Under the pieces are notes generated by a model that was not told where the DNA came from, did not search any database, and saw only the letters and a program-made list of their open reading frames with translations. A stretch of 64,000 nucleotides of DNA from Eledone cirrhosa. Taxonomy: Eukaryota. The DNA lies in the NCBI GenBank assembly GCA_964016885.1, contig OZ024740.1, positions 204,290,001 to 204,354,000 on the forward strand, in the 5' to 3' direction. The position numbers and the translations under genes were made by a program. Positions 1 to 64,000 of this stretch are shown here, one piece after another (positions within the stretch are counted from its first letter, which is position 1; each line of letters opens with the position of its first letter).

Positions 1-182
1 ACAAACTACCTGTATCTGTTGTTAGCTGTCGAGACACTGCATCAATCAAAACTTCCATGCTTCCCGAAATTCGCCAACACTACACCTGATATTCACCCTC
101 CATACACACGCACGCATTATTCTATGTATTATACATGTACCTTTGATGAGTTGTAATGCACCTGAGCACTGCACACCATAAC

Positions 183-380
183 TTGGCAGTATCGGTAGAG
201 GATCGGACGCCATGCTTTGCAGAATAGAGTTACGGTCCTTTACGGTCTGAGTTCAAATCCCGCCGAGGTTAACTTTGCCTTTCATCCTTACGGTGTCGAT
301 AAAGTAAAAGTACCAGTCCCGCACTGGGGTCGATTTAATCGACATCCACCTCCCCCCCCCCCAAAAAAAAAAATTGCTGG
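183..380 (+). mobile_element. tRNA-derived SINE (family 1), 3'-truncated and fused to the next copy
   Basis: A-box-like tggcagtatcggtagag, B-box gagttcaaatcccgcc, and central cctttcatcc...gtcgataaa...taccag block that recurs more than 10 times in the window. Confidence 0.85.
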
Positions 381-561
381 CAGTATCGGTAGAGGGTCGG
401 ATGCCATGCTTTGACGCATAGAGTTACGGCCCTTGCCATTCTGAGTTCAAATCCCGCCGAGGTTAACTTTACCTTTCATCATTACGGGGTCGATAAAATA
501 AAGTACCAGTAATGCACTGATATAATTGCTGGCCTTGTGCCAAAAGTAGAAACAATTATTA
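378..561 (+). mobile_element. tRNA-derived SINE (family 1) with (ATT)n tail
   Basis: Same motifs; ends aattgctggccttgtgccaaaagtagaaac-aattattatt. Confidence 0.9.
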
Positions 562-869
562 TTAAAGTATATATAGGCCTTGTGCCTATGTATACTTATT
601 AAATCATTATTAAAGTATATTTTGAAATACCTTGCAGCATGTTATATTTATACTTGTTTTAAGAAAAAAGCTAGTGTTCAGCAGTTAATATGCAGTGGGT
701 TGTCTTTTGCAGAGGGAAGAAAACATACGAAGAAATTTTCGTCCAACAACTTTTGTTGGTTTTCTTGAGGGGACGAGTGTCTCAGTCTTCGCACAGCGCT
801 GATTTCCATTCCAGCCGTACAGCACTCAGCATCAAACCTATCAAATGTATGCCGGACATCACCACGATC

Positions 870-1170
870 GCGAATATAACGGCCGAAATGGGGTTCCTCC
901 GAAGGGTTTTTGGAGTCATGTTACTCGATAGAGTGCGTAGCTCGGAGATGAGAGAGTCACTTCAGGTAGAACCGCCACTTCTCTGAATTGGGCGATCACA
1001 GCTCCGATACTATGGCCATGTGGTTAGAATGTCTCAGGAAAGAATCGCTGGACATATTTTACGGGTAAAACCAGCCTGCAAGAGACCCAGGGATAGACCC
1101 TGAGCAAGGAGTGTTTCAGGACTCTTCCCCCACAGCCCTCTCCGAAATAAGTGCGTGAAGAAGAAAATAA
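870..1170 (+). mobile_element. RTE-clade LINE 3' fragment
   Basis: AEMGFLRRVFGV..LDRVRSSEMRESL.VEPLLL..SQLRYYGHVVRM; near copy of 1985-2210 and 51844-52190; (GAA)-type tail. Confidence 0.8.
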
Positions 1171-1181
1171 AGGAGAAGGAT

Positions 1182-1246
<65 letters not shown>

Positions 1247-1719
1247 AGAAGAAATTTTGTTAGTTGACATTTCAGAGTTATTTTTTTTGCATCGATATAT
1301 GAATGAATGGATCTCCGTCGATTTCTACGATGAGTGTTCTAGTTTTTCGATCAACGGAACAGCCCGTTTCATGAAATTAACGTGGAAGTGGCTAAGCATT
1401 CCATCGACATGTTTACCCTTAACGTAATTCTCGGGGAGATTCAGCGTGAATTAGTTCATCCTACAATTTCCAGTACATGGGTTGGGCCAAGAGGCCTTGC
1501 ACTTGGATCGAACCCGGGAGCTAATGATTGCGAAGCGAACTTTTTAAACATTCAGCCATGCTGCGTTCACCGTGAAACTCAACGACAATATAAATTATAG
1601 TCCACGGGAAAAAAAGAAATTCTTTAAATAGAGCAGGCTACTTAAAACATTTGTCTGGTCCAGGGGAGATTACTTTGTGCTATTAGAGAAGTTAGTAACG
1701 TCCCTTGTCAAAATAAATT

Positions 1720-2350
1720 GTTAGATATATCCATATATGAAAGCAGGTAGAGAAGTTCAAGTGTCTCGGGGCCGTGTTCACGATTGGTGGAAGGCAGGAG
1801 GCTAAATTACGTGCAAGAATTGCTTTACCTGGTGCAGTAATGCGCCAGCTTCAGCATTCAGTAATCAGAAGAAGGGGGGTAGGCATAAAAGCCAAACTCG
1901 CTGTCTTCAATTCAGTTTTCGTGCCAATCCTCACCTATAGTCATGAATCTTGGGTAATGACCGAAAGAATACGATCGCGAATACAAGCGGCTGAAATGGG
2001 ATTCCTCCGAAGGGTCTTTGGAGTCACGTTACTCGATAAAGTGCGTAGCTCGGAGATGAAAGAGTCACTCCATGTAGAGCCGCTACTTCTCCGAATTGAG
2101 AGATCACAGCTCATGTGGTTAGAATGTCTCTGGAAAGAATCGCTGGACATATTTTACGGGCAAAACCAACCTGCAAGAGACACAGGGGTAGACCCAGAGC
2201 AAGATGGTTGGATAATATCCATGAGATTGGCTGGTCACGCTTGGGAATCAAGCCGGATCGGTTGGTGACAGTTACTTCTGGCAGGACCCGCTGGAAGGAG
2301 TGTTTGAGGACTCTGACCAACGACCCTCTCAAGAAGTAGAAAAAGAAGAC
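1720..2350 (+). mobile_element. RTE-clade LINE 3' fragment (frameshifted)
   Basis: KAKLAVFNSVFVPILTYSHESWVMTERIRSRIQAAEMGFLRR ... RHRGRPRARWLD, typical RTE thumb/C-terminus. Confidence 0.85.
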
Positions 2351-2469
2351 AATATATACATATAAATGTATTCACGTATGCATGACCTTGGCTGGTATGG
2401 AGAGGGGTGGGAGTTTATGGAGGTATATACGATATGTTTGTGTATAATAAACAACCTTGTCGCTTTGGC

Positions 2470-2790
2470 CACCAACCAGAGGTCTGCTGCCTGCGGGGGA
2501 GAGGAAGATAGTCAAATACCGGGGCCTGGTCGACCACTTCCTCTTTGAACCGTGCCCTTGGTCTCAGCACTGTTGGTTTCCTCCGTAAAGTCAGAAAGAC
2601 AGCAGCCGGCTTGATGAGGGGGGCTCCGTGAGGTGGGGGTGGCTGTTGCAGCAGGTGCCTCTGAACATTCTCTGCGTTAACGCTTTTGCTATTTTGTCCG
2701 CGGGTGCGGCTGAGGCACCTTTCATGACATTGTAAGAGTGTGTATATTGAATAAATTGTATAATTTTACAAAGAAACAAAAGAAAACAAA
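2470..2790 (+). mobile_element. CRE-like (RLE) non-LTR retrotransposon 3' remnant
   Basis: Decayed KYRGL..FLF.P...FLRK...LLQ...NAFAILS; homologous to 50280-50575 and 60115-60600; followed by aataaa and A-rich tail. Confidence 0.6.
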
Positions 2791-3515
2791 AGCGAGTCTC
2801 GCTCTGACTGTTTTAAGTTGTGGTTATGTTACAGCTATCTCTGTAACCATGTGAGAATACCAAAATCCTGTGTTTCAGATTTGTTATCCGTCATCGGTGT
2901 TATCCATCATCGATGTTCATTCACTCGGTACCGAGACAAGAATAAGCTATAGCTTATATAGATATCGTATGTGCCTCCATCGACAGTCGATCAATTTTCG
3001 CCAAATCGGACCAAGGAAACAATGTTTCTATTGGTCTTTCCAATTGCTAATACTCTCTTTCGGTCACAACTCCAGGTAGAAGGAGCAAATGAAATAAAGT
3101 GTCTTGCCAAGGACATTTAGATGATATGGTGGTCATCTGTTACAGAAAGATAGGGTTATAGAGGATAGCTAGTCAATGTCCGATGGGAATATCTTCTATT
3201 TTTTATATGTTATGACTCCATTGAATTTACGGGAAGTTATTGGTAGTGTATGCATTGGTATCAGAGTAAAAACAACAGAGCTTATCAACGTAACAATTGT
3301 TTTATTGATGGATTGGTGTGTGCATAAATGTTAGTTCATACCTGGAGCTATATGTTAGCAAACAGCAGTAAGAAAGAATCGGAATGCATGTCTATCCCTA
3401 GGCCCTTTGATGGGGGTCCCTAGGAAGATGTTATCAGTTCGGAGGCTGCAGTCCAACTGTCCCTTAGCAAAGGCTATGCTTTGACTTGACGTCATAAAAA
3501 GGGAGGCGACTCTCA

Positions 3516-3572
3516 CTACAGACATAACACATCGCCCGGTCCAGGAATCGAACTCACAACCTCACGATTGCG

Positions 3573-3578
<6 letters not shown>
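3516..3578 (-). mobile_element. tRNA-derived SINE head fragment
   Basis: Reverse strand reads caatcgtgaggttgtgagttcgattcctggaccggg (anticodon arm and B-box). Confidence 0.6.
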
Positions 3579-3616
<38 letters not shown>

Positions 3617-3643
3617 TAGAAGTGTTACATTCGTGAGAAATAT

Positions 3644-3652
<9 letters not shown>

Positions 3653-3698
<46 letters not shown>
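3653..3698. repeat. (TAA)n microsatellite; left boundary of the retrotransposon stack and 3' tail of element A1
   Basis: About 15 perfect TAA units abutting the element 3' end. Confidence 0.95.
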
Positions 3699-3700
<2 letters not shown>

Positions 3701-3960
3701 TTTCTTTATTAACCACAAGGGTTTACATAAAGTAGACATTAAGGACAGTGCAGGACAATGCAGGACGGTACAAATGGGCATTTCTGCGTGTAAAAAAACA
3801 AAAACAGAGGATGTAACAAAAATAACAATGAAAATAACAATGAAAAATTCCCCAATAGGGGGGAGACTTCGGAGGGACATTTGTGGAGAAAGCCCAGTAA
3901 AAAGCCACAATGACCCTGACCACCAAGGCAAGTGCCCTCTCCCAGTTTTCCACCTTTAGT

Positions 3961-6900
3961 TTACAGATATATACTCAGAGTCGGCCCATTCACTCGGGCC
4001 ATTCTTGCTTCTCTCACCCATCTTTCAACAAAATGCTGGGAAGAGAGCACTTCCTTCTCTACTCTGATTTTCCTTTTCAAATGAAATTTGAAAAAGTCAA
4101 TCAGAGCATCACCGAAGAGGTAAGTGCTCGTCTTCAGCCCTTTCAAACGTGTCCACCATACTATCTCTTTCGCCATGGCCACCAGACAGATAAAAACTGC
4201 CTGCCCTTCCCGGCTAAAGGAGGAGGGCGGGGCAATCCTCACGATAGACTCAGATGATAGCTGGATCCGTCCTAAACGCGACAGCAGGTGTTCGACATAA
4301 ACCCACAAGTCAGCAATTTTCGGACACTGGACGAGTGCGTGCAGGACGGTTTCGTCGCCCTGCGCGCATCTCGGACATGCCCGGCTGACGGCACCTCCAT
4401 GCCTGTAGAGTTTATCCCGAACTGGCAAGGCTCCTCGGTAGCACTGCCAGGCCAGAGATTTCTGGAAGTTGTCCATAGGCCCCGGCCCGAAAGTTCTTCC
4501 GAAGAGATTGGCTAGTTGATTTTCGTCGACGCCTAGAGTTTCCCCAAGTACGTCGTCGCTCTTACCCTCCACTAATCCTCTATAGAACGCCGAGGTGGAG
4601 TTTCCACCGATCACATTGCCCGATTGGTCGAGGGCTGTGAGCGCCTGAAGACATTCCAGTCTCCAGGCGCTCCCTCTCGGTCTTCGCTTGACCCAGGACT
4701 GCAGCTCCGTCAAGGAAACGAGCTGGGGAAATACGTGTCTAGCAAACGGCGACCACACCTGATCACCGTCGAGGAAGAGGTGGAGATGTCGTAGCCTGAG
4801 CGCGTGCCTGCGCATCATCAGCCACGGCATGCCCAGCCCTCCACGTAGCGGGTGTTGACAACAGATGCCTCTCCAGGTGCCGAGCTGCAGGCCCACTGAC
4901 TTTTCTTGGTTGATCATTGCTCCTGTCACCGCTTCGTATTCTCTTAGTGTAGTGCCGATCGCCTCGATGTGTTTGGCGTTCGACACCACTACGGTGACAT
5001 CGTCGGCATATGCTGACACGGATCTTCCGCATCCTAGTTCGCGCGGGATGCCCCTCAACGTCTCCAGTTTGGGCAGTAATGGCTCGAGAGTCAATACGTA
5101 CAAGAGGAACGAGAGGGGACATCCTTGGCGGACCGAGCGCATGATGTTGAACGGTTCCGACAGGTGACCGTTCACTCTCACCACAGAGCAGATGTCGCTG
5201 TGCATGGCAGCGATCCAGCCTCTGAAGACGGGCCCAAAGCCAGCCGCCCTCAGGACTGCCGCTAGGTAACGATGGTCGACCCTATCGAAAGCTTTCGACT
5301 GATCTAAATTGATCAAGGACCCACCCGTGCCAGGTTCCCTAGCTACACTCTCTACGATGTATCGCATGAGGTGGAGGTTGTCGTGGATGGATCTATCGGG
5401 AATGGCGCATGTCTGCGCCTCTCCCACCAGACCACCAACGACAAGCGCCAACCTCTTTGCTAGCACCTAGGCCAAAATCTTGAACTCTGTGTTTAGCAGA
5501 GTTATGGGCCGGAAATTATCTATGTTATCCCCCTTGTTCGGATCCTTTCTCAGCAGTACCACCGCTCCTCGGCTCACAGAACTGGGAATTCTCCCGTTCT
5601 GTTGCCAGTTGCAGTAGACGTCCGCCAAGAGGCCTCCGAACAAGTCTGGCATCTGTACGTAAAGTTCATAGGGCAGACCATCCAAACCAGGCAATTTACC
5701 CCTTGTGCAGCCAGTCATTGCCTCCCTTACTTCAGCGGCTGTTATCGGCTTTTCGCAACACTTCGCCTCAGTGGCCGAGAGACCCCGAACAGCTGAGCGA
5801 AGTGTCGCTGAAAAGCTTCACACATTTGCCCGGGATCGAGTAACATGCGCCCGTCGTGGTCCACCAAAGACCGGATCGTGGCTTTGTTGCCACGACGCGC
5901 CTCCGCCACTCGGGCCCATTGAACGGCTTTCGTCCCCTCGTGTCTGAGAGCACGCACCCTTGCTCTGACAACGCAGCCTTCGTGCTTTGCATTGAAGAAT
6001 TGGTCAAGGGCCAATTTCGCCGCAAGCACGTCGGTCGCAATGCCTTTGCTAAGCGCCTCGTCTAATTTTCTAACTAGTTCTCCCTCTGCTCTATTTTTCT
6101 CTATTGCTAAAGCCTTACTAAACCTAATGGATTCTATTCTAATCGCTCTTTTCAGAGCAAACCACCACTTGTTGTTGACGATGGCCCCCGTCAATGCCCG
6201 CTTAACTAGTTCGCTAATCCGGTCTCTGTAGGCCTTGCGCGCTGGTAAGGACGCGTTTAGCTTCCAGTAGCCGGGTCCTCGTCTATGAAGCCTATCTAAG
6301 TCAAGCACACAGATCACGAATTTGTGGTCCGTGTAGCTGACTATCTTGAATTGTGGACAGCCTATGCTAGACCTATCTATTTCCCTACAAAATACTCTAT
6401 CTAGATATGATCTGGATGACCCTATGAGATTTGTCCAAGTCCACATTGGCACATTCGGGAAATCCAATCGGTACCTGTCAGACAGTTCAAAACGCCTGAG
6501 CAGGTTGGTGAGGCTCTTGCACCCTCCACCCCTATCCGCTAATCCCACACAGTCCCAGCGTGCATCTAAGATCCCGTTCCAGTGGCCCACTAACACTAAA
6601 GAGCGGGACGTTCCAAGAAAGGTCTCCAGACGCCGGAAGAAATCAGGCCGCCCTGCTCCTGTCGGGGCATAGACGGCCACTAGCCTGAAAGCTTGCCCGT
6701 CTCCGCTGGTCACGTCCAGCACCACCAACTTACCCTCTGGGTCCAGGAAGATGGCCCGTATGGCGAGATCCAAACCTCTCCGAAAAAGCACAGCAACTCT
6801 TCCCCCCGATCCAGGACGGCTGGGAGATGCGTACACATCGTAGCCGCCGAAGATCGGTGCGAAGGCCGGTGCTTCGGAGATTCTGGTCTCGCTGATGGCC

Positions 6901-7004
6901 ACTACATCTATGTTTAGTGACCTGAGGTCGTTGAGCAGGTGACCCTGCTTCCATGACGACCCCAAGCCACGCGCATTTATGCTGCCTATTCTGAGTGAGT
7001 TCAT
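3961..7004 (-). pseudogene. Family A1 ORF2 (APE endonuclease + RT + CCHC), disrupted
   Basis: SINARGL, AISET, VYAP, YLDR, TDH, YWKLN, DQSKAFDRVDH, QGCPLS, AYADD, CPRC..ETVLHALVQC. Relative to A2: deletions near 4867 (~320 bp) and 5780 (~58 bp), and a TAG at 5467. Confidence 0.92.
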
Positions 7005-7039
7005 GTTTAAAATAGAGTGGAAAAGATGGGAAAGACCAC

Positions 7040-9152
7040 TTACCGTACTTTTCGTAGAGGAGGGATGGTTTTTACATCCCTTTTCACTTGATCGTCTGGT
7101 GAAGGGACTGTTGAATCGTCCCTTCGGCTGGTCATCGGCTCTTCTATGAGTATGTCCGAATATACTCTTCGGTTGATAGTTCCTCCTAGGTCTCTGAAAT
7201 CACCAACTGCGTTGGGGAATTTCGTTTTAATGTTTGTGTATTGTTTCTGTGCTATTTTTAGCAGTCTTATGTTAGTTGGCGTTTTGATTGGTGCTGGTAT
7301 TATGTAGTCGTGTTGTGAAATGTCTGTGTGTTCAATTATGTAAGTCATTAGTTTCTTGTTGTGTGTATTTATTGCCGTGCATTTGTTTTTCTGGGGGTGG
7401 GGTGTGGTTCTGCTATTTTCTTGTTTTTGCTGGGTGTGTGTGTTTTGTTGTTGTGTTTGCGATGTTGGTGCTTGTGGTGGTGGTGTTGAAGGTGTTGTTG
7501 TTGTTGGCGGTGGGGTTGTCGCCGGTGGTGATGGTGGTGCTAGTGTGGGTTGTGATGGTGTTGGTGGTGTTGCTGCTGTGAGTCTCTTTGCAATAGACTT
7601 TACCCTTTTTTCATTTCTTTCCTCCCTTTTCAAAGGCGACGATGCGCTGCTTCTGCGTTTGTGCCTTCTTACGACCTTTTGCCATTCCTCTCCCACCTCA
7701 CACTCCATGTCTGATTATGTGAGGTCGGGGAGGGGTACCAGCTCCACTCTTTCACTTGTTGTTGTTGGTGATGTTTGCACTGGAGTCTCTGTTTCAGCTG
7801 CATTTGGTATTGCTGTTGTTGTTAATACTTCCACTGCTGCTGCTGTTTTTGATTTCCGTGGCGTGGGTATGGGTGCCACGGACCTATCGTTCCTGGTTGC
7901 CGCTTGTCCTGTTGCTGGTAGCCGTGGAGCCGGTTTCGGGAGGAGGGGGGTTTCTCCTTTCTCAGGGTCTTCTCGTTGCAGAAGGCCCTGAGGTGAGTCT
8001 TCGATCCACAGCGAAAGCATTTCGGGCGTTTGCCCTCAACACTTATGGGCAGTTGAGTGCCGTTATCGAAGTCTATCACATCCGGGATAGCTTCGATGCA
8101 CTCCTGGTTGGTTTGGATTAACATCTCAATGGAGGTGCCGACCCAATCTTCTCTTACTTTTTTCTGTACTTGCAGTACAGTTGTTTTGTCCTCGATTCCG
8201 ACGAGGACAGATGCGGCCAGCCAAGAAGGGGCCATCCCGGGGGGGGGGCGTGGGTCAGTTTGACCCTCACAATTTTTTGCCCGCAGTAGGAGGGCACCAA
8301 CACCATTTCCTCGCTCCTTAGGGTCACTACGGATTGAACCTTTTCCTCCTGGGGTGTGGCAAAAAGTACGTCTACGGTGGCATATTTCTTGCCTCGGGTG
8401 ATGTGTGTTTTCCGCTGCCACACAGACCCCAAGGCTTTTTGTATTTGAGCCTCTGTGGCTCTTTCCACCCTACGGGATTTTGTACTTACTGTACGGTACG
8501 TGACCGTACAGTGCTGTTGGGTTTCGAAAAAATTTTCCGCTGCCTTGCAGATTGCTCGGTGTCCAGTCTTTGTCACCATCTTCTTCGCTTCCTCTAATTC
8601 CTCATTTGTTATGAGGATTGTTTCCAGGTTCTTCGCGATACCTGCAAACGAGATTGGTTTTTCTTTGCTGCTGTTGTTGTTGTTGTTGTTGTCGTCAGAG
8701 CTGCTGTTACTTTTGTTGTTGCTGCAGGTACTACGACTACTGCCGCCGCCGCTGTTGCTGTGGTTGTTGTTGTTGTTGTTGCTGCTGCTAATGCTGTTGT
8801 TGTTTATGCTGCTGCTGATGCTGTTGCGGCTGCTACTGTTGTTTTCATTGTCACTGTTGCTGTTGCTATTACGGCTGCTACTGCTATTATTCCTGACGTC
8901 AGACGAATGAAATGGGTTTTCGTATTTCCCGCACACCTGTTTCGTCGTCGTTGTCGTCGTCGTCGTGGAGAAATCTTGCACGCTTTGCACGAGACTTTTC
9001 TTTTCTGTCGTCGCTTGCGAAAGAGAAGGGAGGGAGAGAGACACATTTAAAGAAGGGAGGGAGAGAGACAATCTTCTCTCTGCTGTAGTGACGATTGAGG
9101 AAGAAGACGGAATGAGTGGGAGTGACCTATGAACATTCTTTTTCGTAGCCAT
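7040..9152 (-). pseudogene. Family A1 ORF1 (gag-like), frameshifted
   Basis: Split over ORFs 8154-9191, 7822-8421, 7715-8020 and 7040-7708; knuckle CFRCGSKTHLRAFC. Confidence 0.88.
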
Positions 9153-9371
9153 GTTGTTTTTTTTTTTGTTTAAAATAAATATTGGGCACAAAACCCCAAT
9201 AAGCAGTTATTTAACCCCGAAGGGCCAAATAACGGGCAGAAAGACCCCTCTCACGAGGAGGAGGGTGTTTTTGTCTACAAGTTGGTAAAAGTTTTAAACA
9301 ATTTACAATTGTTATAACGTTCAAAATTTACAATACCTTACAGAGCAGAGCCTCCGTCAACCATAGCATTC

Positions 9372-9428
<57 letters not shown>
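9372..9428. repeat. (AAT)n spacer between the A1 5' end and the SINE 3' end
   Basis: About 19 perfect AAT units. Confidence 0.95.
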
Positions 9429-9608
9429 TGTTTCTACTTTTGGCACAAGGCCAGCAATTATATCAGTGCATTACTGGTACTTTATTTTATCGACCCCGTA
9501 ATGATGAAAGGTAAAGTTAACCTCGGCGGGATTTGAACTCAGAATGGCAAGGGCCGTAACTCTATGCGCCAAAGCATGGCATCCGACACTCTACCGATAC
9601 TGCCAATT
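9429..9608 (-). mobile_element. SINE family 1 copy inside the stack
   Basis: Reverse complement of 378-553 with 2 substitutions by eye. Confidence 0.9.
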
Positions 9609-9889
9609 AATGATCTCATTTATTAACCACAAGGACCGACATGTAGGGGACAATACAAAGACAGGGACAGTGGGGTTTACAATAAGGTCGAGTAAAAGTG
9701 CACAATGGCAAGACTAATTTAACAATGAAAATATAAAAATATAAAATAAACTATGCATAAATATAACAAAATAAATTCCCCGATAGGGGGTGGACGACCC
9801 TGGGGTGATTCGGGTACCCCACCAATCCTGAACCACCCTGCGCTTCTAGGGCACCCAGGGAGGGCACCCCTCTCCTCAAGTTAGCCAGC

Positions 9890-12800
9890 CTATAGGCGCA
9901 TGGTCAGAGTAGGCCCATTCACACGAGCCATTCTCGCCACATTCACCCACCTTTTAGCAAATGTACTGGGGGACAGCACTTCTCTCTCCACCCTCACCCT
10001 CCTTTCCAGGTGAAACTTGAAGAAGTTGATGAGGGATTGGCCGAAAAGAAAAGTGTCTGTCTTTAGTCCTTTCAACCTGGTCCACCATATAATCTCTTTC
10101 GCAACTGCCACCAGACAGAGGAAAATGTCCTGCTCTTCCTGACCTAAGGAAGGTGGGGGCTCGATCTTCACTATGGACTCGGCCGATAGCCGGATTCGTT
10201 CCACACGCGACAGAAGCTGTTCGACATAACTCCACAAGTCAGTAATGCACGGACATTGGACAAGTGCGTGCAGAACGGTTTCGTCGTTCTGTGCGCATCT
10301 TGGGCAGGTCCGTCTGACAGCACTTCCGTGCCTGTAGAGTTTATCCCGAACCGGCAGTACCCCCCCCCCCCCGGTAGCACTGCCAAGCGAGGGATTTCTG
10401 GAAATTGTCCATCGTCCCCGGCTCAAAAGTCCTCCGGTACAGACTGGTCAGTTCGACTTCGTCGAGGCCCAAAGCTTCTCCGAGTGCGTCATCGCACTTG
10501 CCCACCACTAATCCTCTATAGAACTCGAGAGTGGAAGTTCAACTGATCGCATTGCCAGGTGCCAGTCACCCAGTCTCGGTCTCTTCTTGGCCCAGGACTG
10601 CAGCTCAGTCAAAGAAATGAGCTGCGGAAAGGCCCGTCTGATAAACGGCGACCACACCTGTTCACCATTGAGGCAGAATATCTGGAGATGTCGCAGCCTC
10701 AACGCATGTCTGCGCATCATTAGCCACGGCATGCCCAGCCCTCCGCGTAGAGGGTGCTGGCAGCAGATGGACCGCCTCACCAACGGAACTTGTCCCCTCC
10801 ACAAGAATTTGAAGAGGAGCCGTTCCAACTTGACGAGGCGCGGACGGTGGCAAGGCACGACGGTTAGGCGGTAGTATATGACGGACGCGATGTACGCATT
10901 CGCCACCTCCGCGCGACCTTTCAGTGATAGCTTCCTCCCAGCCCATTTTTTGGTGAGACTGGCTGCTCTGCTCGTTACCTCGTCCCAATTCTTTTCCACC
11001 TGGAGGTCTGGTCCGAACCAAACCCCGAGCAACTTTACCGGTCCGTCCGTCCAGCGCCCCACGACGCTGTTGGACGGCATGGGCTTGCCTCTCCAGGTTC
11101 CGAGCTGCAAGCCCACCGACTTTTCCGGGTTAAGTTTGGCTCCTGTCAACCTTTCATATTCCTTCAGTAAGGTGCCGACCACCTCGATTTCTGAGGTGTT
11201 CGACACCATCACGGTGATGTCGTCCGCATAAGCCGACACCGTCTTTCCACGTCCCGGTTCGAGCGGGATGCCCTGCAACAGCTCCAGCTTCCGCAGTAAA
11301 GGCTCGAGAGTCAATACGTACAGAAAGGAAGAGAGAGGGCACCCTTGACGGACCGATCGGGAGAGCCGAAATGGTTCCGAGAGGTGGTCATTAACCTTGA
11401 CCACCGAGCGTGTGCCGCTGTGCATTGCAACGATCCAGCTTCTAAAGACAGGGCCGAAGCCAGTCGCTTTGAGGACAAACTCCAGATACCGATGGTCGAC
11501 CCTATCGAATCCTTTCGATTGATCTAAATTGATCAGTGCCCCACCGAAGCCAGGTTTACACCCTACCCTCTCTATGATGTATCGCATGAGGTGGAGATTG
11601 TCGTGTATGGACCTGGCTGGGATTGCGCAAGTTTGCGCCTCCCCAACCAAATCCTCGACGACAAGCGCCAATCTCTTTGCTAACACCTTGGCCAAAATCT
11701 TAAACTCTGTGTTGAGCAGAGTTATGGGCCTGAAGTTGTATAATGTATCCCTCTTGTTCTCGTCTTTCCTTATCAGCGTCACCACTCCCCTGCTCACAGA
11801 ACTGGGAATACTCCCATTCTGCTGCCAGTTACAGTAGAGTGCTTCGAGGAGTTCGGAGAACAAGTCTGGCATATTTACGTAAAGCTCGTAGGGCAGGCCA
11901 TCCAAACCGGGTGACTTGCACCTCATGCAGCCGACAAGGGCGTCCTGAATTTCAGCTGAAGTAATCGGCCTTTCGCAGCGCTCAGCGTCGACCGTCAAGA
12001 TGCGCGACAAGCCGTCAAGGTAGGGACTGTAATCCGCTACTCTCTCTGACTCGCCACTCTCCCTGAACAACCGAGCAAAGTGCTGGCGAAAGGCCTCACA
12101 CATCCGCTTGGAATCGCTTATCTCGTGTCCGTCTCGGTCCGTCAAAGACCGAATTGTGGTTTTATTACCACGCTGCGCCTCTGCCACGCGGGCCCATCGA
12201 ACAGCTTTAGTTCCCTCGATTCTCAGCGCACGCGCCTTAGCTCTGACAATGCAACCTTCGTGTTTGGCGTTGAAGAAATGGTCTAATGCCATTCTCGCCG
12301 CTAGCACGTCAGTTGCGATGCCACTACAAATACCCTCGTCTAACTTATCTACCAGCTCCCCCTCCTTTCTATTTTTCTCTAACGCTAGTTCTTTGCTGAA
12401 CTCTATCGAAGTTACTCTAATCTCTCTTTTGAGAGCCCCCCACCATCTGTTGTTGATAATCCCCCCTGTCAACTTTTGCTTAACTAAATTGTTGACTCGG
12501 TCCCTGTAAGCCTTACGTGCCGGAAATGACATGTTCAGCTTCCAGTAACCCGGTCCTAACCTACGCGTTTTATTTAGGTCGACCGTACAGATCACAAATT
12601 TGTGATCTGAATAGGCGACCGTTTTAAAAAGTGGACAGCCCACACTATTTCTATCTATTTTCCTAATGAAGATCCTGTCTATATACGATCTAGATGACCC
12701 CATTCGGTTGGTCCATGTCCATACTGGCACATTGGGGAAATCTAGTCGATACCTGTCAGACAGTTGGAACTGGCTGAGTAGGTGCTTGAGGCTTTTGCAC

Positions 12801-13283
12801 CCCCCGCTCCTATCGGCTACTCCCACACAATCCCAGCGTGCGTCTATGATGCCATTCCAGTCCCCCGCTAACAGTAAAGGGCGAGACATACCCAGAAAGC
12901 TCTCCAGCCGCCTAAAGAAGTCAGGTCGTCCGGCCCCTGTAGGGGCATAGACGGCCACCAGTCTAAAGGCACCACCTTCGCTACTGCTCACATCCAAGAC
13001 CACCAACTTACCGTCCGGGTCCCGGAAGATCGACCTTACCTCGAGATTCCAGTCCTTTCCCAAACAGCACTGCCACCCCACCTCCCATTCCCGGCCTGCT
13101 AACAGATGCGAAGATCTGATAGTCGTCGAAAATGGGGGCTAGTGCGCGCGTGTCGGAAATTCTGGTCTCGCTTACGGCAATCACATCCATTTCCAGCGAC
13201 CGGAGGTCGTTGAGCAGGGGACCCTGCTTCCAGGGTGACCCCAGGCCGCGAACATTTAAACTTCCTACTCTTAATATGGCTAT
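9890..13283 (-). pseudogene. Family B ORF2 (APE-RT-CCHC), frameshifted
   Basis: ILRVGSLNVRGLG, IAVSET, YSDH, YWKLN, DQSKGFDRVDH, AYADD, GGLGMP; breaks near 13070, 10550 and 10370; start position reads ATA. Confidence 0.9.
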
Positions 13284-13292
13284 ATTGGTAAG

Positions 13293-15252
13293 CTAAGAGA
13301 GAGAGAGGGAAGGTTTACTTACCTCCCGGGTCTTGTGAAGGTCGGGTGGTTCGACCTCCATGGTTGGTGAGGTTTCTTTTGGGAACCCCTTTAAAAGTCT
13401 TGATGTAGGTTTCACATTCGGGGTTCCCACGTCTTGAGGAAAGCTCTCTCGAATTTCTTTGAAGGAATTGAATGACATTCGGACCAGAAGAAAATCTTCT
13501 GGCACGCAAAATGTGCTCATTTCAAAAATCTCCCCCTCTGTTTGAATGTCCTCGCTTCGCGCTAAGAGGGCCATCAGTTTATCGTTGGCCCTTCTGACAA
13601 GCACGAAGTTTTTAACATTTTGTTGGTGTGGTTTTATTTGTTTTCGTTTTGGTGAAGGTGGTGGCGATGGTTTTGGTGGTGTTGTTTCGGGTATGTCTAT
13701 GTTTGTTGTAGGTGTGGTGTCTGCAATTTCAGGTATTTGTGTGTTTATTTGTACTTGTGTTTGTTTAGGTTGTTTGCGTTTCGGGGATTGTGGAGGTGGT
13801 GTCGATGTTGCTGTTGGTGATGATGTTATTGGGGAAGTGTTTGCGTTAGTGGTGTCTGTAATTTTTGTTGTGTGTGTTTTTGTGTTTTGTTGGGGCTTTT
13901 TTTTTTGTGAGTTTTCTCTGTTTTTTTTGCACTTTTGGGTTTTCCTTCATCTTCGCTGCTGGAAGACAAAGGGTCTGTGTCTGTGAGTGTCTCTGTGTCT
14001 GTGTGTGCGTTTATTGTTTTGTCTATGTGTATAATTGGGGGGTAGGGGGAGTGGGAGAGCTTTCCTCGTTTTCTCCTTGGATTGGTTTTGGTGTTGGTGG
14101 TGATCCGGCTGCTTTTGATGTTGAGTCCGTGTTTCTGTTGATGTTGTTTTTGGTGGTGGTGGTGGTGCAGCTTTCCGTGCTGACACTAGCGTTGGCAACA
14201 AAGGAGGTTTGCGACCCCCTGCATTTTTGCGCTGAGGGCAGAAGGCTTGAAGATGCGTTGCTTCCCCGCAGACGAAGCAGCGTGGCCTTCTTCCGTCAAT
14301 CATTAGTTGGATTGTTGTCCCGTCTTGCAGGCGGGCAAAATCCGGGATGTTATTCATATCTTCCGGTTTCATTTGGAGAAGAATCTCCAAATCGATTCCG
14401 GACCAGTCCTCTCTCTCTGTCCTTTTGATGTCCAGGAGGGTAGTGTCTGTCCCCTCCTCGATTACGCATCCCAGCAGCCACCATATGTTCATTCCTGGTG
14501 GGATGCTGGGAATGCGTACCTTCACTGTCCTTTTACCCATATAGGAAGGATGCATGATAATGCGTTCGGTTCTGCAGGGTCACCGAGTGCTTAATAGCGA
14601 GGGCCTCGGTTTTGAACAGTACCGAGATGGTACCGAACTGTTTGCCTCTTGCTTTGTACTCTATGTTACTTCCGATGTACTCCAAAGCAGCCTTTACCTC
14701 TGCTTGGCTCGCAAGTTCCACTTTTCGTGTCTGCACCGAAATGCATCAAAAGTACACCGTACTCCTTTGCATGGCCGCTATTGCCTCGTCCGGGATGGTC
14801 AGGTTTTCCCAGGACTTCTCCCGTTTAATTAGCCTCCACGCTTTGGCCAACTGTTCGTCTTTATCGCTAATATCAATATCAATATTCAATAAGCGCTTTG
14901 TTTTTGCTGCTGCTGCAGCAAATGTGGTGTTTTTGATGCTCTTATTGTTGCTGTTGCCACCGCCATCCTTGTTTACATTGAAGCTGTCGGTGTTATTGTC
15001 GTTATTGCTCTGAGTTGTTGTTGTTGTGGTGGTGGTGGTGGTGGTGGTGGCGGTGGTGGTGATGTCGTTTTCAGATGATACTGCTGCTATGGCAGAAGGT
15101 TGTGATGGTAGCTTTTGAGTTTTGCCTTCACATTCAGTAGAGTGGATGACAGGCATGACTGTAGCCGTCGTAGTCGTGGTGAAATCTGCAGTGGCTGCCG
15201 TTAAACTTTTGACCTGAACGTTGTTTACCGTTTCAAGGTCGAAAATTTCCAT
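13293..15252 (-). pseudogene. Family B ORF1 (gag-like), frameshifted
   Basis: ORFs 14746-15252, 14533-14736, 13947-14555 and 13293-13604 match the family A ORF1 layout (low-complexity N-terminus, RRM-like core, CCHC knuckle, T/P-rich linker). Confidence 0.85.
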
Positions 15253-15478
15253 AATTTTCTTTTGGTGGGGAAGCGATTTTTTTCGAAGTTTTTTAAAATA
15301 AATCTGAATATTCGGGCTTAAAGCCCGAATATTGAGAGGTATCCCTCTCTTTAAATCAAGATGTGTACCTTAAGTTTCGTTAATGACAAGAAAATACAAG
15401 AAAAAGACATTTTAAAACAGCTTAAAGTTACGAACCTTTTCTCCCGCAGATTTGTACTGTCTTCACACATGTGCGGCC

Positions 15479-15540
<62 letters not shown>
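15479..15540. repeat. (AAT)n spacer between the B 5' end and the A2 3' end
   Basis: About 20 perfect AAT units. Confidence 0.95.
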
Positions 15541-15542
<2 letters not shown>

Positions 15543-15790
15543 TTTCTTTATTAACCACAAGGGTTTACATAAAGTAGACATTAAGGACAGTGCAGGACAA
15601 TGCAGGACGGTACAAGTGGGCATTTCTGCGTGTAAAAAACAAAAACAGAGGATGCAACAAAAAATAACAATGAAAAATTCCCCAATAGGGGGGAGACTTC
15701 GGAGGGACATTTGTGGAGAAAGCCCAGTAAAAAGCCACAATGACCCTGACCACCAAGGCAAGTGCCCTCTCCCAGTTTTCCACCTTTAAT

Positions 15791-18700
15791 TTACAGATAT
15801 ATGCTCAGAGTAGGCCCATTCACTCGGGCCATTCTTGCTTCTCTCACCCATCTTTCAACAAAATGCTGGGAAGAGAGCACTTCCCTCTCTACTCTGATTT
15901 TCCTTTTCAAATGAAATTTGAAAAAGTCAATCAGAGCATCACCGAAGAGGTAAGTGCTCGTCTTCAGCCCTTTCAAACGTGTCCACCATACTATCTCTTT
16001 CACCATGGCCACCAGGCAGATAAAAACTGCCTGCCCTTCCCGGCTAAAGGAGGAGGGCGGGGCAATCCTCACGATGGACTCAGATGATAGCCGGATCCGT
16101 CCTAAACGCGACAGCAGGTGTTCGACATAAACCCACAAGTCAGCAATTTTCGGACACTGGACGAGTGCGTGCAGGACGGTTTCGTCGCCCTGCGCGCATC
16201 TCGGACATGCCCGGCTGACGGCACCTCCATGCCTGTAGAGTTTATCCCGAACTGGCAAGGCTCCTCGGTAGCACTGCCAGGCCAGAGATTTCTGGAAGTT
16301 GTCCATAGGCCCTGGCCCGAAAGTTCTTCCGAAGAGATTGGCTAGTTGATTTTCGTCGACGCCTAGAGTTTCCCCAAGTACGTCATCGCTCTTCCCCTCC
16401 ACTAATCCTCTATAGAACGCCGAGGTGGAGTTTCCACCGATCACATTGCCCGATTGGTCGAGGGCTGTGAGCGCCTGAAGACATTCCAGTCTCCAGGCGC
16501 TCCCTCTCGGTCTTCGCTTGACCCAGGACTGCAGCTCCGTCAAGGAAACGAGCTGGGGAAACACGCGCCTAGCAAACGGCGACCACACCTGATCACCGTC
16601 GAGGAAGAGGTGGAGATGTCGTAGCCTGAGCGCGTGCCTGCGCATCATCAGCCACGGCATGCCCAGCCCTCCACGTAGCGGGTGTTGACAACAGATGGAC
16701 CGCCTGACCATCGGAGCGCGTCCCTTCCACAAAAAGCGAAAGAGCAAACGCTCCAGCGCAGTCAGGCGAGGCTTAGGACAAGGTACGACGGTCAGACGGT
16801 AGCAGATGACGGACGCGATGTACGCGTTAGCCACCTCCGCTCGACCTTTCAGGGATAGCTTCCTCTCCGCCCATTTCTGGGTGAGAGAAGCCATCCTGCT
16901 CGTCACCTCGTCCCAGTTTTTGTCCGTCTGGAGGTCCGGACCGAACCAGACCCCTAGCAATTTAACCGGTCCGTCCGTCCAGCGTCCGACGACGCTGTTG
17001 GACGGCATGGACCTGCCTCTCCAGGTGCCGAGCTGCAGGCCCACTGACTTTTTCTGGTTGATCATTGCTCCTGTCACCGCTTCGTATTCTCTTAGTGTAG
17101 TGCCGATCGCCTCGATGTGTTTGGCGCTCGACACCACTACGGTGACATCGTCCGCATATGCTGACACTGATCTTCCGCATCCTAGTTCGCGCGGGACTCC
17201 CCTCAACGTCTCCAGTTTGTGCAGTAATGGCTCGAGAGTCAATACGTACAAGAGGGACGAGAGGGGACATCCTTGGCGGACCGAGCGCATGATGTTGAAC
17301 GGTTCCGACAGGTGACCGTTCACTCTCACCACAGAGCAGATGTCGCTGTGCATGGCAGCGATCCAGCCTCTGAAGACGGGCCCAAAGCCAGCCGCCCTCA
17401 GGACTGCCGCTAGGTAACGATGGTCGACCCTATCGAAAGCTTTCGACTGATCTAAATTGATCAAGGACCCACCCGTGCCAGGTTCCCTAGCTACCCTCTC
17501 TACGATGTATCGCATGAGATGGAGGTTGTCGTGGATGGATCTGTCGGGAATGGCGCATGTCTGCGCCTCTCCCACCAGACCACCAACGACAAGCGCCAAC
17601 CTCTTTGCTAGCACCTTGGCCAAAATCTTAAACTCTGTGTTTAGCAGAGTTATGGGCCGGAAATTGTCTATGTTATCCCCCTTGTTCGGATCCTTTCTCA
17701 GCAGTGCCACCGCTCCTCGGCTCACAGAACTGGGAATTCTCCCGTTCTGTTGCCAGTTGCAGTAGACGTCCGCCAAGAGGCCTCCGAACAAGTCTGGCAT
17801 CTGTACGTAAAGTTCATAGGGCAGACCATCCAAACCAGGCGATTTACCCCTTGTGCAGCCAGTCATTGCCTCCCTTACTTCAGCGGCTGTTATCGGCTTT
17901 TCGCAACACTTCGCCTCAGTGGCCGAGAGCCGCGGCAGTCCGTCGAGGTAGACACTAAAGTCCATCCCTCTACCCGGCCCCCCGCTGCCCCCGAACAGCT
18001 GAGCGAAGTGTCGCTGAAAAGCTTCACACATTTGCCCGGGATCGAGTAGCATGCGCCCGTCGTGGTCCACCAAAGACCGGATCGTGGCTTTGTTGCCACG
18101 ACGCGCCTCCGCCACTCGGGCCCATTGAACGGCTTTCGTCCCCTCGTGTCTGAGAGCACGCACCCTAGCTCTGACAACGCAGCCTTCGTGCTTTGCATTG
18201 AAGAATTGGTCAAGGGCCAATTTCGCCGCAAGCACGTCGGTCGTAATGCCTTTGCTAAGCGCCTCGTCTAATTTTTTAACTAGTTCTCCCTCTGCTCTAT
18301 TTTTCTCTATTGCTAAAGCCTTACTAAACCCTAATCGATTCTATTCTAATCGCTCTTTTCAGAGCAAACCACCACTTGTTGTTGACGATGGCCCCCGTCA
18401 ACGCCCGCTTAACTAGTTCGCTAATCCGGTCTCTGTAGGCCTTGCGCGCTGGTAAGGACGCGTTTAGCTTCCAGTAGCCGGGTCCTCGTCTATGAAGCCT
18501 ATCTAAGTCAAGCACACAGGTCACGAATTTGTGGTCCGTGTAGCTGACTATCTTGAATTGTGGACAGCCTATGCTAGACCTATCTATTTCCCTACAAAAT
18601 ACTCTATCTAGATATGATCTGGATGACCCTACGCTATTTGTCCAAGTCCACATTGGCACATTCGGGAAATCCAATCGGTACCTGTCAGACAGTTCAAAAC

Positions 18701-19211
18701 GCCTGAGCAGGTTGGTGAGGCTCTTGCACCCTCCACCCCTATCCGCTAATCCCACACAGTCCCAGCGTGCATCTAAGATCCCGTTCCAGTCGCCCACTAA
18801 CACTAAAGAGCGGGACGTTCCAAGAAAGGTCTCCAGACGCCGGAAGAAATCAGGCCGCCCTGCTCCTGTCGGGGCATAGACGGCCACTAGCCTGAAAGCT
18901 TGCCCGTCTCCGCTGGTCACGTCCAGCACCACCAGCTTGCCCTCTGGGTCCAGGAAGATGGCCCGTATGGCGAGATCCAAACCTCTCCGAAAAAGCACAG
19001 CAACTCCTCCACCCGATCCAGGACGGCTGGGAGATGCGTACACATCGTAGCCGCCGAAGATCGGTGCGAAGGCCCGTGCTTCGGAGATTCTGGTCTCGCT
19101 GATGGCCACTACATCTATGTTTAGTGACCTGAGGTCGTTGAGCAGGTGACCCTGCTTCCATGACGACCCCAAGCCACGCGCATTTATGCTGCCTATTCTG
19201 AGTGAGGTCAT
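15791..19211 (-). pseudogene. Family A2 ORF2 (APE-RT-CCHC) with one frameshift
   Basis: ORFs 18324-19211 and 15791-18235 join if one C is removed at ~18330 (aaaccctaa versus aaacctaa in A1); catalytic motifs GDWN, YLDR, TDH and YADD are present. Confidence 0.9.
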
Positions 19212-19246
19212 GCTTAAAATAGAGTGGAAAAGATGGGAAAGACCAC

Positions 19247-21328
19247 TTACCGTACTTTTCGTAGAGGAGGGATGGTTTTTACATCCCTTTTCACTTGATC
19301 GTCTGGTGAAGGGACCGTTGAATCGTCCCTTCGGCTGGTCGTCGGCTCTTCTAAGAGAATGTCTGAGTATACTCTTCGATTGATGGTTCCTCCTAGGTCC
19401 CTGAAATCACCAACTGCGTTGGGGAATTTCGTTTTAATGTTTGTGTATTGTTTCTGTGCTATTTTTAGCAGTCTTATGTTAGTTGGCGTTTTGATTGGTG
19501 CTGGTATTATGTAGTCCTGTTGTGAAATGTCTGTGTGTTCAATTATGTAAGTCATTAGTTTCTTGTTGTGTGTATTTATTGCCGTGCATTTGTTTTTCTG
19601 GGGGTGGGGTGTGGTTCTACTATTTTCTTGTCGTTGTTGCTGGGTGTGTGTGTTTTGTTGTTGTGTTTGCGATGTTGGTGCTTGTGGTGGTGGTGTTAAA
19701 GGTGTTGTTGGCGGTGGTGATGGTGGTGCTAGTGTGGGTGGTGATGGTGTTGGTGTTGTTGCTGCTGTGGGTCTCTTTGCAGTAGACTTTACCCTTTTCT
19801 CATTTCTTTCCTCCCTTTTCAAAGGCGACGATGCGCTGCTTCTGCGTTTGTGCCTTCTTACGACCTTTTGCCATCCCTCTCCCACCTCACACTCCATGTC
19901 TGATTCTGTGAGGTCGGGGAGGGGTACCAGCTCCACTCTTTCACTTGTTGTTGGTGATGTTTGCACTGGAGTCTCTGTTGCAGCTGCATTTGGTATTGCT
20001 GTTGTTGTTGTTGTTAATATTTCCACTGCTGCTGCTGTTTTTGATTTCCGTGGAGTGGGTATGGGTGCCACGGACCTATCGTTCCTGGTTGCCGCTTGTC
20101 CTGTTGCTGGTAGCCGTGGAGCCGGTTTCGGAAGGAGGGGGGTTTTCTCCTTTCTCAGGGTCTTCTCGTTGCAGAAGGCCCTGAGGTGAGTCTTCGATCC
20201 ACAGCGAAAGCATTTCGGGCGTTTGCCCTCAACACTTATGGGCAGTTGTGTTCCGTTATCGAAGTCTATCACATCCGGGATAGCTTCGATGCACTCCTGG
20301 TTGGTTTGGATTAGCATCTCAATGGAGGAGCCGACCCAATCTTCTCTTACTTTTTTCTGTACTTGCAGTACAGTTGTTTTGTCCTCGATTCCGACGAGGA
20401 CAGACGCGGCCAGCCAAGAAGGGGTCATTCCGGGGGGGACGTGGGTTAGTTTGACCCTCACAATTTTTTGCCCACAGTAGGAGGGCACCAACACCATTTC
20501 CTCGCTCCTTAGGGTCACTACTGATTGGGCCTTTGCCTCCTGGGGTGTGGCAAAAAGTACGTCTACGGTGGCATATTTTTTCCCTCGGGTGATGTGCGTT
20601 TTCCGCTGCCACACAGACCCCAAGGCTTTTTGTATTTGGGCCTCTGTGGCTCTTTCCACCCTACGGGATTTTGTACTTACTGTACGGTACGTGACCGTAC
20701 AGTGCTCTTGGGTTTCGAAAAATTTTTCCGCTGCCTTGCAGATTGCTCGGTGTCCGTTCTTTGTAACCATCTTCTTCGCTTCCTCTAATTCCTCATTTGT
20801 TATGAGGATTGTTTCCAAGTTTTTCGCAATACCTGCAAATGAGATTGGTTTTTCTCTGCTGTTGTTGTTGTCGTCAGAGCTGCTGGTACTTTTGTTGTTG
20901 CTGCAGGTACTACGACTACTGCCTCCGCCGCTGTTGCTGTGGTTGTTGTTGGTGTTGCTGCTGCTAATGCTGTTGTTGTTTATGCTGCTGGTGATGCTGT
21001 TGCGGCTGCTACTGTTGTTTTCATTGTCACTGTTGCTGTTGTTATTACGGCTGCTACTGCTATTATTCCTGACGTCAGACGAATGAACTGGGTTTTCGTA
21101 TTTCCCGCACACCTGTTTCGTCGCTGTCGTCGTCGTCGTGGAGAAACTTTGCACGCTTTGCACGAGACTTTTCTTTTCTTTCGTCACTTGCGAAAGAGAA
21201 GGGAGGGAGAGAGACACATTTAAAGAAGGGAGGGAGAGAGACAATCTTCTCTCTGCTGTAGTGATGATTGAGGAAGAAGAAGACGGAATGAGTGGGAGTG
21301 ACGTATGAAATTTCTTTTTCGTAGCCAT
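19247..21328 (-). CDS. Family A2 ORF1, 693 aa gag-like RNA-binding protein
   Basis: Uninterrupted ORF; single CX2CX4HX4C knuckle; N/S-rich and T/P/Q-rich low-complexity tracts. Confidence 0.9.
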   Translation of the reverse strand: MATKKKFHTSLPLIPSSSSSIITTAERRLSLSLPSLNVSLSLPSLSQVTKEKKSLVQSVQSFSTTTTTATKQVCGKYENPVHSSDVRNNSSSSRNNNSNSDNENNSSSRNSITSSINNNSISSSNTNNNHSNSGGGSSRSTCSNNKSTSSSDDNNNSREKPISFAGIAKNLETILITNEELEEAKKMVTKNGHRAICKAAEKFFETQEHCTVTYRTVSTKSRRVERATEAQIQKALGSVWQRKTHITRGKKYATVDVLFATPQEAKAQSVVTLRSEEMVLVPSYCGQKIVRVKLTHVPPGMTPSWLAASVLVGIEDKTTVLQVQKKVREDWVGSSIEMLIQTNQECIEAIPDVIDFDNGTQLPISVEGKRPKCFRCGSKTHLRAFCNEKTLRKEKTPLLPKPAPRLPATGQAATRNDRSVAPIPTPRKSKTAAAVEILTTTTTAIPNAAATETPVQTSPTTSERVELVPLPDLTESDMECEVGEGWQKVVRRHKRRSSASSPLKREERNEKRVKSTAKRPTAATTPTPSPPTLAPPSPPPTTPLTPPPQAPTSQTQQQNTHTQQQRQENSRTTPHPQKNKCTAINTHNKKLMTYIIEHTDISQQDYIIPAPIKTPTNIRLLKIAQKQYTNIKTKFPNAVGDFRDLGGTINRRVYSDILLEEPTTSRRDDSTVPSPDDQVKRDVKTIPPLRKVR

Positions 21329-21533
21329 GTTGTTTTTTGTTTAAAATGAATATTGGGTACAAAACCCCAATAACTGGTCATTTAGCCCCGAAGGGCCAAA
21401 TAACGGACAGAAAGATCCCTCTCACGAGGAGGAGGGTGTCTTTATCAACAATTTGGTTCAAGTTTTAAACAATTTACAATTGTTTTAACGGTTAAAAATT
21501 ACTATACCTTACAGAGCCGAGCCTCCGTCAACC

Positions 21534-24500
21534 ATGGCATTCAATAATAATAATAATAATGAGAATGAACTTGCCAACTTGAAGGATGAAATTATGATCG
21601 AATGGATGAAAATGAAAGAATCTGACATGGGGCAACGAGACACCCTCCCTAAGATCCAGAACTCCAAACAGAACCAAAAGATAATACACAAGACTAACAT
21701 AATTCTCAAAAACATTATCATCACAAACAAACTAAACATTACTGATTTAAATCATCTCTATTATGCATCGGCTAAAGTCACCACTCACTTATGTGGAGTG
21801 AAGATGAAAAAACAAAGGAATTCCCACAAGAAATCTACTTGGCAAGAGAACATCAATCGCCAAATAAACCTTCTCCGATCTGACATAGACATTTTAACAA
21901 ACTATAAAGTAGGTGAACATGTTAAACAAACTAAACTTAGAAAATTGAAAAAAAAGTACAGTATAAAATCAACATGTGACATAGACATGCTGATAGAAAT
22001 AATCAAGCAAAAAGTGTCGGCCAAAGCTGCTCGTATAAGGCGCTTTGAAAAACGATCTAGATTCTATAAGGACAATAATATGTTCAAAAACAACCAAAGA
22101 AACTTCTACAGAAAAATTGGTAAGTCAACAATAACTGTTAAATCAATACCACCCAAGGAGGAAGTGCAAGAATTCTGGGAAAAGATCTGGGCCGAAGAAA
22201 AAGTTCATAACATACATGCCCCATGGATAGACAGACAAATGAAAGATACAGCTCACCTTGAGGAACAAACATGGGAAAATATAACAGTTGAACAGTTGCG
22301 CTTGGCTCTAAGAAAAACCAGCAAATGGAAATCCCCAGGAAAAGACAAAATACAAAACTTTTGGATAAATGCCTTCACAGAGTCTCATGAGCTGTTAGCC
22401 CAACTTTACAATGAAATAGTTAAGGAGCCAGAAAAGATACCATCATGGCTAGTTAACGGCATTACATTCCTGCTTCCGAAGAATGATGAGACAAACAATC
22501 CCCAAAATTACAGACCGATAACTTGCTTGACCACAATGTATAAAATTTTAACATCAGTCCTAACTGAATACACATATGACCACCTGATAACAAATGACCT
22601 ATTTCCCATTGAGCAGAAAGGGTGTAAACGAGGCTCATATGGCTGTAAGGATCAGCTTCTGGTTAACAAAATGATACTGGAAGATTGTCATAATAGACAC
22701 AAAAATCTATCGATTGCTTGGATAGATTATAAAAAAGCATTCGATAGTTTGCCACACAGTTGGATTGAAAAATGTTTAGAGATTTTCAAAATATCCCCCG
22801 TTGTCAGGAGGTTTTTGTCATTCAGTATGAAGACATGGAAAACGACACTCCTTTTGAATAGTGAAACAAAATCACTGGAAGCTGGAGAAGTTAATATTAA
22901 TTGTGGAATTTTTCAGGGTGACTCTTTATCACCGCTTTTATTCTGCATTGCACTTATACCATTAAGTAAAATGCTCAATGAAACAAAACATGGATATAAA
23001 GTCTATGACAAAACCATTAATCACCTGTTCTACTTGGATGACCTGAAACTATTTGCAAAAAATTATGAACAATTGCAAGGGCTATTATCCACTGTGAAGC
23101 AGTTCAGTGATGACATTAAAATGGAGTTTGGACTAGATAAATGCGCCAAAGCAACGTTCACCAGAGGAAAGCTGCTGAAGAGTTCAGACATTAATCTTGA
23201 TCGGGGGAACGTGATAAGAGAAGTTGATCAAGAAAAAACTTACAAATATCTAGGTGTTTGTGAAGGAGACGGAATGAAGCACTCGACAATGAGGGAAAGG
23301 ATAAGGAAGGAATGTTACCGCAGAGTAAGAGCAATCTTAAGAACGGAATTGAATGCAAGGAATAGGATCGATGCCATAAACATGCTTGCCATACCAGTAG
23401 TAACCTACAGTTACAATGTCATCAACTGGTCAAGCACAGAGATCCGTAGGCTCGATACAAAAATTCGAAAATTCTTAACCATGCACAGAATGCATCACCC
23501 TAAGGCAGATATAGATAGAATATATCTCCCTAGGAAAGAAGGAGGACGTGTGTTAATCCAGTTAGACATTGCGTTGAAAACTGCAACAATTGGATTATCT
23601 ACATATCTAAGGGAATCACATGATTGGATGATCAAACTCGTTTTGAAACACGAAAGCATCAAAAGATCATATTCCATTACAAAAGATGCACAAAGATACA
23701 GTAATGGACTACAAATTTCAGAAGTCCCATTTACTGCTGAAATGGAAAACACAAAAAAAGCAAAGCAGGTAAAAGTAACTGCAAAGAAAGAACTGCTACA
23801 GAAACTGGCTAAGAAATGGCAAGAAAAGCCTCTGTATGGAAAATACCCAGAGCGAGCTAACAATCCTGATGTTGACAAAACTTTAACCCATCAGTGGTTG
23901 GCATCCTCTGGACTGAAATCGGAGACTGAAGGACTGATTATATCGGCACAAGATCAGTGTCTGCCAACAAAAAATTACCAAGCCAACATAAAAAAAAATG
24001 GGTGCAGCCCATTATGCCGTGTATGCAAAAAACAACCAGAGACCATTGACCATATAATTTCAATGTGCAGTCCTATAGCTCCAACCGAATACCTAAACAG
24101 GCATGACAGAGCTGCACAATACATACATTGGATAATGTGTAAGCATTTTGACCTGCCCCATCAAAAGAATTGGTGGGAGCATCAACCACCTCCCATACTT
24201 GAAAAAGATCACATCTCAATCTTGTGGAACTTTAGCATCCAAACAGACCGAAAAATAGATGCAAATAGACCTGATATAATACTGAAGGGCTTTAAAAAGA
24301 GGGTATGCCTGCTAATTGATATGTCCGTTCCAATAGACAAAAATGTATCTATAAAAACATTTGAAAAATTGAGCAAGTGTAAGGACCTGGAGATAGAAAT
24401 TGGAAAAATATGGAAATTGAGAACTAAAACAATACCAGTGGTTGTAGGCGCTCTAGGAATGATACCTAAGGGGTCTAATGATTACTTATCGCAAATCCCA

Positions 24501-24581
24501 GGAAACCCGTATATAGGAGAAATACAAAAGATAGTACTAATGGGAACTGCCCATATACTAAGGAAGATTCTGTCAATATAA
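21534..24581 (+). CDS. RT + CCHC + restriction-like endonuclease ORF (1015 aa; first 9 codons come from the A2 end and the microsatellite)
   Basis: YRPITCL, WIDYKKAFDSLPH, GIFQGDSLSPLLF, HLFYLDDLKLF, CRVC..ETIDHIISMC, RHD, NRPDII..LIDMSVP, EKLSKC (canonical KY appears mutated). Confidence 0.85.
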   Translation: MAFNNNNNNENELANLKDEIMIEWMKMKESDMGQRDTLPKIQNSKQNQKIIHKTNIILKNIIITNKLNITDLNHLYYASAKVTTHLCGVKMKKQRNSHKKSTWQENINRQINLLRSDIDILTNYKVGEHVKQTKLRKLKKKYSIKSTCDIDMLIEIIKQKVSAKAARIRRFEKRSRFYKDNNMFKNNQRNFYRKIGKSTITVKSIPPKEEVQEFWEKIWAEEKVHNIHAPWIDRQMKDTAHLEEQTWENITVEQLRLALRKTSKWKSPGKDKIQNFWINAFTESHELLAQLYNEIVKEPEKIPSWLVNGITFLLPKNDETNNPQNYRPITCLTTMYKILTSVLTEYTYDHLITNDLFPIEQKGCKRGSYGCKDQLLVNKMILEDCHNRHKNLSIAWIDYKKAFDSLPHSWIEKCLEIFKISPVVRRFLSFSMKTWKTTLLLNSETKSLEAGEVNINCGIFQGDSLSPLLFCIALIPLSKMLNETKHGYKVYDKTINHLFYLDDLKLFAKNYEQLQGLLSTVKQFSDDIKMEFGLDKCAKATFTRGKLLKSSDINLDRGNVIREVDQEKTYKYLGVCEGDGMKHSTMRERIRKECYRRVRAILRTELNARNRIDAINMLAIPVVTYSYNVINWSSTEIRRLDTKIRKFLTMHRMHHPKADIDRIYLPRKEGGRVLIQLDIALKTATIGLSTYLRESHDWMIKLVLKHESIKRSYSITKDAQRYSNGLQISEVPFTAEMENTKKAKQVKVTAKKELLQKLAKKWQEKPLYGKYPERANNPDVDKTLTHQWLASSGLKSETEGLIISAQDQCLPTKNYQANIKKNGCSPLCRVCKKQPETIDHIISMCSPIAPTEYLNRHDRAAQYIHWIMCKHFDLPHQKNWWEHQPPPILEKDHISILWNFSIQTDRKIDANRPDIILKGFKKRVCLLIDMSVPIDKNVSIKTFEKLSKCKDLEIEIGKIWKLRTKTIPVVVGALGMIPKGSNDYLSQIPGNPYIGEIQKIVLMGTAHILRKILSI

Positions 24582-24726
24582 GTACATCACAAGTCTAAAC
24601 GCCTAAAGATGTATGTGTGAGTATGTATGTTCTTTCTTGAACATGGCGGACCTTGTTGTCTCTTGAGGTCACTGGTTGTTACTTGGTGATAACTCGTACG
24701 AACATAAAGCAAGATAGATGCAGCTG
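21561..24726 (+). mobile_element. R4/Dong-clade RLE non-LTR retrotransposon, 5'-truncated, with (TAA)n tail
   Basis: (AAT)6 at 21543-21560 and (TAA)n at 24727-24746 flank it; Dong-type elements are known to target TAA repeats. Confidence 0.9.
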
Positions 24727-25078
24727 TAATAATAATAATAATAATATTATTTATAGTTATGTATACACTATATCATACACCTACGGTAGTAGGTGTATAA
24801 TATTCTTAAGGTCCCATTTCGGTCACTCGCGACACCTTCAAACTTTGTCACTAATTCAATTTTTGATAGAATTGGATGCGGTTTTTTGCACTTTATAGGA
24901 CCACAGATAAGCTACTTTTTTACATAAAAATATTTAAATTTGGTTCAGTAGAAAAAAAGTTACATAAAAATAAGTGAGGACCAAAAGAGTGTAAGGAACT
25001 ACATACATAAGTAACGCTTAGTTTGTTTCTAATTTCCAATACATTAAAATAGTGATAGATTGTACAATAGCGAATTGT

Positions 25079-25151
25079 GGTCAGGTAGCTCAGACGGTAG
25101 AGCAGCGGACCGGCAATCCGAAGGTCGTGGGTTCGATTCCCACCTTGATTA
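25079..25151 (+). tRNA. tRNA-like cloverleaf, nominal anticodon GGC (Ala); probably a pseudogene or repeat-borne
   Basis: D arm GCTC-AGACGGTA-GAGC, anticodon arm CGGA-CCGGCAA-TCCG, T arm GTGGG-TTCGATT-CCCAC; acceptor stem has three G-U pairs; C at position 33. Confidence 0.55.
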
Positions 25152-25276
25152 CTTTTCCTATCTGCACTTCTTCCTATTCATTATTATTTATTATTAGTTT
25201 TTAACTTATTTGTTGATAAATATTTTTATTAATATTTATATAATATCCTTGCATTGCCTGGAAAAAAAGTGGATTA

Positions 25277-26488
25277 CAGGGAAAAATGCGGGCGCATATA
25301 AAGAAATATTCTTAAATTAATAAATCTAGAAAAGTAAAGGACAAGTTATTACACCTGGAAAAGTAAAGGACAAGAAAACTTCTTAAAACTTCTTAAAATA
25401 TTGCAGCTAAAGTCTAAATTTGAAAAAAAATATTTAGATTATAAAACTAAAAATAAATAATTATAAGTTAATTGTTAAAAAAATATCACTTTAAAGGACT
25501 GGAAAAATGACTGTCTTATAGGGAGAGTTGACTACTGTATACTTAATTTTTTTCTTGGTGTATACAAATTAATCTTTTTAAAATAAAATTTGTACAATAA
25601 TTTGTACAATAATTTGTACAATAATTAATTAATAATAATAATAATTAATATGTACAATTTATTAATTTATGTTATAAGATATTTAGTTTTTCACTCTTAA
25701 TCAAATTATATTTTTTAAAATTTAGTTATAAAATAATGCAGTAAAATAAATCAAAAACAGTGCATCATATAATTGCACTTTTTATGAGTATTACAGATTT
25801 TTTTTATAATATAGTAAAATTCAACATCTCAAGGGGCAAAATTAGGTAAAAGTCAATTCATCAATTATTCATTTATAGTGAATCAATCAATTATAGTGAA
25901 TTCATCAATTCATTAGATGAACTGTTGAATTAGACAATGTTTAATTTTTAATTGTAGTCTAATTTTACTCTACCTAAAAATGTAGATTGGTTATTTTGAT
26001 CTCTGACAGGTCTTAAATTTCATTATTAAACAATTATAATTTGTTATTATTTATCATTACAGTTGGCTCCCTAATTAATTATTAATTAATTGTTAGTGTC
26101 ATTTACACGCCAAAATTTTGTTTTATTTGATGTTTATAATTGTCACTCATTTTTTCAGTCCCATTTAGTAAAGTAAAATAAAGTATATTTATTTAATGAC
26201 CCAACCATTATGGTGTAAATTAGGATCACAAAATTAAATAAATGATCATAAATTAGTATTATTATCAATTAGAGAGTCAACTGTATTATTAGAATTTATC
26301 ACTTCCTATGTATATTTAAATCAAATATTTTTTATTATTCAAATTTATACTATAGCTGCAATATTTTAAGAAGTTTTAAGAAGAAGTTTTCTTGTCCTTT
26401 ACTTTTCCAGGTGTAATAACTTGTCCTTTACTTTTCTAGGTTTATTAATTTAAGAATATTTCTTTACATGTGCCCGCATTTTTCCCTG
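25277..26488. mobile_element. Non-autonomous DNA transposon (Tc1/mariner-type ends), ~130-bp TIRs, TA target duplication
   Basis: ta|cagggaaaaatgcgggc ... gcccgcatttttccctg|ta; inverted homology 25277-25409 versus 26353-26488; very AT-rich noncoding interior. Confidence 0.85.
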
Positions 26489-26647
26489 TAATACAACTAT
26501 AAACAGGAAAGGTCAGTAATTCATTACTACTTTATTACCAGTAAAAAAAATAGCTCAATGTAAATACATCAGATGTTTTACAGAACACCAACATAAATTA
26601 CACAATAATCAAATCAATGATTTGAACATAGCTTTAATTATTCTGTA

Positions 26648-26700
<53 letters not shown>

Positions 26701-26809
26701 TTTTAATATAGAAGAGCTTCTACAGGATATATATATATATATATATATATAGGAAAAGAGCCAGGACCCCGACGGCTGAGCTCCGACCGTTTCGACAGCT
26801 AGACCCGAA

Positions 26810-27385
26810 CTAAGCCACCAGTATTAGAACGGCGCTTTGACTTATAATTGCCTGCATAATTTGGTCATATACTATGCGTTGTTCTGGTAGCAATTTGGGA
26901 AGATTCGTTTGAACAAATGTACCCAATTCGGCGACATCAAAGTTTGTTTCTCGTTGCAAATCACGATCGAAAATGTCGTTTACAGATCGATTCGGCGCAG
27001 GCATTCCCAATTGTACCAATGTTTTGTTAGCGATTGCTAAACATATGACCTCAATGGAAACCAATGCTTCATTATACACATTTTGTGTGAATTGAATATC
27101 CATATTTTGATTTGTTGCACGCAAACGATGTAGGATGTCTTCACTCATGTAGTCTTTATATTTTTCCCAAAGATCTTTTGGATTTGATGGGAAGCACGTT
27201 GTCCATATTATTGAGAATAATGTGCGTATTTGCTTTGGACGAGCAGTATTCGATGCATCAGCGAGTGAAGTGTCCCAATGTCCATCATTTTCAAGAAGAT
27301 TTAATTCTTGGCAAGCTTCACGATAAGTGGCACATACTTGACCGTTTACTGTTCTCAATTCTTGGAATGATGTCGGTCCACGTAT
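26810..27385 (-). mobile_element. Helitron RepHel fragment (linker upstream of the PIF1 helicase)
   Basis: RTVNG..CATYREACQELNLLEND.HWD..L.DA..QIRTLF.II.TTCFPSNPKDLWEKYKDYMSEDI ... EQR.VYD.I. Confidence 0.88.
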
Positions 27386-27389
27386 GTGT

Positions 27390-27832
27390 CCAGGTCAGGA
27401 AAATAAGGACAGACGAAATGAAGATATCAAATTACAGCACTTAGTTAAGGGCTAGCTGAAAAAGAATTCCCTGTAATGGGAGTGGAAGGGAAGTAATGTG
27501 AAACAGACACTATACTAATTCTATAGAAATTATATTAAATTAAAGAGAGAATTTACTAATTCTATTGAAATTATATTAAATTAAAGAGAGAATACTAATT
27601 CTATTGAAATTATCTTTAATTAAAAAAATTTCACACTCGCTCTTTCACTCACTCACGTTGATTTCTCTTTCTCCGTTTATAACTTTAGAGACAGTCTAAT
27701 ATAGGGAGTGGTTCAAAGCAGCCAGACTACTCGCTCTTTCACTCTCTGTTTGAATATACGTTGATTTCTCTTTCTCCGTTTATATCTTTGGACAAACAAA
27801 CAAACATACATTCATTTTATATATATATAGAT
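27390..27832 (+). mobile_element. Helentron/DINE-1-like non-autonomous element, 3' part
   Basis: Three ~40-bp internal subrepeats; (ACAA)n followed by cattcattttatatatatatagat terminus. Confidence 0.5.
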
Positions 27833-27876
27833 AAAAAACGAGAAAGTTTCGTTTACATATGAAAAATATATATATC

Positions 27877-28398
<522 letters not shown>

Positions 28399-28984
28399 TA
28401 AAACAATGAAATAAAAATTCAAGTCATTAGAAATATACTTCACTGCTTTACGATCGTTTCTAGATTATGATAATACATCGTAACCATACTTCGTTATCGA
28501 TCTATGAAGGGTTAGTTACAAAATATCAGATAAGGAAAATATTTACTTACATGCATATCACTTGTCAAAAGCAATGAGAATTTTATTCAAAATAAGTAGT
28601 AAATTAGTATTAAATTGAGTTCTATTGTCTTATTTGGGGGTAGCTGAAGAACAAACCAATCAGATTGTTTTTTTCCCATATGATGTTAAGATGAAAAATA
28701 ATTCACTTTAGTTGAGGTCATGACCCTTTGAAAGGAATGGTTGATTGGTGTTAACAATAGAATTGCTATAAAGAATCTATTAGGAAAAAGAGGATTGTCA
28801 TATTGATAGTTGAATATATATATGGTATAGTGAAGTTTAAAAGGAATGTAAAAATTAAATGTTGAGTTCTGTTGTATGGAGTTTTTAGGTGAATATATAT
28901 TGAGGTCATGATCAGGAAAGATAGTATATTAAAAGATGAAAATTATAAGATAATGAAATATAGTAATACAATAATATAATATAA

Positions 28985-29170
28985 TTGTTTCTACTTTAGG
29001 CACAAGGCCAGCAATTACTCAGTACATTACTGGTACTTTATTTTATCGACCCCGAAAGGATGAAAGGCAAAGTTAACCTCGGCGGGATTTGAACTCAGAT
29101 CGTAAAGGGACGTAACTATGCTGGAAAGCATGTCCGACCCTCTGCCGATACTGCCAATTCACCGCCCTAA
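28985..29170 (-). mobile_element. SINE family 1, full length
   Basis: Reverse strand gggcggtgaattggcagtatcgg ... gagttcaaatcccgcc ... ggccttgtgcctaaagtagaaac. Confidence 0.88.
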
Positions 29171-29829
29171 TATAATATAATGTAACACAATATAGTACGG
29201 TGTGGTACATTGTACTTAGTATAATACAGCGTATGATACGCCTTAAAATACTTTCAAGTATGTTTATGTATAAATAATCAAACTCAGATAAATACATGTT
29301 GACATATAGTCAAAACGCACAAATTTCATAGATCACAAAGTGCATATACCCACATTATAGATAGAGGTTTAGGTATATTGATACTCAACTAAAAACATAC
29401 ATACGCATAAATAGATGTAAACATATACATACATCTACATATGTGCACACAATCATATACATATATATTCATATATATATATATATACATATACACACCC
29501 ATACACATATATATATATGTATGTACACACACATACATGTACACACACACATAAACACTCATACACATATACACGCATATACATATATACACACACACAC
29601 ATACACATATATATATATTCACATATCATACATACATACATAGATACATATTTACTCATGCAATTACGGGTGGTTGTGTACCTTGTTGCCCTTAGTCATT
29701 AACGCATAAATCTAAGGAAGCTAAACAATTAAAAGGCAAGAAATAAGCATGAATGCGTATAATTAGGGGCAAGGGATACTAACAAATGTTACGCCATATA
29801 GAATTATAGTGAGTTGCTATTTAGAATAT

Positions 29830-30150
29830 TTAATTAGGTTTATAGTATTTGAATGTTTTTCGTATACGGTGATAACAAACTATAATCAGTTCCTGTCTTT
29901 TATTCAATAAATCGTCCTTAGATTTAGTAATTTCCAAGATCTCCCCTGAACATAACCTGCATTCTCTCCTGTTCCCAAGATATGGAGTTCTTTGCAGAAT
30001 GGTATCCCACGATAGCTTGAAATCTATTTTTTTCTTTTTATAGTTATTAACTGCTTCAGCTAAAGATGTGTTAGCTAGTTTAGTATTGTTAAAACTACTG
30101 GAGTGTGCGTAATATCTTTTCTTAAATGTGTTCGACGTAGATCCTATATA
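29830..30150 (-). mobile_element. Penelope-like element GIY-YIG endonuclease fragment
   Basis: YIGSTSNTFKKRYYAH..SF ... CRLCSGEIL ... LLNKRQEL...C.H. Confidence 0.8.
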
Positions 30151-30171
30151 TATATATAGAAGTAGTTCCAC

Positions 30172-31860
30172 AACAGTTAACTCACCACACCAAGAACAAA
30201 TGTTTCACCTTATGCGGACCATCAGCTCGGTCTGAGTGAAGTTGTATGGAAAAGGAAAAACAACCGTATGAATACGCATGCGCAGAAACGGTCACTTCTC
30301 CTAGGCGATATATCCCACGGTCGAAAGGTGTAAGGGAGATAACTGCGAATGTCCGGAATAAATTATTCGAGTTGATTAGAATATTAGAATGTTGATGTTA
30401 TTCAATCTGGAGCTTTGTAATTATGCAAGAGGTGTTTCCAGACGTGTGGACAACGTGAAAAAAGCTCATTCCTTGAATTTAGGCAGTCGTTATTGCGTAA
30501 TCTTCTCAGGATATTAATCCTTTCTTCAATGCACAGTCCACTAGACGGATTACCCCTTGCGTATGGCCTGGACCTAGTGATAGCTTTCCATTGGATGGAG
30601 TAGTCTACGCCTGAGTCTGTGAGGGACCATACGTGGCTCGCGAGTTTCGTGAACGATCGTTTGTCCGGGTATATAAAGGTCGACTGATGGTTCAGGAAGC
30701 GTTCCTTAAACCGGCCCTCCGCCATACCTATATAGGATTTAACCTCTTGTTGTTGATTTGGTCGGTTGGAAGTGTCCACAGCTTAAAAAAATAACAGCGG
30801 GTGTGTTGCATTGTTGTCGAAGGGGACAAGCTTCAGGCTTTCGGCAAGAGCATCCTGGTGCGGTGCTGCTGGTGATGTGGGCCTTCATATTCTTAGCACA
30901 GGAATATCCTAGTTTCACCCTGTGTCTGTTAAAGATGGAGCAGTATTTGTGACCTATGGGAAAGTGTCTATCTAAGAGAGCTAAAAAATGTTTTCCTACA
31001 TTAGTTTTAACGTTGAGTGAGAAGGGAGGAGAGAACCAGATAGTTTTTCTATTGGCACGATTTCTTTTCTTATTGCTGTTGGTGTTAGTGGGGGAGTAAG
31101 TAAATGGTTGCGAGAAGCCGCTGTTAGCTAACGCTGTGGTGTAGTAGGGGGCCGCTCTGTCAAAGATTGCTTTATTAGAGGAGAGGTTAGAGATTCTAGT
31201 GCCGATATTTTTCACGAAGTTTCTAAACACTGTAGGAGTGTGGCATAAGTCCTTGTGTATGTAATTAAGTTTTTCCTTTAGTTTGTGTAAGGGTCTGAAA
31301 GTGTGTGTGTGAAGGTCTAAATTTATGTCTAAGTAATCTACGCTAGTGAGGTTGGTAGCCACCGTTATCCTAAGTCCTAACTCATTAAAAGTAGAGATTA
31401 AATCTTTTTTAAACTGGTCCAGGTCTGACTACTTTTATGGCTCGATAGGGTCAGACCATCGTCACGGTATAATCCCGTGTGGAAGTCCGGGAATCTAGTA
31501 CGTAATATATCTAAAATAAATAAGCCAACCAAGTCGCATACGTCAGCACTATCGAATGATCCCATTGAGACGTTGAATAGTTCTGAAGTGGTTGACTTCT
31601 TTGTTCAGGCTACTCCGCTGTTGAAGAGGAAGGTTTTCCGGCAATGTCCGATGATCTCCCTTTTTAAATCATGGACGGTAGTGTAAGTGGTAGCAAAGTC
31701 CAACGCTTTGCTCAATAGGGTCACTGAGATCGTCGGGTAAAAATCTACAATGTCGAATTGCGTGAACTTCGCTTTATTTGGAGTTGAAAGAGTTAAACCA
31801 CTTAATGACGGAGTCGCTGTTCTCCCACTGGGACAGGTTGGACTTGGTCCTAATGGTCTT
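30172..31860 (-). mobile_element. Penelope-like element (Naiad-type): RT fragment, GIY-YIG and 3' region, disrupted
   Basis: IVDFYPTIS, MGSFDSADVCDLVGLFIL, GLYRDDGL, YLDINLDL, IWFSPPFS, CSCRKPEACPL..C, YIGMAEG.FKERF..H. Confidence 0.88.
30189..30231 (-). ncRNA. Minimal type I hammerhead ribozyme motif (core variant CUGAUGG)
   Basis: accgag-CTGATGG-tccgcataaggt-GAAAC-attt-GTT-cttggt; 6-bp stem I; lies 3' of the PLE ORF in sense orientation. Confidence 0.7.
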
Positions 31861-31960
31861 AACTATGTTCCTAAGTATATATATATAATTTTATTTATAA
31901 TTTTATTTTATTTTATGTCTGATTCTTATATATATTGTATATTATTAATTTATCAATATC

Positions 31961-32085
31961 ATTCTGAGTTCAAATCCCGCCGAGGTTTACTTTGCCTTTC
32001 ATCCTTACGGGGTCGATAAAATAAAGTACTAGTAATACACTGGGATAATTGCTGGCCTTGTGCCAAAAATAGAAACAATTATTTT
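31961..32085 (+). mobile_element. SINE family 1, 5'-truncated
   Basis: B-box through (ATT) tail. Confidence 0.85.
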
Positions 32086-32099
32086 ATAACTCTGATATA

Positions 32100-33180
32100 A
32101 TACCAGGGCTTTGATTGCTGAGGATCCCCTTAACAGGGCCGTACTATCAGTAATCTCTGACTCATAGAGAAGACTAGACTCTGTAGTTTTGTCAAGGCAA
32201 CTAGTCTAGGAGGTGGCAAACTGTGAAATAAAAACCTGAGGCCCCTGAAGTTCTTGGTCCTATCATTCCAAATGTCACCCTAATGAAATCTTGTGGTCAA
32301 GAAGTGGGGTAGTTCTGTGCAAGCAATGTCCACTCAAAATATATTCAACTGCACATGTACTTCTTGTACACTACAAGCTCAGTTAACATCAGTCATATGG
32401 TTGTCAGTAACCTTGAAACTCATTTGAAATATATCAAACAGAATTAATAATTAGCAATAAGAGCTTGGGAACAATTCCTTAGCTATAGTGGCTCTCTCTG
32501 AAACACGACTACATAGGGATGGTCAACTCAGTTGAAGTGTATTTGGTTACACTTACTTTTGGAAAGGTGTAGCAGAAGGTCAAAGGAGAGAATCAGGTGT
32601 TGGCTTGGTTGTTAGAAAGTCTCTCGTCTCGTCTTTTGAAAATTATCCTAGCGTTTCCTCAGAATGTCGTCTGCTTCTGAAAAAAACACAATAATACACA
32701 ATAATAAGTGTTTATGCTCCCTCAATGTCCTACCTAGAAGAATCTGGTGAACAATTTTACAACAAACTTGGAGAGTTAGTGAGAATGAACCAGTTTCTGA
32801 TAAGCTAGTAATTAGAGGTGTAGACTAATGTAACCGAAATGATGTTTTACACCTTACTTTTTGCACTGCACATCAACTTGTAATAACAAACATTTTCTTT
32901 CAGTAGAAGAATAGATATAAAACAACTTGGATCCGTCCGTGGTCTAAGGATTGGCATCTCATTGATTATATATTAGTAAAATAATGTGATGTAAAAGAAG
33001 TATGCAGTTTAAGCACAATCAGAGAGGCAACCCAACAATCTGTTTTGAAAAGGGACATTATTCACTCCCCTAACTGCACAGAATAAACTCTCCTAGATCA
33101 GACTGTTACAATTTTGAAAAATATAACCACCGGATGCAATCTCTCTTTCGAATATTTCTGCATTGAAAATTGTTGATTAG
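32100..33180 (+). mobile_element. Decayed RTE (BovB-like) 5' UTR and APE domain
   Basis: Remnants VALSETRL, YTYFWKG, ISVYAP, TTWIRPWSKDWHLIDYILV with many stops. Confidence 0.7.
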
Positions 33181-33425
33181 TCATGACAAAACAGACGTAC
33201 ATGTTCTGATAATGGAGAAGAAATGTTTTTGTTAATAATGTCTATGAAACTAACTGCTTTTTGGTGCATTACTAAAACCATGCATCAAAATATATAAATT
33301 ACCTCTATGTTTATATATCAAAGGACCATTCCTTTGTAATAAAAGTGTGTAGAGGGGTGAATTTAGGGAAATCAAAAATAGTAATGAAATATACTATTCA
33401 GTAACTGGTGTTACTTTTATTTCAG

Positions 33426-33583
33426 AACTGGATTGGTATATGATTATGAACATCATTTAAGAGAAAAAGGATTGTTGTCTAATGTCAACTGCCGGGGTCA
33501 CGAAGACAGCTTAATGTCCTGTCCACATATAAACTGGGGTTACTATCGTTGTAATAAATGGGCAGGAGCAGAATGTTCGAAAT
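33426..33583 (+). CDS. SRCR gene exon (C-terminal half of an SRCR domain)
   Basis: tttcag| phase 2 ... LLSNVNCRGHEDSLMSCPHINWGYYRCNKWAGAECSK ... |gtaagt phase 1. Confidence 0.85.
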
Positions 33584-33654
33584 GTAAGTATCAAGCTAAT
33601 CATATTTTGAAAAATATTCTTGAGAAAGTGATTTTATTATGTATTATCACAAGG

Positions 33655-33995
33655 GCATGAAAACGCGTAGGTTAGTGGTTAATGTTTTGAGCTCACATTC
33701 GTAAGGTCATGTATTTGATTCCTCGGTCAGGTGGCGCATTGTGTCCATAAACAAAACACTTTATTTCACGATTCTCCTGAACACTTAGTTGAGGAAAAAT
33801 TTCTTGCACAGACATTGATACCAAACTGAATCGACCTTTCACTTTCCCTTGGAGAACATTAGTGGCGTGGAGTGGATAGACTGGTATGAATGAATGATGG
33901 GTGATCAACTACAAAACACCTCGCCCTATCTTATGCCTCGGAGAGGAACTCTCACTGTAAAAACCCATGTCAGTCATGACTGAATGAGATTTTAT
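33655..33995 (+). mobile_element. tRNA-derived SINE, family 2 (older)
   Basis: A-box ggttagtggtta and B-box-like tttgattcc; 3' half recurs at about 50620-50800. Confidence 0.6.
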
Positions 33996-34128
33996 CACGT
34001 ATAACAATGCCGACACTATCTAAACGTTACAGAGAAATCTAGGCATATGCAAGTGATATGAAATCTTTAAGACGTTTCAACTGTATATATTATCTTTTTA
34101 TTGTGGATCTTTAGAGTGTCGAACAAAA

Positions 34129-37100
34129 TCATCATCATCGTTTAACGTCCATCTTCCGCGCTAGCATGGGTTAGATGGGAGTTGTGCCACTTGAGGCAAG
34201 GTTGGTCGGATGACCGTATCTCGCTCATATAGGACTATCTGGCAGGCTTTCTACGGCTGGATGCCCTTCCTAACACCAACCACATTTACAGTGTGGAACT
34301 AGGAACTTTTTACCGTGTTACCTACACGGCCACATTACAGCGTGGACTGTGAGTTTTTTTTTTTTTTGTCGTGACACCTACACGATCTCGATCTCATTAT
34401 CTCATTTATTTGGACTGGATGTTGTGGTACCAACTTTACAGAGAGAGGGTGGTGTTGGTAGGAGTGGGAGGATAGGGTAAGGGTAGTGGATTGGGGTGTA
34501 TATTTGGTTAAGAGGTGCCTACTGACTGTAGGTTAACTTTGCTCGTAGGGAAGGGGGTCTTCTGTATTACTGTGTAGCGCCAAAGATCTCGGTCCAGTGA
34601 CATTGTCTTAGAGAGGTGCAAGTGTGTAAGGTCGGAATTTATCAGATCATCCCAGGTTTTTCTGGGTCTACCTACTCCGTAACTACCATCAATTTTGATC
34701 GCCCTGCACTTTTTTATGCAGCTGTCGTCTTTCATGCGCATCACATGACCATACCAACGTAGTCTTCTCTCAAGTAAACAGCATCTGATCCCTCTTATAC
34801 CTAATTTCTCACTTAGTTCATTTATGCTTTGCCGTTCACGTATATTACTATTACACATCCAACGGAGCATGCATGCTTCGTTCCTTTCCAGTCTGCACAG
34901 GTCCTCTGCACGTAATGCCCATGTCTCACTGCCATGTAGCATTGCTGTTCGCATACAGGCATCATACAATCTGCCTTTCATTTTTAGAGAGAAACCTTTT
35001 GTGGCCAACAGCGGTATAAGCTCTCTGAACTTTTTCCATCCCGTTCTGACTCTGGCTACCAAACTTTCAGAACACCCTCCACCACTGCTGATTTTGTCAC
35101 CCAGGTAACGGAAAGTGTCTACTATTTCTATAGAACCATCTGGGCAATAGAAGGAGCTAGTATTCTGTGGACACTTGCTACTTATTGCACCTGAGCATTG
35201 GCCACATATAAAGCCTACGTTCTTAGATAGTTTACCTGTGATCCCACTACATCTTTTATGTACCCATACTTTGCATTTGGGACATAAAATGGAATTTCTG
35301 CCTACTCCTTTCCTGCACACTGAGCATGGCCATTTCCCTGAGGGCACCTGTGCCCTATTTTCCTTTCTACAAACTAGAACTTTAGTCTTAGACAAGTTAA
35401 CTTTAAGGCCTTTTGATTCTAGGCCATGTTTCCATGTTTGGAATTTCTTCTCTAGTTCAGCCATTGATTCAGCTATGAGCGTTAGATCATCTGCGTATAG
35501 GAGTTCCCATGGGCAGCCGGTCTTGAACTCCTCTGTTCTAGCCTGAAGGGCAATAATAAATAAGAGGGGACTAAGGACAGAGCCTTGATGAACACCAACT
35601 TTTACACTAAATTCTTCACAATATTCATTGTTAATTCTAACCTTACTGACTGTTTCATTATACATAGCTTGTATAGCTCTCACAAGCCATTCATCTACAC
35701 CTAGTTTTCTGAGAGCCCACCAGATAATGGAGCGGGGGACTCTGTCAAAAGCTTTCTCCAGGTCTACAAAAGCTAATTAGAGGGGTTTACTTTTAGCTAG
35801 GTACTTCTCTTGTAGTTGTCGTACAAGGAAAAGAGCATCTGTGGTATTTTTACCTGACACAAACCCAAACTGCATTTCATCTAGATCAATTCGCTCTCTG
35901 ATTAGTTGCGCTATAACTCTTTCAGTGACCTTCATGACCTGGTCAACTAACTTAATGCCTCTATAGTTTCCCCTATCTAGAGCATCCCCTTTACCCTTGT
36001 AGCAGTTAATGATGATGCTGCTACGCCAGTCTTTCGGTATGACCCCATTCTGTATTACTTGGTTAACTATACGGGTGACCATAGTGTGTCCCACCATACC
36101 AGATGCCTTCAACATCTCAGCAACTATCTCCGAAGGCCCAGCTGCCTTGCCTGTCTTCATATCTTTGATTGCCTTACTTATTATACTACCTTTAACTTGC
36201 ACTGCTGGTCCTTCTATTGGATCGATTTTGGGCAGACTATCTTTTTCCCATTTATTCTCCTCATTTAATAGTCTCTCGTAGTGATACTTCCAGGCTATCT
36301 TCTTATCAGTATCAATGAGGGCAAGTACACCGTTATCATTACGGACACACTTCTCCCCGACAATATCACGGTTTTCCTTGACACATTGTCTAGCAATCCT
36401 GAACACCTCACGCTTTTGGTCCTCATGTTGTAGAACATGCTTGAACTTTCTATCCTCTGCTTCCCTTTTTGCAAGGTACACTTGTCTCCTAGATTCTCTC
36501 CTGGTCACTTGATAGTGCTCTCTACATCCCCCATCCTGCCATACTTTCCAAGCCTGCTTTTTGGCCTTGATTGTCTCTTCCACCTTACTGTTCCACCACC
36601 AAGTTACTCTCCTCGTGCCAATAGGTCTGCTCCAGCCACAGATTTCATCCGTTGCTTTCAGCAGGTTCCCTTTCAAGAATTGCCACTGTTCCTCAATATC
36701 GCACGTCTCTAATTGCTCTTCATTATTGTCAAAGGCATCAAGTAATAAGCTTTTAAATTTGTCTCTGGTTATGGGGTCCTTCAACTTCCATATTCTTCTC
36801 TCAGGGTAGGCCTCCTCTGCCGTCGAGTACGTCTATTTCTGACTATAAGGTCACTAACTACTAGGCTATGTTGGGAGGTGCATTCTTCACGGGGGAGGGA
36901 TTTAGTGTTTACAACAGACACTTTGTCCCGTCTTCTAGTAAGGATATAATCTATCTGGCTGGCGTGTTCCCCTTATCTATAGGTGATCAAGTGGTTTTCA
37001 CGTTTTTTGAAGTTTGTGTTACAGATAGTTAGGCTATTTGCGTCACAGAATTCCAGGATTCTGAAGCCCTCCACATTTCTATTTCCAACCCCATAGCCTC

Positions 37101-37780
37101 CATGGATTCCATCATAGCCATCATTATGTTGTCCAACGTGACCGTTTAGATCGCCAGCAATAATTAAGTAGTCGCTGTCGGTTATTTGGGAGGTAGTGTG
37201 CATTAGCATCTCTTTATAACGTCAGGTAGACCAGATTGGGGTGCATAAGCGGATATTATTGTCACAGTAGTTCTATTTAGAACTAGTCTTAATTTAATTA
37301 TTCTGTCATTCACTCTATTTACGTCAATTACCTTATCTACCCATTAGTCAGCTAGCATAATTCCTACACCACCCTGTCCGTTGTCATTTCCCACCCAGAA
37401 AAGTTTATAGCATCGTTTTTTACCCACGATGAATCTAGCAGACCCCCTCTCCACCTAGTCTCTTGAATACAACAAACATCAACTGCTTTACGTTCAAGCA
37501 TCTCTATAACCTCATTTGAGCGACCTTTCAATGTATCTACGTTCGTGGTACCAACTCTGAAGTTGGGAGGGTGGGATGGATGGGTTGGAGGGGCAGGGAG
37601 GGGTGTGTGAGACGGAATTTTGTTGGTCATCCGTGTCTGAAATAAAGAGGGGTCCTTGTATTCTCGTCTTGCGGCGGGAGGTGAATTTATCTTTATCTTT
37701 ATCTGTAACATTGTTATTGAGTGCTTAGACTTTCCAAATTTCCGCAGTCAACCCACCCTAAGTGGGTTGACTGCGGAAAG
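34129..37780 (-). mobile_element. Near full-length RTE-clade LINE with a PHD-like Cys cluster after the RT; disrupted; (GAT)n tail
   Basis: NVDTLKG, CIQETRW, AGDLNGHVG, NYRGIKL, GVHQGSVLSPLLF, LLYADDL, WPCSVC..CPKC..WVHKRC..CGQC, RLRWYGHVMRM, GRPRKTW. Confidence 0.9.
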
Positions 37781-37881
37781 ACAAGTATTTTGTTTACATT
37801 CTCAAAATCGACATACAAACTACAAACACACACGCCACTCACATACCAACACTCATGCATACAAACACATACACCACTCAC

Positions 37882-37913
<32 letters not shown>

Positions 37914-38145
37914 TACCGTCAGTACTGATACAAAATCAAAATCATGTTAACTGTTGACTTTTCCACTCCAGTTCAGTTTTTATATAATAATAATAATAAT
38001 TGTTTGCTTTACAGCAAAGAGCAACGGCTCTCCACGCTCCGTCCTTACGGGGTCGTTCAAATAAAGTACCAGTAATGCACTGGTTAATTGCTGGCCTTGT
38101 GCCAAAAGTAGAAACAATTATTATAGTTGTTTTTAAAGCCTGATC

Positions 38146-39165
38146 GCTGGTGATGGTGGTGGCGGTGAATGGCGTCAGTGATGGTGATGGTGGTGGTGGT
38201 GGATAGTGTCAGTGATGGTGATGGTGGTGGTGGATGGTGCCAGTGATGGTGATGGTGGTGGTGGTGGATGGTGTCAGTGATGGTGAAGGTGGTGGTAGTG
38301 GATGTTGTCAGTGATGGCGGTTGTGTCACTGCTAGTGATGGTGTTGGTGGTGGTAGTGGTGGATATGTCAGTGATGGTGATGGTGGTGGTGATGGATGGT
38401 GCCAGTGATGGTGGTGTTGGTGGTGAATGGTGGTGATGGTAGTGGATGGTAAAGGTGGTGGTAGTGGATGTTGTCAGTGAGGGCGGTGGTGTCACTGCTA
38501 GTGATGGTGTTGGTGGTGGTGGTGGTGGATAGTGTCAGTGATGGTGATGATGGTGGTGGTGGATGGTGCCAGTGATGGTGGTGTTGGTGGTGAATGGTGG
38601 TGGTGATGGTGGTGGATGGTGTCAGTGATGGTGAAGGTGGTGGTAGTGGATGTTGTCAGTGATGGCGGTGGTGTCACTGCTACTGATGGTGTTGGTGGTG
38701 GTGGTGGTGGTGGTGGATGGTGTCAGTGATGGTGATGGTGGTGGTGGTGGATGGTGCCAGTGATGGTGGTGGTAGTAGTGGTGGTGGTGAATGTGGTGGA
38801 TGGTGTCAGTGATGGTGATGGTGGTGGTGGTGGATGGTGCCAGTGATGGTGGTGAAGGTGGTAGATGGTGTCAGTATGGTGATGGTGGTGGTGGTGGATG
38901 GTGCCAGTGATGGTGGTGGTAGTAGTGGTGGTGGTGAATGTGGTGGATGGTGTCAGTGATGGTGATGGTGGTGGTGGTGGATGGTGTCAGTGATGGTGGT
39001 GGCAGTTGTTGTTGTTGTTGTCATTATTATTGTTGTTGTTGTTGCTGTTGCTGTTGTTGTTGCTGCTTCTGCTGCTGCCGTTGTTGTTGTTCATTTCACT
39101 GATGCTGCTGCTGCAGACAATGGTGTTGTTGCATTTGTTGTTGTTGTTGCTGTTGTTGTAGTCGC
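38146..39165. repeat. Compound GGT/GAT minisatellite (unit about ggatggtgtcagtgatggtgatggtggtggtggt) followed by (GTT/GCT)n
   Basis: Direct reading. Confidence 0.9.
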
Positions 39166-39249
39166 TGGGTTGAAATTTTGAAATTTGTTCGCTTCACGTG
39201 TGTAATATATACACATACATATAATACATACATATATATATATATATAT

Positions 39250-39657
39250 GGTGGCTGCCAACTCGTTTTCGAGTACGGCCACTACTTTATATCCATGTAG
39301 GAGAACCCCTACCGATGCGCTGAACGAATGTGACTTTAGTCCAGCCAGCGACTTGAAAACTCTGGTACAAAGACTACACTTGTGACCATTATTGACACAT
39401 AGTGCAGGGCCCATGGTACCATGTGATGACAAGTGCAGAGAGATCTCCAGATATAAAGCAATGCCTGTGCTGTGAAGCTTTTATAGTGAGCAAAGGCACT
39501 GCACAAAGCCAGTCCCACTCTCTTAACCAAAATGATATTTACCAAAAAGAAGAACAGGTCAACATCATTGGATACCATCAGGGTTGCAGGTGTCATATCA
39601 GAGTTTTCCTTCTCCTAGAATTCTGCCTTGACAAAGGCTAAGGGGTCATCTCTCCCG
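39250..39657 (-). mobile_element. Short internally deleted RTE derivative (5' UTR piece joined to 3' end)
   Basis: C2H2 CSLCTRVFKSLAGLKSH and RTE-like 3' end; the 5' piece matches the RTE 5' UTR motif at about 32191-32225. Confidence 0.6.
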
Positions 39658-40632
39658 GTATATACATGTATATATACATACACGCACATATACATATACA
39701 TATACATACATGCACATATACATACATATACATACATACATACACATACACATACATACATATATATACATACATACATATACATATACATACATACATA
39801 CATACATACATACACATATACACACATACACACACATACACATACATACATACATACATATACATACACACACATACATACATACATACATATACATACA
39901 TATACATACATACATATACATATACATACATACACACATACATACATATATATATACATACATATACATATACATACATACACACATACATACATATACA
40001 CATACATACATATACATATACATACATACATATACATACATATACACATACATACATATACACATACATACATACATATACATACACATATATACATACA
40101 TACATACATACATATACATACATACATATACACATATACACATACATACATACATATACATATATATACATACATACACACATATACATACATATATATA
40201 CATACACATACATATACATACACATATACACATACATACATATATACATACATACACATATACATATACATACATATACATATACATACATACATATACA
40301 TATACATACACATACATACATACATACATATACATACATATACACACATACACATATATACATACATATACATACATACATACACATACATACATATATA
40401 TACATACATATACATACATATATACACATATACATACATATATATACATACATACACATATACACATACATACATATATATACATACATACACACATACA
40501 CATATACATACATACATACATACATATACATACACACATATATATACATACATACATATATACAAATACATACATATACATAGATACACATATATATATA
40601 TACATACATACATATATATACATACATACATA
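39658..40632. repeat. ~1-kb degenerate (TACA/TA/CA)n microsatellite
   Basis: Direct reading; source of the spurious YV/HT ORFs. Confidence 0.95.
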
Positions 40633-41007
40633 TGGTGGCTGCCAACTCGTTTTCGAGTACGGCCACTACTTTATATCCATGTAGGAGAACCCCTACCGAT
40701 GCGCTGAACGAGTGTGACTTTTTAGTCCAGCCAGCGACTTGAAAACTCTGGTACAAACACTACACTTGTGACAATTACTGACACATAGTGCTGGGCCCAT
40801 GGTACCATGTGACGACAAGTGCAGAGAGATCTCCAGATATAAAGCAATGCCTGTGCCGTGAAGCTTTTATAGTGAGCAAAGGCACTGCACAAAGCCAGTC
40901 CCACTCTCTTAACCAAGATGATATTTACCAAGGCAGAATTCTAGGAGAAGGAAAACTCTGATATAACACCTGCAACCCTGATGGTATCCAATGATGTTGA
41001 CTTGTTC
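40633..41007 (-). mobile_element. Second copy of the short RTE derivative with its 5' ~80 bp inverted
   Basis: 40633-40931 is a direct copy of 39250-39545; 40929-41007 is the reverse complement of 39551-39629. Confidence 0.75.
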
Positions 41008-41188
41008 ATATATATATATATATACATACATACACATACATTCAACACAGACAATGGTGTTGTTGCTGTTGTTGTTGTTGTTGTTGCTGTCGCTGTTGTT
41101 GTAGTTGCTGTTGTTGTTGTAGTTGTTGCTGTGTTGAAATCTGGTCGCATCCGCTGAGGTATATATATACATACGTATATACATACAT

Positions 41189-41229
<41 letters not shown>

Positions 41230-41502
41230 ATAATAAACGGAAAAAATGAAACAAAATTTCATTTCCCACTCTTAGTACGGCTGTTACTTAAATATAAGTA
41301 TGTACACGTACATACATATATGTATACAGACGTACAGTAGTATGTATATATATATATATACATACATGCACACATATATATATGTACGCATGGATTCACC
41401 GAACATTTATTATAATGCTCGGTGTGTTTGTAAACAAACATCCCGTATTAAGCCGTAGTGTCTAGCAACTATCGTTGTCGTTTGTTCAACACTGACAAAG
41501 GA

Positions 41503-41545
41503 ACGCTGTACTAGTTTCAAGCTTATTAGCTATCGTCAGCAACGT
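41503..41545 (-). ncRNA. Canonical minimal type I hammerhead ribozyme motif
   Basis: acgttg-CTGACGA-t-agct-aata-agct-t-GAAAC-ta-GTA-cagcgt; all core residues present, 6-bp stem I, palindromic ACTAGT stem III. Confidence 0.85.
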
Positions 41546-42143
41546 ATACCTTCCTGCCAGATTGTTGAACGTATATACTTACCTTATGCATATTAACGGC
41601 TGAGTAGCCCAATTTGCATATCGAGTGGGTTAATCGGCCGGGTGCACCGAAAACGATAAACGGAAAAAATGAAACGAAATTTCATTTCCCACTCTTAGTT
41701 TATCGTTTTCGGTGCACCCTCTCTATCCATCCCTCCCACTATTATCTATTTAATTCTCTTTAACTCACTACACTCCACGACATGATGTCTGCTATCAAAA
41801 CTGACCAAAGAATCCTTCCACCTCTACCCCTACCTCCACCTCAGTTTGTCATTCTACTTCCTACCTCTTCCCCCTTCCTCTCTCTCTATACTATGCCGTC
41901 TGTCCCCTCACCTCCTGATTCCTCTCTCTCTATACTGGTAAATACAATTCCAAATAAATGTTTTTCTCTATATTTTAAGAATTATTTCAAGAGTAACTCA
42001 CTATTTTGAAAATTTGGACTGTGAACAACAATTATAATTGAGTGGCTGCTATTTGCAGTATAGCAATATAAGGTTGCACTTACCAATGAAACGGTCGTAA
42101 ATACCTGGATTAAATCCTTCTCTTAATGCTTACCTGTGTTTTC

Positions 42144-42300
<157 letters not shown>

Positions 42301-42306
42301 CGTGTG

Positions 42307-42387
<81 letters not shown>

Positions 42388-42682
42388 CAAAGGAGTTAGC
42401 AGTTTGTCAACAAGTCAGCCACCTTAATGACTTATGTGGTGGTGATGGTGGGGAGCGAGTGTAGACGTTATTGTGGTTCGGGGGGCAGTGAGATGTACAA
42501 GTTCATAGTTCACTTGTCCCTTTTCCTCTCTTTTCAAAGTTTGAATGTATGTCCATTTTTAAATGGCGGACAAGTAAGCGTAAAATGTAAATTTTTAAAT
42601 AGAGATTGCTATGGAAGAATATCTGGATTATTTCTGTAGCTTCCACAGCTTTTGTTAGAACATTTCCCGGCTTCCAATGAGC

Positions 42683-42835
42683 AAAATATTTTGTTGTATA
42701 AAATATTTTTGTTGTATAAAATATTTTTGTTGTATAAAATATTTTTGTTGTATAAAATTTTTTTGTTGTATAAAATATTTTTGTTGTATAAAATATTTTT
42801 GTTGTATAAAATATTTTTGTTGTATAAAATATTTT
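42683..42835. repeat. 18-bp tandem repeat (aaaatatttttgttgtat), about 8 units
   Basis: Direct reading. Confidence 0.93.
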
Positions 42836-43295
42836 GCGACATCTAGTTACGGCTTTTAAATTCTAATCCTGCCGAGGTCAACTTTGCCTTTCATCTTTAC
42901 GGGGCTGATAATATAAAGTACCAGTAGATTTAATCGACTTCTCCTTCCTCCGAAACTGTTGGCCTTGTGCCTAAACCAGAAGCCATTATCAGGGTGATGC
43001 ATACTGGCACTCCGTCGGTTACGACGACGGGTGTTCCAGTTGATCCGATGAACACAACAACCGGCTATATATATATGATATCAATAATATTAATAAATGG
43101 AAAATATCTTTACAAAACCATATTTATTTATAAAATAAATTATTTTATAAAATAAAATAAATATGGTTTTATAAAGATTGTTTCCATTTATTAATATTAT
43201 TGATATTAATGATACTCAGGATAAAACACCGTTGAGTGCTTCTAATCTGTTGTAAATTAACTTTGTTGAATAATCAACAAACCATATCACTCATT

Positions 43296-43360
<65 letters not shown>

Positions 43361-43476
43361 GGCATACGTCAAAACGGCCGGTCACAAAAGTGAAACTAAA
43401 TTTTGACAGTTACGTACGTCAATATATATATATATATCGAAACGGCTTGAGCTCAGCCGTCGGGGTCCTACTCGTT

Positions 43477-43520
<44 letters not shown>

Positions 43521-43941
43521 TAAGCATGTATACAAACGTGTGTATGCATATTGTCAATTCAAATGAATTTTAACTTTACTACAACCAAACTGGACATAAT
43601 ATATATATAAACATAAATACATATATATGTATGCGTCTATCTATAGAAATGTTTACGTGTGTTCTTTGACTATGACTAAGATGGAGCACTGACTTTACAG
43701 CTGTGCCCTATAGATGTGTATATATATATATGCGTGTGTGTGTGTGTGTGTTTGCATGCACCCACACACAGGGTACATGTGTCTCGGTTTATGTTCGTAT
43801 AGAGGGAGTGCATATATATATAGAGAGAGAGAAAGAGAGAAAGGGGTATGTATACCCTCCCCCATATACATTTATGTATATAAGCAGAGAGAATGTGAAT
43901 CCCCGAATACATTTATACATGTGTGTAAATATATATATATA

Positions 43942-44016
<75 letters not shown>

Positions 44017-44266
44017 CGTCAGAAGGAGATTTGTATTCATTCCTTTTTTGATAAATTTGTTTCTTTCGTAAATCATATTTATTATAGAACTTGTTTATAT
44101 GTAAATAAACTTTATCATTTGTACATTATATTTACATATATATATATATATGTGTGAGCCCTGTTGTAAAAAAACAAACAAATTCACAATCCAAATTGAA
44201 AGTAATGACGTACGTAACTGTCAAAAATTAGTTTCACTTTTGCGACCGGCCGTTTTGACTTATGCC
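43361..44266. mobile_element. MITE-like element with ~61-bp inverted termini embedded in (TA)n
   Basis: 43361-43421 is the reverse complement of 44206-44266 (about 3 mismatches). Confidence 0.7.
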
Positions 44267-44303
44267 GTATATATATATATGTATATATATATATGTATAT
44301 ATT

Positions 44304-44340
<37 letters not shown>

Positions 44341-45103
44341 GTGTTTGTATTAATTTAATGAACCAGACAAATAGAATTCGTCCGAGATCGCCGTTTGCCA
44401 CTCCATGATTTTACAGAACTGGTATTTTGTAAATACAAATCCGTATATCAGAGTACGCACTATGAGTTGGTTAGTGATACAAACGGTGTTGTGTGGGAAC
44501 ACAATTCATTTTCGGCCCCGGACCACGTGGTTTCATTACTGCACCCCACACGTGGAGTGTGCATATGCAAAACTCCATGTGCAGAAGCTACGTGTTATTC
44601 CAAAAACGTCCAGAGTATTCACGCAGCTAGGACTGGTGGAGAAAATTATCAACGGAGTTTAGTCCTAATATTCTATCGAGGCGATGGCAGAAATGACTGA
44701 ACGTAAAAATCCAAGACAACAGCAGCAGCACGTGATCTTCCCAAGAGGAAGGCAATATATATATGGATTGAGGGGGCGAGGCTATGTGGTTACTGATAAT
44801 GAGTGGTAGAAGGTAAGGCAATACAAACAAGAGATGGACAGTTTCCCTTCGTCAGTTGTCTACTACGGATCACGGATGTTTCGGGCATTATAAACAATAC
44901 ATCTATCCGTAGCGCACCCATGGCCTTTTATCTATCAAAAAGCCATGAGGGAAAGAAGCGGTAGCGAAGAGAGAGAAATAAAGAAAAAAAGAGAGAAGAA
45001 AAAAAAGGAAGAAAAAAAGGAAAATTATTTAGATACCAATATTGAAAGAAGTAATATGTCTATTGTGACGAGTGTTTCAATAAGAATAAGAATGTTCGTG
45101 TTG

Positions 45104-45210
<107 letters not shown>

Positions 45211-45553
45211 GGTTAAACAGAAATAGCAAAACAGATGACACAGTACAAAGAACAAATATATTAGTTTAACGCTTGAAATAATAGGAAAAGAGTCTTAAAG
45301 TTTCGGACGTATATATATATCTGTTTTCAAAGGTTTTTGATATGAAATCGTGTGTTGAAACAAATATTGTTATACTTGGGGAGGGTCAAATTGTTATAAT
45401 ATTGCCAGAAATAATAAAAGAGCACACTCACTGTTTGGTTGGTTTTCGCTTCTGTATCTTTTATATCTCCATAGTTAATTTATTTAGCAATCAATGTTTA
45501 TCATTGATTGACCAGCGGTTAAAAATACAGATATAAATATATATATATAGTCT

Positions 45554-45595
45554 GTCAAAGTTCTTTCGTCGCACATCTGCAACATCATCAGTGGT
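45554..45595 (-). ncRNA. Hammerhead-like motif (GAAAG...CUU variant, weak stem I)
   Basis: acca-CTGATGA-t-gttgca-gatg-tgcgac-GAAAG-aa-CTT-tgac. Confidence 0.55.
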
Positions 45596-45793
45596 ACTAT
45601 TATGTTTCCTCCTATTGTATTGTATTGTACTGTAATATCTACGCCATTTTTCATTTTAAAATGGCGTAGACATTACAGTACAATACAACAGATAGACTAT
45701 ATATATATATTTATATCTGTATTTTCAACCGTTGGTCAATTTTAGAAAATAGTATATATTTTCACTAGCTCTGACAGTTGGCAGGTGAACAGT

Positions 45794-45843
45794 GAGCTGT
45801 ACTGATGAAGGGTGATACCCAGAAGCATTAGTGTCTGCAGTTC
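45794..45843 (+). ncRNA. Type I hammerhead motif with one core substitution (GAAG for GAAA)
   Basis: gagctgta-CTGATGA-a-gggt-gat-accc-a-GAAG-ca-ttag-t-GTC-tgcagttc; 8-bp stem I. Confidence 0.75.
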
Positions 45844-46049
45844 TGTTTACATGCCAACACAAGAGCAAGAATGAGGGGTTTATTCTACTGATATGGCTTT
45901 AAAAATTAGGCTTGTTTGCATAATTGCAAACGAATCGAATGTTATTATTAGTATTCGAAAATCTCAGATTAGATTTATATATATATATATATATATAAGA
46001 AAGTAAGTCCATAGAATCATTTGATAAAATATATACAGTATTTCTCCTC

Positions 46050-47103
46050 GAGTAAAACTTTAGGCAGTATTCGGCTGCACTTTCTAACAACAAGCCTACT
46101 CGCTGTCAGGCACTAATGACAAGCTTTCTGACTTGACCACTGGCTGTGTGACAATTCTTAGCCATTTTGAATTCGTTTCTGGCGGGATCATTTAAAAAAA
46201 ATCTTTGTCCAATTGAGTTTGTTTCCTGATGATTTCGAAACTCGTTGATTTATCCATGATCGGATATTTCCAAAAAGCGAATGAAACCCCATGGGGTAGA
46301 AACAATTTTGGTATGTTTATGTACATATATTTTCTTCTAACTTTGATTTTGTACCTAATTGTGTATGGTTAGCTATATGTCTAGTCAATTTCTACGGGTT
46401 ATTAGAAATGCTAGGTAAATCTTCTGTGGCTGTGGATCGCGGATAAAATAACTATCATTTATTTATCTATTGTTTCTTCATAGGTACATTTTAAACTTAT
46501 AGACTCGTTTAATTGATTTTTTATGTGGTTGATTATGCTGATTGGAAGGAGAAATACTGTATATATTTTATCAAATGATTCTATGGACTTACTTTCTTAT
46601 ATATTGCTCTGATTGTTGATTATTTAATTAATTAATTCGTCATTGAGTCACACCGTGAATGGTTGCCAAAAACACACATACATATCTATCTATCTATGGC
46701 TCTGTCTAGTTTATGTATATGTAAACCTCTATATTTTATATACTCCCGTAAGGTTGAGTAAAACTTTAGGCAGTATTCGGCTGCGCTTTCTAGCAACCAG
46801 CCTACTCGCCGTCAGGCACCAATTACAAGCTTTCTGACTTGACCACTGGTCATATGACAATTCTTAGCCATTTTGAATTCGTTTCTGGCGGGGATCATTT
46901 AAGAAAAATCTTTGTCCAATTAAGTTTGTTTCCTGATGATTTCGAAACTCGTTGATTTATCCATGATCGAATATTTCCAAAATGTGAATGAAACCTCATG
47001 GGGTAGAAACATAATTTTGGTATGTTTATGTACATTTTTTCTTCTAACTTTTATTTTGTACCTAATTGTGTATGGTTAGCTATATGTCTAGTCAATTTCT
47101 ACG
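46050..47103. repeat. ~345-bp direct repeat (46050-46396 and 46756-47103)
   Basis: High identity by eye. Confidence 0.85.
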
Positions 47104-47117
47104 ACGGCGATGAATTT

Positions 47118-48360
47118 GTTTCGCAAGGTTTTTATATGAAATCGGGTGTTGGAACAAATATTGTTATATTTGGGGAGGGTCATATTGTTATAATATTAAT
47201 AAATATAATAATAATAAAACACACTCACTGTTTGGTTTAGATTGAGTTTTGCTTATGTATATTTTATATCTCCATAGTTAATTTAGCTGCACTCAATGTT
47301 TATCATCGATTGACCAACAGTTAAAAATATAAATATAAATATATATATCTAGTCTATCAAAGTTCTTTCATCACACATCTGTGACATCAGTGATTCTATT
47401 ATATTTCCTCCCGTTGTATTGTAATGTCTATTCTATTATTTATTCATTCATTTATTTATTCTTGTGTCTGTTTGCGCATGCGTTTGTGTGTGTGTTGTCT
47501 GTTTGGTGTGTGTTCGTGTCTGAGTCTCTGTGTGTGTTGCATTCTATCTTTGCTCACAAGTGTGTGTTTATGTGTGGTTGTTGTTATTGTACCTGTGTAT
47601 ATTTATTTATATTTATCTTAGGTCACTATTGTGTGTTTGTGTATGGTTGTTGTTATTCCATTCATGTCTTCTGTTCAACTTCGGTTTTCTTAGTTCTGTT
47701 TCAGTTGCTTCTCTAATTTGTCTACCTGTTGAGTCATTTCAATGTTTAGATATTATTTTAATTTCTATGTTTAATTTCTATTTCTATATTACCATCATGT
47801 CTTCATCTGGTGTGTTCATATAGTACCGAACCGTCTTTTTGGCCGTTTAGTTCCCCTAATGTTGGTCTATTCCCTCCCCTATGCTCCGAGCTGTCTCTCC
47901 TATGAATGTCGTTGTCATGTTTCTGCATGTACATCTTATGCTATAGATTACATTTCTAGTTTTACAATTTATTTGTGGCTTTATTCTACATATAACACAT
48001 TTCTTATTAGTACAGTGGGTTTTCTTAAAGGGGTAAGTTTTGCTGATCAGGGATTTTATGGTAGTTCCTGGCTTTTCTACCACTGTAATCTTTAAATGGG
48101 TCTTTCTTAGGGCCTTTCTAAATTCGTTAGCTAATTCACCTCTGGGGGTTGCATCCACGAACATGACACTCTGGTATCTCTGGTATCTCTGGCTGTCGTA
48201 CCATGAAGTGGCTTTCCCTATCTTATGTTTAGTCATATCTATGCTATTCCATCATTTGCTCCTGTACAATGGGCAAATCCCTTTCATGTCCATCTCTATG
48301 AGGGTCTTATATTTCTCCGTGGCTCCTTTGTACGCCCTGATTATGTCTCTTTGGTTGTGG
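47118..48360 (-). mobile_element. Penelope-like element 3' part (GIY-YIG fragment and 3' region with a degenerate hammerhead at 47356-47394)
   Basis: VMFVDATP.GELA ... C...C..C ... NVIYSIRC.C ... FIGETARS; 47118-47430 is duplicated at 45322-45640. Confidence 0.72.
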
Positions 48361-48363
48361 CCA

Positions 48364-48405
<42 letters not shown>

Positions 48406-48550
48406 ATTGAATGGATCCGATCTTATGATTAGTTTATTTAGTCATATAAACTAGAATAATGAAAAATATAATCGAAGTGATTCCTTTGTTTGTCAAACAT
48501 TGCTGAGATTTATAACTTTGTCTTTTAAATATGTTTTTTTCTCCCGCAAG

Positions 48551-48689
48551 TTGAAATTCGGCTTGGTGGTGGAAAATCTCCAAATGAAGGAAGAGTGGAA
48601 ATCTTACATGACGCTGTTTGGGGAACAGTTTGTGATAAGAGCTGGAATGATGAAGCAGCTTCAGTCATTTGTAGAAGCTTAGGTTATAA
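48551..48689 (+). CDS. SRCR gene exon (N-terminal half)
   Basis: gcaag| phase 1 EIRLGGGKSPNEGRVEILHDAVWGTVCDKSWNDEAASVICRSLGY |gtaagt phase 2; classic SRCR signature, absent from the ORF track in this frame. Confidence 0.95.
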
Positions 48690-48959
48690 GTAAGTATGAC
48701 TGAAATTCTAATTAATTGGTGAAAACCATTTTTTATAATTTTGAGATTAATTAAAATTTTACCTGATGGGATAAAATCGTTCATCCAGTTTGAAAAAAAA
48801 ATGGACAGAGAAAATAATGAGTATTTATGTTACTTGTACAGACATCAACATCGATTTCAAAATGTGACTTACATGTATTGTGAAGATAATTCAAACCACG
48901 CATGACTCTCTTTTTATTTATTATCTGTTCAAATATATAAAATTCCTAAATAAATGTAT

Positions 48960-49345
48960 TTTCAAGATAAGTATAATAAAAAAAATATGATAATATAATG
49001 CTTACAGAACACAAACATAAATGATATATACGAATATAAACGCAAAAAGAGAGATAAAAAACATTTTAAAAAAGAAGAAAAAAGGTGGGGGAATTCATCA
49101 CCAAGTGCGACACTCGGCTGCAACATCACATCATAAGGGTTAACTAAACACTTCGAGACAAGCCAACACTCTCGCAGCATTGCCACGGGTGATGGCGAGG
49201 CTAAGGCACTGAAACAACCTGGTACCCTCACGGGAATAAACTGTCACCTCAGTAAGGCGAGCCGCCAGTGAGGACAGGAACCTCGATGTCAGCGGCCCAA
49301 CTCCACCAAAGATCTCGGACGCCACAGGCTGCTTTTCTTCTTTCA
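48960..49345 (-). mobile_element. CRE-like RLE retrotransposon 3' fragment (second family)
   Basis: PVASEIFGGVGP..SRFLSSLAARL...RLFQCLSLAITRGNAARVL. Confidence 0.75.
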
Positions 49346-50039
49346 ATTGTTTCAATTAATGGACTCCAGTCATACTCTTGTTCTTTCATTTGGGTTTTTT
49401 ATTCGATCACAGCAGGCCCAGTACTGGTCCTTATTTTATCGTTCGACATTTTACTACTTTGAGTTAGCATCTCACTGGTCAACTTTGCTTTTATGATTTA
49501 AGGGTCGAGAAATAGAGTACCAATTTAGGGCAGTAGATTGGCAGATTTGTTAAAACGTTTGATGAGGGACCTTACAGTATCTGTTCCAGACCTCTGAGTT
49601 CTAAATTCAAATCTCGCCGAAGTGCCGATAATCAGAGATAACCATCTGACAGGCCAGCCATGTTAGCATGCTTCGTTAAGTGAACAACAGCAAGCTAATG
49701 TTTCCACCTAGCTGTCGGACAATAATGGCTGAATGGAGATGAAATTATTTCATCAAATAACTAAGATACCATTTTGTTTTTCCAGATTTATTTCATGCCA
49801 TGCCAAATACATAAACACATATATATTCATACCTGTACACAAACAGTACATGATTTAATAGAAGCCGCAAGAAATAATTATATGAACACACATTTATATA
49901 TGTGTATTGCGTGTATGTATAGACCCGTAAAAACTGACGGGGCCAATTCCTTTTCCAGGTCTGAACACAGCTGATTACTTCCAGAGAAGGAGACAGAGTG
50001 TGTGTGTGTGATGGAGAGGAAGTGAGAAAGTAATATAGA

Positions 50040-50195
50040 TGAAGAATCGACTCCTGAATTGGTGCTTTTTATCGACCTTAAATGGATGAAAGGCAAAGTT
50101 GACCCCGGTGTGATTTGAACTCAGAGTGCAGAGAGCTGGGTCGAATATAGCAAAACACTCATTCCGAAGTTCGCACGATTCTGCCAATTCCCCGT
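50040..50195 (-). mobile_element. SINE family 1, diverged
   Basis: Reverse-strand aattggcagaatcg ... gagttcaaatc ... cctttcatcc. Confidence 0.75.
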
Positions 50196-50279
50196 CTGTT
50201 TTGTATATGTAAACATGTCTTACGTATTTACATAGAAATTTCACACTTTCATAAATGAATAACTACATGAATGTGTATT

Positions 50280-50575
50280 TAGAAAAACACTACAAATATT
50301 TACAAACAGAAAAGGAAGGGAAAAGTAAGGGCTCTAGGGCCACAGAAGAATGGGATAGGGAAGGGGGTGATGTGCTCTGGGCCTAGGGCGCGGCGGTGTT
50401 GGAGCAACGCCACGCGGACAAGATCGGAAAATCATTTCCTCGGAAAATGTCCGACGATATCCGCTGCAACAGCCACCCCACCTCGCGGGGTTCCTTCCTC
50501 AGACGGGCTGCTGACGTTCCGATCTTGCGGAGGAGCTCGGCAATACGGAGTCCGAGTATGCCTGAGGTCTCGACT
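50280..50575 (-). mobile_element. CRE-like 3' fragment, same family as 60115-60600
   Basis: Reverse complement matches 60230-60520. Confidence 0.7.
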
Positions 50576-51436
50576 ATAGGGATAATCGAGTAAAGTACCA
50601 GTCGAGAGTTGTGACATTACTAGTGCTAAGTTCTATTGGCATTTGCCTTTTCTTTCGACAACGTCGGTGGCGAGGAGAGAGGAGACTAGTTTCAGGGGCG
50701 ACTGCTGGTCTTCCACGAAAACACCTTGTTCGGGCTTGTACCTCTGAAAAGGAACTTTCCAGGTGAAAATTCCAAAGTCATTCGTGACCGAAGGGGTCTT
50801 TTACCTTAATATTGGTGACTGGATAGTGTATTGTTTAGAAAAATGAACATAACAATTTCATGCACAAATTGAACTTTCGATACTTTTATGCTTTCGAATT
50901 TTAATACTGCTCGCTGTCAACATGTTTATTGCGAAAATACTCATGGGGTTGTGCTGATTCTAAAAATGTAGAATGCGTTTTGGTAGACCCAGTAGGGCCC
51001 CGGGTTGTTTTCCTGACAGACACACATGAATTAACTTTTACTATTTTCTAACATATGTATAACATGTTCAAATAATCTGTTTAAACGAAGTTAAAATATT
51101 CCCATACTAGTTGTACAAGTGGTGGCCCTAGTGCTAAGGACAAAAGAAGTCTCGACATAGAGTTGGCTACCCTCAAGTGTGAGCCTCGTGAGCTGGAATG
51201 GCTCTTCCAGCCCGTTTCCCTCACCGTCCTCCAGGGAAACGCCTTCTCTATTCTGTCCGCCGAGGCCGTGGGGCGGACAATGTGTGGGCTTCCATTTACT
51301 CACAATAGTGAGAGATGGGAATAACGAGAAAGACGGAGGCAGTGACTGTGGGAGTTTCCTTTGTGACCTGGTGTATATGTTTATATATAATTGTACATTT
51401 GTTTCTTTTGATTCATTTGTTTCTTTTGTTATATAG

Positions 51437-51609
51437 CCAAGGTGTCTCATACGGTAGCTGGAAGTTTGGTCAAGGAAGGGGTCACATATGGTTTGATGAA
51501 ATTAACTGTAATGGTGATGAATCTTTCATTGATCACTGTACGAAGACAACCTGGACTGATATAATGGCTTGTAATCATTCACATGATGCGGGTGTCATCT
51601 GTTTGGAAA
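51437..51609 (+). CDS. SRCR gene exon (C-terminal half)
   Basis: atatag| phase 2 QGVSYGSWKFGQGRGHIWFDEINCNGDESFIDHCTKTTWTDIMACNHSHDAGVICLE |gtaagt phase 1. Confidence 0.95.
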
Positions 51610-51614
51610 GTAAG

Positions 51615-51843
51615 TCTTCTTTTTCTTTTTCTTTTTCTTTTTCTTTTTCTTCTTCTTCTTCTTCTTCTTCTTCTTCTTCTTCTTCTTCTTCTTCTTCTTC
51701 TTCTTCTTCTTCTTCTTCTTCTTCTTCTTCTTCTTCTTCTTCTTCTTCTTCTTCTTCTTCTTCTTCTTCTTCTTCTTCTTCTTCTTCTTCTTCTTCTTCT
51801 TCTTCTTCTTCTTCTTCTTCTTCTTCTTCTTCTTCTTCTTCTT
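51615..51843. repeat. (TTC)n run of about 65 units, the expanded tail of the adjacent antisense RTE
   Basis: Direct reading. Confidence 0.95.
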
Positions 51844-52190
51844 CCTTCGCCCACTTATTCCTGGGGCTGGTGGTGGTGCAGAGTCCTCAAACACTTCTTC
51901 CAGCGGGTCCTGTCAGACACAAACGTCTCCAGCTGATCCGGCTGGATCCCCAAGCGAGACCAACCGAGTTCATAGATGTTATCCAACCATCTTGCCCGGG
52001 GTCTACCCCTGGGTCACTTGCAGGCTGGTTTTTCCCGTAAAATAAATATGTCCAGCAATTCTTTTCTAAGACATTCTAATCACATATCCGTAATACCGGA
52101 ACTGTGATCTTTCAATTCGGTGAAGTAGCGGCTCTACCTGGAGTGACTCTCTGATCTCCGAGCTACGCACTCTATCGAGTAACGTTACAC
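51844..52190 (-). mobile_element. RTE 3' fragment, same family as 870-1170 and 1720-2350
   Basis: Reverse complement matches about 2027-2335. Confidence 0.82.
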
Positions 52191-52546
52191 AGCAGCAACA
52201 CACACATTTCAGATTTCAAATTTTCCGAAAGTTTCTTATGTTTACCAGTTGTTTGCATTGCTAGCTACATGCACAACATTTTCTTTAAAAAAACAGGAGT
52301 TGGTGGTCATCGGCATTTAGCGTTGTGGTAGTGCACTTGCCAAGTATCTGGCACTTGCCAAGCACTTGCCAGGGATATTCTCAACTATTATTATAGTCAT
52401 ATGCATTAGGTTGCACATATTTCAATTTACTAAGATATATCCCAAGACTACCTTTGTCATTAAATTGTTCGCGATGTAAATGCAACTTTTGAAATGAATG
52501 AAGAATATGCTATATATATATATATATATATATTGTGGTTTTACAG

Positions 52547-52685
52547 AGGGAGTTCGACTTGTTGATGGCAACACAGACACGGAAGGAACTGTCGAGATTT
52601 TTCAAACAAATAGATGGGGCAGCCTATGCAGTGACTATTGGAGCAATAGCAATGCACTGGTCATCTGTCGGATGTTAGGTTACAT
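52547..52685 (+). CDS. SRCR gene exon (N-terminal half)
   Basis: ttacag| phase 1 GVRLVDGNTDTEGTVEIFQTNRWGSLCSDYWSNSNALVICRMLGY |gtatgt phase 2. Confidence 0.95.
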
Positions 52686-52929
52686 GTATGTATAACATTC
52701 TTTTATTACTAATTTCAGGCATTAGACTGTGGTTAAGCTGAGGCACTGCTTTGATTTAGTCCATCATATAGAGCCCAGTATGTTTTTGTTTCAAGTCTGG
52801 TACTAATTTTATTGATCTCTCTTTCTTTTTGGTTTTCTCATCGATAATTTACGGGACATAAACATAGACACGGACGCGTGCGCACATACACACACACAAA
52901 CACTCAGACAAACACACGCACTCACATAC

Positions 52930-52990
<61 letters not shown>

Positions 52991-53147
52991 GTTTCGTTGA
53001 CAAGTATATCAATGTGCACAGACACGCAGATATATTGCCCTTAGTATGACAGTGTGGTTTTAGCTCAATGTAGGATAACTAGTATACTACAGAGCCGTTA
53101 TAGGTTTAGGAATAACCAAAGAGTGCTTAGAAATACATTGTTTTATT

Positions 53148-53194
53148 AGCTAACAGTGTTTCATCCATACCCTATGGCAGGAATCATCAGAGCC
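53148..53194 (-). ncRNA. Minimal type I hammerhead motif in the PLE terminal repeat
   Basis: ggct-CTGATGA-ttcctgccatagggtatggat-GAAAC-act-GTT-agct. Confidence 0.75.
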
Positions 53195-56100
53195 TATAAA
53201 TAAAAATATATCAAAGGTTGCAGGCTCCATCAAGCTCAGTCACCAGAAGAAAGAAAAAGGACAAGTAGGGGGTCCCAAGGCCAGCGCTATATAGAAAAAC
53301 ACAATACATGACGCACATAATGTCATAACATGTCATAAAAAAATTACATCAAAAATTTATCGCATAAATGGTGCAATAGATGATAAGGAGGTTGAGAGAG
53401 GAAAGCAAGAAATGAGTGAGAGTGTTACTCAGCATAATCAAAAAACAACAAAAAACAAAACAAAAAAAAAACAAAGCAAAGCATAGATACATCAATTCAC
53501 AAGCAGTGCAAATACTGGATGTACAGGCAGAGTATGAGAGCTTGCAAGCATGAGTCCGTGAAAAGAAAAGTTGGTTAGATGTTGTACAGCTTTACATGTA
53601 GGGTTGTCTATAGGAAGGACGGTGCACTCCAGTTATATCGCCTTGTAACAGGTCGATTTCTCCATATCATACCAACACCCTCCATCCATTGGTTCCAGTT
53701 CCAAGCGTTAGGCGATATAACACTATGTCTCCAAAACATATACCCAGAGGATTTCTCCACATAGGCAGTCTGCAATAAACACCTTAAATCTAAAATAAAG
53801 TAAAGTACGATGAGGTGAAGTAAAGTACATGTACAGCCAGCACTCCAGTGAAGAAAGTGAAAATAAGACAGGTCCGCAATATCTGCTATCTCCCAAAGTC
53901 CTCGCGTTCGGTCACGCAACCCCACGTCCCACGTGAAATACACTGTATGGCCGAGTCGGCATCGAACTAAAGTGCCATACCATATGTAAATATACCACAG
54001 TAAATGTTATTCGTGATGGCTAGTCAGTCACGTAGACAGAAAGCGTATATAGAAAACTCCGCTTACGGAATTACCTATGGCAGAGTGAAGGAAAAGCAGT
54101 TATGGTTACATTAATAAGCGGGTTTATTAGAGTGAGTGCAACATTTCTGTTGTGTGCAGATACTGTAGAATATATAGTAAACTCACGGCTAAAACTGTTA
54201 ATGACAACAATGTTGTTTACATGTCCGCCAAGTGGTTTTCGTGTAGATTACTAAATCCGGAGGTTGTAATCCTTTCACAGACGGGTATAACCCCTCCTGG
54301 GTCGACTGGAAGTCAATATCCACCGTCGCACACTGCCTTGAGTGTGGTTCTATAATTCATCATATTTGCAGCACAATTCATATTCCACAATTTCAAAAGT
54401 TACCCTCTCGCTAGTAACACACAACGGTTGTCAGAATACAAACTCAGGATGTCGTTGTGTGCTTATGAAAAGTATGGGAGGCAATTCCTGTCATAAAGGG
54501 CGGATTCATTACATATCCCCGAGACGCTTGGGGAAAATCATTTGTTCGATTCAAACCCTTCAGCGACCAATTACCCGTTCCCTCTGGGGTTTAATCGATC
54601 CTGTCGCACTTAGTCCACTCGATTTTCTCATATTGTTCACTATACTATGTTGGATCTATCTCACACCCTAAGGTCAAGGCTATCTGGACCCCAGATGCCC
54701 AAGCCATCCGCCTTATAGCTGCAGCGGAGTTTGTTGGGTTTTCGACAAACTATTTGGCTGTGCTATCAGTTAGCGCACAATGGGTATGTTTATAAACCAT
54801 ATCCCTTTGGTTAGTGTGGCTAGGTGCTTGTATAGGGTCAAACTGTGCTTGGTATAGTGAAAAGCCTTAAGTAGGTTGTACTCTATGGGTTATTGGCTTG
54901 TGGTAAAAAGATGAATTAAGGAAAAGAGGAAGAAAAAATAATAGAGAAGGGAAGAGAGAAATAAAAGAGGAGAGGAGCCTATATACACTTGAAGAGCAGT
55001 TATGATTACAGAGGAACCAGGATCAAGGGTGGCGTGGTTTTACGTAGGCCTGATAGGAGGGAGGTGTGCATGTCCTACAGCGTTAGCTAATTGGTCTAAA
55101 GTAATAGAAGGAGCTAAGATTTATGTGCGGGCAAGAAGAGAATATTTCCTATTTAACAGGTTCAGTTTGGAGTATATTATGGCGTGTGACTCAGAGAGAC
55201 AAAAGTCACAAGTCTTGCTAGGGGGTCTGTACTGCGATGATTTAGTGATAATTCTCCAATCAAGCGTGTATTGAATATTGGTGTTCTTCAGGAGGGATAT
55301 GTAACTAGCTAGGAATGTGGTATACTTAAGTCTATCATGCCTAAACGTATAGCGATGGGAGTTGTATCTAGTCTTAAAGGAGGTCGATGTAGATCCTATA
55401 TATGTTTTGGAAGAGGTCCGAGTTGTAACTTTACAAGCGTAGACAATATTGTTTATAAGGCACAGCCCCTTCAGGGGGCACTCCGCCTTTCGTCTGCAGT
55501 TACATTTGCGGTGTATGTCACTCTGCGGTACAGGAGATGGTTGGTTTTCCGTATGTCTCTGATTTGGCAACCGTACATCAGATGTGTGGATAGTACTGCT
55601 GGGTAACGCCGCATCCGGTCCATCTAGTGGCTGCGGCTGTCCCGCAGATGCAATGGTATCGAAACCCTTTCTAACTTTTCTGTTGTTCGTTAGGGCTAGG
55701 TGACGAGCTAGATTTGGAGTGGTGGAGAATGATAGCTTAACTGTGTTTTTATTAATGATGCTATGGTATTTACTACAGGGTGGGGGTCCAAGATCGAAAA
55801 GAATGCCTTTGGTATATTGGTTGATACCTCCGAGTTGTAAGGTGGATTAAAGTAGGAATTAGATCTTCATCTATTTTTTCTATTTTTCGTACTGGGGGAA
55901 GAGTTAGCACCGCGCGTAGACATCCCACCTTCTGTGGTAGAGAGAACCTTGGATGGTAACCTTACCCGGAGGGGTTCGCTGGTTTCTCTGTCATTTCTAT
56001 TGTATCTCGAGTTTCTAGCTTTTATCCTACTGTTAGTATTATTGCTACACCGAGGAGGCGTGTTAGATGGAGTCGGTTGGGGTTGGCCAGAGCCGCTTAC

Positions 56101-57198
56101 TGCACCCACGTTGTTCCTGTTTTTGTGTCTGCTTCTATTAGGCAAAACCATATTGTGCGTGATTACATTATACGGTCCGGCCCTGGTGGTTTGGGAGTTG
56201 TTAGGTATATAGTATATTTTTTCTCTAAAACCAGACTTTTCTAGTGCCTTATTATAGTACCTTGCATTAGACCTAAATGTATCCTCATTATGTGATAGTC
56301 TGCTAATCCTATTGGATACCCCTTTAATTATGGCATTTAGGACGGGTCTAGGGTGATTGGAATTGGCATCTACGTATGTGATAAGGTGAGAAGTTATTTA
56401 TTTTCCAGGTCTAGAGTTACGTCTAGAAAGTTAACCGTTTTATTATTTATGTCTATCGTTATACTAAGGTTAAAGCTTTTGAAGAATTTATGTAGGTCTT
56501 TTCTCGTCCTTTCTATATTATGTTTTTTATATTCAATAGTGAACAGGGCGTCATCACGGTACAGCCCGCCTCTGAAATGCGGGAATGTCTTATGTAGTTC
56601 ATGGAGGAGGTATAGTCCAACCAAATCAGTAACCTGTGCCGAATCGCTGGACCCCATTGTGATATCGAAGTTATTCGGCGTGTTCTTCCGGGTCCAAAGT
56701 TGCCCTCGAAGAGGATGATAGTTCTCCGGGCAGCAAGGATAATGTCAATTTGGGATCTAGTCAGGTCACTATTTTGCATAGCTAATATAAGGGCCTTATT
56801 TAGAAGGATGGGAGAGATGGAAGTGTAGTAGGAGTATGCTTGCAAGCTCTCATACTCTGTCTGTACATCCAGTATTTGCACTGCTTGTGAATTGATGTAT
56901 CTATGCTTTGCTTTGTTTTGTTTTTTGTTTGTTTTTTTTTTGTTTTTTTTTTTATCATGCTGAATAACACTCTCGCTGATTTCTTGCTTTCCTCTCTCAA
57001 CCTTCTTATCATCTATTGCACCATCTATGCGATAAATTTTTGATGTAATTTTTTATGACATGTTATGACATTATGTGCGTCATATATTGTGTGTTTTTCT
57101 ATATAGCGCTGGCCTTGGGACCCCCTACTTGTCCTTTTTCCTTGTTCTGGTGACTGAGCTTGATGGAGCCTGCAACCTTTGATATATTTTTGTTTATA

Positions 57199-57245
57199 GG
57201 CTCTGATGATTCCTGCCATAGGGTATGGATGAAACACTGTTAGCT
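57199..57245 (+). ncRNA. Identical hammerhead motif in the inverted terminal copy (sense to the SRCR pre-mRNA)
   Basis: Same sequence as 53148-53194, on the + strand. Confidence 0.75.
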
Positions 57246-57306
57246 AATAAAACAATGTATTTCTAAGCACTCTTTGGTTATTCCTAAACCTATATATATA
57301 TATATA

Positions 57307-57421
<115 letters not shown>

Positions 57422-57683
57422 TTAAAAGTGACAAAGGCGTTGTGTGGTTACTAATAAATATTGTTTAGAAAACGTAAGACAAACACAAACATAAGGACAA
57501 TTCCCGCTCTTCGGCTGTCTGCTGTGGGTCACTGATGTTTCGGTACAATAAAAACAGTAAATCTAACCACAGTGCGTTAATAACTACGAGGTATAGTTAT
57601 TCGGGAAGGAAACAGCAACAAAAAACAGAGACGATAGCGAAGAGAACGACAGAAAAAGAAACTAAACAGAAGAAAAACATAAC

Positions 57684-57774
<91 letters not shown>

Positions 57775-59579
57775 GGCGGGTTTCTGCAGTTTACGTCTTA
57801 CCATTTACAAGGCATACCTGAAGCTATAGTTGGCGCAGCGCATCATGACTGAGCCCAGAACTACGTGGTTTCGAAACAAACTCCTTAATGACACACACGA
57901 GCCTAGACCTATGTACATAATATAAAAAGACTTAAAATTTCCTTAATTATCATCACACCTTTACAATTTTAATTCTCCTTTTATCAAAGTTATACTATTA
58001 AAATATTTGTATATGCAGTGCATATCTTATGCAGTTTTGAACATGCGGAAAATATATTTTTTTTAAATAAAAAAAAGCTGTAAAACTCTTAGTGTCCTGT
58101 TCCACGTGAAACCGTATCACCTAATGTAAGGGAGAAAACTCTATCGTTTACTGCAACCATTTTATTTTACCTGATTTTTTTTTCAACCTCCTGAGAACAT
58201 CAAAGAATGTGGGCACACATTTATTAGGGTCTTGAACATACGCAGTATGGAGAACGCAGGAAGCTTTTGTAATAATTGACCGAGTAGGACGCGAGACAAT
58301 TGTACATATAGAAAATCACTTAATTTATCCAGAATTACCGTGTTCACTTTGCATATTTGATACGCGGTTATCCTCAGATTCATATATTAAATTCTCAGTG
58401 TTTCATATACATATGACATGAGAAATTATTTGGTCTCCTCTGGTCTTCAACTTTAAGATGAATTTAATGTAAATATAGCTACCATTTCTTTAATTAAAAG
58501 TCTTCGCTGGGAAAAGAATGAAATTTAAAATGTAAAGACTATCAATTATTTCTCCGTACTCATAAAAATATAAGAGGTTATTCTTGTACATTTCAGACAT
58601 TTGTGTTTAAATCAGATGAAAACTACTCTTGTAATTCTGTGTACAGAACAATATTGCTATAGCAACGCTATATGTCATACTGAATATAGGGAATACCTGT
58701 AACGGTCAGTCTAATTTGTATGACATGTATAGGTTTAGCAAGTAATCAGATAATAAATATTTAAGCTGGAACAGCGTATATTTACAGATGTATATATATG
58801 TATATTTACAGATGTATATATATATGTATATGTTCTGTTTCTTTACGTTCTGAGTTCAAATCCCATCAAGGTCAACTTTCATCCTCTATAATATAAAGTA
58901 CCATTCAACCACTGGGGTCGATGTAACCATTTTATCACCGCCACCCCGAAAATGCTAGCTTTGAGCTTAAATTAGAAACTATTTTATCGATTCCTCTATG
59001 TTTTTTTCTGCCATTGTTTCCTATTCTGAAATTCTCGTGAGTTTATTAAATCTCATCATTGAAGTATAATTGCTTGCGTGACTTTTGTAACGATATACAG
59101 ATCGATGGGCCCTAACTGTCTTTTCCGATGATGGTGTCGATTTCACTCTTCAGAATATATGGTAACTAATGATAAAAACCGGTCGTCAAATCAGAAAAAG
59201 GAAACCTTGCTTCCATTGGTATTTCCATTGCAGATGATATATGTGTGGGTCACAAACCTGAAAGAGGCGTTACCAGTCTTCCAGTGATAGGTAGTGGGCT
59301 TTGTACTCAAAATGGATACAGCCAGAATAGATACGGCAAAGGATCCCAGCCGACAATTTTACCAATTCCGCCAATCCAACTCATGGATCGGGACTTTATT
59401 TATCGCCCTTGAACGGATGAAAGGCCAAGTTAACCTTGGCTGGATTTAATTACGGACCTCACATTTGCCGAAACAAATACAGAAGTATTTTAATCCAACG
59501 CTTTAACGACTCTGGGGCAACTAAATTACAGTAAAACTCTATATCTTATTCATACTAAAATATTGTTCTTTCTTTCTAG

Positions 59580-59755
59580 GTATGGATCTGGCTATCAAAT
59601 ACCAAAAACTACGGGTTTCACATCAACTATTTCTCCATTAATAATTCAGAATCCTATGAATTGTAGTGGAAATGAAAGTTCTATTTTTGATTGTCCTCCT
59701 GTTTTATTTACCATTCAATGCCATTACCCAGGAGCTCAAGTCTTTTGTGCAGACG
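59580..59755 (+). CDS. SRCR gene exon (divergent C-terminal half)
   Basis: ttctag| phase 2 YGSGYQIPKTTGFTSTISPLIIQNPMNCSGNESSIFDCPPVLFTIQCHYPGAQVFCAD |gttagt phase 1; four Cys at SRCR spacing. Confidence 0.88.
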
Positions 59756-59911
59756 GTTAGTTCAACTTATGGCGTTTACTTTGTTTTATGCCCCCAAATG
59801 TACTAATTATGTTTCACTCGACAGTAGCCCGTATATCAAAATGATTTCAACATATATTGGTGAGTAATTCATTGGAATTTAGTACATAGTTGAGAATGTT
59901 TTAATAAATAA

Positions 59912-60065
59912 TTGTTTCTACTTTTGGCACAAGGCCAGCAATTACCCCAGTGCATTACTGGTACTTTATTTTATCGACCTCGTAAGGATGAAAGGCAAAG
60001 TTAACCTCGGCAGGATTTGAACTCAGAATGTAAAGGGCCATAACTCTATGCTGCAAAGCATGGGG
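59912..60065 (-). mobile_element. SINE family 1, 5'-truncated
   Basis: Reverse complement of family motifs with (ATT) tail. Confidence 0.85.
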
Positions 60066-60114
60066 TATGACGCCAGATTATAAAGGACCAGTGGCACAAA
60101 AGATCACAATATCC

Positions 60115-60600
60115 AAGGAATAAGTTGCTTCGGCCTCAAATCCCGGTACCGTGGCCCGCCTTGCAGAGGAAAGGAAGATAAACAAATACCGGGGATTGTC
60201 CGGCCGCTTCCTCTTCGCACCGGTTGCCATGAGACCTCAGGCGTACTTGGACCCCGTACAGTCGAGCTCCTCCGCAAGATCGGAACATCGGCGGCCCGTC
60301 TGAGGAAGAAGTCCCGTGAGGTGGGGGACTGTTGCAGCGGTTGTCGCTGACCACGGGAATGCTTTTGCAGTCTTGTCCACGAAGCGCTGCCCCATTACCG
60401 CTGCGCCCTAGGCCCAGAGCTCAATCACCCCCTCCCCATTCTTCTATGACCCTAGAGTCCTTGCCATTGCCTTCCTTTTGCGTTTTTCTTTTCTTGTTTC
60501 TTTGTATTTTCCCATTTTATATTCCATTCTTCTCAATCTAAATTTTCCTTTTTTTTATTTTTCTATTAAACTGTATTTACTGATATATTCCATAAATAAA
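60115..60600 (+). mobile_element. CRE-like RLE retrotransposon 3' fragment
   Basis: ARLAEERKINKYRGLSGRFLFAPVA.ETSGVLGPRTVELLRKIG...LLQRLSL...GNAFAVL, then pyrimidine-rich UTR and aataaa. Confidence 0.75.
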
Positions 60601-60739
60601 TAAAATTTACTTCAGTACAGACAATTATGTTAAACCCCAGTACATTACTACCTACATGCTATTTTCCAGTTAAATTTGTAGCCATTTTCTTTTTCACAGT
60701 TTCTGCTTGGTTTGCTAACTACTGTTTAATGAATTGACC

Positions 60740-60990
60740 AGTCGTCATACAGTCCTAATGACAGGGCACAGATGTACTGAATTGTGCACAATTCCACAGT
60801 GATTCACTACATTTTCGACACTGGATGTTTTATAGTATTCAACCAACATGCTACTGTCTACCTCGTATTCTCTGTAAGACATCAGGTAGATGTTGACTCG
60901 TAGTCCTGGTGGACAGAACCCAGAATATGTTATCCAGGATAATAGTGAATGAGATGTACTGAAAGAGCCAGTCCAACTCGTGAAGCTCGT
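60740..60990 (-). mobile_element. Possible decayed mariner transposase remnant
   Basis: FCPPGLRVN resembles mariner F.PPG.TVN; weak. Confidence 0.3.
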
Positions 60991-61526
60991 TGTCACACAT
61001 GGCCATCTTTACTAGTACATTCTTTATAGTCCCTAGATGTTTAAAATATCAATTTAGCCAAGGCGTTATTTGAGAGCAAGTACAAAATACTGCCTAACAT
61101 TCTATCGGTCTATCATTCTAAGAGTTGGAGTTACCGTTCTACATCCATGTTCCATGCTTAACGGATTGGAAGAAGCACGGAACTGGTCCCAGGTTTCATG
61201 GTTGTGAACTAACTGAGGTTAAATGACTTACCCCCTGCACGGGACGCCACTTCGTAGCAGGACTAATAACCTGGAATGACGTGAAATGAAATGCCTTTCA
61301 CAGGGACACGAAAGTATAATTTTAGCGAAAATCGGTTCTAGGAAAAGACTAATACCTGCATTATAGACGCTGAAAGAATGATGGGTGAAATAAACAGAGA
61401 AAACTAAGTACATATCTTAGTAGGAAAAGTCATATACTCTGTTGTTTCTGTCAACTACCATATTCATTATGATTGATAATAACGGGAATTTTTAGACTGC
61501 TAAGTGCAGTGTCACAAATAGAAATA

Positions 61527-61722
61527 CAGACCTGCCAACCTCTAAAAACACAAACGGGAGAGTACCATGAAAACAAGTACCCCAAAAGGGGGAAAAATTA
61601 GGCTATATGGGGAGATTTTACATAATGAAAGCTATACCCATTTTCACAAGAGAAAATATCTCTAGCCCACCCGAAACTGGGTGAGAGATCTTCCCGTCGG
61701 CCGGGGAGAGTTGACAGGTCTG
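61527..61722. mobile_element. 196-bp MITE with 13-bp TIRs and 6-bp target duplication
   Basis: gaaata|cagacctgccaac ... gttgacaggtctg|gaaata. Confidence 0.8.
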
Positions 61723-61880
61723 GAAATAGTTTTGTACCACAACAAATATATCAATACAAAAATTCCTCGCTTACCAGCAAGATTCCGTTATACCGAACTG
61801 GTCGTAAAATATCTTTAGATAAACTTTTGGTATCAGCCGAATGGTGAGAGAGTCAATGAGAATATGCATTTTTTATATTA

Positions 61881-62790
61881 AACTAGCAGTGGTACCTGGC
61901 GTTGCACGGGATAAGGTATTGTGAAATATATAATCGCCTAGGCTAAGCTTAGTATTGCCACAACCACGGTTGGCAAAGAAGTAAGGGTCTGGTAGTACGT
62001 AAGTAAGCAACACTGTGGCTTAAAACGTGAGGAAGAAGTTGTGTGCACTTACCAACTGTTTGGGGAATGAGTGTGAGATTTGTCTTGAGCAAGGGTGGCG
62101 GAATAACCGGAGGCAACAGACAGCCAGACATACAGACAGATATAAGGGCGCGTTCTGGACGCAGAGCGAATTGTAGGAAGTGACGTAATGCAGACAGCCG
62201 ACATACAGACAGATATTATAAGGGCGCGACGTTATATGTATGTATCTATCTAAAAAGAGAAAGACTAATAATTATAGAGAGAGATCGCTAAATCGCCTAA
62301 TGCGGTCCTTAAGGCATTGAAAATTTGAAATTGTTTTTGCTCAGAACACTCCCTGAAACATAAGTATTACATGTGTAAAGTTTGAAAACAGTCGGTTGGG
62401 TGGTTCTCGAGTTTTAGGGATTCAAACTCACACACACACAGACAGACATCCTCAGTTTTATATATATAGACTAGCAGAAAACCACCCGGGGCGGTTTTCT
62501 GCTAGTCTATATATCTCAAACAGACAATGTCTGTCTATCTGTCAGCTCACTAAAACTTGAGAACCATCCAACCGATTGTTTTCAAACTTTAGACATGTAA
62601 TACTTATGGTCCTGTGAGTGTTTTGAGCAAAAATTATTTCAAATTTTCAATGCCCTAGGGACCGCATTAGGCGATTTAGCGTTCTCTCTATATAATTCTT
62701 AGTCTTTCTTTTTAGATAGATACATAGATATAACGTTTCGCCCTTATAATATCTGTCTGTATGTCTGACTGTCTGCATTACGTCATTATG
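61881..62790. mobile_element. Two tail-to-tail Helentron/DINE-1-like non-autonomous elements forming a ~600-bp palindrome
   Basis: Start actagcagtggtacctggcgttgcacggg, (CAGA)n and ttttatatatataga end; 62181-62450 is inverted at about 62525-62786. Confidence 0.7.
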
Positions 62791-63271
62791 ACGCGCTCAG
62801 TGTGTGTGTGTGTGTGTGTATATATATATGTATCGTAATGCAGACAGCAAGACAAAGCTTTCCTTCCCCTCTTCCAGCGTCTCTCTCTCTCCTTCCCGCT
62901 ATCCCCCTCTTGTAGTCTGTCTCTTTCTTTCACTCTCACTCTCTCTCTCTACGCGTCGGACAGACAGACAGAGAAATTGCTGGTTATATATTATAAGGAG
63001 ATGATATTATTTCAATGAAGAAATTCATGAAAGTCTAATGGAGACATTTTATTAATAATTGTAAATTTGTTTTATCAAACAAAACTCTTACAAACATTAA
63101 AAAATAATTCATGTTGAAACATAAAACAAGGATATGCTGGGTAAAGAACATAGAAAAATATGTAAAATAAAATAATTACGTGAAAGAAATTAAAAATGCA
63201 CATAATATTTACAGGAGTTGCTGTATAGGAATAAACAGATTTTAATTATCATTCTATTTATATTTATCTAG

Positions 63272-63410
63272 TTGGTGTCCGATTTGTTGATAAGATATCT
63301 GACAACGCTGGAGCTATCGAAGTTCTCGTTAAAAACGAATGGCAATCAATATGTCCGACTTCATGGAATGAAAACGCAGCATTTACAATATGTAACATGT
63401 TGGGTTTCGA
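63272..63410 (+). CDS. SRCR gene exon (N-terminal half, divergent)
   Basis: atctag| phase 1 GVRFVDKISDNAGAIEVLVKNEWQSICPTSWNENAAFTICNMLGF |gtgagt phase 2; 139 bp like the other N-half exons. Confidence 0.9.
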
Positions 63411-63491
63411 GTGAGTAGAGAAAACTGTTGATATTTTGTTGAAGCTAAAGTCACTACTGTCTCAAATACGCAAATATTATTTCTCACCGCT

Positions 63492-63686
63492 AGGGCGGTG
63501 GATTGGCAGTATCGGTAGAGGGTCGGACGCCATGCTTTACAGCAAAGAGTTACGGCCCTTTATGATCTGAGTTCAAATCCCGCCAAGGTTAACTTTGCCT
63601 TTCATCCTTACGGGGTCGATAAAATAAAGTACCAGTAATACACTGGGATAATTGCTGGCCTTGTGCCAAAAGAAGAAACAATTATT
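63492..63686 (+). mobile_element. SINE family 1, full length
   Basis: gggcggtggattggcagtatcggtagag ... ggccttgtgccaaaagaagaaacaattatt. Confidence 0.9.
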
Positions 63687-63711
63687 TCTCATCAGATGGA
63701 ACACGTAATAG

Positions 63712-63843
63712 TGCTTTATTTTATCGACCCAGTAAGAATGAAAGGTTAAGCTAACCTCGGAGGGATTTGAACTCAGAACGTAAAGGGCTGTAACTCAATG
63801 CTGTAAAGCATGTTGATCGATGCTCTGCAGATTCTGCCAGCTC
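63712..63843 (-). mobile_element. SINE family 1, partial, inverted relative to the preceding copy
   Basis: Reverse complement of head and central block. Confidence 0.8.
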
Positions 63844-64000
63844 GAAGACGTTAAGAGTTAAATATTTGAGACATTTTCGTAGTAGAAAAGTTATAAGACT
63901 GTTTACTGCAACTCCTTGTAAAAAAATATACCATTTCATTATATATCCTGTATCAGAAATTGTTGTATCATGTATAATTCCGCAAAGACAATTTATAAAC

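What the first reader, a model, noticed from the sequence alone, without database searches (positions are those of the whole stretch)
3653..24746. 21-kb stack of five retroelements inside one (TAA)n microsatellite: a self-renewing landing pad
Seen: the order is (TAA)n - Tx1-A1(-) - (AAT)n - SINE(-) - ATT - Tx1-B(-) - (AAT)n - Tx1-A2(-) - (AAT)6 - Dong(+) - (TAA)n, with no unique host DNA between elements. Known: Dong (R4 clade) targets TAA repeats, and some Tx1 families (Kibi, Koshi) target other microsatellites. Inference: A and B are (ATT)n-specific Tx1 families, and each insertion regenerates target because the tails are the target repeat. I do not recall this guild being described in cephalopods, but could not check.
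Basis: partly seen in the sequence, partly recalled or inferred. Interest (0 to 1): 0.85.

Follow-up and report, generated by a model that had tools for sequence, protein, structure and literature searches.

The report
Octopus retrotransposons queuing in ATT repeats
Five jumping genes of three kinds lie end to end in short AAT repeats of a likely octopus genome; one family starts right behind that repeat in about 96% of its intact starts genome-wide, so it likely aims at a repeat known so far as the target of an unrelated family, but such stacks are routine in this genome.

Summary
The stack is real: Tx1-like A1(-), SINE(-), Tx1-like B(-), A2(-) and a 5'-truncated Dong/R4 element(+), joined only by (AAT)n or 4 bases. 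ATT targeting by family A holds genome-wide: 2359 of 2444 exact 5' ends follow (ATT)3. B is looser: 60 of 124 exact, 25 of 29 sampled. A1 and A2 are separate insertions. The locus is typical, not special: 46 of 58 sampled A/B copies abut another guild member, with fixed polarity in 44 of 44 classified cases. SINE copies carry no tail of their own, but most (20 of 29) have 9-21 bp target-site duplications starting at Y|ATTAT, and one A copy shows the same. Renewal therefore likely comes mainly from target duplication plus slippage. The SINE's 3' end resembles the Tx1 3' ends, so it is likely their passenger. Dong-TAA targeting and microsatellite-specific Tx1 families are known; an (ATT)n Tx1 target was not found in eight paper searches (Repbase not checked). 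No read spanned the array and no empty allele was found. This scan reported the same guild at several other loci of this genome.

The parts
3652..3698 (.). (ATA/TAA)n, 15.7 units; 3' flank of A1
3699..9371 (-). A1: full-length Tx1-like LINE, family A; ORF2 broken, internal deletions of 316 and 59 bp against A2
9372..9428 (.). (AAT)19 between the 5' end of A1 and the 3' end of the SINE
9429..9607 (-). SINE lacking about 8 bases at its 5' end; 3' end resembles the Tx1 3' ends
9608..9611 (.). 4-base spacer between the 3' end of B and the SINE (shorter than the usual duplication)
9612..15478 (-). B: full-length Tx1-like LINE, second family (about 75% DNA identity to A over ORF2); ORFs broken
15479..15540 (.). 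(ATA)n, 20.7 units
15541..21542 (-). A2: full-length Tx1-like LINE, family A; long ORF1 frame, one frame break in ORF2
21543..21560 (.). (AAT)6 between the 5' ends of A2 and Dong
21561..24726 (+). Dong/R4-type element, 5'-truncated by about 1.8 kb; RT, CCHC finger and PD..D nuclease motif in one open frame
24727..24746 (.). (TAA)6 3' flank of Dong

Best explanation
The stack likely grew by separate, targeted insertions into one ATT/AAT microsatellite, with Tx1-like LINEs (and likely their passenger SINE) using one strand and Dong/R4 elements the other. Shown: positions, polarity, genome-wide flanks, SINE duplications beginning at Y|ATTAT. Inferred: the AP-type endonuclease of A/B nicks the (AAT)n strand at ATAAT|R; the RNA 3' end primes there; a staggered second cut duplicates about 14-18 bp (5-6 units), so both sides keep repeat; slippage then lengthens it. 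Each Tx1 copy ends in C followed by ATTAT, which recreates a cut site. Dong's restriction-like nuclease likely nicks the other strand, which gives the opposite orientation. Many targets are now flanks of earlier guild members, so trains form routinely.
For: 2359 of 2444 exact A 5' ends follow (ATT)3. B: 60 of 124 exact, 25 of 29 sampled with 3 units, 28 of 29 with 2. Copies chosen by their 3' end: 12 of 12 resolved full-length and 12 of 22 truncated copies have (ATT)3 at the 5' junction, and 6 more of the 22 have an ATTAT-type site by eye. Control: 0 of 14 copies of the neighbouring DNA transposon. SINE duplications of 12 bp or more in 18 of 29 copies against 14 of 812 mismatched pairs; among 20 copies with 9 bp or more, 19 have a pyrimidine at -1 and each of the five ATTAT positions matches in 19-20. 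A copy L152 has the same signature. SINE 3' 28 bases score against TxC better than 99.9% of 5000 random 28-mers but not against Dong or D2. Polarity: 23 Tx1/SINE neighbours same strand, 21 R4-type opposite, no exception. A1 and A2 are 93% alike over the 5' 2.1 kb but each about 97% like copies elsewhere and differ along their whole length.
Against: Only one clear (L152) and one approximate (L155) duplication could be read for Tx1 itself; pure repeats hide the rest. Four of 22 truncated copies (L159, L163, L179, L198) and full-length B copy L034 lack ATT at the 5' side; L034 and L198 still have (ATT)8 at the 3' side. L166 and L243 have ATT upstream but (CTT)n directly after the 3' end, which a simple duplication does not explain. 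The SINE is only weakly tied to long repeats (5 of 29 with (ATT)3 within 45 bases upstream), and its similarity to the A and B ends is modest (2.3% and 1% of random 28-mers score as well). The fixed phase of A's 5' junction could partly reflect ATT carried on the RNA. Samples were the best-scoring hits, so biased to young copies, and four neighbours matched library pieces cut from their own locus.
Confidence: 0.78

Rival explanations
1. One reading: the elements carry or synthesise (ATT)n/(TAA)n tails (read-through RNA or reverse-transcriptase slippage), so each insertion brings new target with it.
For: L034 and L198 have (ATT)8 at the 3' end with none at the 5' side. Variant (CTT)n or (GTT)n runs directly follow some 3' ends (L166, L243, L257). 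A/B end just after an AATAAA yet copies show no poly(A), which fits read-through into the repeat (inference). Slippage on 3' repeats is described for UnaL2 (PMC3747384, passage).
Against: SINE copies have a median of 2 ATT units at the 3' end, in most cases part of the duplication. L152, L155, L174, L176, L247 and L254 have 0-2 units. L034 also fits insertion at the edge of an existing run.
Confidence: 0.3
2. Some neighbours entered together, by template jumps between RNAs, read-through co-transposition or local recombination, so the stack reflects fewer than five events (for example B plus SINE).
For: Only 4 bases separate B from the SINE, against 9-21 bp duplications elsewhere; similar direct Tx1-SINE fusions occur at L174, L247, L253 and L254. 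In the C1:55.4 Mb train two truncated Dong pieces are identical over 812 bp, and the last ~780 columns of the adjacent A copies also match.
Against: The junction also fits SINE insertion at B's own C|ATTAT with 5' microhomology. Dong is antisense to the others. A1 and A2 show no identical block.
Confidence: 0.3
3. No active targeting: elements insert widely and survive or accumulate in microsatellite-rich DNA.
For: The genome is rich in microsatellites; passive accumulation was proposed for Drosophila Waldo-A/B (PMC3812793, passage).
Against: 96.5% of exact A starts sit on (ATT)3 in one phase, strand polarity is fixed, and the DNA transposon control gives 0 of 14.
Confidence: 0.04
4. This particular order is a misassembly joined at microsatellites.
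For: No contig from the public runs spanned the array.
Against: No N in the window, a 443-Mb contig, repeats of only 18-62 bp, distinct A1 and A2, and the same junction types at many other loci.
Confidence: 0.04

Closest known systems
Kibi (TC)n, Koshi (TTC)n and crocodilian (TTCC)n/(TTTC)n Tx1 families (PMC4494074 passages and section 15; PMC3812793 passage)
   Same: AP-endonuclease L1-group LINEs that insert into one microsatellite.
   Different: Target is (ATT)n, host is a cephalopod, and the target is shared with an R4-type element on the opposite strand; the octopus elements form their own clade apart from TX1-named vertebrate proteins.
Dong (Bombyx), DongAg, DongBg; R4 clade (PMC3812793 passage; Dong-R4 abundant in Octopus vulgaris, PMC13282606 Table 1)
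   Same: RT plus CCHC finger plus PD..D nuclease, (TAA)n on both sides.
   Different: Nothing essential; at least two families (Dong and D2) use the repeat here. No named Dong sequence was available for a tree.
SINEU / Tx1-Mar pair of crocodilians (PMC4494074 section 16 and passage)
   Same: A SINE sharing target preference with Tx1, tandem insertions sandwiching a duplication.
   Different: There the link is shared target and snRNA heads; here it is a Y|ATTAT site and a similar 3' end.
TRAS and SART in insect (TTAGG)n telomeres (recalled, no call)
   Same: Two element types in one simple repeat in opposite orientations, forming trains.
   Different: Those are both R1-clade and telomeric; here two unrelated nuclease classes share a dispersed trinucleotide repeat.

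Membership tests
Tx1 clade | Two ORFs; ORF2 with AP endonuclease, RT and C-terminal zinc finger | tested here: met
   Pfam on A1, B, A2; long ORF1 and ORF2 frames in other copies
Tx1 clade | RT groups with Tx1 rather than L1 in a tree | tested here: inconclusive
   No L1 or Repbase reference in the tree. TX1/YTX2-named proteins score 218-252 bits on the RT region against 151 bits for the human L1 core (different query span)
Tx1 clade | Target preference (Kojima's rule: more than 20% of flanks) | tested here: met
   A 2359 of 2444, B at least 60 of 124; rule from PMC4494074 passage
Tx1 clade | Endonuclease cuts the target in vitro | not testable with these tools
   needs purified protein
Dong / R4 clade | Single ORF with RT, CCHC finger and C-terminal restriction-like nuclease | tested here: met
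   motifs at aa 491, 819, 904; only R2 proteins match in the PDB
Dong / R4 clade | Insertion in (TAA)n | tested here: met
   29 of 29 3' ends; TAA also at the truncated 5' junctions of L063, L066, L067, L077, L082, L086
Dong / R4 clade | Groups with named Dong/R4 by RT | not tested
   no named reference among hits
Dong / R4 clade | 5' HDV-like ribozyme (PMC3774820 passage) | not tested
   the window copy is 5'-truncated; full-length copies were not folded
SINE partner of Tx1 | Shared 3' end with the LINE | tested here: inconclusive
   significant against TxC (0.08% and 0% of random), modest against A and B; no common fold
SINE partner of Tx1 | Same cut site and duplication as the LINE | tested here: met
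   Y|ATTAT and A copy L152; rests on one clear LINE case
tRNA-derived CORE-SINE (octopus OR1/OR2/OK) | tRNA head and CORE domain | not tested
   label recalled; no tRNA or Rfam match on the SINE

The most novel reading that the evidence does not exclude
Octopods carry an undescribed guild in which an (ATT)n-specific Tx1 lineage and TAA-specific Dong elements, with unrelated nucleases, have converged on opposite strands of one trinucleotide repeat, and the Tx1 machinery also drives an abundant octopus SINE through a shared 3' end and a Y|ATTAT cut, so that thousands of self-extending trains shape the genome's repeat landscape.
Probability: 0.5. Interest if true: 0.6.

Novelty: new variant of a known kind. 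Interest (0 to 1): 0.45.

Why it matters
It adds a target, (ATT)n, to the sequence-specific Tx1 group and gives a clean natural test of how an AP-type endonuclease reads DNA: over 2400 genomic junctions and a defined Y|ATTAT site. It names a likely driver for an abundant octopus SINE, for which the passages read give no partner. It may also help explain transposon hotspots reported in octopus (PMC13282606) as a result of targeting. The single locus has no sign of host function and is one of many.

Tried and rejected
Empty allele or spanning read: public runs were contigs of coded organisms, none spanned the array or showed the joined flanks; the right flank is a multicopy TA-flanked DNA transposon and the left-flank motif has one other copy, so neither gave an empty site. 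Tandem duplication of A1/A2: rejected. Ribozyme or RNA family at element ends: Rfam gave only a tRNA outside the stack, and folds of the six ends tested were no better than shuffles. Relatives with flanks in metagenome contigs: none. ESM Atlas gave only generic RT/endonuclease clusters; cluster names gave no Tx1 or Dong label. Dropped from the tree: P0293, P0189 (repeated domains) and the LINE at 34.5 kb. Dropped from counts: L056 and L058 as neighbours (internal low-complexity matches), two unclassified 'E' neighbours from the polarity count, and four loci that failed to orient, 23 that ran off the locus and three belonging to the alternative-5' subfamily.

Full report
Observation. The window has no N and five (TAA/AAT) runs of 18-62 bp between 3652 and 24746. 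Self-alignment, ORFs and Pfam and the junctions give: repeat 3652-3698, A1(-) 3699-9371, (AAT)19, SINE(-) 9429-9607, 4 bases, B(-) 9612-15478, repeat, A2(-) 15541-21542, (AAT)6, Dong(+) 21561-24726, (TAA)6. No host DNA lies between elements. A1 has two internal deletions, no Tx1-like copy has an unbroken ORF2, and Dong lacks about 1.8 kb of 5' sequence found in another copy. The genome is 3.0 Gb. An Argonauta protein is the best named hit, 72% identical, so an octopod host is inferred.

Identity. A and B encode AP endonuclease, RT and zf-RVT; the best solved relative is human L1 ORF2p. On the RT region TX1/YTX2-named vertebrate proteins score 218-252 bits against 151 for the human L1 core (not the same span). 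In the tree of 33 rows A, B, C and Argonauta form one clade (100/100), sister to unnamed proteins; the TX1-named rows form another, and no L1 row was available. 'Tx1-like' is therefore well supported but not proven. Dong has RT, a CCHC finger and a PD..D motif and matches only R2 proteins in the PDB.

Targeting. 2444 exact A 5' ends exist in the genome and 2359 follow (ATT)3 in one phase. For B the figures are 124 and 60; in 29 sampled copies 25 have three units and 28 have two within 18 bases. To test whether the repeat is merely part of the 5' end, copies were chosen by their 3' end. Of 64 loci, 4 failed to orient, 23 ran off the locus and 3 belonged to an alternative-5' subfamily; 12 of 12 full-length and 12 of 22 truncated copies had (ATT)3 at the 5' junction. 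By eye 6 more had an ATTAT-type site and 4 had none. Dong has (TAA)3 after 29 of 29 3' ends. Controls: about 0.1% of window positions outside the stack and 0 of 14 DNA-transposon copies.

How typical is the stack. 23 of 29 A copies and 23 of 29 B copies (after dropping two weak matches) abut another guild member across the 5' repeat. 23 Tx1/SINE neighbours are on the same strand, 21 R4-type neighbours on the opposite strand, 2 unclassified, none against the rule (four matches are to library pieces cut from the same locus, and samples are best hits). Among the first 100 listed A starts on C1, 15 adjacent pairs lie within 7.5 kb, all on one strand, against about 1 expected. A train with five A copies lies at C1:55.4 Mb. 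With about 0.8 per junction, five-member stacks are expected to be common (inference). A1 and A2 are 93% alike over the 5' 2.1 kb, each about 97% like copies elsewhere, with differences throughout, so they are separate insertions.

Mechanism of renewal. SINE copies sampled on their own mostly sit in non-repeat DNA, where duplications can be read: 18 of 29 have 12 bp or more (one mismatch allowed) against 14 of 812 mismatched pairs. In the 20 copies with 9 bp or more the site is Y|ATTAT. The SINE adds no tail: its 3' ATT units (median 2) mostly belong to the duplication. A copy L152 shows a 17-18 bp duplication of the same form and no tail; L155 is approximate. The SINE's last 28 bases align to family C better than 99.9% of random 28-mers, modestly to A and B, and not to Dong or D2. 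The inferred cycle is a nick on the (AAT)n strand at ATAAT|R, priming, a staggered second cut that leaves 5-6 units on both sides, and later slippage. Against a pure duplication model: L034 and L198 have (ATT)8 only on the 3' side, and L166 and L243 run into (CTT)n. The 4-base B-SINE joint could be an insertion at B's own C|ATTAT or a template jump. The insertion order could not be fixed; B is the most diverged from its relatives (best 94.5% against 97.7-99.6% for Dong, A2 and A1).

Not shown. No read spanned the array and no empty allele was found. No nuclease or transposition assay exists.

Literature. Eight searches. Read: PMC4494074 (passages, sections 15-16; supplements unavailable, figure 3 with targets not visible), PMC13282606 (parts 1-2 of 3 and a supplement search), and passages of PMC4640811, PMC3812793, PMC8967140, PMC9115989, PMC4758252, PMC4824008, PMC3774820 and PMC3747384. 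They give Dong as TAA-specific, Kibi, Koshi and crocodilian Tx1 as specific for other microsatellites, a Tx1-driven SINE in crocodilians, and Dong-R4 and L1-Tx1 as recently active in Octopus vulgaris without target data in what was read. No (ATT)n-specific Tx1 or octopus SINE-Tx1 pair appeared. Kojima and Fujiwara 2004, Repbase and the unseen supplements could hold it. TRAS/SART and the CORE-SINE label are recalled. Earlier notes of this scan describe the same guild at several other loci of this genome; they are leads, not support.

Verdict. Real and correctly described; targeting supported genome-wide; tail-based renewal only partly supported; the locus is one of many. New variant of a known kind, interest 0.45.

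Noticed in passing
L278-L282 (G000:C1 about 55.42-55.46 Mb): Train of five full-length A copies (98.7-99.2% alike), two truncated Dong pieces and SINEs. The two Dong pieces are identical over 812 bp and the last ~780 columns of the A copies before them also match: local duplication or read-through.
   Followed up: partly
L186, L185, L191, L194, L284: Subfamily with A's ORF2 (about 95%) but a different 5' end and ORF1 region: module swap among Tx1-like families.
   Followed up: partly
L094, L097, L111, L140 and others: Second R4-type family (D2), frequent in the same repeats and always opposite to Tx1; a third Tx1-like family (C) and an unclassified end ('E') also recur.
   Followed up: partly
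window 24766-about 26730: Multicopy element about 95% like other copies, preceded by TA runs in most of 14 copies, with an internal inverted repeat (25270-25445 / 26315-26495) and a tRNA-Ala(GGC)-like sequence at 25079-25152; looks like a DNA transposon starting 20 bases after the stack.
   Followed up: partly
window 3616-3642 and 26653-26727; L277: Two motifs that are contiguous in L277 lie 23 kb apart and in reverse order in the window, each beside a (TA)n run. Unexplained.
   Followed up: no
window 34508-36832 (-): Another LINE with RT and a PHD-finger match, unrelated to the stack.
   Followed up: no
window 51312-52040 (+): SRCR domain match, probably a host exon.
   Followed up: no
L166/L188, L243, L257: (CTT)n or (GTT)n runs begin one unit after the Tx1 3' end.
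   Followed up: partly

Follow-up and report, generated by a model that had tools for sequence, protein, structure and literature searches.

Sharing of one target by two elements is known for several repeated sequences. In U2 snRNA genes, Keno (Tx1, APE) and Utopia (RLE) are described as having reached one target in parallel, at a common site with an identical 3' flank (PMC4640811). On the (TTAGG)n repeat of a single genome, TRAS1 and SART1 insert in opposite directions; both are telomeric APE elements of the R1 clade, and their opposite polarity is, by the account given there, decided by the EN (PMC7265360). Togen (RLE) in (TG)n and Mino (APE) in (AC)n occupy one microsatellite written as its opposite strands, with the strands taken as named, in hosts that are not the same. 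Bao and Jurka reportedly presented (ATT)n-specific Tx1 families as well, in a preprint from about 2015.

Simple repeats are also the described targets of the L1-group APE elements Kibi, in (TC)n, Koshi, in (TTC)n, and crocodilian Tx1, in (TTCC)n/(TTTC)n (PMC4494074). Dong, a member of the R4 clade described from Bombyx, Anopheles, Biomphalaria and Darwinula, is a single-ORF element (RT-CCHC-RLE) found in (TAA)n (PMC3812793, PMC7998251, PMC13282606), with hosts given as insects, molluscs and cnidarians (PMC7998251). One source places Dong among the APE elements (PMC3812793), another assigns it an RLE and argues that R4/Dong site choice resides not in the RLE but in an N-terminal Myb-like domain (PMC7998251). 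In Octopus vulgaris, Dong-R4 is reported as active, with 1129 recent insertions beside 421 of L1-Tx1 (PMC13282606).

Here we analysed a window of 64,000 nt from Eledone cirrhosa (GCA_964016885.1, contig OZ024740.1, 204,290,001-204,354,000, forward strand), in which positions 3654-24746 constitute a single (AAT)n microsatellite interrupted by three Tx1-like APE elements, a SINE and a Dong/R4 RLE element. The Tx1-like copies (A1, A2 and B) and the SINE lie on the minus strand, and Dong/R4 on the plus strand:

3654..3698, plus strand: (AAT)15, 3' flank of Tx1-A1 and left end of the split microsatellite
3699..9371, minus strand: full-length, dead copy Tx1-A1 with deletions of 58 and 318 nt and with GHWN in place of the APE motif GDWN
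9372..9428, plus strand: (AAT)19 linking the A1 5' end with the SINE 3' end
9429..9608, minus strand: SINE with some 8-12 nt missing from its 5' start, from a dispersed family with 13 blast matches in the window
9609..9611, plus strand: one AAT unit, at the junction of the SINE 5' end with the B 3' end
9612..15478, minus strand: Tx1-B, full length, frameshifted
15481..15540, plus strand: (AAT)20 linking the B 5' end with the A2 3' end
15541..21542, minus strand: Tx1-A2, full length
18477..19211, minus strand: A2 APE domain (PF03372, E 1e-14), catalytic motifs present, best solved relative L1 ORF2p
19250..21328, minus strand: A2 ORF1, within a 697-codon frame (19247-21340), with a CCHC knuckle (C-x2-C-x4-H-x4-C) read in translation
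21543..21560, plus strand: (AAT)6 flanked by two 5' ends, those of A2 and the 5'-truncated Dong
21561..24726, plus strand: Dong/R4-like element with RT, CCHC and RPD..D..K RLE, more than 200 codons gone at the 5' end
24727..24746, plus strand: (TAA)6 at the 3' end of Dong, right end of the split microsatellite

Read on the sense strand, A1 ends in (ATT)15, A2 in (ATT)20, the SINE in (ATT)19 and Dong in (TAA)6. The earlier note, made from the sequence alone, had all three Tx1 copies ending in (ATT)n; this holds for A1 and A2, whereas B ends in ATC-ATT, a single ATT unit, and has (ATT)20 on its 5' side. The note was right about the (TAA)n end of Dong and about the enzyme types, with an APE in A1, A2 and B alike and RLE motifs in Dong. 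The head-to-head arrangement that it saw is a 5'-to-5' one across (AAT)6, but the Dong "head" is a truncation point, as alignments of the Dong ORF begin at residue 205-252 in 10 of 10 full-length relatives tested. Lying between two 5' ends, this (AAT)6 includes no 3' tail and must be target-derived. At least six repeat units are present at five of the six Tx1 junctions, in four distinct runs, one of them common to B and A2; the B-SINE junction, with its single AAT unit, may result from a template switch or a small deletion. Outside the cluster, AAT-class runs of at least four units account for just 42 of 42,801 bases, so the location of the cluster in an AAT repeat is above chance. All three Tx1 copies are oriented alike and opposite to Dong, which by itself is weak evidence, the coin-flip chance being 1 in 8 for three Tx1 copies and one Dong at one locus. 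The overlap of the element ends with the repeat keeps the nick positions from being assigned to a phase of it.

The A2 ORF1 matched no family in a Pfam search. The A2 ORF2, broken by one frameshift near 18340, consists of an N-terminal APE (PF03372), an RT (PF00078) and a C-terminal zinc motif (PF13966), and a profile search places it nearer to L1 (ORF2p, E 1e-116) than to RLE elements (R2, E 3e-37). Two ORFs, a CCHC motif in ORF1 and the APE-RT-zinc order in ORF2 are the traits of the Tx1 clade (L1 group), to which these copies probably belong. Families A and B, an Argonauta protein and one other protein form their own clade (support 100) in a quick tree built without named Tx1 references and without Kibi or Koshi sequences. 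Like Kibi, Koshi and crocodilian Tx1, they are L1-group APE elements inserted into simple repeats, and they differ from these in the (ATT)n target and in having a clade of their own. No further A or B copies were found elsewhere in the window.

The Dong copy encodes, in a single ORF, an RT, a CCHC motif and an RPD..D..K restriction-like endonuclease, in agreement with PMC7998251 and not with PMC3812793; the conserved KxxKY reads KxxKC here. Among 120 Dong relatives, these motifs were counted in 116 (CCHC), 117 (RPD-type) and 113 (KxxKY). The APE domain is absent from the truncated copy and from five of five full-length relatives scanned. With (AAT)6 before it and (TAA)6 after it, the copy has the site as well as the predicted architecture of the Dong/R4 clade, whereas it lacks the N-terminal 200 or more residues, the part reported to contain the Myb-like domain (PMC7998251). 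Pfam named no Myb in five full-length relatives, and in the published analysis detection of this domain needed HHpred (PMC7998251). Database matches to the Dong RT included no named Dong references.

The SINE had been counted as a further instance of (ATT)n polarity. The copy in the cluster does end in (ATT)19, but its dispersed family occupies both strands (five plus and three minus among eight intact 3' ends) and a long (ATT)n end is found in only one of these eight; ATTAT stands at an identical offset in all of them. An abutting target duplication is kept by three of nine SINE-group insertions (11, 13 and 15 bp), all outside the cluster and on both strands, and is absent from the other six:

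558..620, plus strand: 33-bp insertion (573-605) ending AAATC and carrying the SINE's GGCCTTGTGCC motif, 15-bp duplication starting ATTATT
28973..29181, minus strand: full-length SINE, 13-bp target duplication starting ATTAT
63476..63691, plus strand: full-length SINE, 11-bp target duplication starting ATTATT

All three duplications begin exactly at ATTAT, overlapping the ATTAT with which the element itself ends, and no bases are added. In a background control, which itself includes SINE copies, 1 of 224 ATTAT sites had an 11-nt match 150-200 nt upstream.

A scan of a genome collection yielded 46 loci, 42 of them on contigs CAXXMW01, which are labelled bacterial and look like animal DNA, and four more distant. 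No family A or B member and no Dong was found among these loci. The nearest relatives with DNA context share 41% amino acid identity; their copies are arrayed on one strand, at sites that are unrelated and contain no microsatellite. Neither (AAT)4 nor (ATT)4 occurs in 444,821 nt of DNA of the closest relatives, hence the AAT preference is not lineage-wide. Tx1-related protein matches that were scanned showed no homopolymer run crossing a junction, and a search for orientation among database proteins whose reading frame continues into the repeat (ending in poly-N, poly-I, poly-L or poly-Y) gave nothing usable. An Rfam scan found a single tRNA in the window and none in eight related loci.

The presence of the repeat on the 5' sides of elements, together with dispersed duplications starting at ATTAT, supports the repeat being target DNA. 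Given this, TPRT geometry makes it highly probable that the first-strand nicks of Tx1 and Dong fall on opposite strands. The earlier claim that the APE and the RLE nick opposite strands thus stands for the priming strands, as read from element anatomy, but not for convergent nuclease specificity, as RNA pairing or the Myb-like domain could also explain the pattern and the array-forming relatives with 41% identity are not tied to a microsatellite. We moderately favour a joint account in which, on one microsatellite, the Tx1 machinery uses the (AAT)n strand for nicking and priming and Dong takes the (TTA)n strand for its priming. The strand complementary to the sense strand of each element would be cut first, as TPRT implies. 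The working target of Tx1-A/B may be a short sense motif, ATTAT or ATTATT, of about two units, with the APE likely nicking at or near a T/A step of the AAT strand. The Tx1-A/B RNA, probably devoid of poly(A) and ending in AUC-AUU a few bases past AAUAAA, likely pairs with the nicked target, and strand choice could come from this pairing of the AUU-ended RNA with nicked DNA. A long (ATT)n would present a dense array of ATTAT-type sites; since each insertion duplicates some target sites, later copies would pile up in one direction. Dong would select (TAA)n independently, through what published work argues is an N-terminal Myb-like domain. Target sharing would then reflect, as seems somewhat the better reading, convergence of two elements on a safe target, not demonstrably of two nuclease domains.

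An explanation by chance or artefact, with A1 and A2 derived from one insertion that was duplicated in DNA or mis-assembled, would leave two events and make orientation a coin toss. While the two copies are 97.5% identical and share both end positions, their non-CpG differences are enriched for synonymous changes (38/86 vs. 28% expected, P 0.0009), with pN/pS of 0.28 in the RT and 0.34 in ORF1; in the EN part it is 0.66 and selection is not significant (P 0.34). No ORF2 lesion is common to the two copies, and identity is just 91% in the first 300 alignment columns. The synonymous enrichment points to different working sources of A1 and A2 and speaks against one DNA-level duplication, making this explanation extremely improbable. 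Family B shares 67-68% DNA identity with A (71-72% amino acid identity in the APE), and the substitution counts support A1, A2 and B as putatively three separate insertions, with B a separate family. Local pile-up seems to us quite unlikely as well; here a Tx1 lineage would tend to re-insert next to an earlier copy or a SINE tail, the ATT runs would have grown from tails, Dong would have arrived separately and the opposite polarity would be accidental. Pile-up does fit the head-to-tail arrays of the relatives, where 143 of 143 tblastn segments on 17 contig segments are co-oriented, the ATT end that the SINE itself brings in all eight intact copies and the described commonness of tandem TE dimers (PMC5932611). 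However, each relative's array is mostly of one subfamily, whereas the block in the window combines two A sources and family B; moreover, a tail does not account for the (AAT)6 flanked by two 5' ends, and away from any array the dispersed duplications have the same sense-strand ATTAT.

A more serious, though still doubtful, competitor leaves polarity entirely to the RNA: APE nicking of AT-rich DNA would be loose and could fall on either strand, and extension would be confined to nicks with a 3' end that pairs with the AUU-ended RNA, leaving neither a sequence-specific APE nor nuclease convergence. The overlap of all three dispersed duplications with the element's own ATTAT end agrees with this, as do relatives with 90-100% identical APEs, which show eight unrelated junction types, without poly(A), among the 12 copies compared, and the RNA-target annealing proposed for SART1 and R1Bm (PMC7265360). 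On the other hand, the Tx1L EN is described as sequence-specific in vitro (PMC1950540), SART1 and TRAS1 have been retargeted by EN swaps (PMC7265360), and linkers of the relatives each resemble the target duplication of their own locus, e.g., on contig 16, where an 18-bp sequence occurs in three nearly identical copies around an array of two elements; such single-locus duplications also fit repeated insertion or unequal exchange. A bolder variant, which we regard as unlikely, is a self-guided Tx1 lineage whose RNA lacks poly(A) and picks both site and strand through its last few bases past AAUAAA, allowing retargeting without APE change. The octopod A/B clade would thereby be locked on ATT and mobilise the abundant ATT-tailed SINE, and an RNA-steered APE and a protein-steered RLE would share one microsatellite strand by strand.

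Whatever steers the nicks, the Tx1/Dong sharing of the AAT repeat is a real and ordinary new example of target sharing known for other repeats. As with Keno and Utopia, APE and RLE elements reached one target in parallel, here on opposite strands of a microsatellite instead of at a common site. The locus resembles TRAS1 and SART1 in having one genome, one repeat and opposite directions, and differs from them in enzyme type, clade and telomeric location; unlike Togen and Mino, its two elements share a host. In evolutionary terms, this is one more case beside Keno/Utopia and TRAS/SART, and it overturns nothing. If the polarity is true genome-wide, an octopus-like genome would hold two abundant, recently active families on one three-base target, nearly the simplest substrate on which the contributions of nuclease read-out and RNA-primer pairing to TPRT could be told apart, and the polarity would hint at which LINE partners the ATT-tailed SINE.

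A partnership of the SINE with Tx1 through a shared 3' end is weakly suggested by one more feature:

~15565..15577, minus strand: predicted 4-bp stem with a CUUGU loop, directly before AATAAA-GAAATC at the A2 3' end

Motifs resembling this stem-loop in B, the SINE and relatives are suggestive. Across 3' ends, a four-pair stem chosen by eye has 53 of 56 cells paired and three pairs changed on both sides; it folds in A2 and a relative and not in B or the SINE. A covariance model made with 3' ends taken from relatives gave 29 matches in the window at E <=10, none significant and headed by a C-rich chance match (E 0.028); the list includes all eight SINE ends and excludes the A and B ends. An RTE at 34.1-37.6 kb is an unlikely partner, as it ends in (GAT)n. 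Among the four more distant loci of the genome-collection scan, two have a 5S rRNA gene downstream, an arrangement that presumably recalls Mutsu.

Once the inserted elements are taken out, the 21-kb nest at 3654–24746 reduces to a single (AAT)n run. Its parts follow each other on the plus strand in this order:

(AAT)15
3699–9371, minus strand, Tx1-like element A1
(AAT)19
9429–9608, minus strand, SINE
one AAT
9612–15478, minus strand, Tx1-like element B
(AAT)20
15541–21542, minus strand, Tx1-like element A2
(AAT)6
21561–24726, plus strand, Dong-like element
(TAA)6

In A1, A2, and B, an APE domain (PF03372) lies N-terminal to the RT, and the best solved relative of A2 is L1 ORF2p. The plus-strand ORF contains an RT, a CCHC motif, and an RPD..D..K nuclease, its best solved relatives being R2 proteins. 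Named matches for the nest elements come from Octopus sinensis and Argonauta hians, making an octopod host probable; A2 and B also group with the Argonauta protein and one unnamed protein in a clade supported at 100 in a quick 37-row tree. The labels “Tx1” and “Dong” are putative, being based on domain order and target, with a tree that holds no named references.

The locus is real and tidy, and the observation of the earlier note is partly confirmed. The claimed (ATT)n sense-strand ends were found for A1, A2, and the SINE, with 15–20 units, whereas B ends in ATC and one ATT; Dong does end in (TAA)n, with six units. A2 and Dong, the right half of the nest, are indeed oriented 5'-to-5', but they are not head-to-head in the strict sense, as the Dong 5' end is a truncation: 10 of 10 full-length relatives align only from residue 205–252 onward. 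The (AAT)6 between the A2 5' end and the broken Dong 5' end is flanked by two 5' ends and hence cannot be a 3' tail.

An ATG antisense to the A2 5' UTR, in the context ACCATGG, is in frame with the truncated Dong ORF (21534–24581, plus strand; 1015 codons, without the N-terminal domain), the frame reading through (AAT)6 as six Asn. A1 has ATA at this spot, so the fusion is probably due to chance. A tRNA-Ala(GGC)-like gene (25079–25151, plus strand, 62 bits) lies 330 nt to the right of the nest and is followed by an inverted-repeat pair (25270–25445/26315–26495).

A1 and A2 are 97.5% identical, with lesions private to each. Synonymous differences are favored in the RT (pN/pS 0.28) and ORF1 (0.34), while the EN value of 0.66 is not significant. 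After removal of CpG sites and weighting of transitions, synonymous changes account for 38 of 86 differences versus 28% expected (P 0.0009), and hence the two copies most likely stem from different working elements. B is 67–68% identical to the A copies. Thus, A1, A2, and B are probably three insertions from three sources in one shared direction. Taken by itself, the orientation is weak evidence, since three copies would all oppose Dong by chance in one case of eight. The placement in such a repeat is far from chance: beyond the nest, AAT-class runs of at least four units occupy 42 of 42,801 bases.

The SINE group provides evidence from outside the nest on whether the repeat is target or tail, and on polarity. 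Eight of its copies retain the 3' end intact; they are found on both strands, and all have ATTAT at an identical offset. An unbiased direct-repeat search covered these copies and a 33-bp fragment (10 rows, as two 5' boundaries were tried for one copy). Abutting duplications were found in three of the nine insertions, each beginning exactly at ATTAT:

63476/63681, 11-bp duplication
29169/28973, minus strand, 13-bp duplication
558/606, 15-bp duplication at the 33-bp fragment

The search yielded no duplication at five insertions and, at one more, nothing but a 7-bp repeat at a distance of 23 nt; among background ATTAT sites, 1 of 224 has such a match. Hence, the SINE-group mobilizer inserts just before a sense-strand ATTAT, which is the polarity of A and B, at non-microsatellite sites. 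The 33-bp fragment, having the AAATC end followed by ATTATT as in A and the GGCCTTGTGCC motif as in the SINE, loosely connects the two groups. At 37986–38005, (AAT)5-TGTTT, the reverse complement of the SINE's final bases and tail, borders a truncated plus-strand SINE on the latter's 5' side; it would be either a very small insertion on the opposite strand or the product of an inversion.

Tx1 as the SINE partner is a lead rather than a result. A 4-bp stem capped by a CUUGU loop, selected by eye, can be drawn near the 3' ends of A, B, the SINE, and the relatives described below. In this hand-picked stem, 53 of 56 cells are paired and three pairs are altered on both sides; folding predictions recover it in just two of the four groups. 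A model built from the relatives' 3' ends alone gave no significant match and missed A and B. At the B–SINE junction, the ATC and one ATT of B are followed by the SINE without approximately 8–12 nt of its start. Ordinary-duplication insertion, whether of the SINE or of B, does not produce this arrangement; it would result if the template had switched from SINE RNA to the end of B RNA, or if a small deletion had followed later. The junction at 9600–9620 may thus be a template-switch chimera displaying the true end of B RNA. The nest SINE shares 98.9% identity with the copy at 378–554, whose 5' end is also joined to another element, in that case a SINE. An RTE-like LINE at 34100–37600 (minus strand) carries (GAT)n at its 3' end, and its RT core is followed by a PHD-like cysteine cluster.

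TPRT begins with a nick in the strand complementary to the sense strand of the element, and the nicked strand then primes cDNA. By this geometry, cDNA synthesis very probably starts on the (AAT)n strand for Tx1-A and Tx1-B and on the (TTA)n strand for Dong. The exact nicked bonds cannot be phased, as the element ends overlap the repeat; T/A steps are present in both of its strands. The earlier interpretation, that an APE and an RLE nick opposite strands of one microsatellite by convergent target specificity, is partly supported: opposite priming strands are very probable, but even if that polarity holds, reading of the repeat by the RLE is not the expected mechanism, since Dong recognition has been argued to reside in an N-terminal Myb-like domain (PMC7998251). 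The N-terminal region is missing from the window copy. The L1 nicking rule is 5'-TTTT/AA (PMC1950540) and would favor Dong's polarity, so A and B depart from it.

The best model, which we consider reasonably probable, is that the APE of A and B would have a short-motif preference and the AUU-ended element RNA would pair at the site, the microsatellite serving as a dense, self-renewing array of such sites. The main rival, rather unlikely in our judgment, places strand choice wholly in the RNA. A bolder alternative, in which the RNA end guides targeting throughout this lineage of Tx1, seems improbable. Both remaining explanations are weaker than the RNA-only rival. Local pile-up is quite improbable, and duplication or chance is very hard to credit.

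A genome scan yielded 46 loci, 42 of them (L001–L040, L044, L046) on CAXXMW01 contigs, with ORF2 approximately 41% identical to A2; the record is labeled as an Arenicella MAG, and these bacterially labeled contigs are evidently animal DNA. Mostly intact Tx1-like elements form tandem arrays there, with up to seven ends per segment and a linker of 12–20 nt particular to each array. The arrays are head-to-tail (143/143 matches co-oriented in 17 segments), hence same-direction clustering is possible without a microsatellite-reading nuclease. Unlike these arrays, the nest contains a mixture of families, a point in favor of true targeting. The relatives' elements terminate at AATAAA with no poly(A), and (AAT)4/(ATT)4 is absent from 444,821 nt of their DNA; thus, the preference for ATT does not go back to the ancestor of the wider lineage. 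These data bear on the relatives, not on A and B themselves. Twelve copies with APEs 90–100% identical show eight unrelated junction types, and a two-element array on contig 16 contains an 18-bp linker in three near-identical copies, the pattern that target duplication would give.

Tx1 targets reportedly include (ATT)n, according to a preprint by Bao and Jurka. Every ingredient of the locus has a precedent, and the combination is a new instance; in the literature searched, outside most subscription journals and Repbase, no description of a cephalopod (AAT)n shared by Tx1 and Dong was found. Precedents include Dong on TAA, treated along with Kibi, Koshi, Mino, and Waldo (PMC3812793), the parallel arrival of Keno and Utopia at one U2 site and Togen on (TG)n (PMC4640811), and TRAS and SART, which take opposite directions on TTAGG (PMC7265360). 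Further papers were also compared (PMC8967140, PMC3747384, PMC5786205, PMC4494074, PMC13282606, PMC5932611).

Several minor observations concern other sequences and other parts of the window. A predicted Octopus sinensis “tectonic-3-like” protein (P0003), whose N-terminal piece is 64% identical to the A2 APE, is probably a gene model that absorbed a Tx1 fragment. On two contigs labeled as bacterial MAGs, 5S rRNA genes lie downstream of distant Tx1-like ORFs (L041, 2726–2844; L042, 4422–4534), reminiscent of the 5S-specific family Mutsu. In the window, a frame at 51312–52040 (plus strand) with a partial SRCR domain (PF00530, E 3e-9) is probably a host exon, and a self-complementary stretch of approximately 600 bp at 62181–62785, its arms 86% identical, is MITE- or foldback-like.
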